From assembly GCF_947568905.1 (NCBI RefSeq), contig NC_079171.1, forward strand, positions 68,200,001-68,264,000: 64,000 nucleotides of DNA, given 5' to 3'. Below the pieces are notes generated by a model. It saw only the letters and a list, made by a program, of their open reading frames with translations, was not told the DNA's origin and did not search any database. Of this stretch, positions 1 to 64,000 are shown one piece after another. Position 1 is the first letter of the stretch. Each line of letters starts with the position of its first letter. Made by a program: the position numbers and the translations under genes. The DNA is from Ostrea edulis. Taxonomy: Eukaryota.

Positions 1-12185: not shown

Positions 12186-15100
12186 AATCGCCAGGGGATC
12201 CTTACTCCTCCTAGACACCTACGCCCACCCTTGGTGTGCCCAGGGGTCCGTAATTGCCCAACTATCTACTTTGTATTGCTTATAGGAGTTATGAGATTGA
12301 TCACTGTTCGTTATGATCGCCTTTCATAGCTGACCCAATATTTGTTAATTGGTATACAGTGTGTTATTACCCTCTACATTTCCCCCCCAATTACATTATT
12401 GTTTTAATGCTTTTATTCAAGATTTAAAATAAGATTAACATTTTTCCATACTTTACCCAGTTAGCCTTCAATTTTATGTAGACTTCTTTTGATTTATAAT
12501 CAGTTTTAATCAAGGAAGGACACTGAAAATAACCTCATATGTCAGTTATATCAACATTTTCGTTTAAAGTCAGCATTTGACAAATTGTATGGTCGTTTCA
12601 ACGATCCGATTTGCCACACAAACATGCCATTAGGTCAAATGTTGTCAAACGTGTTTGATGCATAAAGTGGAATTTTATAACAAGGATAAAACATGAAGGA
12701 ACATGTTCACATGAATGGAGGGAGACTGTTATACTACATATGCATATTCATAAATGTTGATGACTGAATTTCTTACATGAATCCACATCAATTTCCATTC
12801 TATAGTATCTCTGACAAATTATTAAAAAATGGAAGGGATTTCTATTGAATAATAACTGAAAGGTCATTAGATGTTCACTATCAGCTGACTGACATATAAC
12901 AGAAAAGTTAGTGACAAACTAAAGCGTTATTGAATAACTGTAAAGTGACTTAATCTGAAACATGGTAACTGGAAGTTGAGTGAATATAATTAAAATTAGC
13001 TTATTGATTACTGAAAGCTGACTTAAAACTTAATCAAGTGTGAGTAAAAGATACCCTAAATGTGGACGATTGGTCGGTAAATGATGACTGAATGAAAAGC
13101 TCGGAGATTTGTTTACTGTAACCAATGGAAATACTTACGGGGGACAACTCTTTCAAGCTTCAAATTGGGGTACCCAAAGGGGATTTAAAAATACAAATCT
13201 GAGATTTAAATGCTTATATATTTTTTGGACAAAATTCCCCCTGATAGTGTCACCAATGTAAATATCTAAGCTTTGTTTTTCATTACCAAGTTTATAGTTA
13301 AGAATAGTATTATCAAAGAATAAAATGAAATAAAATTAATAAATTAAATGTACATATTTTATTTAAATGCAAAAATGAATAATAAGGAGTAAAAATACAC
13401 ATGTTTATAAATATAGATAAATAAATGAATATATATTGAACGTGAATAAATAAGTGCTAAATAAAAAATACACAGAAAGTCAATGAAATACACAAGCATA
13501 TTCTTAAGTAGTATATCTATTAAATATAATCACTGCATATCACAGCACACAAAACAAAATTAGAATTATATAAAAAGGTAAATCCTGTTTCGCTTTTTTA
13601 AAACTAAAACTACTTGTATATGCATACTTATATTTATTGTTTGTTTGGTTTTTGTTGTTGTTGGTGTTTTTGGTTGTTGTTTTTTTTTTTTTTTTTTTGG
13701 AGACAGTATTATTCTATATATCTTATGGTCACTTTCCTTGATTTGATTTTTGATTTAATTTGTACGTATTTCATTACATATATAATATACAATTATACAA
13801 TAGGTTTGAGTAATATCTCTGATGACTTATGAGGTTCTGATTTTCCTTCTACGAGCTTTTTGTGATATGTCTTGTACTAGCCCCCCCCCCCCTAAATTTT
13901 GAATTATGATGTGATTAACACGAGAGATACCATCGTACATTTAAAACTGCCCGGTGGAGAGAACACTACAAGGATTGTAACCTAATGGTATTTTTTTAAT
14001 ATTTAGAATATATATATCATTTTTTAAAGTCAAGTGGGGGTGGGGGTGGTGGTAGGGATAGCTTGTCGGAGTTGTCTAAAATTCTTGAAAAGCAGAAATA
14101 AATAAATAAACCGTAATAAAAAACCACCAAGTTATTTCCGCAAAACTTTCAAAATCCTACATTTTTCAGTTCTTCGGATGAGACTGCAAAAAACAAGGCC
14201 CCGTGTCACCGAAGGTGTGACACGATAAAGATCATTCCCTGCTCTAAGACCATAAGCGCCAAACATAGGCCTACATTTTGAAGCCCTTCACCGGGAATGG
14301 TGACATTTTTTACCTAGGCTTCGATTTCCATTTTTAAACTTGGGGAGGGGGGAGGTCGTTCATCCATCATTAATATATTGAGTCAATATTCATAATTTCA
14401 ATCTTACATTCTTCAGTTGTCAGTTGAGGGGGTTGGGAATTCATAATTTGTTTTTGCTTTCCGTTATTTCTGTACGTTTAAAGTTACCGGTAGTTATTTT
14501 CAAATGCAAAATCAGCTATATAGGTAAATTGCCACCCTCCACTTTTTTTTAAATAAAAGAAATGTATAGTAAGAATGTACGCTTTAACTGATGGATTAAA
14601 ACCATGTCGTGATTATGGAAAGCTAAGCCCCAACCTAACACACCCATCCACATATTAAGCTATATATAAGGAACCACTGGGCGAATTTCTATAAAAGTTA
14701 GTACTAATCATCATTGAGTAAAAGACATCCAAGTTTGCTCAATTCAGGGACTCATGGGGTAGGGTGGGACCACAATAGGAAATCAAAATTTTATATGGGA
14801 ATATACAGGAATTCTTCTCTAGAGTAGCAGGGCCACATTAAATCATATCCCAATGCAAATTTGTACATGTTGTGTGGATTAGATTTTAATGCCCCCGCGA
14901 ATATAGTCAAATAGTATTGTTTTGTCCTGTCTACAGGTACGTATATATGAAACTTTAACCGTAATTGCTCATAACTGTTGAATGGTGAGTGACAGAGCTG
15001 TCATATTTCATATCCATATTCTTTAAAACTTGATCGATTGATTGATTGTAGATTGTTTAACATCCCTCTCAATAATATTTCACTCATATGGAGACGTCAC

Positions 15101-17049
15101 CACGGCCGGTAAAATTCAGGCCGATGCTCGGCGCTTATGGCCATTGAACAGGGTTGAATCTTTATCGTGCCACACCTGCTGTGACACGGGACTTCGGTTT
15201 TTGCAGTCTCATCCGAAGGACCGCCCCATTTAGTCGCCTTTTAAGACAAGCAAGGGAGTACTGAGGACCTATTCTAACCCGGATCGTGCCAATACTTTAT
15301 TTTGGTGTCAAAGCTTAAGCCTTTTGATCTTGACCTTGAATAATTAAGGGGTTTAACCTACTTTTAAGGAAACTTAACCTATCTTACCTCATGAACTATA
15401 TAAGATAGTGCTTTCACAATATGCATATACATTACCTATGGTAGAGACTTAAATTCTATGCACAATGTTTGACCTTGGAGTTTGACCCAGATTTCAAAAC
15501 TCCAATCTTACTCAATTGTAGCTTTTAGGACTCTTATACATTCATTTTGACAATTTTTTGTTTGGTTTCAAAGTTTCTAAATTTTTGACCTTAACCTTGG
15601 ATTTTGAACTACTTTGAAGAAAACCTAACCTATCAAATACCGCCTGTACTTTCATGATACAGTACGCTTATATAAATTATTTATGGTAAAACCGTTTATT
15701 TATTACTATGCTGTTTGACCTCTGCATGTTTGTTTGGCGTCCCATTGGGAATTTTTCACTCATTGAGATATCACAAGCTGTAGGTTTGGACCTATGCGTT
15801 ATCAGCGCTCAGAGCCGACGCAATGAGGGTTCTTTAATGTGCCAACGCCTGCCACGACACAGGACCTCTGTTTTTAATTAATATGCACTGTTCAGTTGTA
15901 CAATACTTAACCAATGATGTCCACAATGTGCAAAATAAACTCATGACCGAATTGTAAGCAATTTGCTTACGCTCTGTTTTCTATAAAATACTTTACATAA
16001 ATTAGTGAAACCTTAGCGTAACGCACTGTAACGTAAACATAGTGTCATTTGATTACAAATATCTGTATATAATATATTCATTCTAAAAGTATGGAAGTTT
16101 CAATCAATACTAGGTTGTAAACAATTAATAGTGCATGTAATATTTATAGATTTTTATTGAAATATAGATACATTGGTCATTGATTTGAAACACATATTTT
16201 GTAGAAAAGTGGTTACAAACAACTTCACAACCATGATATTTTGCAATCTATCTTTAGTAACAACATGCGGGTTGTTAATCCCAAAATGCGATTTTCTTAA
16301 TTTACATTCGATACGCTTCAAAATGATATATGGTGCAAATGGTAAATATCTTATATAAAATGTGACTTGTGGATGCTACCAGTAAGGACAATTGGCTAAC
16401 TAAACACGGTTAAAGGCCTGTGGTTTAAAAAACAAAACAAAAAAAAAAAACATAAACACAAAGAAGGTTCTTAATTGCATATTCTCGTGTGACGGTATAG
16501 CCTTAGAAATTCCGGTGCCGAAGGGCAAAAGTGTTGCAGATCGTTATTACCGAGATGTTATACTAAAAAACCTCAAAAATAGTCCTTATTCAAATGATCC
16601 ATGTTTGCCTAACTCTGTATTTTCCATTGCTTATGGAAGTCATTATATTGATCACTGGTCATCAATACCCCCTTGAGAATCGTACGATCCTTCGGACGAG
16701 ACAGCAAAAACGGAGGCCCCGTGTCATAGCAGGTGTGAAACGATAGATACCCCCTGCTCAAAGACAGTAAGCTCCGAGCATAGGCCTAAATTTGACAGCC
16801 CTCCACGGACAATGGTCACTTATCCATTTGAGTGAAATATTCCCGAATGGGACGTTAAGCAATATACAAATCAATTAATCAACCACCCCTCCTACTAAGA
16901 AACACTTGCATACATAGTTGTATGTTTGTGAATAGCATATCTCAATGGAATATTTACCCTAACGGCCTAATCATATTGTGTAAATATTGCAGTGGGAATG
17001 TTCAGCTAGTAGCGTGATGCGTGAATCTGTGTAGGATGATTGAGATGTA

Positions 17050-18250
17050 AAGCAATAAAATGTACGTTTTCTATGAAAGATTAACTGAAATATGCAGTTT
17101 CACCAAAACAAAATTTAAGCAAAAAGGGTCAAATACTTCTTGTCTGCGCGGGATAACGCTTTCTCCTCCAATACTTTGATCACCAGCCTGGACGCCAGTT
17201 CATTTTTGCTCTGTTTTAGGATGGTATCTTCATCTACCATTTTGCCATTTGTACGTATGCCAAGACTTCCAAAACTTAGTAGATTTAGTGAATTGATGAT
17301 ATATGATTCTGCCGTCGTATCGTTTAAAGTTACCATGGTTGGCATTTGAGGAGAAACGTGGAATATCATTAAATTCAATGACATATCTTGCTAGTAATGT
17401 TGATGTTCAAATAACTAGTATAAGTTATACCTTCCCCTGCAACATTCAAATAGATGCATGTTTACACTAATCCAAGCAAGTTATTTGCACTCCAACAAAT
17501 TGTTGCATACACGTGATTGGTTTTATTACCCTAAAGGCCTATGCATATTAAGAAATATTGCATGGTCATAATATAAAAGAAAATCACTGTAGAGTATACG
17601 ATTTATTGCCATTTGATACTTGCATGATACCAAAGAATCGTAATCCTTTCACCAATATTTGAAAGCAAATTTAGAAATTGGTAGTTTAAAATATCACTGC
17701 ATGTTTTCATTAACGCCAACTTTGTTTTGTTTACATTTCCCCTACAATGTCATTATAACTCTGTACATTGTGAATTAAAGTTTGTTGTGCCGTGAAGCAG
17801 TGCGAAATACCATATGTCACACGGTACTGCAATATTGTCTTTTGCGGGATCTTTGTTTCATTGGTACCTGTCCTGACATCGCGCGTTATCTTCAATACCA
17901 ATACGGTGTTATGTTGTGATGATAGTGTTATTTTTTCTTTCATTCTAGATATACACTGTTTTATTGAGCAAAGTTTGAATCACAAACTTCTTGAATAAGG
18001 CATTGTATTTCTTTGGTGTGGTCTGAAGCGTCGGTAAACTATATATTGTTGTGGTCCAATAAAATGATTTTAATCAAGACAGAACAAAGCTTATGATACA
18101 TAGTAGCATTGATCTGCAAAAAAGCTATAGATGAGGATGTAGTTGATAACGTGAACCTTCCAATATACAAGTCTGCAGTAGTGTTCATCATATCACTAGC
18201 AGTGGTTGGTCATTGGTTAAAACGTTCGCTTACTACACCAAAATATTTTG
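17050..18250 (-). pseudogene. Decayed intronless ORF, possibly a class-B2 (adhesion/Methuselah-like) 7TM receptor
   Basis: Joined across frameshifts: ectodomain-like NNTIITT..DNIAVPCDIW, TM1-like LLSNIGERITIL, hydrophobic IFFYIMTMQYFLICIG, TM3-like CIYLNVAG, TM5-like YIINSLNLLSFGSLGIRTNG. The motif match is by eye and weak, with charged residues in the putative TM1. Confidence 0.3.
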
Positions 18251-19005
18251 AGCTCAAGACCTATGAATCACTCACCATTAACAAGTGAGAGTCATGTATT
18301 TTAGTAACTTGTCTTAAAACAGATCTTCGCTGTTGCAGTGGGTTCTGGCACGCTAAATAATCACCAATGAGACGGTTATGAGCGTTAAACGTTAACATAA
18401 ATATATGACGAAACGAAACATGGATTCTTAAATATACTTAATGCAAAATATTACCGTGCCATTCAACGAAAAATGAAGAGTGCTTGAAGTGCAAAAAAAA
18501 AACCGCATAAAAAGCACATGTCTTGCTATGAGCTATGGGATTGATCAATCATGTTTAGCTTCACCTGGTCATGACACAGTTGAAATTCTATGTTTCACTA
18601 CTAAGAATTCATGAAGAGCGAACGATGAACGAAATGTGAAGAAAAACAATTGATTTACATATTTTATATAACATACTGATTGGAGTTATGAGATTGATCG
18701 GTGTTCGTTATTTCACCTTTCATTCTGTTATGGTGTACAGTTAATTTCAAAGGTCACTATTACATGGATGACGACATAAGACTGCTATATTTACCTCCTC
18801 GACTTAAAATCTGATGCCACCATTGATGGATACGTAGAGGTATCATGAAGGTAGAAATAAATCCGGAAATCAGGTTCACTGCATGCAGTGGTAATTCTTG
18901 ACTATAGTCAATCACATTGTTAAGTTCTTATATATACCAACGTTGTTTAGAAAACATTTTTGGAAGTTGCAATTAACTATATTCATTGGATACACATTAC
19001 GTATG

Positions 19006-19535
19006 ATGAAAGGTGAAGATAACGAATAGTGATCAATCGCATAACTCCTCCAAGCAAAAAAAAAATAGATAGTTGGGCAAACACTGACCCCTGGACACAC
19101 AAGAGGTGACATCAGGTGCCTAGGAGGAGTGAGCATCCCCTGTCGACCGGTCACACCCGCTGTGAGCACTAAATCCTGTTCAGGTAAACGGAATTATCCA
19201 CAGTCAAATCCAATGTGCAAGAACGGCTTAACATTAATGAAACACGTCAGACAGCATTTGACCCAATGGTATGTTGTATTGACGAACTAAATCGTTATTA
19301 CGACCATAGAATTTGCGAAATGCCGACTTCAATCGATACTGATGGAACCCCTGCACCATCAACTTGTTCGTCAGTAGCGCACCTCGATTTAAAAACTGAC
19401 TATACGCAGAACAAGCTCTTGCATATTAAATTAGTTGAAATATATAAACACTATATGCAGGTGAGGATGGAATATTGCTACATAAATATGGGAGGTTGAC
19501 GATGGAGAAGCTGAACTCATCCCGTTTGTCATACA
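19006..19535 (-). mobile_element. Penelope-like 3' fragment
   Basis: On + begins atgaaaggtgaagataacga (reverse complement of the shared 3' terminus) and extends into the RT thumb region. Confidence 0.85.
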
Positions 19536-21574
19536 GTTGAATTGTCATTTTGCCGTTAATGTCTATAATTAAGGGGGGGAAGTCGTTATTGACCTTAACA
19601 ATCGAGAGTAGTGAGGACTATTCAACATTCAACCTCCTTCTGTTTCATAACCGGAAACACTTCAAACGAATTTTCTTGCATAACCGATACAGTATGACTT
19701 AGGACATGAGTAGCCGTGCAAATACAGCCACGAATATTCAAGATAAGGCAAACTTGTATCAAACAATTAATTATACTGTCTAAAGAATAACTTATTTCCA
19801 TAATATCTTTTTATTCCGTTGTCAAACTTGTTTACATTGCACAAATGTTGGATTGTGATTGTCCTAATTATTCATTTTGTGCAGAATCTAGGCATGCGAA
19901 ATTTAAAACGGATGGTAGTTTGATAAATCATGTAGCATTGTTTACTGATCGTATTTAAAATTCAAGTTAAATACTTTTCTGAACATGACAAAAAATGTCA
20001 AAGAATCAAATTTGGGGTTAGAAACGTTTCTTTTTCAAATAAAAACGTCTTTCGGCGTACTGTTTTTAGCACTTTGTTATGGGGACCGGCAACATTAATT
20101 CGTTCCCTTGAAATGTATATCTCAAATAGGCAAACGTGCTAATTCCTTGTCAAAATTAGTATGTAAAGAACGGTTAAACAATTTGTATGGAACACATCAG
20201 ACAGCATTCTACCCAAAGTATGTACCTCAGTGTTAAAATATATAAAATCTGAAAGCAAAATACAATATCAATGTTCACGTTCACAAAAGACACTTGTAGA
20301 TTATTTCAACATGGGTATACGCGGAGTGAAAGATTCAAGTAACTTGTGTAATCCAAGAAGCTAGTGATGTATCAATCACAAACTGGCCGTTTTATTTCTC
20401 TGTATGTTATCCTATCGTTATGTATTTCAGAACCCACAATATATGTAACAGTTGTCTCAACAACTTAACGTTCATATGTTATTGACTTGTAGGAATTTAA
20501 AATAAAGGCATTCTTACAAGGTTTGACTCTTTACTCTTTGAGCACTAAACCAATCGAATTAAACTGTTTTTACTAGACCTGACCTTACATTCACTAACCC
20601 TGACAAACTATCAATAAATATACTTACAAACTTTACGTTTGAACTAAAACGTATTTCATCATAAACGTAGTCTCATAATTGATGTTTTTATTTCAAAACA
20701 TGATATTTTTGGAATCTTTAAATTATACCCAGCACGGTCAATCTTCAGTCCATTAAGAATACGATGACTTAGACCATTTAATTTATTTATATTTCATCAA
20801 TCTGCTTTGTTTGCTGACGTTTTCTTCTCTTCTCTTGAGACATCTTTTTATACGGACAAAAATCCGTATTTAGATAGACAAATAGCTGTGAGACGTAATC
20901 TATTAATTTCGTCAAAACTCCCCTGCGTTAAATAGAAATAAACTGTGTTGAATTAAAATGAGTTCAATTTTACCTTTCATATAGCTTTACCAGACAGAAA
21001 TTTACACACTTTTTGATTTTAATTAACAGCGTGTATATGTCGTAATTATCACTTCCAACTGCGACTTATTTATTACAACTACAAATAGACACTGTGTCAT
21101 CACGCGCTTTACATTTGTTCACAAATACCGTCCACTTATTCTCTTGTTAAGAATAACATACTCAGTGAAACAATATGAATTTGAATTCAATTTATTTTTA
21201 AACACGGCCAGTCAGATTAGTAAATGTAAAACTTATACGGTACCAATTTTGATGCACCAGATGCGCATTTCAACAAAATACCATTTACCCGATCATTTAG
21301 TAGACTCATTTGGTTGGGGGTGATGTATTGTGTAATACCTCAATATCTAGACTTTGACGTTCAGTTGTTGTAAAACTTATAACAGCAATTAAATATACAT
21401 CCGTATTTTCAAGATGGTAACGAAGTACTTAGCTATGTCTCTTCAGTGATGCTCAACCGAAATGTTTGAAATCCAAAATAACAATGAAGTTTTACAGCTA
21501 TTATAGGGAAAACAGGGTGCCAAAAAAATAAAATAAGTGGAGTCAAATTTGTCTAAGGATAAGAGCTATGCATG

Positions 21575-22250
21575 AGACAAAAATCACTGTAGAGTACATG
21601 ATTCATTGCCATTTGATGCAAAGAATTTCAACCCTTTCACCAATATTTAAAAATTGGCAGTCTCAATATCACTGCATGTGTTCATTAATGTCAATTTTGT
21701 TTTGTTTACATTTTCCCTACGTTGTCATTATAACTTTGTACATTGTGAATTTAAGTTTGTTGTGACGTGAAACAATGCGAAATGCCATAAGCTACACGGT
21801 ACTGCAGTATTGTTTTTTTTCGGGATCTTTGTTTCATTGATACCTGTCTTGACATCGCGCGTTATCTTTCATACCAACACGGTGTTCTGTTGTCATGATA
21901 GTGCTATTTTTTCTTTCATTCTAAACATACGCTGTTTTATTGAGCACAGTTTGAATCACAAACTCCTTGAACAAGGCATTGTATTTCTTCGGTGTGGTCT
22001 GAAACTTCGTTAAACTATATATTGTTGTGGTCTAATAAAATAATTTTAATCATGCCATAACAAAGCTTAGGATACATAGTAGCATTGATCTGCATAAAAA
22101 CCTACAGATGAATATGTAGTTGATAACGTGAACATTCCAATAGACAAATATGCGGTAGTTTTCATCATATCACTAACAGTGGTAGGTCATTGGTTAAAAC
22201 ATTCGCATGGTAAACCAAAATATGTTGAGCTCAAGACCTATGAATCACCT
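21575..22250 (-). pseudogene. Partial third copy of the same decayed ORF (N-terminal part to TM1-like segment)
   Basis: Aligns to 17580-18250; reads NIGERVEILCIKWQ*IMYSTVIF. Confidence 0.28.
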
Positions 22251-22904
22251 ACAATTAACAAGTGAGAGTCATGTATTTTAGCAACCTGTTTTAAAACAGA
22301 TCTTCGATGTTGCAGTGGGTTTTGGCACGCTAAATAATCACCAATGAGACGGCTATGAACGGTTAGGAGCGTTAAACGTTCACATCAATACATGACAAAA
22401 CGAAACATGCATTCTTAAATATATATAATGCAAAATATTACCGTGCAATTCAGCGAAGAAAAAAATAGCGCTTGAAGTGCCAAAGAAAACACATAAAAAG
22501 CACATGTCCTCATAGTAGGTATGGGGTTAGCTTCACCTTGTCATAACACAGTTGAAGTTTTATTTGTCGCTACTAAAGAATAGGTGACGAGCGAACTATG
22601 ATTAACGTATGGGAGTTATGAGATTGATCAGTGTTCGTTAACTCACCTTTCATTCTGCCATGATGTACAGTTAATTTCAAAGGCCACAATTACATGAACG
22701 AATATATAAGGCTGCTATATATAATTCCTCGACTTAAATTCCGATGCCACCAATTATGGATACGTAGAGGTAGCATGGAAGTAGAAATAACTCCGGAAAT
22801 CAGGATCATCACATTGTTAGGTTCTGTTTTATACCAACATTGTTAAGAAAACATTTGGGACAGTTTCAATTAACTATAGTCAATGGATATACATCACGTA
22901 TCAT

Positions 22905-23930
22905 CAAATGTGAAGATAACGAAGAGTGATCAACCTCATAACTCCTACAAGCAATACAAAAATGAGACTTGGGCAAAAACAGACCCCTGGACACACCAGA
23001 GATGGGATCAGGTGCCTAGGAGGAGTAAGTATCCCCTGTCGACCGGTCACACCCGCCGTGAGCCCTGTATCCTGTTCAGGTAAACGGACTTATCCGCAGT
23101 CAAAATAAGTGTACCAAGAACGGCTTAACAAACGGTATAAAGCACGTCAAACAGCATTTGGCCAAATGATATGTTGTATGACAAACTAGATCGTTATAAC
23201 TACCATAGGATTTGCGAACTGCTGACCTCAATCGATACTTTTGAAACCCCTGTACCATCAACTTGTTTGTCAGTAACTTGCCTCGATTTAAAAACCGACT
23301 AGACGCAGAACAAGCTCTTGCATATCGAATCTGTTGAGGTATATAAACACCATATGTAGGTGATTATGGAATATTGCTACATACATGTGGGAAGTTGACG
23401 ATGGAGAAGCTGAACTCATCCCGTTTGTCATACGATGGAGCTGTCAGTTTGCCGTTAATGTCTACTTTATATATTCATATCTAAACAAATCAGAACACGT
23501 TTTTATTGACTCATGAAAGACAAAGATAACGAACAGTGATCAATCTCATAACTCCTATAAGGCATACAAAATAGAACCACTGGGCCACTAGCAATACCAG
23601 GGATCAGGTGTCTAGGAGGAGTTAGCATCCTATGTCGACTGATAACACCCGGTGCGAGCCCTATATCTTGATCCGGTAAATGGAGTTATCCATAATCACA
23701 ATCAGTGTTCCTAGAACGATTTAAAAATCGGTATAAAACACGGCAGACAGCATTTGACCCAATGATATGTTGTATTTTGGAAGTAAATCATCATGACGAC
23801 CATACGATTTGCGAAATGCTGATTTTAAATGAGATTATTGGAACTCCTGCAATGTCAGTTTGTTTGTCAGTAGCCTGCTTCGATTTAAACACTGACCACA
23901 TGCAGAACAACCTCATGCGTATCGAATAAT
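22905..23930 (-). mobile_element. Two adjacent Penelope-like 3' fragments (about 22905-23445 and 23515-23930)
   Basis: Same family consensus; the second is the paralog of about 40845-41205. Confidence 0.82.
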
Positions 23931-24130
23931 GCGATTGTACCTTTCTAAATTATAATCATGACTATTACTGGAAGTGCCTGTAAAATAATGTAATCGAGTT
24001 TTCAATCTCATTTGTTAAGAAATAGAGTAGTTATTGTGAATCACATCATCCGTTGTCAAAAATAATTTAAAGAGAGTATAGCATTTATCCAGTTACTGCT
24101 ATTAGATGTATACATTTCTTTCTCTTTCAG

Positions 24131-24202
24131 GGACCTAGATGGCAATCAAATAACAAAGATACCCGAGACAGCATTCTCTGGTCTGGTGAATTTACAAACT
24201 CT
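24131..24202 (+). CDS. 72-nt LRR exon (one 24-aa typical-type leucine-rich repeat) of a multi-exon LRR protein gene
   Basis: Polypyrimidine acceptor tttctttctctttcAG ends at 24130 and donor GTAAGT starts at 24203. Exactly 72 nt, 1 nt + 23 codons + 2 nt, no stop. Translates (x)DLDGNQITKIPETAFSGLVNLQT(L), matching xLxxNxIxxIPxxAFxGLxxLxxL. The host gene (LGR, Toll, Slit-like or other) cannot be identified from the window. Confidence 0.87.
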
Positions 24203-24475
24203 GTAAGTGTGTTTTACTTGTATTTTTTTTAAAACAAAGAAAACGATCAGAAAAGTATCTGTATAATACCCACTTTACGAAAGACAAAAATACATATCTA
24301 GATTTGTAAAATAAAACATCCGAATCTTTATCACACACACAAAACAAGTACACTCGTGTCAAGATGAATTTTCAGAATCTCTAGTCAGATTAAACTAGAA
24401 AAAATAGTCACCACAATGATACCGTTCAATTTGTGAACATGTCGTCTATAAAAGAAGCGCAATATTTTGTTCCTA

Positions 24476-25005
24476 TGTAAGGTGAAGATAACGAACAGTG
24501 ATCAATCTCATAACTCTTATTACCAATACAAATAGATAGGTAGGCAAACACGGACCCCTCTACACACCAGAGGTGGAATCAGGTACCTAGGATGAGTAAT
24601 CATCCCCTATCAACCGATCACACCTGTCGTGACCCCTATATCCTGATCAGGTAAGCGGAGTTATCTGCAGTCAAAATCAGTGTGCCAAGAATGGCTTAAC
24701 AATCGGTATGACACATGACATACATCATTTGACCCAATGATGGGTTGAATTGACGAACTAGATCGTTATAACGACCATAGAATTTGCGAAATGCTGACTT
24801 CGATGGAGATTGTTGAAACCCCTGTATCATCAACTTGTTTGTCAGTAGCCTGAACCAATCTAAAAAAAACCTGACCGTATGCAAAACATGTTCTTGCGTA
24901 TCGAACGAGTTGAGATATCTGGACAGCATATGCAGGTGAGAGTTGAATATCAATGCATGAATATGGGATGTTGTTGATGGAGAAGCTAATTCCGTAAATC
25001 ACTAA
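24476..25005 (-). mobile_element. Penelope-like 3' fragment
   Basis: ORFs 24696-24953 and 24766-25095 contain SPAYAVQISQLVRYART and SAFRKFYGRYNDLV. Confidence 0.85.
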
Positions 25006-26269
25006 AGGAATACAAAATTGATCATGGGGTAAAGACAAACCTTTGAAGACATGAGGCAATGTCAAGTTGTGGATGCTTAAGCAGTATTTCCACACCAGGA
25101 ACTACATTCAGCACAAACAATGCGTATTGCTCATTTAACAAACTCATCTCGCAATGTATTACTTCGCCCAGTAATATAAACCCGCAATAGTTTATCTTGG
25201 TGTTGACTGAAGTCATGCCTAAGCAACTGCGTTGTGAATTACCGCTTTTTTTCAGCAGAATGATTGTTTGGAACGTATGGCTGACCGCAATTCTAAGTAT
25301 AAACTACAGATGAAACGCTGTTATGGTATACGTTGTGGCGTTCTGTTAAATCCGTGTAGCTTTTTAAAAAAAATTCCAAATGACATATTAGACCACAACT
25401 ATTTATTTTGTATTGCTTATAAGAGTTATGAGATTGATCACTGTTCGTTATCTTCACCTTGCATGTATGGTGTCTGAGTACAAACTCAATCTTCCCATTC
25501 CATACTATTGTGTTTGCACCTTCATTCATGCATTTGATTTGTTTTCAAAACCACGTTTCCAAAGCATCTGTATACATTGTATATGGTAATATATATGTAG
25601 ATAAAGTATAATAAGGGTCAACATTTTATTCATTCCCTGGGTAGTCAAAATCAATTCCAATAATTGGTGAATAAAATCATTTCTAGTTGGTATCAAATAG
25701 AATCAGTCACAATGTAAACCGAAAAAGGTAACGTCGTCGCCAGTGGTCAGAATTAAACGTTACATCAAATATACAGAATCAATAGTAGTCTATAGCAAGC
25801 AGAATCAATTCAGATATACACACAATGCAGTAAACAGAAGCATTACTAGTATGTAGCTCATGACATATCATATGGTATTCTAAATAATTATACGTTATCG
25901 TAAATATAATCAATCCTATTCGATGAAGAGGTGAAGAAAATTATTTAATGGTTACTAAATTAAGAGTTGGACAAACACAGACCCCTTGACATACCAGGGG
26001 TGTAATCAATCGGCAAAAGGGAATTACCGCATCCCTTATCAATATGTAACACATTATCTTCACCTTTCATATGGAAAATTGAATTCCGATGGAAAGCAAG
26101 ATCAATCTAAATATACAGCAAACAAAATAAACAATAGTGTACAGTACACAAAATCAATCTTCGCGTATACCAAGTAAAAGCAGTCTTAGTGCATGGCAAA
26201 TAAATCACTTTTTGTAAAGAACAATTCTTAGAAATTAACAAATATATTCAATTTTATCATCGCTTGATT

Positions 26270-26483
26270 CCCTATTGTTCAACGTCCCTCTTGAGAATAT
26301 ACGTCACCATTGCCGGTGAAGGGCTGCAGAATGTACGCTTATGCTTGGAACTTATGCCTTTTAGGTAGGAGGGATCTTTATCATGCAAAATCTGCTCTGA
26401 CACCAGGACCACCCCCATTTAGTCACATATTACGACAGACAAGGAATATTGGAGACCTACGTTAACCCGGGTCCCCACGGGAT
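26270..26483 (-). mobile_element. Internally deleted SINE copy retaining the longest 5' structured head
   Basis: Reverse complement begins atcccgtggggacccgggttaacgtaggtctcc...gtcgtaatatgtgactaaatgggg; 3' part matches the family tail. Confidence 0.7.
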
Positions 26484-26999
26484 TTAATACAATCGTTGTT
26501 GTTATTATTATTATGTTATTGTGATAAGTCAATATTAACAAACTATTAGCATCCATGACTCAGTTACCTTTTGTTTGTACCTGCCAACATTAACCGTAAC
26601 TTCAGAAGTCTGCACGGGTCTCCTAATTTTACAACTGAACAACTTAAAATATATTGCCAACATATGAATAATGTTGGTTTCCCCTCGATAAAGTTACATC
26701 AACCCAAACGATGTTATTCCGCCATTCATTCTGGCGATTATTCTTTACTCGAGGGTCGTTATAGGTACATATCAATCTTTTATAATGACCAGATTTTTTT
26801 ATGTCTTCCTGGTTTCGATGTAAAATAAGGAACTAAGTAACGAGGTCACCATTACGATGAGTGTTTACATTGTATATAGTGTAGCATATATACAATTTGT
26901 AACATGTAGGGGTCACCCAGCCAACTGCTGATTTCGCTCGCTATTACTTTACTTGCGTGATCAGGAAAGAGACTCAACAGCATCACTTGAAAATATAGC

Positions 27000-29050
27000 T
27001 CATTATCGAGGCAGTATAAGTTTCATGTTACACTGTTCGCTACACATATCCCTGCTCGGGAACCTTTGCTTAGCGTGAGTCCTTTCTGATTTTTTGGCAT
27101 CTGCCTATTAACGACATCCGCTGTTCCCGTCGACGACAGCAGTGGTCGTTCCCGGAAGAAGCCACGTCCTTATCCAGAGATTCCAAGATACTCTAACTGA
27201 AGAAGGCCTTCCAGCAAATAGCATAATTTGATATAAATTGAACCTCTGTCTTCTTCTCCGCCTCTGTTGTATGCAAGGTGAATATAACGAACAGTGATCA
27301 ATCTCATAACTCCTACAAGCAATACAAAATAGATAGTTGGGTAATCACGGACCCCTGGACACACCGGAGGTGGGATCAGGTGCCTAGGAGGAGTAAGCAT
27401 CTCCTGTTGACCGGTCACACCCGCCGTGAGCCCCATATCCTGTATGTAAATGTGCTACAGCTATGGTTCGTCCCTACCTGACATTATCTGTATCCATGGT
27501 ATTGTCATTGAGTTCACAAATAAAGGATTTTAGCTCCCTGTGGCTAGTCTGCTCTTCTGTAAGGAGAACCTCTATTTTTTTAAATATTTTTGTCTCGCAA
27601 TCTCCAGTTCCCTCTGTCGCTGGACATCCCTATTTTCCAGATGAGGCATGCGATCTTGAAAGATGAAAATCTGATTGGTAATCATGTCTTCCTGTTCAGC
27701 ATCCAGGGCTTCATATTGATGAGGTATATGGTTGAGCTTTTCTGTCATCCATGAGCTATCGTTTTCTTTAACTTCCTCAGAGGCCCTGGATTATTTGTTT
27801 TTCATTTTCGCGAGCTGTTCTCACCAGTAAGTATATTTTCCTTAAAGCGTCATGTTAGTTTGGTTATATAACTCTTGATAACGTTTTGTTCTGAAATTCA
27901 CATCTCCCAGCAGTCATTGTACATTTGTCTCTAACACAGCCTTACTTCCTCTGTTAGCTTCCCCCTCCTCCTAACAGTGTTTCTACAGCTGTACAATTTT
28001 GCTTTCATGTATGTCCTGAGCTTCGTTATGTTCACAATTTATTGCAGTTAATTCTACTTTTTTTCACTTCTTTGCTTCAATTGCAAATTCTCCTTTTTTA
28101 AAAAATGACATAACCTCCAGTTGTTTGTCACACTGTGTCATAATTTCCTCTCGATATTCACTTTTTTGTTTCTTTTCCTCCACAAATGTTCCCTAATTTA
28201 ATATCAGTTTCCCTTCCCCGTCGCCTTGCATCAAACAAAATTTGGCTTCATAGATCATTCTCACATATCACATTTTGATATTTGCAATTTCCCGCATTCC
28301 ATTTTTGCAGCATTAATTCCATACTATCATAGCTACTGCACGTTTCACTGATGATCGTTCGTTTGTGGCGACATCGTTTGGTATAACTTGGTAATTTACC
28401 CTATTTAGTAAATATCTGATTGCATGTATCGTTGTCAACTGTTCATTTACGAATACTGGTTATGCTTTGTTCAGCAATGAATGTATTTTTTATGAAAATG
28501 GCAGAATATGTTCTTGATATTGTAATCGCTGTTTTATGGCAGAATGACATTCCGAGATAATGGACCTTGCATCTGGACTAAGTTGAGACGCAAATGTAAC
28601 TGAATCATCCTTCAAGCAAAAGGACAACTCTGTCTTTCTACGGGCAGTTCAAGGAAATATCTATGAAATCATGTTTGATTGAATGCACAAGAATTTCTAG
28701 ACTGTGTTGTTTTTTATCCTTGAAAATTGGTAATCTTGTTTGTTGCTCATCAAGATTAGGAGTTTCGTTATTTTCCTGAAATTGGTTCTGATTGTTGCAC
28801 AAATTGTGACCAATGCAAGGTGAAGATAACGAACAGTGATCAATCTCATAACTCCTATAATGATATATGGTAATGAGAGTTTATATATCTATTATTATCC
28901 TGATAAGAAAATTGTGATCCATTGTGTGTTTCTCTCCACATGTAGCTGTTAGGCATAAGTTCTTCCGAGTTTTTGTTATAGCCATCATTGTGATTATGCA
29001 TTTAATATTTGACATCGAATGTGCCACTACAACATATCACTGGGTTAAAT
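27000..29050 (-). pseudogene. Decayed intronless ORF resembling the C-terminal GTPase half, helical bundle and coiled coil of an atlastin/GBP-type large GTPase
   Basis: Conceptual minus-strand translation through stops and frameshifts: SLEILVHSIKHDFIDIS...LP; LLNKA*PVFVNEQLTTIHAIRYLLNRVNYQVIPN...SVKRAVA; then a long E/K/Q-rich coiled-coil-like tail. Spacing L-x6-I-x3-F-x2-IS-x-F-x-LP resembles atlastin as recalled. No P-loop is seen. Interrupted by Penelope-like fragments. Confidence 0.42.
27252..27443 (-). mobile_element. Penelope-like 3' UTR fragment; similar short copies at about 1455-1597, 3847-3982, 12190-12325, 29050-29290, 46598-46830, 58165-58322, 60232-60372
   Basis: Family consensus; absent from the paralogous site at about 44935. 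Confidence 0.8.
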
Positions 29051-30625
29051 GCTGTCTGACCTTTCTCATACCTAGGTCTTTCTTGGCACAATGATTTTGA
29101 CTATGGATAACTCAGTTTACCTGATCAAGATGCAGAGCTCATGGCGGGTGTGACCGTTCGACGACAAATGCGTAGTCCTCCTAGGCACATAACCCAACTC
29201 TAGTATATCCAGGGGTCCATATTTACCCAATTCTCTCTTTTGCATTGATTATAGGAGTTATGATATTGATCACTTTTCGTAATCGTCATCTTTCAGTCTG
29301 CATCATTGGCTGCATTTACTGCATAACATCCATATGTGCCATCATCTGTTGTTGCATTATCTTCATCCATTACATGGCGTCTTCATTTTTGTGTTTCTGT
29401 TATAGGCTGACTGAGAATTTCATGTCCAGATAAACTACCCTGCCTTGATATTTCATCTTGCATTTCTTCCCTTTGAAGTGGAAATGTTTAAGTTCCCATT
29501 GCATTCCCTTCAGCGTGTTGAGGTTCCTCAGTTGTTTGGGATGGAGTTGTCTATTTCTCAAATACACGCCTTTCTCGTTTTTCTTTTGTTTATTTAGAGA
29601 TACAATTTATTTATCAGAAAAATAAGGTTTTGTCACCTTTTTGTCACCCTGGTTCAATAACAGCAAAAACAAAAACAAAAACGCTGCCGTCAACTGTTAC
29701 AGCACTTAGAGTGGACATTGTCTTTATTGAAATGGACTTTACCTTTGAGGTTGTTTTTATACTTGCTAGGCATCTATTGGGATATGACGTCATTCAATTT
29801 CATTCCCAAAATGCAAAACGGCAGTTTCCGTATGTGCATCTACCATAGTTTCATTATTACGAAAGTGTTCAAACATTTCGGACATTTAAAGCAAATATCG
29901 CTTATCATAGTTTATGCTAAGGTGTGTAGTTGAAATTACAGCATTTATTGTATTGTGTATGCTTATAATATCACAATAATAGTCGTAGATAGTTATAATG
30001 TATTTATTTTAATTCAGATTGTTGAAATTTTTGTATAATGTTATTAAAAACCAATTGATAGGCGAGTAACCTTTCACAAAATCGACATGTCAGTATGCCA
30101 ATAACAACGTTATTTAATTAGATACACAGATATGAACCAGAAGAAGAAGACTAAGTGATGTTGACTATGATATATTGACTCCAAATATGGATGAAAATAA
30201 AAATGGTTGATAGATAAACTGTCGTTGATAATGCAATGTTGAGTTAAAGGTCACATCAGGGTTTTTTTTCTAATCACGTGACCAACTTCCATTAAAATAC
30301 AATTACAGTGACAAACAGAATAAACCCGCTTATATGATTAAGAGACAGAGTTTCCACCGAGTTTGACCAGTCGACACGATATTTTTTACTCCTCCTAGTC
30401 ACCTGATCATACTTCTGGTTTGTTCAAGTCTCCGCGTTTTCCAACTCTAATATTTGTATACTTTATCGCAGTTGTGATTTACATCACGAGCCTTATTTTC
30501 ACCTTTTCTTTGTACAATTCAAACTTATGCAACACAGACTGATTGATCACTGTTCGTTATCTTCACCTTGCATCTAAATGTCAGGAAAATATTAAAGATT
30601 AATATTAAATTTACTTACTCTTTAG

Positions 30626-30766
30626 TGGACATAAATAACAAATCCAACATAGAACAACATATGTATCGCTCAGAAAAAAACATCAACAGTGCACACGAGG
30701 ATGAACCAATTCAAGATAATGTCCATAGTCATAACGTTGTTTAGTGTTGTAAAATATACAATCTAA
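30626..30766 (+). pseudogene. Degenerate two-LRR pseudo-exon, paralog of 54153-54290
   Basis: ttacttactctttAG ... GTAAGT, 141 nt, all three frames contain stops. Contains VHTRMNQFKIMSIVITLFSVV with an extra base near the 3' end relative to the paralog. Confidence 0.42.
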
Positions 30767-30806
30767 GTAAGTACCACTTGAAAATGAATGAATCCGATGT
30801 ATTTAA

Positions 30807-33804
30807 GAGGTTATCCATTACGATATCAGGCAGAGGTCGGCACATGCTATCTCTCAGATTTTCATGAAACTTGGTGTACAGGTTCCTGCTGACCTAAATA
30901 TTAAATTTGCCAAATAAAAAGTCTCTATCATGTTTAGTTTGGGTTCGACATTGAAAAACAACTTCGTGCAAAAAGGTCACGAAATATTGGAAAAAAGTGC
31001 TATGTTTGAACAGCTCTAAAATGACATATAACTAAGAAATAGAGAAACACAATATTTTATATGGTAGATATACACTATATGCAATAACAAAGAGGGTTTG
31101 TGTGTGTATATTCATCCAATGAATGAATTTATTAATTGTTAAAATTGCACATATTTCACATCAATATATTTTACAAGATAATGATCAAAATTTAAGATCT
31201 CATAAAACCCAATACAATGTCTCATCAGAAATAAATTATGTATAACCAGAAACTTGAAGAGGTGTATTTCAAGTTACAAAAATAAATTCAGTGGGAAAAG
31301 CAAGATTTGATGGTGAAAAGTTGAACTGAAATCTCCAAATTTTCAATAAGTGCAAAAATGTTAACTACTTTAATGAAGATTGTTGAACTACATAAATAGA
31401 AATAAATATGAAGTAGATATACCCAATCAATGATTAAAAGATTAAACTTCATAAAAAAATTACTAGAACATATGAACATTCAGAAATAAATGGCATGTCT
31501 TTGTATACAGTCTATATAATAAAGACCAAAAAAAATGCCTGTGTGAATCATTATATAAAATTTTACAAATTGATATGTTGATGTCATTTCTGATAGAGGA
31601 TTTGAGATAATAGTTAATTAATTAACACACATATCTGAAGTTAAAATTATTAGTAAATGAAATTTTAATCATTTGACTAACAATAACAATCTTAATTCAT
31701 TCACTCGCATTACAAACTTAACATTGGCAGATGTAGACGGGGGAGGGGGTGTTAAAACATACCCTCTCCCTTTCTCTGGGACATCTAGATAGTTATTTAG
31801 CATTAACCAGAAATTTGTTAACTCTCTTGTAAAGCATTTCCATTTGCATTCATGAAATAATATGCCAGATTTCATTTTCTGCCTACATCAGATTGGCAGG
31901 ACTTTAATGCATGTTTACTCTGGAGTTGAAATAGATATTGACCACTTCCAGATACAAGAAATGTTTGTTGAATTTTACCCAGTGACGGAAAATGTTCAAA
32001 AAGCATCTCCAATTGATGCATAAAAGGTTAATTAGCAATGAATAATAAACATATATATTTTATCGATTCATCGGAAATGACCTAATGCAGATCTTAGATC
32101 ATTTTTCTGGACCGCTAGAAATTATGAAAATTGGCACTGGATGTATATTGATACATGTATCTTAACAATTGATACATTAGTATGGTATCTTATTTTGCCA
32201 CCCCACCACTCTCTTCTAATTTATGTATAATGCCATAACAGTGTTTCTTTTGAATATTGGTTCACAAACAGGTATACAATTTGTGACTTCAAAAATTGAG
32301 ATATGCTGCTAACATAGAGTTAAAGTAGTGGTCATCATTTGATTATCTTTTTCAGCTGCAAAGTGTTTCTATGAAATAGCTGTCAATAGATCTAGATTGA
32401 AGTGGAACTATGAGTTATGCAATTCCCTTTATAAATTCAGAAGTCTTTTGTCTGTAGTAATTATATGTTCTCTCCAAAGCCTCTTCCTATATTGGACTCA
32501 GCTGAGATCTAAATAAGAATTAATGGAAATAAAATGATGAACATGTTTAAATAGCACTGTAAGCAATGCACTAAGGAAGTCAAAATCATATGGTTGATAT
32601 AGTCGCAAGGTCAAAGGTCATGGTATAACATAAATTCTGGTCATTACACATTTCATGTGAAACAAACTAACCCAATACCTTATCCCTCAAGATATAACAG
32701 ATCTGGCAATAATGAATGTTTTTCAAAAGTAGGTCAACAAGGTCAAAGTCAGAAATTCAAAAGTAAAGCTCTTTTCATTAGTGATCTATAATATGTGCAA
32801 TCTATATCAAAGCCCAATCCAAGATGGTTGAGAAACTTTATACCAGTTTAAAGTTTTTGAAAACCATGCCATTTTAAAGACTAAGGTCAGGTACTAAATT
32901 AAACGTTTGGTACTAAAGAATATACACATTTGTATATCATTATGTAAAATATCAATATAATAAAATCTGGGTTAAACTTCAAAACCAAGGTCACAATACC
33001 AAACAGCATGGTATCAAATGAAAGTTCTTGCCATAAGATATCTAAATACTAAACATAAAAGACTAACCTACGTTATATACTTCAGGAGAATATAAATATG
33101 AGAGCCCTATTACTAACATGAGCAAGTTCCAGACATACATGACCCCCTCCCCCGACTTTAGTCGTGGGCGCATAGTATAAATGAATCAACACAACTTAGG
33201 AACATTTGCATTTTGAAAGGATTTAGAGTGGCCCTGCTAACCTTGAAAAAGAATTTATTTTAATTTCCTGTATATTCCCATATCATACTTTGATCTCTTC
33301 CATACCTTAATTCTTTAGCCCCTGAATTGAACAAAATAAAATTTACACTACCTGAAGATCCTTGCATATGAATATGACTAATCATTGACATACTCTTCTT
33401 GAGAAGAGGATTGGTAAAGATGCTTCCTTATATTATCCCTTATAACACTTTGACCTTATAGCCTCATCCTACACCCAGCTCATGCATTAATAAATCCAAT
33501 CTACACAACCAGGGAATGCTTGCATAATTTAATTACATTAAACGACCCCATCCTATTTTTGCCTTTTCTTGATGATCTCCTTTCAAAGGGGGCATGGCCT
33601 TTCATTCAAATGAACATGAATCTCATTCACCCAATGGGGCTTTTGGTTTGTGCCAACTGCAAAGTTTGATTTAAATTGGTTCATTGGTTCTGGAGAAGAT
33701 GGGAATGGGAAATAATATGATCACAATGATGATAACAGAACCCAGATAATTTTTTGATGAGAAAAGCTCTCTTGAGTCTTCAGCATTTCAAAACATCACC
33801 TCTG

Positions 33805-33842
<38 letters not shown>

Positions 33843-36311
33843 GAGGTAGTGTTTGAAATTTTTTTAACAATAATTGTCTGAAGAAAGTTTAAAGCTTGTC
33901 GATTGGGTTAAAATCTTTGATAACAGTCATGAATTAAAAATACATGAATGTGCATGAGGAAATCATCTGTTGTGTGTGGCATCACATAAAACTTCAATAT
34001 GAAGGGTCAAGGTTGTAAGGCAAAAATGTTACTATCATATGACATAAGGAACACACATTTCTGTAATATCCAAACCCCATTTCTAATCACTTTTATGTTA
34101 TTGTCAAAGTTAAAGTTTTTATATTATATATCTATGTCTGTCAATTGTGTTAAAATAAAAGGATTGCGACATCATAACTTTGGATCCCTTTGATCAGGAT
34201 TTGTCTCAAGAAATATACATGTCAAATGTGGAATTAAGCCCTTATATGTAATATTTCTAAACTTACATAATTTAAGAATCATGACAATATGACAAGGTCA
34301 GATGTACCGTGCTCTGAATTTAAAATCTTTTGATTGAAATAAATAAATATACTCACTGATACAGTATGATAATTGGCTTACAGTAGCGTTGATTTGACTA
34401 TCATTATTTTCCAAATCTGTAATGAAATGGGTGTTTTATTCATTATCAAGCTTTGGCATATACATGTATGTCACACCAATACACTTTAGTATCTGTGTGC
34501 ATGCATACATGTATCAATCATCAGATTCTGTGTCATGTTAAACCATCTGATTTTTATAATCCATTCAGCTTAAATTTAGAGAAAGAAACAAGTAAATTAA
34601 TGATTAATTGTAAATCTGTACATGCAGTTACTACATTAACCTTTAATCCCACCCCACACACACATAATGGTTCGTAAGTTGCAAGAACTTGTTTCTAATC
34701 CTTTTGTATATAGTATATACAATAAAATATGTTCAAAACAAAACAATGATTCTTATAGTTGAATAATTCCACATATAAATATATTATTATTATTTTTATA
34801 ATAATTGTTCGGTTTTTGTCACATACATGCACGTACATATACTACCCTTTCACACTGATTCATTAATTCTTTAATAGTTATTAAATCTGGGAACCCACAA
34901 AACAAATAGATGTGAAAAGTAGCTAGTAAAAAAAAATCAGTAAAAAATAATCTGATATAATCTTAATATAGATATGTACATAGTTTGCAGAACAATAAAC
35001 ATCATTCATTTTTATAAACACTTATTGATTGTTACCACCTTCATCTTGTTTTTGTGTGATTCTATTGTTTCTTAATTCAAGGATTTGTGGATGAACATTG
35101 TGTTCTACATATTTTAAAAATCCCTACTGTTACATTAAAAAACAAAAACCCAGATTTATTCAATTTGTTTTAATGTAGGGATTTCTTACTTTAATCATTA
35201 TTTAAAAAAGAATCATTTCATCAAATGAATTGTTTGCATTGACACATCACGAGAACTTGCATCAAAATTGTCTAGCAATCAAGACAGAGTTTTCAAAGAA
35301 AAATGACACAGAAAATTCGACATTGATACTTACCACTTCCAACGGGAAAAACCACTGACAACTTGAAAGAGGAAAACATATTTCCATCAAAACATTGAAG
35401 TTTACTGCTCTGCCTGTTTTACACCTTCCTTTGTGTAGTAGATAACAACATTTGGTGGTGGTTACCTCTAGTAAATCTCCAAAGAATCGCAATTACCTCG
35501 GCATACTAGTAAGCATCTGCACCGTGCACGATAGTTTAAACAGTTACACTTTTTCGTCCAATTCGAAATAAATCTACCACGATCTGTACAGCAGGAGGTC
35601 AATCTCGGTTGAATGACACACGCAGTTCCAACTTTAAAATATCTTAAATATCCACTTATGTCTTTTGAACAATTATTAAGGGTTGACAAGTCCCTAAAAC
35701 AAGGACCACTCCTAGAAAAACTTCACGTTTATATCACTTGTCAGCCATATCTGTTTATCCACGAAACTTTGATAAGGTCCGTGCTGAATATTTATTTTTC
35801 ACCATCAAATGAATAAAACATTAATTCCACGTTTAAACTTGATAAAAGAAATCGAGATAAGTGAGATGTGTTCTAAATAAATACTTTTTTCTTCGGAAAT
35901 TACAATTTATGCAAGTTTTGGATCATTTTACATTTTTTACGTCAAGGAAGGTAACTCAATTTACTGGCTTTTCGGCTACTTCTGTCAGTAAATCCTCAAC
36001 AATTGCATTGTTCCCCAGCAATTTTATTGTTTCATCTTAATTATTAAGGGAATTTCTTCAAATAGTGTCTATACTTTCTGGACAAATTTTATTGTATTGG
36101 GTATATTTAACTTTACAAAATGATCGTTTTCTATAGATTATATAGGGTCCTCGGATTTATGAAATAGGCCTAGTTTTGGCACTTAACAATGTTTTTTGTG
36201 AAATTCACTTTACATACGATAAAATTGGCGTATGACCTTAACTTTTATTGGGTATGAATACAATTTTGGGGAATTGGATGCGCCAGCCATATTATAGCTA
36301 CTGCCTGATAA
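30807..36311 (-). mobile_element. 5.5-kb insertion (decayed DNA transposon, possibly Sola-like) defined by a paralogous empty site
   Basis: Paralog reads atttaa|tggcaaaag uninterrupted at 54325-54339; here atttaa|gagg...gcctgataa|ttgcaaaag. 10-bp inverted repeat at 30824-30833 and 36301-36310. Cys/His-rich decayed ORF at about 35300-35720 (-). Confidence 0.6.
33180..33790. mobile_element. Non-autonomous Helentron (HINE)-like element with oyster-type satellite monomer
   Basis: tacactacctgaagatccttgcatatgaatatgactaatc...ttcttgagaagag monomer, aaattggttcattggttctggagaaga box and aaagctctcttgagtcttcagc end resemble oyster HINE segments as recalled. Confidence 0.5.
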
Positions 36312-37536
36312 TTGCAAAAGACACATTTTAGATGTGTAAATTCAAGTCATTACATTTGAAAACAATATCCATTGACAGTTGTGATCTTGGGTAAGTAAAG
36401 AAGTTAAGTGATTGTTCATAACGGTCATACATTCACCAGTCCATGCACAATAAGGTCATTTGCAAAATGGAAGTTTGTGTTTTGCAAGCTGAAGTTTATT
36501 TTATTTTAAATCCTGAGTGACCATATACTGGCCCATGTATATAACCTAACCTCGTACAGTTTACGCTTCACATAATCCCCATCAGTGATTATAAAGTTTG
36601 AACTGCACTACTCTAGGTATATATCGTATGATATAGGTAATAAGTTTTTGAAACCACCATGCACAATGTACATTGTGTGGTGTTACAGTACCAGCTACGT
36701 TTTTTCTCGAAATGATAAATGATAGAACACGATACAAGCACGATATGATAAGATATATGTAGGCTAGGTAAGCTACACACACAATGCGATGTTATAAAAG
36801 AAAAACCTGATAAACGCAAATAATAATAAAATGATAAACGTAAAACGTGATGAACGAACATCACAACAGATCTGATCAACGCGAAATGTGATAAACGCGC
36901 TACACCATAAACATAAGAAGCGATAACTGATATTCATGATGAACAGACAATCTGATAGAAATGTTGTAAATTCAGAAATAACTTAGACAGAACGAAATGT
37001 TGAGAGTTACAAGATTATGTTGATATTAATTGAAATATATCAATATTCACTATGTACCAGACAGGTATATCCAAAAACATCCAATTGGAAGGCAATAATG
37101 TATTTGCACAAATAATTACCATGTTTTTTGTTTAGTTCTGTATTTCCTGTTATAAATGATGCAGTTTTTCAAATATGAATATGTGTTTCTTCTGTTCAAT
37201 ATAAAACTTTTGCTATCAGTAAAGGAAACTCCTTGCAAGTGAAATACTCAAGTTTTAAACGCCTTCATTAACCTGAAGGCAGATTTATATTTTATTTGTT
37301 TACTCATTTACTAGATGAAGACACTCGCAAGCGCAAAAAATTGAATTGTAGCTGTTGACTTTTAAGATTTGGGGGTTTTATACATGAAGTTTCAACTTCA
37401 AACAAACATTAACACAGGAACCACTAATATAACGTATATTAAATTGAAAACCGGAGCATTCATCCCTTTTAGTTTTGAAAAAAAAAGATACCTTGACTTA
37501 TGTTGACTGCGTAGTAGTGTGATGGAACCGGGCATA

Positions 37537-38030
37537 TGCAAGGTGAAGATAACGAACAGTGATCAATCTCATAACTCCTACAAGCAATACAAAATAGATA
37601 GTTGGGTAAACACGGACCCCTGGACACACCAGAGGTGGGATCAGGTGCCTAGGAGGAGTAAGCATCCCCTGTTGACTGGTCACACCAACCGTGAGCCCAA
37701 TATTCTGATCAGGTAAACGGAGTTATCCCCGGTCAAAATCAGTGTGCCAAGAACGGCTTAACAATCGGTATGAAACACGTCAGACAGCATTTGACCCAAT
37801 GCGAGGTTGTATTGACGATCTAAATCGTTATAACGACCATCGAATTTGCGAAATGCTGACTTCAATCGAGACTGTTGAAATTCCTGTACCATCAACTTGT
37901 TTGTCAGTAGCTTACCTCGATTTAAAAACTGAATATACCCAGAACAAACTCTTCGTGTCCATGGGAAAGAATTCGTGCCCATGGGAATTCCAACAGACTG
38001 TTGGAAGACCTGATCACCAAAGACCACGAA
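37537..38030 (-). mobile_element. Penelope-like fragment with internal deletion joining QQSVGIPMGTN to the C-terminus
   Basis: ORF 37758-38027: MVFGDQVFQQSVGIPMGTN...FLNRGKLLTNKLM...VFHTDC*. Confidence 0.85.
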
Positions 38031-38170
38031 GATATATGATTAAGCCTTTACCACTTTTGCTAGACATACATTAATCAACGATTAGTCACCTTGCTCACTT
38101 TATTTATCCCCCCTTCAGTTTGTACGTTAATCAACGAAACTAGTTGGTGTCTTCCTTCTCATTTGTTTCA

Positions 38171-38494
38171 GCGCCGCAGTGGCCTATACCTTATAGACTT
38201 CACCTGACATACGGAATGCCGGTTTCGAATCCTATCTGCGACACACCTAAGTCGTTAAAACATGTAATAACATTTCCATCGCCAAACACTCGACATCAAA
38301 GGTGGATGTCACAGGTCCTCTAAGATACCTTAAGAACAGATATTCCGTAAAACAGTAGGTACAGTACACTGCCCAATGGCCGTAAGTGTGGGAAAAGACC
38401 TAGATTTGAAGCCCTCCATTGGTCTTGGTTAAAGCTCCATATGAGTGACACAATCTCGAGAGAGACGTTAAACAAGATAAATCCAATAAATAAA
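38171..38494 (+). mobile_element. Diverged tRNA-derived SINE of the same family; paralog at about 55705-56015
   Basis: gcgccgcagtggcc head, gtttcgaatcc B box, cgacacacctaagtcgttaaaac body. Confidence 0.75.
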
Positions 38495-38739
38495 TCCCCT
38501 TTGCTTCCGATACCCGTATGCGGTGTAACAACCCCACCCATTTGATTGATTGAAATAGAGCAACACTAAACAATCACCTCTATAACGTAGCAATAAGATT
38601 CATGTATATATAAATACTTTAGCCAAAACCAGATTCCAATTTAGCCTCTATCTGTGTACAATAGTCCTAAACTTGTAAAAAAAAACCCATAAGGTTTGTT
38701 TACCATAAACAATGTTAAGCAACATATGGCATGCGTGTT

Positions 38740-40670
38740 CTATGAAAGATCAATTGAAATATACAGTTTTACCAAATATAATTCTAAACAAAAATGACCA
38801 AACCCCTCTTGTCTGCGTTAGATAACGCTATATTTTCCGGTACTTTGCTCGCCAGCCTGGACAATGGATAAGATATGCTCTGTTGAGTATGATATATCCA
38901 TCTACCATTCTGCCAAATTTGCAACTATGTTAAGAGTTCCCAAACTTAGTAGATTTAGTAAATTGATAATATATGGTTCTGTCATCGTTTAAAGTCACCA
39001 TGGCTGGTATTTGAGGAGACACGTCGAATATTATCAAATGTAATATCATTCTCACTAGCAATGTCAGTGTTAAAAGAACTAGTATAATTCATACCTCCCC
39101 AGCAAGATCCACATAGATGCAATGCTACAATAATCCCAGCAAGTTATTTCCACTTCACCTTGTTGCAGACACGTGATTGGTTTTCTAACTTTAGATGCCT
39201 ATACACAGTAATAAAAATGTCATGGTCATAATATAAAACAAAAATCATTGCAACGTAAACGATTTAGTGACACTCTATTTCCCTGAAATAGCTCTAAAAG
39301 TTTATTGTTATTTCGGATTTCAAATATTTCGGTTGAGCATCACTGACGATACATTATGCAAGGTGAATATAACGAAAAGTGATCAATCTCATAATTCCTA
39401 CAAGCAATACAAAAAAGATAGTTGGACAAACACGGACCCCTGGACACACCAGGGGTGGGATCAGGTGCCTAGGAGGAGTAAGCATCCCCTGTTGACCGGT
39501 CACACTCGCCGTGAGCCCCATATCCTGATCAGGTAAACGGAGTTATCCGCAGTCAAAATCAGTGTGCCAAGAACGGCTTAACAATCGGTATGAAACATGT
39601 CAGACAGCATTTGACCCAATGCGAGGTTGTATTGACGAACTAGATCGTTATAACGACCATTGCATTTGCGAAATGCTGACTTCAATCGAGACTGTTGAAA
39701 TCCCTGTACCATCAACTTGTTTGTCAGTAGCTTACCTCGATTTAAAAACTGACTATACCCAGAACAAGCTCTTGCATATCGAATCAGTTGAGATATATAA
39801 ACACCATATGCAGGTGATGATGGAATATTGCTACATAAATGTCTTAAATGTCGAAATGCGCATCTGGTGTATCAAAATTGGTACCGTATAAATTCTACAT
39901 AATGACCCTTGGGTACAGCCCTCTGCTGGTTGACTGTTAGTCGCCGATGATCTTTACAACTCAGTAGCTAAGTACTTCGTTACTAACTTGAACATACGGA
40001 TGTATATTTAATTGCTATTGTGAAATTTAGAAATTCATTTCAAAATTAAGGATACCCAGCTGGTGCATTAACATTGGTACCGTATAAGTTTTACATTGGC
40101 CTATTGTGTGATATCAACATCTGAAATCAAATTTAGGAATTTGCAGTTTAAAACATCACTGATTGTTTTCATTAATGACAAAATATTGTAGCATTTTACC
40201 TACACTGTCTTTATAATCCTGTACATTGTGAATTAAAGTTGCTTTTTTGTGACGTGAATCAGTGCGAAATACACTTAGCTACACGGTACTGCAGTATTTT
40301 CTTTCTTGGGATCTTTGTTTTATTGATATCTGTCTTGACATCGCGCGTTATCTGCAATATTAACACGGTATTCTGTTGTGATGATAGTGTTGGTTTTTCT
40401 TTCATTCTAAATATACGCTATCTATTGAGCACAGTTTGGATCAGAAACATCTTGAAAAAGGCATTGCATTTTTTCGGTGAAGTCTGAAGCTCTGGTAAAC
40501 TATATACTGCTGTGATCCAATAATCATTAATTTCAAGCATGGCAGAACAAAGCTTATGGTACATAGAAGCAATAATACAAATTGGGATGTAGTTGATAAC
40601 GTGAACCTTCCAAATTACAAGTCTACAGTAGTTTTCATCATACCACTGGCTGTGATAGGCCATTGGTTAA
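38740..40670 (-). pseudogene. Diverged paralog of the 17-18 kb decayed ORF, split by insertions at about 39270-40100
   Basis: 38740-39260 aligns to 17070-17600 and 40130-40670 aligns to 17690-18220. Reads IVALH/IYVDLAGEV*IILVLLTLTLL and PYIINLLNLLSLGTL. Confidence 0.3.
39356..39845 (-). mobile_element. Penelope-like 3' fragment inserted in the decayed 7TM-like ORF
   Basis: Near-consensus copy starting atgcaaggtgaatataacg. Confidence 0.85.
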
Positions 40671-41319
40671 AAGGTCCGAGAGTCATGTATTTTCGTAACT
40701 TGTCTTAAAACAGATCTCCGATGTTACGTTAGGTTCTAACACGCTAAATAATCACCAATGAGACAGTTGTGAGCGTTAAACGTTAACATAAATATGTGAC
40801 GAAACGATACATCCATTCTCAAATATACATAATGCAAAAGTGTTGCAGTGATCAACCTCCGAACTCCTATAAGCAATAAAAAAAATTCCTCGACCAATGG
40901 AGTAAGCATACCCTGTCGACCGATCACACCCGCTGTGAGCTTTATACCTTTATCATAAGTGAAAACCAGTGTGTCAAGAATGGCCTAACAATCAGAGTGA
41001 AACACGTCAAACACCATTTGACCCAATGATATGTTTTATTCTGAAACTGGATCACCATAACGACCATATAGTTTGTGAAATGCTGATTTTAAACGAGGTT
41101 GTTGGAACCCCTGCACCATCAGCTCGTTTTTCAGTAGCCTGTTTCGATATTAAAACCTGATAACACGAAGAACACGCAGAACCACTCCTTGTGTATCGAA
41201 TTATGTGATCGCACCTTTCTAAATTATAATCATAAGACTGTTACTGGAAGTTCCTGTAAAATAATGCAATTGTGTTTTCCAGCTCATATTCTTAAGAAGG
41301 ATAACTCAACTGACAACTC

Positions 41320-41855
41320 AACTGTATGACAAACGGGATGATTTCAGCTTCTTCATCGTCAACTTCCCACATTTATGTAGCAATATTCCATTATCACCTG
41401 TATATGGTGTTTATATATCACAACTGATTTGATATGCAAGAGCTTGTTCTGGGTATAGTCAGTTTTTAAATCGAGGTAAGCTACTGACAAACAAGTTGAT
41501 GGTACAAGGATTTCAACAGTCTCGATTGAACTCAGCATTTCGGAAATTCGATGGTCGTTATAACGATCTAGTTCGTCAATATAACCTCGCATTGGGTCAA
41601 ATGCTGTCTGACGTGTTTCATACCGATTGTTAAGCCGTTCTTGGCACACTGATTTTGACTGGGGATAACTCCGTTTACCTGATCAGAATATTGGGCTCAC
41701 GGTTGGTGTGACCGGTCAACGGGGGGTGTTTACTCCTACTAGGCAACTGATTCCACTTCTTGTGTGTCCAGGGGTCCGTGTTTACCCAACTATCTATTTT
41801 GTACTGCTTGTAGGAGTTATGAGATTGATCACTATTCGTTATCTTCACCTTGCAT
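41320..41855 (+). mobile_element. Penelope-like 3' fragment (RT thumb, stop, 3' UTR), ending about 46 bp upstream of LRR exon 2
   Basis: YDKRDDFSFFIVNFPHLCSNIPLSPVYGVYISQLI*YARACS...RKFDGRYNDL...GQMLSDVFHTDC* followed by a UTR ending ttatcttcaccttgcat; absent at the paralogous site near 24020-24090. Confidence 0.85.
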
Positions 41856-41901
41856 TTATTCACTTACTGATATTAATTGTATATATTTCTTTCTCTTTCA
41901 G

Positions 41902-41973
41902 GCACCTCAGCACCAATCAAATAACAAATATACCCGATACAGCATTCTCTGGTCTGGTGAATTTACATACTCT
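41902..41973 (+). CDS. Second 72-nt LRR exon, paralog of 24131-24202, same phase
   Basis: Acceptor tttctttctctttcAG ends at 41901 and GTAAGT starts at 41974. Translates (x)HLSTNQITNIPDTAFSGLVNLHT(L). 62/72 nt identical to the first exon by hand alignment; flanking intron is homologous. Confidence 0.87.
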
Positions 41974-42691
41974 GTAAGTGTATTTTACTTGTAATTGTTA
42001 ACAAAAATAAACGATAAGAAAATCCTCTGTATAATACCCGTTTTACGAAATATAACAATACATATTTAGGCTTTTAAAATAAAACATTAGAATCTTTATC
42101 ACACATACAGAACAAGTACATTCGTGTCAAGATTATTTTCAGGATCTCTAGTCAGTTTAAACTGGACAAAATATTCACGACAATGATAGTGTACACTTTC
42201 TGAACATGTCCTCTATGGGACATTCGCAGTATCTTGTTCAGATGTATTTTAAACAGAAATGTGTATCAGGAATCAATGATAGGCATTTGTATGCTCAAAG
42301 AAAGTCTTACTGGCTGTGTTTATAATGCAGAGACTATTGCAGATAGGATTGGGTCAGTTGGTCTGACCTGAATTTTGAGTGAGTGAGTTCGATTGTTCTC
42401 GGTCGGTGTAAAATTGAGCACCCCTATGGTAGGGATATTGATAATCCTTTTCACATGTAAAACTTATTCGGTACCAATGTTGATGCACCAGCTGCTCATT
42501 TCTACAAATAATGTATTTTCTGTGTTATATTCGATACAACTTGTGTTCTTCAAACTTTTTTTTCGAATGACAAATAATTGGAAATTAATAACATTAATTT
42601 CAAACGATGGTGTTACTGTGTTACTAGTCGAACTCTGAATCATGACAAAGTAAAGATACGCATGCAACGAGAGTCAATCTCATATTTATCA

Positions 42692-43170
42692 TGAAAGGTG
42701 AAGATAACAATAAGGATCAACCTTACAATCCTATAATGAATTCAAAATAACGAGTTGGGCAAACACGGACCCCTGAACACACCTAGGACGAATAAGCATC
42801 CCCTGTCGAACGGTAACATCCACCATGAGCTTTATATCATGATCAGTTAAACGGAATTATCCGTAGTTAAAATTAGGGTGTCAAAAGCGAACTGCCAATC
42901 AGAATGAAACACTCCAGACGACATTTGGGCCAATGATATTCAGTATTTGCAACTATATTGTTATAACGATGATTGCATTTGCGAAACGCATACTATAAAT
43001 GAAACCCCTGCATCATCAACGTGTTTGTAAATAACCTGAACTAATCGGAAAACTGACCATACGCAGAATCAGTTCTTGCGTATGGAATAAGTTGAGAGAT
43101 CTGAACACGATGTGAAGGTGGGAGTTGAATATTGCTGCATAAATATGGGAAGTTGATGATGGAGAAGCTA
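42692..43170 (-). mobile_element. Older Penelope-like 3' fragment; paralog begins at about 63806
   Basis: Diverged match to the family; same flanks at 63780-64000. Confidence 0.72.
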
Positions 43171-44649
43171 AACTCATTTTGTAAATCAAAAAATTAATAC
43201 GAAATTGATAATGGGATAAACACAAACCTTTGGAAACATGGGACAATGCCAAGTGGTTGGTGATTAAGTACATACTGCCGATAGTATCTCGGCACGAGAA
43301 GCTATATACAGCACAGACAATGCGTGTTGTTAATTTAACAAAATCCTCTCGCAATATATTACTTCACCCAGCAATATAAAACCGCGATAGTCTCTCGTGG
43401 TTTTGACTCAAGCCATGCCTAAGCAATTGCGTTGTAAATTACCGTTTTTCAGCAGAATGCTTGTTTGAAACGTATGCCTGATCGCAATTCTGAGTATAAA
43501 CTATAGATCAAATGCTGTTATGATGTTGTGGTATTCTGTTAAAAATTTGAGTATAAACTACAAACTACAAACCAAACGCTGTCATGATATATGCTGTGAC
43601 ATTCTCTTAAAATCCCTGTACCTTTATAAAAAAAATCAAATAACATATTAGATCATGTGTATGGAGTATGCGTACACAATCAGTATTTTCATTCCACGTT
43701 ATTGTGTTTGTACATCCATTTATGCATTTGATTTTTTTTTGGAAAACCACGTTTCCCAAGCATCTGTATACATTGTAAAGTGTAACATATATCTAAATAA
43801 AGTATAATGAAGGTTAATATTTTCTTCATTCCTCGGGTAGTAAAAATTAATTGTAATAATTAGTAAGCAAAACAATCCCTAGTTGATATGAAATAGAATC
43901 AGTCGTGATGAAAACCTAGAAAGTTAACGTCTTATCCAGTGTTCACAATTAAACGTTATATCAAATATATAGAATCAATAGTACACTATATCAGGCAGAA
44001 TCAATTCAGGTCTACACTAAATGCAGTAAACAAAAACATTTCTAGTCTGTAGTTCATGATATATAATATAGTATTCTAAATAAATCTATGTTATCGTAAA
44101 CAGAATGAATCCTATTCTGTGAAGAGGTGAAGAAAGCCAAAAGTGACCAATCTATTACATTTTTTAATGATTACTAAATTAGGAGTTGGACAAACACGGG
44201 CCCCTCAACATACCAGGGGTGTAATCAATCGTCAAAAGGGAAGTACCGCATCCCTTATCGATATGTTACTCATGCGATTGATTACTGTTAATTATCTTCA
44301 CCTTTCATATGGAAAATGGAATTCCTATTGAAAGCAATATCAATTTAAATATACAGAAACAAAATAAACCATAGTACACAAAATCAATCTTAGCGTATAC
44401 CAAGTAAAATCAGTCTTAGTGCATGGGAAAACAATCAATTTTAATAAAGACATGTTCTTAGAAATTCAGAAATATACTCCATTTTATTATAGGGAGGTTG
44501 GTAACGAGGTCACCATCACGATGAGTATTTACATTGCATATAGTGTAGCATAGATACAATTTGTAACGTGTAGATGTCACCCAGCCAAGTGTTGATCTCG
44601 CTCCCTGTTACTTTACTTGCGTGATCAAGAGAGAGACTCTACAACATCA

Positions 44650-46600
44650 CTCGAAAAGATAGCTCATTATCGAGGTAGTATAAGTTCTATCTTACACTGT
44701 TCGCTACACACACCCCTGCTCGGGAAGCTTTGATCCGATGCTTAGCGTGAGTCCTTTCTGATTTTTTAGCACCTGCTTAGTAAGGACATCCGCTATTCCC
44801 GACGACAACAGTCGTCGTTTCCGGACGAAGCCACGTCCTTATCGAGATATTCCAAAATACTCTAACTGAAGGCCTCCTAACAAACACCAGAATTTGATAT
44901 ACATTGACAACTTATGTCTCCATCTCAGCCTATGTTGTTTGTAACTGTGTTATAGATATCTTTCGTCACTACCTGGTAATAGCTTTATTCATCATATTGT
45001 CCTTGAGTTCACAAATAAAGACGTTTAGCTTCTTATGACTTGTCCGCTCTTCTGTAAGCAGAACCTATAATGTTAATATTTTTGTCCCGCATTCTCCAGC
45101 TCCCTCTGTCGCTGGACACCCCTATTTTCCAGATAAGACATGCGATCTTCAAATATGAAAACCTGATTGGTATGCATGTCTTCCTTTTCAGCCTTGATGG
45201 CTTCGCATTGATCTTGCATCTGATTGAGCTTCTCTGTCATCCCTGAGCTGTAGTTGTCTTTAACTTTCCTAGAATATTTGTTTTTCATTTGCGCGAGCTG
45301 TGCTTCCCAGTAAGTCCCCTTTCCCCAACCTTCCTGTGAGTTTCGTCATTTAACTCTTGATAGCGTTTTGTTCTGAAATCTACATCTTCCAACAGTCATT
45401 GTACAGTTGTATTTAACACAGCCTTAACTCCTTAGACCCCCCTCCTCCTAAGAGTGTTTCTCCAGCTCTACTATTTTTCTGTCATGTGTCATTTGTCTGT
45501 CATAAGCTTCGTTATGTTCACGATTTATTGCCGTGAAGTCTACTATTTTTTTTAAACTTATTTGCTTCAGTTGTGAATTATCCCCTTCGAAGATGACACA
45601 TTATCCTGCTGTTCTTCACACAGTGTCCTAACTTCCTCTCGATATTCACTTATTTTTTTTTTTTTGGTTTCTTTTCCTCCACAGCTGTTCCCTGATATAA
45701 TATAAATTTCTCTTCCCCGTTTTCTTGCATCAAACAGGATGTGGCTTTAGTGGATTATTCTCACATATCACTTTTTGATATTTGCAAATGGCCGCATTCC
45801 ATTTTTGCAGCATTAATTCCATAATATCATATCTGTTGCACGTTTCAGTGGTGATTGTTCGTTTGCGGCGGTGTCGTATGAAATACTCTGGCCATTTACC
45901 GTATTTAGTAAATATCTGATTGCATGTTTCTTTGTCAGCTGTTCATCTACGAATACTGATTTTGCTTTGTTCAGCAGTGAATGTATTTTTGATGAAAATT
46001 TTAGAATATATTCTTCATATTGTCTTCTCATGTTCTGCAGCTGAGTTCCATAGATTTCTAGCAAGGTAATCACGTAATCGCTGTGTTATGGCAGAATACA
46101 ATTCAGAAATATTAGGCCTCACAACTGGACTAAGTTGAGTCGCACATGTAAGTGAATCATCCTTCAAGCAAAAAGATAACGCCTCGGACTGTCTATGGGC
46201 AGTCCAACGAATTATTTATGAAATCATGTTTGATTGAGTCCACAATAATTTTCTAGATTGTTTTGGTTTTTACCATTAACACTTGGCAATCTTTCTTTAG
46301 GCTCATCACGATTAGGAGTTTCGTGATTTTCTTGAAATTGGTTCTTTCTTATTGTTCCACAAATTGTGTCCTCTGTATTCATTTCCATATTCAAATATCC
46401 GTACATTGTTACTGGATATATGGTAATGAGAGTTTATATTTCTATTATTAACCCGATAAGAAAATTGTTATTCATTCTTTGTTTGTCTTCACATGCAGCT
46501 GTCATGCATATTTTCTTCCAAGTTTTTGGTATAGCCAGTATTGTGATTATGCATCATAGATGTGACATCGTATGTGCCACAACAACATATAACTGGGCCA
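44650..46600 (-). pseudogene. Second copy of the decayed atlastin/GBP-like ORF
   Basis: Homologous to 27000-29050; ORF-track pieces 45073-45288, 45813-46073 and 46224-46406 are its remnants (NGKNQNNLE/IIVDSIKHDF; FVDEQLTKKHAIRYLLNTVN). Multiple stops and frameshifts. Confidence 0.42.
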
Positions 46601-47490
46601 AATGCTGTCTGACGTTTTTCATACCGAGGTCTTTCTTGGCACACTGATTTTAACTATGGATGACTCCGTTTACCTGATCAAGATACAGGGCTCACGGCGG
46701 GTGTGACCGGTCGACGGTGAATGCTTAATCCCCCTAGACACATAAATCCACCTCTAGTATATCCAGGGTTCCATGTTTGCCCAACTCTCTATTTTGCATT
46801 GCTTATAGGATTTATCATATTGATCACTTCGCAGGACACTTAAGGTAACGAATGAACTAGGTATGATAATGAGATCATAATGAGCTAATACGTCATGACA
46901 GTTGCTCCGCCTTGATCAATCCATATTTGGATACACATACACAAACTCTAATTTTAGGATCATATAAAAATATATCGGAATATTGCCTTTATTCTACGCT
47001 TAAAATAAGTCAATTTTCCCTGATTTGACAATACATCACAAGACATTATGATGAGAAATACCCCGGTGAAGTTTGTCGTATGGTTGGAATCAGCGTCTAA
47101 ACTGCGCTTACTAGGCACATGGCAAAGACGACGCGACGTTCAGAAGATGTCAGCTGTACAACTTTGAAATCGGAAAAATCAAGGTAAATTCTTGTAATTG
47201 AAATAATGATGTATGAATACCTGAAACCAAAGTTGTCAACAATGAAAGTAGACAACATTTACTGTGTTTTATACATTGACTCAATACTTTAGAGGTAGTA
47301 TATACATAGTTTGATGTTCCTTGTTTACATACTGCACACGTCACACGTAGTCGATGTGTAGCATATATTAGGTGCACACACGCAAAATAGGCCTATATGT
47401 TAGAGAACTGATGCTCAAATGGTACCAGTTGTTGTTTGTTTATATAAACATGCTTTACATGAGTACAGGCGAGTATCTAGGCAGTAAAAT

Positions 47491-48067
47491 CCACAGGCAC
47501 CTAAAGTTTGGATATTACATGTACTTACCCCCCCCCCTCTTTCTTTTGATTTTTTTCTTCTTGCTATAATTTCTCTGAAATAAGTAAATTCCCTATCTAT
47601 CTCATCCTTCTTTCGATTCAAGTAATCCTTTCACGCTTTTTGTAAGCTTCTACCGGTATGATTTAATTTATTTATTGATCCACCAAGCATGTTGGCATAC
47701 AATCATTTTACACAATATGAGAATGATGACAAACTAAATACTAACAGTTCATATGCATATTTGTAAAGACGTTTATATATATTTGGCATGTACATATGAC
47801 GTCAAACTGTATATATAATTTAGCATTACATGTATAACATTAGCAACCTATAATTTATTACAAAATTTGTGCTCATTTTTTTTTTATACCCGGACAAGGC
47901 CAATCTCTAAAGCTTACAAAAAATGTGAAACGATTACAGTACTTTAGAAATCGAAAAAGAAATGAGTTAGACCGGGAATCAACACATTTCAGATTTATCG
48001 CTGCAAAAAATATTTTCAAAAATAGGGGGGGGGGGGGCGCTAGTATCAGTGCATCAGGTATCTGTGG
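47491..48067. repeat. Degenerate inverted repeat (arms about 158 bp, spacer about 260 bp), MITE/foldback-like
   Basis: 47491-47648 aligns to the reverse complement of 47911-48067 (ccacag..acct, C-run, tctgaaat, tttcgatt, gtaatc.tttcac..tttttgtaagct). Confidence 0.7.
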
Positions 48068-51000
48068 TAATATCTTGTACAAATGCACCTGTAACTACAT
48101 TAATTTTGATGCTCTAGATTTACAGTCACATTTAATTTTATCAAGTGACATGCTAGAAAAAAAATAAACTTGGGATATTTTCGCTTACATTACAGTTTGA
48201 ATAAATGGAAGAAAAGTAAAAGACCCGGAATGCATACTGATTGACCACATTTTTTATGTGTATTTGAGACCCTTCTTTAATACATTGAATGTTTGCGGCA
48301 TATGTATTTATAATATGAGATAATGTTATTTACAGATGTGCATGATACCAACAAGAATGCGAACTTTTCAAAGAGCATGATATTTCCAATTTTCCACATC
48401 TCTAGACCAGTGACCACAAATGTACATACAAGGTAATTTTTACAAACTTTAAATAATCCAATCAGGCACTGGATATACATAAATATAGGCTTTATTTACA
48501 TCTAGTCAATATTAATTTCTTCAAAATGATAAATAAGAGAAAATGCATATGAAGCATGTTTTGATATTGCTGTATGGTATGAAATTTGAATGTTTTTATG
48601 TTATAATGCACATATAAACTTGAACACTTAGACCTACAGTATTGTGTTTTAAATATTTTTGACTGGCAACTTTCATCTTTTTTTCCATTTAGTACCCACA
48701 GATGACAGCCATATTGACTCCAGTAGATAATATTCATCTCCATCAGCTGGTTACTAGCTGTACATAGTAGTCAAACCAGGATATCCACTAATTGCATTCA
48801 GTGATGTGAATTGTCATCTGCATTTGTGCTTATGAACTTTAGTAAACTGTCAAGTTTTAATATCAAGAAAATGACTGCTGAAAAAGCATCTAATCTTGTG
48901 TTCTATGAATGTTTTCAATTAAACACAAAACAAAATGAGAAATAGTTTTATTGAAACTTAATTGAAATTCACTTTGAATTACTTTGCATTGACTGAGTAC
49001 TTCAAATTTTAATCTTTCTACATTTTCATGGTCAAGTGATAAAAAGTATTTGAGAGTGAAGGGGGGGGGGTGTCATATGAAATAAAAAGATTGACACTCA
49101 TTTGGTGAACTAGATATTTTACACACTGCAGCCACTTATCTTTATTTTCAATAATGAATTAAGAATATTTCTTAAAACTGGGAAAACACCCCCCCCCCAA
49201 GTAGTGGAGGAGTGTGTGTCACTTCTGGTTTTCCAGTAGCTAGATACATATTTTGTTGAAAGCAATTTTGATTTTCAAGTTGTCACCTTAAACTATTTCT
49301 AAAAGAAATCCAACTCGAGTCGTCAAGTATTCCCACGGATTTTTTTTTATATATACACAGTGATATAATACAAATATTCATTGTAGAACAAGATACATAT
49401 ACCCCCCCCCCACCACCACCTCATTATGTATGTTTCATTGCAAGAGCAGATGCTGCATGGGTCCAGACTCCTACCCAAACCCACTCAATTTGAAAAGTAA
49501 TAACTCCATGACATTTTAATCGTTTTTAAAACTATCAAATTAAGTTATCCCCTTCCCTAAACTGTGTTTCATTGCAAGAGCCGCATGGGTCCAGATATAG
49601 ACAACCACCCTTCAACAGTGTTTCATGAAAACATACATGTAGTGTATCATATTTTTGTATATATTCTACATCTATTTAGTAGATACTGCATGTTTGTAAC
49701 CTTGTTTAGACACCCCCCACCCCCAATGCAGGGATTGACACCCGAGACTATATTCCTGGATCAGCGCATGATTTGCACCGCGAATCGTCAGTTACAAATT
49801 ACGCACTGAGTTCGATCAGAAATATAAGAACTTGTTGTACTAATGGCCATCACGTATGATGTGTTCGAGGTAATGCAGATAATTCAACACCGCACCGATC
49901 TCTGAAATTAAATGCATACTTCTTTGCATCAGATTAAATTTTCAAAAAAATATATAGATACTAGTGTGTTGTTGTATTCATACCAAAGCGAAGAAATATT
50001 TCTTGAATATATGTAATACATATATTACACACTTGTTTGTTTAACACATTCACATTGTAGGAATTATTTCGTTTTAGGCCTAGATCGAGGGTAGATAGTG
50101 CATATATATTTATGTGTGTAGTCTGATTAAAACCAGCTCCCTTCTAATGGTCCCTGACGACGATAGGGGAAAAAAAAGGGGGGGGGGGTAATCAGACTCT
50201 CATTCATTCATGAGGTATAATATTGGAATTTAAATAATCTGATTGTAAACAGATCTTTTATCCGCTCCGTTATCATTATGTCGATACAAACGCACAATGT
50301 TTGAATACAAACTAGAGTTTATAATGTCTCTGAAATTAGTTGTTAAATATAACTGTCTTGGTTACTGGAAGTACAAGATCAACAGTCCGGTACAATAAAT
50401 TTATTACCAAACTGTTAACAGGCACTGTCCCTTGGTGCCCCCTGTAATCAAGTCAACAATTCATTCTTTCTTTACTGAACACTTCATACAATTAATTGTT
50501 TTCATTTATATAATCATTATATTCTAACCTCTCTGCATTAGCATAAACCATTCAGAACAACTGGATCTTACATGTACATATGTTTTATACTTGCATACTG
50601 TACTTACTAAACTATAATAATACTGATTTGATTACAATTCTATATGTATTCACACAACACACTTGGACCTATCCACTGTCTCAGAAACTGATGTGTGAGA
50701 CAGTTGGGTTATTTTATTGTATATCATGTTGTTAATTTAAATCTTGTCTGCAATCAGTATTTCATATATAGTTATAGAAATGTGCAGTGCAGAAGTGTGA
50801 ACTCTGATAGTATTAGTAATTCTGAATGATTGTTTTCTTATTTTCATTACTATACATGCCCCCCCCCCCCCCCTTCCCAAGGAACCTTGATTGGCGAATA
50901 AACAATAGAGAGAGAGTTAGAGTTAAAAGATTAAAACTAAAGTAAATGTTTCTTGGTTAAAATACATTGGTTGTCCTGCGTACATGTATCATGTATACGT

Positions 51001-52504
51001 TTACATAATAAATTGTAATTTTCCCGCCGTGTTACTTCCCTTTCCAGTATCTAATTTTGGATCAATATTCTACATCAGTGCTGCGTTTGAATATTAATTA
51101 GATAGCGTGTTTACATGCATATCAAAGATAAAACTGGACGGCGGTAAGAGGAAAATAAATGTATTGTGATACCATGATATTATTTGAAAGCTTTGAACAA
51201 GGCTTTATCTAAAAATCACTGTCCAAATCTTGAAATATTATTGAACAATACACTGGACTCGAGAAAAAACACAAATAAACAAAGTGCAGGGGTAGGTTTT
51301 CATCTTGCGGACCATTTTTAACTTATTTGCAAGCGGATTATCCAATTTGGACAGTGAATACTCGATTCTGTGAAACTTATTCTTTTCTATCATGTCATGT
51401 TTTTATTATTTGATGTACAGCTGGCTGTGCGCCGTGTCGATTTATGATCATCTATTTGCGTCTTGTATAATCTGGTCAAATGACGTCATATGACCCTTGA
51501 CATCTTAAGTAAACATGCGAAGTGAAAGTACAGGAGGCGTATATATGTTGTGGTACTTGAAAAGTGTCTTTAGTTTTTTTAATATTAATAAATGACCTAC
51601 ACCCAAAACAATAGGATATGAAGCTTCATTTTTCTGAATAATTCTTAAACATGACCTTAAGTCAAACGCGTTTTATTTCCCTCTCCTAGTTAAGATTAAT
51701 CATTGGCAAGAATAAGATACTTGTTCACCTATTCATTATGTTTACACTTCATTAACAGCTAAAAAAAAACCGCTGTCGTCAATTGTTACGAATTTATTTG
51801 ATAAAGAACAAGTTTAAAAATTAACAAATCTATTTAATTAAATATTATTACAATAAATCAATAATTTCAAATTGTTAGTGTCCTTGACTCAGTGCTCTCT
51901 TCTTTACTCCTACCAACGCTAACCGTGACTTCAGAAATCTTCACGAGCTCTTAATTTTACAACTGGACATCTGGTTGCTGACAAGTAATTCTAATCACTA
52001 ACTCAAACTGCTAGCGACATTCTGGTTTTTTTTTTAGATAAGAGATGTTTATCAAGACTCGGTTGTAAATAAGTAGATAACTAAGTCACCATTACATTGA
52101 GTAACTACATGTTTTAAAGCAACACATATATAAGAAAGTATATCAATAAAACAAGAAATACACAGAAACATTCGTTATTTTTCAAGCTGTGCCACATTCT
52201 CAACATAATCACGGTTATTTCTAATTATAAACAACAACATCGGGATCGAGATATCCATGACATCGTCCGAATTCCTGTAATATTGAGGAGATAAGAAAAC
52301 AGTATGTAAAGATTTCCCGATGAGTGTCAAGTATAAACGATGAGACATGTGTTTTATAATAATAAAGTGACAATATTACTAAACGTAGTAAATGATAATA
52401 CTGTAGTAGGAATTTGTACAACCTGCACAAAACACAAAAATCAACCAAATCTGCTTTTTCTCTATAAATAAATAGGCGTTACATAAACATTTACTACAAG
52501 GATA

Positions 52505-53100
52505 CAGTAAACAAAATCATTCATAGTGTATGTTAAACAAAATTAATATCAATGTGTAGTAAACATAATCAATTCTAATAAATTGTAAACAAAATTAATC
52601 CTAGTGTAAAACAAACAAAACATATTCTAGTGTATAGTACAGAATCAATCCCAGTTCAAAGTAATGGAAATTAAACCCTACTGTGAAGTCAATAAAATCA
52701 ATCCTACTGTATCCTAAACAAAATCAATATTCGGGTGTAGTGAACATAATCGAATCCGTTATATATTCAACAAAATCAATGCTAGTGTAAAGTAAACAAA
52801 ATCAAACTATATTGTGCAGTAAAAACATTAATCATAATGTATACTAAACAAATGCGTCTGTACAAATTGTATAGCAAACATAAATAATGCATAGTACACG
52901 AAATCAAACCTAGTGCATAGCATACCGAATCAATTTTTGTGTACAATAAACAAAATCAACCCAAGTGTGTTGTAACGGAAATTAATCCCAAAGTGTTGCA
53001 AACATAATCAACTCTAGTGTATTGTTAACAAAATAAATCGCAATGCATCGTAAACAAATCGACACTGGTATGTAGCAAACATATTGAAATATAGTGTGTG
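52505..53100. repeat. Highly degenerate minisatellite, unit about 25 bp (GTAAACAAAATCAATCCTAGTGTA-like)
   Basis: Recurring aaacaaaatcaat...agtgta motif at regular spacing. Confidence 0.7.
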
Positions 53101-54054
53101 GATAACGATATGAACATTGCTGGTCATATTGAATCCAACTTGTCAATGTCGACGGAGTTAATGTTAAATGATGTTTAAGAACAGCACCGGTTATCTATAA
53201 AATATAGCAATTAGAGAGAGTATTGTCTTTATTGAAATGGACATTACTTTCGAAGTTGTTTTATACTTACTACACGTCTACTAAGAGATGCCGTATTTCA
53301 AATCCATTCCCAGAATACAATACGACAGTTTTCGTATGTGTATCTACCACAGGTCCATTCTATCGAAAGTGTTCAAACATTTCGGACATTTAAAGCAAAC
53401 ATCGCAAATCATAGTTTATGCTAAGGTATGTAGTGGAAACTAATGCATTTATTGTATTGTGTATGCTTATAATATCACACTAATAGTCGTAAAAAGTTAC
53501 CATATATTTATTTTGATTCAGATTGTTGAAACTTATGTATAATGTTATTAAATTCAATTGATTGGCCATTAATCTCGCACAAAATTGAGATGTTAGTCTG
53601 TCAATAACAACTTTATCAAATTAGATACACAGATGTGAACCAGATAAAGAAGACTTAGTGGTGTCAACTATGATATATTGACGCCGAATATGTATGAAAA
53701 TAAAAAAAAAACATGTTGATAGATGAACTTTCGTTGATATATCTTATCTTGAGTTAAAGGTCACATAATTTTTTTTTGTAAACTCGTGACCAAATTTCAT
53801 TGAACTACAATCAAATTAGTGGCATGTACAAACACAATAAACCCGCTTATATGATTAAGAGAAAGAGTTTGGACCGAGTGTTACCAATCGACACGATATT
53901 CTTACTCCTCCTAGTCATTTGATCCTACTTCTGGTTTGTTCAAGTCTCCGCGTTTCCCAACTCTATTTTTTTAATACTTTATCGCAGTTATGATTTACAT
54001 CATGATCGTTATTTTCACCTTTCCTTTGTACAATTAAAAATTGTGCAACAAAGA

Positions 54055-54057
<3 letters not shown>

Positions 54058-54101
<44 letters not shown>
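54058..54101. repeat. (TA)n microsatellite; another at about 33807-33841
   Basis: Direct reading. Confidence 0.95.
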
Positions 54102-54103
<2 letters not shown>

Positions 54104-54152
54104 AAATATCAGGAAAAAATAAAGGTTAATATTAAATTCGCTTACTCTTTAG

Positions 54153-54290
54153 GGGACACAAATAACAAATTCAACATAGAACAACACATGTAGCGCTCAG
54201 GAAAACACCAACAATACACATAAGAATGAACCAATTTAAAATAATCCCCATATTCAAAACGTTGTCTAGTGTTGTAAATGTACAATCTAA
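54153..54290 (+). pseudogene. Degenerate two-LRR pseudo-exon
   Basis: Bounded by cttactctttAG and GTAAGT; 138 nt in the same 1+3n+2 phase as the intact exons. One stop (codon 4), otherwise reads ...ALRKTPTIHIRMNQFKIIPIFKTLSSVVNVQS. Its 3' end tctagtgttgtaaatgtacaatctaa|gtaagt aligns to tctggtctggtgaatttacaaactct|gtaagt. Confidence 0.48.
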
Positions 54291-57200
54291 GTAAGTACAA
54301 TTTGAAAATGAATGAAGCCGATGCATTTAATGGCAAAAGATATATTTTCGATGTGTAAATTCAAACCATTACATTTGAAAACAATTTCCATTGAAAATTG
54401 TGATTGTGAGTAAATAAAGAAGTTAGTTGATTTGTTCCTAGCAGTCATACATTCACCAGTCCATGCAGAATGGGGTCATTTGAAAATGGAAGTGCGTGCT
54501 TTGCACGATGAAGTTTCTTTTATTTTAAATTCTGAGTGACCATATACTGACATGTGTTGTATATAACCTAACCTGGTGCAGTTTATGCTTCACATAATCT
54601 GTTTCAGTGATTATAAAGCTTAAACTACACTACTCTAGGTCTATACCGTGTGATATAGGTCATCATTTCTGTAAACAACCATGTACATATGTAGATAATA
54701 TGGTGTTAAAGTACCCGCTACGCTATTCTCGAAAAGATAAACGATAGAACACGATACACGCACGATACGTTAAGATACACGTGGGATACGATAGGCTACA
54801 CACACCATACGATGTGATAAACGAAAAAAAAAAACCTGATAAACGCAAATACGATAAGCGCTCTTCATGATATATACAAATTGTGATAAACGAACATCAC
54901 GATGGATCTGATCAACGCAAAATGCGATAAAAGCGCTTCACCATAAATGCAAAACGCGATCAATGATCTTCACGATAAACGGAAAATCTGATATATATGT
55001 TGTAAATTTAGAAATAATTTAGACAGAACGAAATGTTGGGAGCTAGAAGATTATGTCGATATTAATTGAAATATATCAATATTCACTATTAACTAGACAG
55101 GTATATAAAAGAATCAAATTGAAAGGCAATACTGTATTTGCACAAATAATTATCATATTTTTTGTTTTGAACTTGCTGATATAAATGATGCATTTTATTC
55201 AATAATCAACATGTGCTTATTCTGTTCAACATAAACCTTTTGCTATCAGTAAAAGACAATTCTTGCCAGTAGAAATCCTGTAAGTTTGAAACTCCTTCAT
55301 TAACCAGAAGGCAAATTGATATTTGATTTGTTCACTCATCTACTAGATGAAGACCTGCGCATGCGCAGACAATTGAAATAGAGCTGTTGAGTTTTGGGTT
55401 TTTGAGGATTTACACACAAATTTTTCAACTTCAAACAAACATTAATACATCAACTACTAATAAAACGTATACTAAATTGAAAACTGGAGCACCCATCCCT
55501 TTTAGTAATGAAAACAATGATACTTTGAATTCTGTTGACTGACAAATGTAGATGTTGAAATCGGGTGGTGTATGATTAAGCCTTTACTAGTTTTGCTAAA
55601 TATACATTAATCAACGACTATTCACGTTCCTCGCTTTATTTACCCCATTTCAGTTCGTACGTTAATCTACGAAACTAATTCGTGTCCTCCTTCTCATTTG
55701 TTTCACCGCAGCAGTGGCCAATAGCTTAGATCATTTGCCTGACATGCGAATCTCATCCGCGACAGACCCAAGTCGTTAAAACAGGTAGTAAGAATTCCAT
55801 CGCCAAGCACTCGACATTAAGGATGGTTGCCACAGGTCCTCTAAAACGACCTTAAAAACAGATAATCCCTACCACGGTAGATACAGTACACTGTTCAATG
55901 ACCGTAAGCGCCGAGCAAAGGCCTACATTTGAAGTCCTTCATCGGTCTAGGTTACGACTCTATATGAGTGAACAATTCTCGAGATAAACGTTAAACAGAT
56001 AAAATCAATCGATAAATCTCCTTTACTTCCGATACCTGTATGCGGTCAATTGGTGCCCAATCGGCGGATCTTTATAGGTAAGGTGTTACAACCCCACCCA
56101 TTTGTTTGATTGAAATAGATCAATGCTAAACAATCACCTCTATAGCGTAGCAATAAGATCCATTTATATTTACATACTTCGTCTCTCTCTCTGTACAATA
56201 TTCCTAAAATTGTTATAAAACCTGATTTATATACCAAAAACAAAACAAAACAAAATTTGAAAATTACATTCTATACTTATGTTGAAATTCCTTTCAAATG
56301 ATTGAAAGAATGATATCATTGTTGATAAGGTTATGTAATTACAATTGACTATTTGTAATCTGTCCAATCAAATAAAACAGCATAGATATTTCTTGACCCA
56401 CGCTACTATTTTTTTTTTCAAACTTTTCATTTGAAATCAGGAAACTATAAAATATATGGACCTGAATAAATACTACAACATAACATCAATATAATGCATA
56501 GTGACATACACTGTGCTTGATATCCTGCCCCAGTGGCTCTTTTCTTTTAATGTCTATCATTTGGTAATGCAAGTTAGTTTTGGCTGAAATTTTACCAGAC
56601 CCCAATATCATTTAAACAATTAAGCTTTCCTGGAATGCGAAATTGAACCAAATAATATTTTGTGTAGCAATGGGGTGTATTTTGCATCAAGCAATAAGTT
56701 CACCACAGATTCAACAATTGCAACTACATGTACTGACTGTTAAAAAAACAACTACACGAGATGATATTTCTATACGTTAGATATCCCCTACACTATGAAT
56801 GCTAGTTGGTACTCAAAAGTAATTTGAACATGTTCAAATCCATATCTTAATAGCGTCAAATAAAACGAATAAATATAAATAAAAGACGACTTGTTTTATT
56901 AGCACTTTTGAAACGGTTCAAACATGTTTGTGCATACTGTGTATACTCTAAAAATCCTTTACCAAATATAGAGTAACATCAAGGTGAAAGGGTACACTGG
57001 CTAATCCATTTACGTAACAAACATGTCAACCATAGGGTAATTTGGATAATAGGTGAAGATAACGGACATTGATCAAGCTCATAAACAAATGATACGTGGA
57101 AACATGAACAAATAAAATGTACTCGTGTCTTGTTTCATCGGGGAATGAAGGTATGTATCATTGCAGAAAAAAGGCATAACCCAGTATACAGGTTATACAT

Positions 57201-58689
57201 TTTTTCTGCAAATTATTTTCTTGTTTATTTAACAGTGAAACTAATTTTGAAATGAAAGAAGCTGACCAAGTTAAAGGGAATCGATAGGTTTCTGATATAC
57301 GAATAAAAGTCATTGTTCTTTAAACATTTTCCATTCATAGTGGTCAAAGTAGATATAGAAAACTTAGTAGATGGTCCATGCAAATGCAAGTTTACATTTT
57401 ACAACTTGGTAGCATTTAATTAAGTTTCATCCGTGTGGTACAGTTTTCCGTCGTAGATAATATGACAAGTGTAAAATTTCGAAGTAGGTAAAATTGCCTT
57501 AGTCAAACAGAGAAGTTTCAGATTTTTTCAGGTAGTTTCGGTGTTTAGGTTACCTATTACACACAGGTGAGAACATCTGTTATTGTTCTTCGTGAGTCGT
57601 CCGTCGTTCACTAACATCGGACTAGTTTTAACTCTTGGTAACTAATTTCAAAGTATTTTAAAAATATATATGAAGGACCTTTGGAAGAGGCGCGCACAAA
57701 ATGAAAATACAAGGACAGCTGCACTCCCAAATATTTAAGAGCGGGAAAAATGTCCATTCTTTAAAAATAGTCGCCTCTACAACCATACATATGTAAGGAA
57801 AAATAATCCATATATAGCAGGGAGGTTATCCACCAAAATTGTAAATTCATGCTCCTCTCGGTAGATGTTAGACTTCAGGGCTGATGCAAATTTAGTATGT
57901 AATGTTTTTAACCAAATATTTATCTATTATGTTCTACAATGCTCTTGATACTAAAGTGAGATTAATTGTATAATTAGAATAAATATATCATAGGGAGTAA
58001 ACTTTTGGTCCCATGATGCTGCCGAAATCCTTACAGGAGTTTCTGTTTTTATTCCTGGAGTCACCCATTTAAGCTTCCTCATGCAAATTAATAATAAATA
58101 TATTTAGGAAGATGTCAAAATTATTAATTTCGCAGCTGCATAATATGACAGGTCAAATAAGTCATATCGTATCAATGTATAGAGCTCAGGCGGGTGTGAT
58201 CTGTTGACAAGGGATGCTTACTCCTCCTAGGCACCCGATCCCACCGTGTTTGCCCAACCCTCTATTTGCATTGCTTATACGAGTTATGGGATTGGTCATT
58301 GTTTATTATTTTCACCTTTCATTGTTATAATGCTCTACAGGTTATATTTTGTTTCATCGAATGCTACACTCTCAATGTTTTGCAAAACCCTTATATTTGC
58401 TTCTGAAGAAAAAAATTGTACCAATACATATATCAGAAGTAGTGTAAATCAATCGTGAGTATTAACCTATTCTAAAAAACCTTTAATAAATTTGAAATCA
58501 CAAAGCTAGTCTCTAATCAACAACATCAAGAAGTATAGTTTTTCTAGGTCTCGTGGACACTTATTGTCTAGATTGTTTTGGCACCAGAGACAGCTGCCCC
58601 TTCAATAAAAATGGCAAAGGGAACCATTTGCACCAAGTGATCAGTCATTTAATAATCACTTTACTGAACACCACTCTGATTTTACAAAC

Positions 58690-59140
58690 ACGTGGTATGT
58701 TGTTGATGTGAAGAAGAAGCTGGGGTTCCCCATTGACAATGTATTCGTAGTATTTGGTAATCAGGTCTTTCAACATTCTCTTGTATTTTCCACGGTGTGA
58801 ATTGTGCTCCTGTATTAGGTTGGTATTCTGAAGAGAAAAATATGCAATTAATTAACTCGTACATGGAACATATATGTTGTTATTGTCGTAATCTTAACAT
58901 TTAAATATATCGAGGACGTTTTATTCATAAGCACTAGTTATTTTCGTTTATATTTCGATTCTATAAATCCCAGTGATCTCCATTTTTGGGTCACTGTTAA
59001 ATATTTTAATTAACATAACTGTTGATGGCAATTAAAATGTCACTCATCATTATGACAAACGGGAAAAATGTTTCTCCATCGTGAACTTCCGATATGTATG
59101 TACTAACACTCTACCATCACCTGCATAAAGCGTTCATTTA
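58690..59140 (+). mobile_element. Penelope-like element RT core fragment
   Basis: Reads IDNVFVVFGNQVFQH...NCAP, TFKYIEDVL (YIDD-like, about 58905) and YDKREKCFSIVNF..SPA, which are PLE-type RT motifs; decayed. Confidence 0.75.
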
Positions 59141-60651
59141 TTAATTATGAACTTAACAAACATGGTTCAGTTGCATAACTGTATAACTTGTTCGGCGTAT
59201 AATCAGGCTTTTTTAAAATCTTTTATTTAATGCAATATCAACAAATATATAAATCATTCATCAACACTATTCCCTTACAGCAACAGCGTTCTACATATTC
59301 AAATATATTTTATACTTTAATGAATTTGTAGTGGATTATATAACACAATTTCATGCTAAAGGAGGAACAAGATGTTTTATATCAATTTTATTTTCAACAT
59401 AGATGTATTTTAAAGGGTATACAATAAAGTTTACAATAATTAGATTGAATTTTCAAGTCATACAAAGCTAGTGTTTACCACATCAAAGGCTACCTCCGTT
59501 TACCTGTAAGACACACTACCACATACATTAAAAGTCAAATTGCCTCCAGGTAAACAAAATGCGAAGGAACCGACCCCCACCCTTACCGGGCCTCTCATAT
59601 ACAAACTTTCTTCAATATATTTTAAATACATATATTTGAATACGATTGTTCTACAATGTATCGATATGTATTTAAAGCCCATTTCACTAAGATATATCAA
59701 TTTTCACTGTTACAAGAGGTTTCAGTTCGTCTACAATTAATTTTATATTGATAAATCTTGAGTACAAAAAAAATAAAAATATTAAGAACCTCTGATAGAT
59801 TTGTTTCATTATTAAAGCCTATGGCGATATGTTTCCAATAAATATCATTATTTAGTACATTGTTAATCCTTTTCCATATTCTTTTAGACGTTATGTAGGC
59901 ATATATAAGATGTGCTATGCTTTCAATTTCACCACGGTTTTCACAATATTTTTGTATATTTGAATTTCATTTGCTAACATTCAAATTACAATTGACAAGT
60001 TTATGTAACAATTGATAGTTAAACTCTGACATTTGTTTTTCTGAAAAATTTTCGACTTTTAGTAGGTCAATTGTCTTTCATAAATGTTTTTGAAATGTCA
60101 AACTTTTCCGTCCAAAAGGTTTCTGTGATTGGCTTAATAAATTTGTTATCAACTAATATGTTATATCAGAAAGATGCTTTACTATTCAATATATTTAAAA
60201 AAAGTTATCTTTTTTAAATAATACATGCATGGAAGGTAAAAATAACGAACAGTGGTCAATCTCACAACTCCTACAAGCAATACAAAATATATAGTTGAGC
60301 AAACACGGCCCTCATGGACACACCAGAGGTGGGATCAGGTGCGTAAGAGGAGTAAGCATTCCTGCCGAACGGTTGTCTGTAATATTAATATAGGGAGTTT
60401 CTTTGCAGTCAAACATACCGGTAAAACGATTGAACATTGTTTTTGAAATATAGTATTCACAGATAATATTGTTTCTATGGGATATTGGATCTTGAAAATA
60501 TCTAAAACTCCTAAATACACCTTTATTATCATATAAGTATTTGGTGTATAGAACTCCTGACTTGTCCCAATTGGGAAAATAAATTGGATGCTTTTTGAAC
60601 TGAAATACGTTACCTTTCTAAATTGGTAAATATAAGGATTCTTCTGAAGTA

Positions 60652-62446
60652 CAGACTGTGGACAAAAGTATTCGCACGATCGCGTCATTTTTCAAACGTG
60701 TTTATCGAGTATCATGCACTGCGGGTTATCTCTCTTTGCATAGAATCGAGGTAAGCTGCTGAAAAACAAGTTGATGGTACAGGGATTTCAACAGTCTCGA
60801 TTGAAGTCAGCATTTCGCAAATTATATGGTCGTTATAACGATCTACTTCGTCAGTACAACATCGCATTGGGTCAAATGCTGTTTGACGTGTTTCGTACCG
60901 ATTGTTAAGCCGTTCTTGGCATACTGATTTTGACTGCGGATAACTTCGTTTACCTGATCAGGATATAAGGCACACGGCGGGTGTGACCGGTCAACAGGGG
61001 ATGCTTACTCCTCCTCGGCACCTGATCCCACCTCTGGTGTGTCCAGGGGTCCGTGTTTGCCCAACTATCTATTTTGTAATGCTTATAGGAGTTATAAGAT
61101 TGATCACTGTTCGTTATCTCCACCTTACATACATGAGTTATCCTTTCACCGATGATGTATTTAAAATAATGAAGTTCAATTATGTGACGTAATGATGTTT
61201 GTGTTCGTCTGCAACTATGTTTATACATGCACGGTAGTGATTAGAAAACATGGGTTGTAAACATCGGAACTGGATATAGGCTCATGAGAAAACATCGTAG
61301 CATTAGTTCAGGGCTGTAAAAGTTCCGGGGAAGTTGTAAAATTATTATGAATGCCTATATCAACTGTGTATGGAGCTTGGGATAAGTTTCGAGTGTAAGG
61401 TACAACAAAAAATTAACAAAGAAAAGGACGAAGAATAATATTGAGTGCAGGTGCACAACGCAGACTTGCTAGATAGACACTGTTGGATAGAAAAAGACCA
61501 CTGCCGGACATTACAAAAATGTAATGGAAATAGCAATGCAAATATTTCAAAGAAAACTTTTTGGCGATGCTTAAGACAGAAATGGATACTAAATATGTAT
61601 TTGTATCAAGAAAATACGGTCCAAGTTAACAATCGTATAAAACGTGCGTAATGGTGTGCGGGTAAAATAAACTGGGCCGTGATATATGAAATGAAAATGG
61701 TAATTTCTTCTGGCATGTGCCAGATTGTCTTTGGAAAATACGGTCGAGTATATATATGGAGAAGAAGTGATTTAAATATTGACTGTTGGACTGTATTTTC
61801 CCTCGAAACTGGTAAAATATTTAGGGATGCATTACGTGTCATGGCGTTATCACTCTTTGCAGAGTCAATACATATAGCAACATGAATAACTCTGAACAAT
61901 ACGTAGATAAGGTGTGGCCTGTATAGCAGAACTATTTCAAGACTACAATTATCTGTTGATGGATGACCATACACCTGTTCTTTGATCTTGTCTTTCAACC
62001 AATTACAAAACTGACAAACAAATTACAGAACTGAAGTGGCTCACACAATCACCTGATTTATGCCCCGTAGAAAACATATTGCTGGTAATTAAAAGAAAAC
62101 TTCATATCGCATTCGTACATTAAATTCTGGTGATGAACTGTATCACAAAATTCTGGAAATCTGGACTTCATTTACAGTAAATTATACAAAATATCCATGC
62201 ACCCTTCCACAACGAGTGCGCCAAGTTCAAAGGGTCCGAGAGTATATCACGAAAGTATTAAGGTACTTCGCCTTCTTTTATTTTATTGATTATTGATAGA
62301 AACAAATTGTTTATTTACAATATCTTTGCATTTACAAGTTATTTGTCCTGTTCAGACACTCCAAAAATATGTTTGTTTACCGTCAAACGTTTTTGATAAA
62401 TAAAACGGGCGTCATCGCCCGTGCAAATACTTTTGTCCACAGTCTG
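60652..62446 (+). mobile_element. Tc1-family DNA transposon fossil with intact 27-bp TIRs and TA TSD
   Basis: Left TIR cagactgtggacaaaagtattcgcacg (60652-60678); right TIR at 62420-62446 is its reverse complement with 1 mismatch; TA at 60650-60651 and 62447-62448. Decayed transposase: ENIVALVQGCKSSGEVVKLL*MPISTVYG..., NISKKTFWRCLRQ, VISSG..GRVYIWRR, MDDHTPV. Confidence 0.92.
60740..61130 (+). mobile_element. Penelope-like 3' fragment nested inside the Tc1 element
   Basis: NRGKLLKNKLMVQGFQQSRLKSAFRKLYGRYND...VFRTDC* plus UTR. Confidence 0.85.
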
Positions 62447-62876
62447 TAGTTATAGAGATATCTTTATTTATTTTGGTTTTGTTAAAAGCGGAAATTACTT
62501 CTGTATAGAACAACGTCAGAAATTAATATCTTTATATTCTTTTACATCTCTTAAGTTTGTTTCAATTATATACCTCTTTTTGAGATTTATGTTCAAGAAA
62601 TGTTTAGAAACTGGATGTAGTACTTTACAGACGTGTAATCTAAGACGCTTTTAATGAGAAAAAAATGAAATGAAAATAAAAAAAATATTGATCCCAAACT
62701 TCATTTCCTTTCCAATAAGTGTATTTCTTTTGATTCTTTCCCCTGTATTACATAGGACATTAAATATCTTTTTGTTGAGTTGCTTAATTATTTCATCAGG
62801 GAAATTGAGAATGATCGACGCATTACATTGCACTTTAGAAATGAGATTGTTGATTATCTCTTGTTTGCCAACAATT

Positions 62877-63114
62877 GTTAAAAATCTTTCTCCCCAGTAA
62901 TCGAGTATGCTGATAATTTGATGAATTGTTAAATGTCGTTCTCCCCAATTATCGGATATGCTGATAATTTGTTGAATTGTTAAATTTCTTTCTCCCTAGT
63001 TATCGAGTATGCTGATAATTTGATGAATTGTTAAATTTATGTGTCCCCAGTTATCGAGTATGCTGATAATTTGATGAATTGTTACATTTCTGTCTCCCCA
63101 GTTATGGAGTATCT
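62877..63114. repeat. 51-bp minisatellite, about 4.7 copies, derived from LINE RT sequence
   Basis: Units start at 62877, 62928, 62979, 63030 and 63081; a single-copy progenitor is seen at about 2672-2722 and 11035-11085. Confidence 0.92.
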
Positions 63115-64000
63115 AAGAAAATTCTCTGTATAATACCCGATTTACCTAATACAACAATACATATCTAGATTTGTAAAATAAAAGATTCGAATTTTTATCA
63201 CACACACAACAAGTACAATCGTATCAAGGTGAATTTTATGAATATCTAGTCAGTTTAAAATAAACACACTATCCGTGACAATGATACTGTACAATTTCTG
63301 AAGATGTCGTCGATGGAAGATTCGCAGTATGTTGTTTCCATGCATCTTAAACAGAAATGTGAATCGGAAATACATCATAGGCCTTTACATGTTCCAGGGT
63401 GATTTTAACGGCTACGTTTATAATATAGAGGCTATTGCAGATACGATTGAGTGAGTTGGTGTGACCTGAATTTTTAGTAGGCGAATTCAATTGTTCTCGG
63501 TCGGTGTAAAATGGAACACCTCTATCATAGGAATATTGATACTTTTTTTTCACAATTAAAACGTACACGGTACCAATTTCGATGCACCAAATGCGCATTT
63601 TGACAAATAATGTCTCTTGGGTGATATATTCGATACAACTTGTGTTCTTCAAATTGATTTCAATTCTTTTTTTTTTTTCGAATGACCAACAATTGGAAAC
63701 CAATACTATTAATTTCAAATGAGTATGTTACTCCTTAGTCGAACTGAGAATCATGACAAAGTTAAGATACATATGTAACAATATTAGTCAATCTCATCTT
63801 CATCATGAAAGGTGAAGATAGCGAATAATGATCAACCTCATCAATCATATAAGTAATATAAAATAACGAGTTTGGCAAACACGGACCCCTGGGCACACTG
63901 TAGGTGGGAACATGTACAAAGGAAGAGTAAGTGTCTCCTGTCGAACGGCCACACCCACCATGAGCTCTATATTACGAACAGGTAAACGGAATTATCCGTA
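63115..64000. repeat. Start of a third module copy (post-exon intron), lacking the LRR exon
   Basis: aagaaaattctctgtataatacccg... aligns to 42016 onward and to about 24250-24470. Confidence 0.85.

What the first reader, a model, noticed from the sequence alone, without database searches (positions are those of the whole stretch)
24131..41973. Same-phase LRR exon cassettes propagated as ~18-kb modules, with changes concentrated on the concave binding face
Seen: two 72-nt exons with intact AG/GT sites lie 17771 bp apart in duplicated intron context. They differ at 10 of 72 nt, of which 9 are in amino-acid-changing codons and 1 is silent (cta/ctc). All framework residues are kept. Four of the six residue changes (D/H, D/S, G/T, Q/H) fall on the x positions of LxxLxLxxN once adjacent exons are joined (LQTLDLDGNQI vs LHTLHLSTNQI). 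Known: those positions form the concave ligand-binding beta-sheet and are the hypervariable sites of LRR immune receptors such as lamprey VLRs and plant NLRs; symmetric 72-nt exons can be added or skipped in frame. Inference: this may be one gene growing a variable LRR array by intragenic exon-module duplication, possibly with alternative splicing, i.e. a candidate diversified recognition receptor in a bivalve. Two exons are far too few for a statistically meaningful dN/dS.
Basis: partly seen in the sequence, partly recalled or inferred. Interest (0 to 1): 0.72.

Follow-up and report, generated by a model that had tools for sequence, protein, structure and literature searches.

The report
Oyster LRR-kringle receptor gene exons
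The two 72-base exons are real single-repeat exons inside one giant-intron copy of a flat-oyster receptor-like gene family (leucine-rich repeats, a kringle domain, a membrane anchor) that has been copied about 17 times along 10 Mb, and their predicted binding-face codons change about 13 times faster than the neighbouring introns; no RNA data were available to show the exons are used.

Summary
Exons 24131-24202 and 41902-41973 are 72 nt, have cag|..|gtaagt borders and differ at 10 nt (6 residues, 1 silent change).

The genome is Ostrea edulis. The exon plus its flanks occurs at least 54 times. About 217 related one-repeat exons lie in tandem gene units on C8 (61.5-76.4 Mb), with outliers on C7, C4 and C2.

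Each unit runs in one order. First comes a signal/LRRNT exon, then 72-nt LRR exons separated by 13-100 kb introns. A cap-like exon, a Kringle exon, a transmembrane segment and a long tail with no Pfam domain follow.

A and B are old module copies, about 71% identical in their flanks. Each has a 99-99.6% identical twin in a different paralog, so recent spread was by large duplications and exchange between paralogs.

Diversifying change is well supported. In 10 independent sister pairs the five concave-face codons diverged at 8.7%, against 0.66% for introns (p = 5e-11).

No RNA run was available. The host unit also lacks an intact first exon, so use of these two exons is unproven. The scan has met this family before in other windows.

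The parts
24131..24202 (+). LRR exon A: 72 nt, phase 2-2, one 24-residue typical LRR.
   Evidence: Searches give the sequence and borders. Pfam LRR_8 matches at E = 8e-5. Twins 99-100% identical lie at C8 72.948, 73.138 and 75.560 Mb. In those paralogs it is the first LRR exon after the signal/LRRNT exon.
41902..41973 (+). LRR exon B: 72 nt, phase 2-2. It joins in frame to A, because CT plus G makes a Leu codon.
   Evidence: Searches give the sequence and borders. Pfam LRR_8 matches at E = 3e-4. The nearest copy is at C8 67.708 Mb, 99.6% identical over 3365 nt. Three of the 13 mismatches lie inside the 72-nt exon, and all three change a residue.
24081..41851 (+). Module A: exon A plus its downstream intron.
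   Evidence: Collinear blocks 76-85% identical to module B. The intron piece 26837-30806 has 99% copies in three paralogs. It also has about 90% copies some 10-17 kb upstream of B-type exons in nine other units.
41852..56046 (+). Module B: exon B plus the part of its downstream intron that is homologous to module A.
   Evidence: Self-comparison of the window. Insertions of about 5.5-6.4 kb differ between the two modules.
63114..63898 (+). Relic of a third module. The exon-downstream intron flank is present but the exon is missing.
   Evidence: 79% identical to 42015-42782 and 82% to 24249-24471. Homology starts about 42 nt after the position of the donor site.
62873..63112 (+). Tandem array of a 51-nt unit, 4.7 copies, standing where the third module's exon should be. 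The unit resembles the polypyrimidine/acceptor region of the LRR exons.
   Evidence: The resemblance to the acceptor region is my reading of the sequence.
6311..17230 (+). Tandem duplication of about 6.5 kb inside the intron upstream of exon A: 6311-10733 against 12799-17230, 94% identical. No exon lies in it.
   Evidence: In one search, 12442-15529 and 18537-20000 match the 72.94 Mb paralog at 98%, and 5673-10733 matches C8 65.43 Mb at 96%.
22902..23911 (.). Very high-copy interspersed repeat that flanks the exons. Other copies lie at 19006-19550, 24417-24987, 37535-37953, 39356-39842, 41308-41855 (inverted) and 60744-61131.
   Evidence: Self-matches. Contig word-depth is thousands of times that of the exon region in four DNA runs.

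Best explanation
Exons A and B are two consecutive single-repeat exons of the extracellular LRR arch of one member of a tandemly amplified gene family in Ostrea edulis.

The family plan, from the 5' end, is:
- a first exon with Met, signal peptide and LRRNT;
- a run of 72-nt, phase-2 exons, each coding one 24-residue typical LRR, separated by introns of 13-100 kb;
- a cysteine-containing cap-like exon whose borders are phase 2 then phase 1;
- a small exon, then a Kringle exon (phase 1-1);
- a compact 3' end coding a Cys-containing stalk, a transmembrane helix and a cytoplasmic tail of about 650 residues with no Pfam domain.

The LRR array was built by duplication of exon-plus-intron modules. 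Whole units and sub-gene blocks were later copied about 17 times along C8 and exchanged between paralogs. As a result, neighbouring exons of the host unit have their nearest relatives in different paralogs.

The five solvent-exposed beta-strand codons of each repeat (LRR positions 2, 3, 5, 7, 8) are under diversifying selection, while the framework is conserved. The family therefore most likely encodes a germline-diversified set of cell-surface binding receptors.

Shown here: exon structure, copy map, domain order, phase compatibility, rate excess at the hypervariable codons, and mosaic kinship.

Inferred: that the LRR exons are spliced to the Kringle-transmembrane part; that the proteins are receptors; that the function is immune; and that this particular unit is expressed.
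For: Copy map:
- At least 54 copies of the exon core occur in the genome. A search with the 24-residue exon peptide gave 217 candidate LRR exons, of which 150 were scored.
- They lie on C8 61.5-63.6 Mb (-), 65.4-75.8 Mb (+), 76.25-76.41 Mb (-), 33.3 Mb and 46 Mb, and on C7, C4 and C2.

Domain order:
- Kringle hits (PF00051) lie downstream on the same strand of every LRR series, 17 of them on C8 +. The host unit's Kringle exon is at 68544797-68545030 and scores 55.9 bits against a cut-off of 34.3.
- There are 17 first exons on C8 +. The tested copy (C8 72.924 Mb) scores 27.3 bits against the LRRNT cut-off of 25.8.
- The same order is seen at each separate locus in transcription direction. It includes a compact 35-kb copy on C2 with only two LRR exons.

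Phase chain: the LRR donors are phase 2. The cap exon has a phase-2 acceptor and a phase-1 donor. The Kringle exon is phase 1-1.

3' end: the NCBI model LOC130049766 joins cap-exon sequence, Kringle, a transmembrane helix and the tail. LOC130049289 matches the host tail exon at 98%.

Integrity: 37 of 37 fetched exons keep the frame and both splice sites.

Selection:
- LRR positions 5, 7 and 8 each carry 9-10 different residues among 30 copies, while L6, N9, I14, L22 and L1 never vary.
- By parsimony on a flank-derived tree, the hypervariable codons have 70 nonsynonymous and 6 synonymous events, and the rest have 38 and 25. Nonsynonymous events per site in the hypervariable codons are 3.6 times the intron rate.
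- In ten independent sister pairs the counts are: intron 174/26538, hypervariable codons 13/150, rest of exon 4/570, and nonsynonymous to synonymous 13:1. Fisher p = 5e-11.

Mosaic kinship.
Against: - There is no transcript evidence. No RNA run holds the exon. The four runs that were laid cross the exon/intron border, so they are genomic DNA.
- No public gene model was found that joins LRR exons to the Kringle part.
- The host unit (C8 67.99-68.55 Mb) has no intact first exon. It holds only two decayed relics, at 68065888 and 68158028, with a frameshift and either a gt-to-gc donor change or a stop. None lies in the window. This copy may therefore be 5'-truncated.
- A, B and the preceding LRR exon are so young (99-99.6% to their twins) that their intactness says nothing about their own function.
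- The cap exon does not match Pfam LRRCT.
- The tail has no recognisable signalling domain.
- The excess at the hypervariable codons was measured by counting methods, not by a likelihood codon model.
- The flank-derived tree may not be the tree of the exons if short tracts were exchanged.
Confidence: 0.72

Rival explanations
1. One reading: a single gene is currently growing its LRR array by tandem intragenic duplication of an ~18-kb exon module. A and B are the products of that duplication, and variable exon inclusion provides receptor diversity.
For: - Modules A and B are collinear homologues over about 14 kb.
- The exons are symmetric, so any of them can be added or skipped in frame.
- A recent intragenic-looking pair does exist further down the same unit. 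The exons at 68.352 and 68.408 Mb are each other's nearest kin, with flanks 97.8% identical.
- A third, exon-less module relic lies 21 kb after B.
Against: - A and B flanks are only about 71% identical, and the two exons fall in different deep clades of the flank tree.
- Each has a 99-99.6% twin in another paralog megabases away.
- The A-then-next-exon pair is itself repeated at 72.95, 73.14 and 75.56 Mb.
- There are no RNA data of any kind.
Confidence: 0.12
2. The host unit is a dead, 5'-truncated partial duplicate. Exons A and B are intact only because they were copied very recently from working paralogs, and they are never translated.
For: - No intact signal/LRRNT first exon lies between the previous unit's Kringle (67.981 Mb) and the host Kringle (68.545 Mb). 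Only two decayed relics are there.
- In close paralogs an intact first exon lies 6-26 kb upstream of exon A. It is missing here.
- Three of the 17 Kringle units lack a first exon and three have two, which is a sign of partial duplications.
- Each of exons A, B and the preceding LRR exon is 99-99.6% identical to a twin.
Against: - The host 3' end is intact. The cap and Kringle exons are open with good splice sites, and the tail ORF runs 657 codons without a stop.
- B differs from its twin by 3 residue-changing substitutions in 72 nt, against 9 in about 3200 nt of intron (p = 0.002). That looks like continuing selection.
- An unrecognised alternative first exon is possible. Another follow-up of this scan reported alternative first exons in a related gene; I did not check that here.
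Confidence: 0.3
3. The clustering of differences at the concave-face codons comes from short-tract gene conversion among the many near-identical exons, which swaps the variable ends. It does not come from point mutation plus positive selection.
For: - The framework bases are almost identical in all copies, so short conversion tracts would be invisible outside the variable codons.
- A and B differ by a contiguous run at exon nt 7-12.
- Mosaic kinship shows that exchange between paralogs does occur on a larger scale.
- Another follow-up of this scan proposed tract exchange for a sister case.
Against: - In the ten youngest sister pairs, most of the 13 differences in hypervariable codons are single-base changes in separate codons, by my reading of the exon sequences.
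- The rest of the exon (4/570) and the flanks (0.66%) show no accompanying tract.
- Conversion alone does not explain a 70:6 excess of nonsynonymous over synonymous events. It could still spread selected variants.
Confidence: 0.15
4. The mosaic and the huge array are assembly artefacts of a repeat-rich region.
For: Near-identical (99-100%) multi-kb blocks lie megabases apart. Such blocks are hard to assemble.
Against: - Independent DNA runs give contigs that match the window across exon A and its flanks with 0-5 mismatches (records 4, 27, 30).
- Copies differ by consistent, graded divergence of 0.3-30%.
- The unit order is regular over 17 units.
- Long-range correctness could not be tested here.
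Confidence: 0.05

Closest known systems
Ectocarpus LRR-ROCO candidate pathogen receptors (Zambounis et al. 2012, PMC3341825)
   Same: - Each LRR is coded by its own 72-nt (24-residue) exon.
- The exons keep the reading frame, so repeats can be gained, lost or shuffled.
- The genes are clustered, with birth and death and non-coding exon relics in the introns.
- Positive selection acts on the LRR exons.
   Different: - A brown alga, not an animal.
- The LRR motif and intron phase differ.
- The partner domains are Roc-COR GTPase/kinase, not Kringle plus a transmembrane segment.
- The introns are small there. Here they are 13-100 kb, and whole 0.3-0.9 Mb units are repeated.
Animal genes with one typical LRR per 72-nt exon (Slit, LGR4-6, LRIG); from my own knowledge, not checked in a paper here
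   Same: The 24-residue typical LRR (LxxLxLxxNxIxxIPxxAF) is coded by serial symmetric 72-nt exons between an LRRNT and a C-terminal cap.
   Different: - Those are single-copy, conserved developmental genes with no hypervariable face.
- None has a Kringle after the LRR arch.
- There is no 7TM, Ig or EGF module here. Only the absence of a Pfam match in the tail, the Pfam-tested 233-aa model P0026 (a Kringle exon plus the following small 3' exons) and the cap exon was tested.
Lamprey/hagfish variable lymphocyte receptors
   Same: Diversity sits on the same concave-face positions of 24-residue LRR modules, and there is a large genomic reservoir of LRR modules.
   Different: - VLR cassettes have no splice sites and are copied somatically into an incomplete gene. 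Here every module is an ordinary exon with canonical splice sites, and the diversity is in the germline.
- The membrane attachment is a transmembrane helix plus a long tail, not a GPI-linked stalk.
Kringle-containing receptors (ROR, MuSK, Kremen)
   Same: A single extracellular Kringle lies next to the membrane in a type I membrane protein.
   Different: - They have no LRR arch.
- The tail here has no kinase domain or any other Pfam domain.
Toll-like receptors of bivalves
   Same: They are expanded families of LRR ectodomain receptors in oysters.
   Different: - None of the 150 listed TIR hits (230 candidates) falls anywhere in the cluster.
- The TIR matches elsewhere in this genome sit in open frames of about 600-900 residues, unlike these genes, which have one repeat per exon.

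Membership tests
Typical-type leucine-rich repeat (Pfam clan LRR, LRR_8) | 24-residue repeat with LxxLxLxxNxI...F...L framework | tested here: met
   Both window exons and all 37 fetched copies keep L6, N9, I/M11, I14, F/L19, L22 and L1.
Typical-type leucine-rich repeat (Pfam clan LRR, LRR_8) | Profile match to Pfam LRR_8 | tested here: inconclusive
A single exon matches at E = 8e-5 and 3e-4 (22.8 and 20.9 bits). That is below the 27-bit gathering score, as expected for one repeat.
Capped extracellular LRR domain (LRRNT ... LRRCT) | N-terminal cysteine cap (LRRNT) after a signal peptide | tested here: met
   This is met for the family. The tested first exon (C8 72.924 Mb) scores 27.3 bits against a cut-off of 25.8, and there are 17 intact copies on C8 +. 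It is not met for the host unit itself, which has only decayed relics.
Capped extracellular LRR domain (LRRNT ... LRRCT) | C-terminal cap matching Pfam LRRCT | tested here: not met
   No LRRCT hit lies in the cluster. The cysteine-containing exon before the Kringle has no LRRCT match. I call it cap-like only from its position and phase.
Kringle domain proteins (PF00051) | Profile match above the gathering score | tested here: met
   The host exon scores 55.9 bits against a cut-off of 34.3, E = 5.5e-15. The same subtype lies downstream of every LRR series.
Lamprey VLR-type somatically assembled receptors | Cassettes without splice sites that flank an incomplete germline gene and are copied in somatically | tested here: not met
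   All modules are exons with cag|...|gtaag borders in a fixed phase. Somatic rearrangement could not be tested.
Toll-like receptors | Cytoplasmic TIR domain | tested here: not met
   None of the 150 listed TIR hits (230 candidates) falls in C8 61-76.5 Mb or in the C7, C4 or C2 loci. The tail has no Pfam domain.
Exon-shuffled, positively selected LRR receptor families (Ectocarpus ROCO type) | One LRR per frame-preserving 72-nt exon, clustered paralogs, exon relics, and positive selection on ligand-facing sites | tested here: met
   The description of the algal family comes from PMC3341825. This is a likeness in how it works, not homology, because the partner domains differ.
Dscam-like alternative exon arrays | Transcripts that each use a subset of the arrayed exons | not testable with these tools
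   No RNA run holds the exon. The runs that were laid are DNA.

The most novel reading that the evidence does not exclude
The roughly 15 Mb of one-repeat exons may work as a combinatorial repertoire. Because every LRR exon is symmetric and shares the same splice-site context, individual cells could include different subsets of exons, or use the duplicated first exons as alternative starts. A few dozen germline units would then yield many receptor variants, an invertebrate counterpart of Dscam or VLR diversity built on giant-intron splicing.
Probability: 0.08. Interest if true: 0.9.

Novelty: new variant of a known kind. Interest (0 to 1): 0.55.

Why it matters
Bivalves lack antibodies and rely on expanded germline receptor families. 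Most described expansions (TLRs, C1q, FREPs and others) are of compact genes.

Here a receptor-like family of LRR arch, Kringle, transmembrane segment and long tail is built from one repeat per exon. It is spread over about a fifth of a chromosome, and the predicted binding face has a measured substitution rate about 13 times the neutral rate.

Two full-text searches found no paper describing the family. NCBI gene models that I found capture only its 3' end. The family is therefore effectively invisible in current annotations and expression studies of a species whose culture is limited by parasites.

The find gives a concrete and testable candidate for variable recognition in oysters. It is also a natural example of exon-module birth, death and exchange between paralogs.

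I could not link it to the published Bonamia-resilience region on 'OE-C8' (PMC9488685). That assembly and its coordinates differ, and the reported interval does not obviously cover this part of the chromosome.

Tried and rejected
RNA evidence. The single run search gave no RNA holder. The single read-laying run showed that runs X2-X4 and X6 are DNA, because their contigs cross the exon/intron border.

Domains. I looked for TIR and LRRCT in the cluster and found none.

More exons in the window. A motif scan and tblastn with both exon peptides found only A and B. No ORF exceeds 130 aa. There are no tRNA or Rfam hits.

Fetching the whole host unit (68.0-68.66 Mb).

Public full-length models. The exhaustive search with the Kringle exon returned only fragments of this family, P0026 and P0061. 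Two word searches returned tail-only or Kringle-plus-tail models.

Conserved downstream intron. I first read the strongly conserved roughly 250 nt after the exon as a possible regulatory element. I then set it aside, because it coincides with the query I used to collect the copies and is therefore subject to ascertainment. The rate tests use 3.2-kb flanks of sister pairs instead.

Other points.
- One sister pair, L015/L030, aligned badly beyond 1.2 kb and was left out of the ten-pair test.
Full report
**1. The observation**

Exon A (24131-24202) and exon B (41902-41973) lie on the + strand. Each is 72 nt, follows ...tttctctttcag and precedes gtaagtgt. They differ at 10 nt: nine in six residue-changing codons and one silent.

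The reading frame starts at the second base. The first base completes a Leu codon begun by the 'CT' that ends the previous exon, so both flanking introns are phase 2 and the exons are symmetric.

Four of the six replacements fall at LRR positions 5, 7, 8 and 2. The surrounding introns are homologous in nine collinear blocks, 24081-38524 against 41852-56046, at 76-85% identity.

A motif scan and tblastn find no other LRR exon in the window. There is no ORF above 130 aa, and no tRNA or Rfam family.

**2. The exon is one of hundreds**

The window is G000:C8:68200001-68264000. The 369-nt exon-plus-flank gave 248 candidate places, and the 40 that were scored are 83-100% identical.

A 24-nt core occurs 54 times with two mismatches or fewer, and 0 times for the reversed control. 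The 24-residue peptide gave 217 candidates, of which 150 were scored. They lie at:
- C8 61.5-63.6 Mb (-)
- C8 65.4-75.8 Mb (+)
- C8 76.25-76.41 Mb (-)
- C8 33.3 Mb and 46 Mb (-)
- C7 88.50-88.66 Mb (-)
- C4 0.47-0.49 Mb (+)
- C2 17.09 Mb (+)

All 37 copies that I fetched keep the frame, the cag acceptor and the gtaag donor.

**3. What gene this is**

An earlier follow-up of this scan (s1-292136, 3.1 Mb away) called its gene 'LRR-kringle'. I tested that lead.

Kringle (PF00051) hits of one subtype lie downstream, on the same strand, of every LRR series. There are 17 on C8 + between 65.9 and 75.8 Mb. Further copies lie on the minus-strand clusters and on C7, C4 and C2.

For the host unit, the LRR hits listed lie at these C8 coordinates:
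- 68126419
- 68224132 (exon A)
- 68241906 (exon B)
- 68321704
- 68351895
- 68408154
- 68463174

All seven are 72-nt exons with the same splice context.

The 3' part of the host unit is compact:
- A cysteine-containing exon at about 68540044 has a phase-2 acceptor and a phase-1 donor.
- The Kringle exon at 68544797-68545030 is phase 1-1 and scores 55.9 bits.
- Small exons follow at 68545667, 68546028, about 68546590 and 68546990.
- A 657-codon open frame at 68549881-68551851 has no Pfam domain.

That frame is 98% identical to NCBI 'uncharacterized protein LOC130049289 [Ostrea edulis]', which names the organism. The paralogous model LOC130049766 (625 aa) runs from a Met inside the cap exon through the Kringle and a Cys-containing stalk. 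It continues through a hydrophobic transmembrane stretch followed by basic residues, and then the tail.

The family is therefore a type I membrane protein. The public models I found all lack the LRR exons.

The 5' end of the family is an exon coding Met, a signal peptide and an LRRNT. The tested copy (C8 72.924 Mb) scores 27.3 bits against a cut-off of 25.8, it ends in a phase-2 donor, and 17 intact copies lie on C8 +.

A compact paralog on C2 has first exon, two 72-nt LRR exons, cap exon, Kringle and tail within 35 kb. The constant order at every locus and the unbroken phase chain (2-2 ... 2-1, 1-1) are my grounds for treating LRR exons and Kringle-transmembrane exons as one gene. This is inference, not transcript evidence.

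**4. How A and B relate**

A and B are not sister copies. Their flanks (190 nt upstream and 220 nt downstream) are about 71% identical and the exons 86%. On a flank-derived tree they sit in different deep clades.

- Exon A has twins at 72.948, 73.138 and 75.560 Mb that are 99.0% identical over 3.4 kb. In those units A is the first LRR exon, 6-26 kb after the first exon.
- The exon that follows A in those three units is identical among them. It differs from the window's B at six bases, five of them residue-changing, while the flanks differ by about 2.3%.
- B's nearest copy is at 67.708 Mb, in the neighbouring upstream unit. It is 99.6% identical over 3365 nt.
- The preceding host LRR exon (68.126 Mb) is nearest to 73.721 Mb, at 99.6%.
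- Two later host exons (68.352 and 68.408 Mb) are each other's nearest kin at 97.8%, which is a genuine within-unit duplication.
- The intron piece 26837-30806 has 99% copies in the three A-twins. It also has about 90% copies some 10-17 kb upstream of B-type exons in nine other units.
- A third module copy at 63114-63898 has lost its exon. A 51-nt tandem array resembling the acceptor region stands in its place.

The A/B split is old, and recent propagation is by large duplications and exchange among paralogs, with exon loss as well as gain.

**5. Selection on the binding face**

Among 30 copies, LRR positions 5, 7 and 8 carry 9-10 different residues each and positions 2 and 3 carry 4-5. L6, N9, I14, L22 and L1 never vary.

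On a tree built from the flanks of 37 copies:
- the five hypervariable codons show 70 nonsynonymous and 6 synonymous events;
- the other 18 codons show 38 and 25 (dN/dS about 0.5);
- nonsynonymous events per site in the hypervariable codons are 3.6 times the per-site rate of the flanking intron.

The cleanest test uses ten independent sister pairs whose introns differ by 0.66% (174/26538):

| Class | Differences | Rate |
|---|---|---|
| Intron flanks | 174/26538 | 0.66% |
| Hypervariable codon bases | 13/150 | 8.7% (13 times intron) |
| Rest of exon | 4/570 | 0.70% |

Changed codons are 13 nonsynonymous to 1 synonymous. Fisher p = 5e-11 for hypervariable against intron, and p = 0.79 for the rest of the exon against intron.

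Most of these changes are single-base changes in separate codons. That fits point mutation plus positive selection better than tract conversion, though conversion may spread variants.

That these positions form the concave beta-sheet is established structural knowledge of LRR proteins. I made no model, because joined exons were not to be searched or folded.

**6. What remains open**

Expression is open. The four runs that were laid are DNA, since their contigs run straight across the exon/intron border, for example 24137-24430. They do confirm the local sequence independently.

The host unit has no intact first exon between 67.99 and 68.54 Mb. There are only two relics, with a frameshift and either a gc donor or a stop, and none in the window. 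Homology to the 72.94 Mb twin does run upstream of A to at least 12442.

Three of 17 Kringle units lack a first exon and three have two. Partial duplicates therefore exist, and this unit may be one of them, or it may use an unrecognised start.

**7. Comparison and novelty**

One LRR per symmetric 72-nt exon is known, from my own knowledge, in Slit, LGR and LRIG genes. The combination with clustering, exon shuffling and positive selection has been described for Ectocarpus LRR-ROCO genes (PMC3341825).

New here are three things: the LRR-Kringle-transmembrane architecture; the scale, with about 17 tandem units of 0.3-0.9 Mb and introns of 13-100 kb; and the quantified rate excess. Two full-text searches found no description of such a family.

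The scan has already met this family in other windows of this genome (s1-292136, s1-279174, s1-274687, s1-279151). My tests on different DNA agree with their main points.

A link to the Bonamia-associated region of 'OE-C8' (PMC9488685) could not be established.

**8. Verdict**

The selection claim is supported and extended. The 'single growing gene' and 'alternative splicing' parts are not supported or not testable. The result is a new variant of a known kind, of moderate to high interest, pending transcript evidence.

Noticed in passing
window 62873-63898: This is a third copy of the module in which the 72-nt exon and about 41 nt of intron are gone. They are replaced by 4.7 copies of a 51-nt unit that looks like the exon's polypyrimidine/acceptor region. 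It is an example of exon death inside the array.
   Followed up: partly
window 22902-23911, 24417-24987, 25326-25527, 41308-41855 and other places: A repeat of about 0.5 kb hugs both exons, 272 nt after A and, inverted, 47 nt before B. Its word-depth in four DNA runs is thousands of times that of the exon region. I did not classify it. It could serve as a substrate for non-allelic recombination.
   Followed up: no
G000:C8 68065888 and 68158028 (L051, L050); also 75618560 (L052) and about 15 more: Decayed copies of the signal/LRRNT first exon sit inside the gene units at recurring positions. Met and the signal peptide are kept, followed by a frameshift and either a gt-to-gc donor change or a stop. 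They are conserved among units because the whole module was copied.
   Followed up: partly
G000:C8 65.4-75.8 Mb: First exons and Kringle exons both number 17 on the + strand, but they do not pair one to one. Three Kringle units have no intact first exon (66.35 Mb, 68.54 Mb which is the host, and 74.25 Mb). Three have two first exons (69.52/69.53, 72.92/73.13 and 74.72/74.94 Mb). This points to partial-unit duplications or alternative promoters.
   Followed up: partly
G000:C2:17082001-17118000 (L053-L056): This is a compact 35-kb member of the family with only two 72-nt LRR exons and 2-7 kb introns. Its tail reads in three different frames with a stop between them, so it may be a pseudogene or carry extra introns. 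It probably shows the family's state before the array and the introns expanded.
   Followed up: partly
L036 and L044 (G000:C8:68544001-68552000): The stretch after the Kringle has the pattern Cys-Gly-Ile-Arg ... Lys-Ile-Val ... Pro-Trp-Met-Cys-Ser-Ile. That recalls the activation site and first strand of a trypsin-like domain, but only about 130 residues separate the Kringle from the membrane and Pfam finds nothing there. It may be a remnant of a plasminogen/HGF-like ancestor.
   Followed up: no
L044:3881-5851 (host tail exon): The cytoplasmic tail carries about seven copies of a short motif (G-x-C-I-A-E-V/I-N-F-D-V) spaced roughly 40-60 residues apart in an acidic, low-complexity region. It has no Pfam match. 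JGI metagenome proteins 32-40% identical over much of the tail exist (P0154-P0157).
   Followed up: no
window 24203-24490 and its copies: The roughly 250 nt downstream of the exon is as conserved among copies as the exon framework (pi about 0.05-0.13), while the sequence upstream of -50 is not (pi 0.3-0.5). Part of this is ascertainment from the query I used. A splicing-regulatory role is not excluded.
   Followed up: partly
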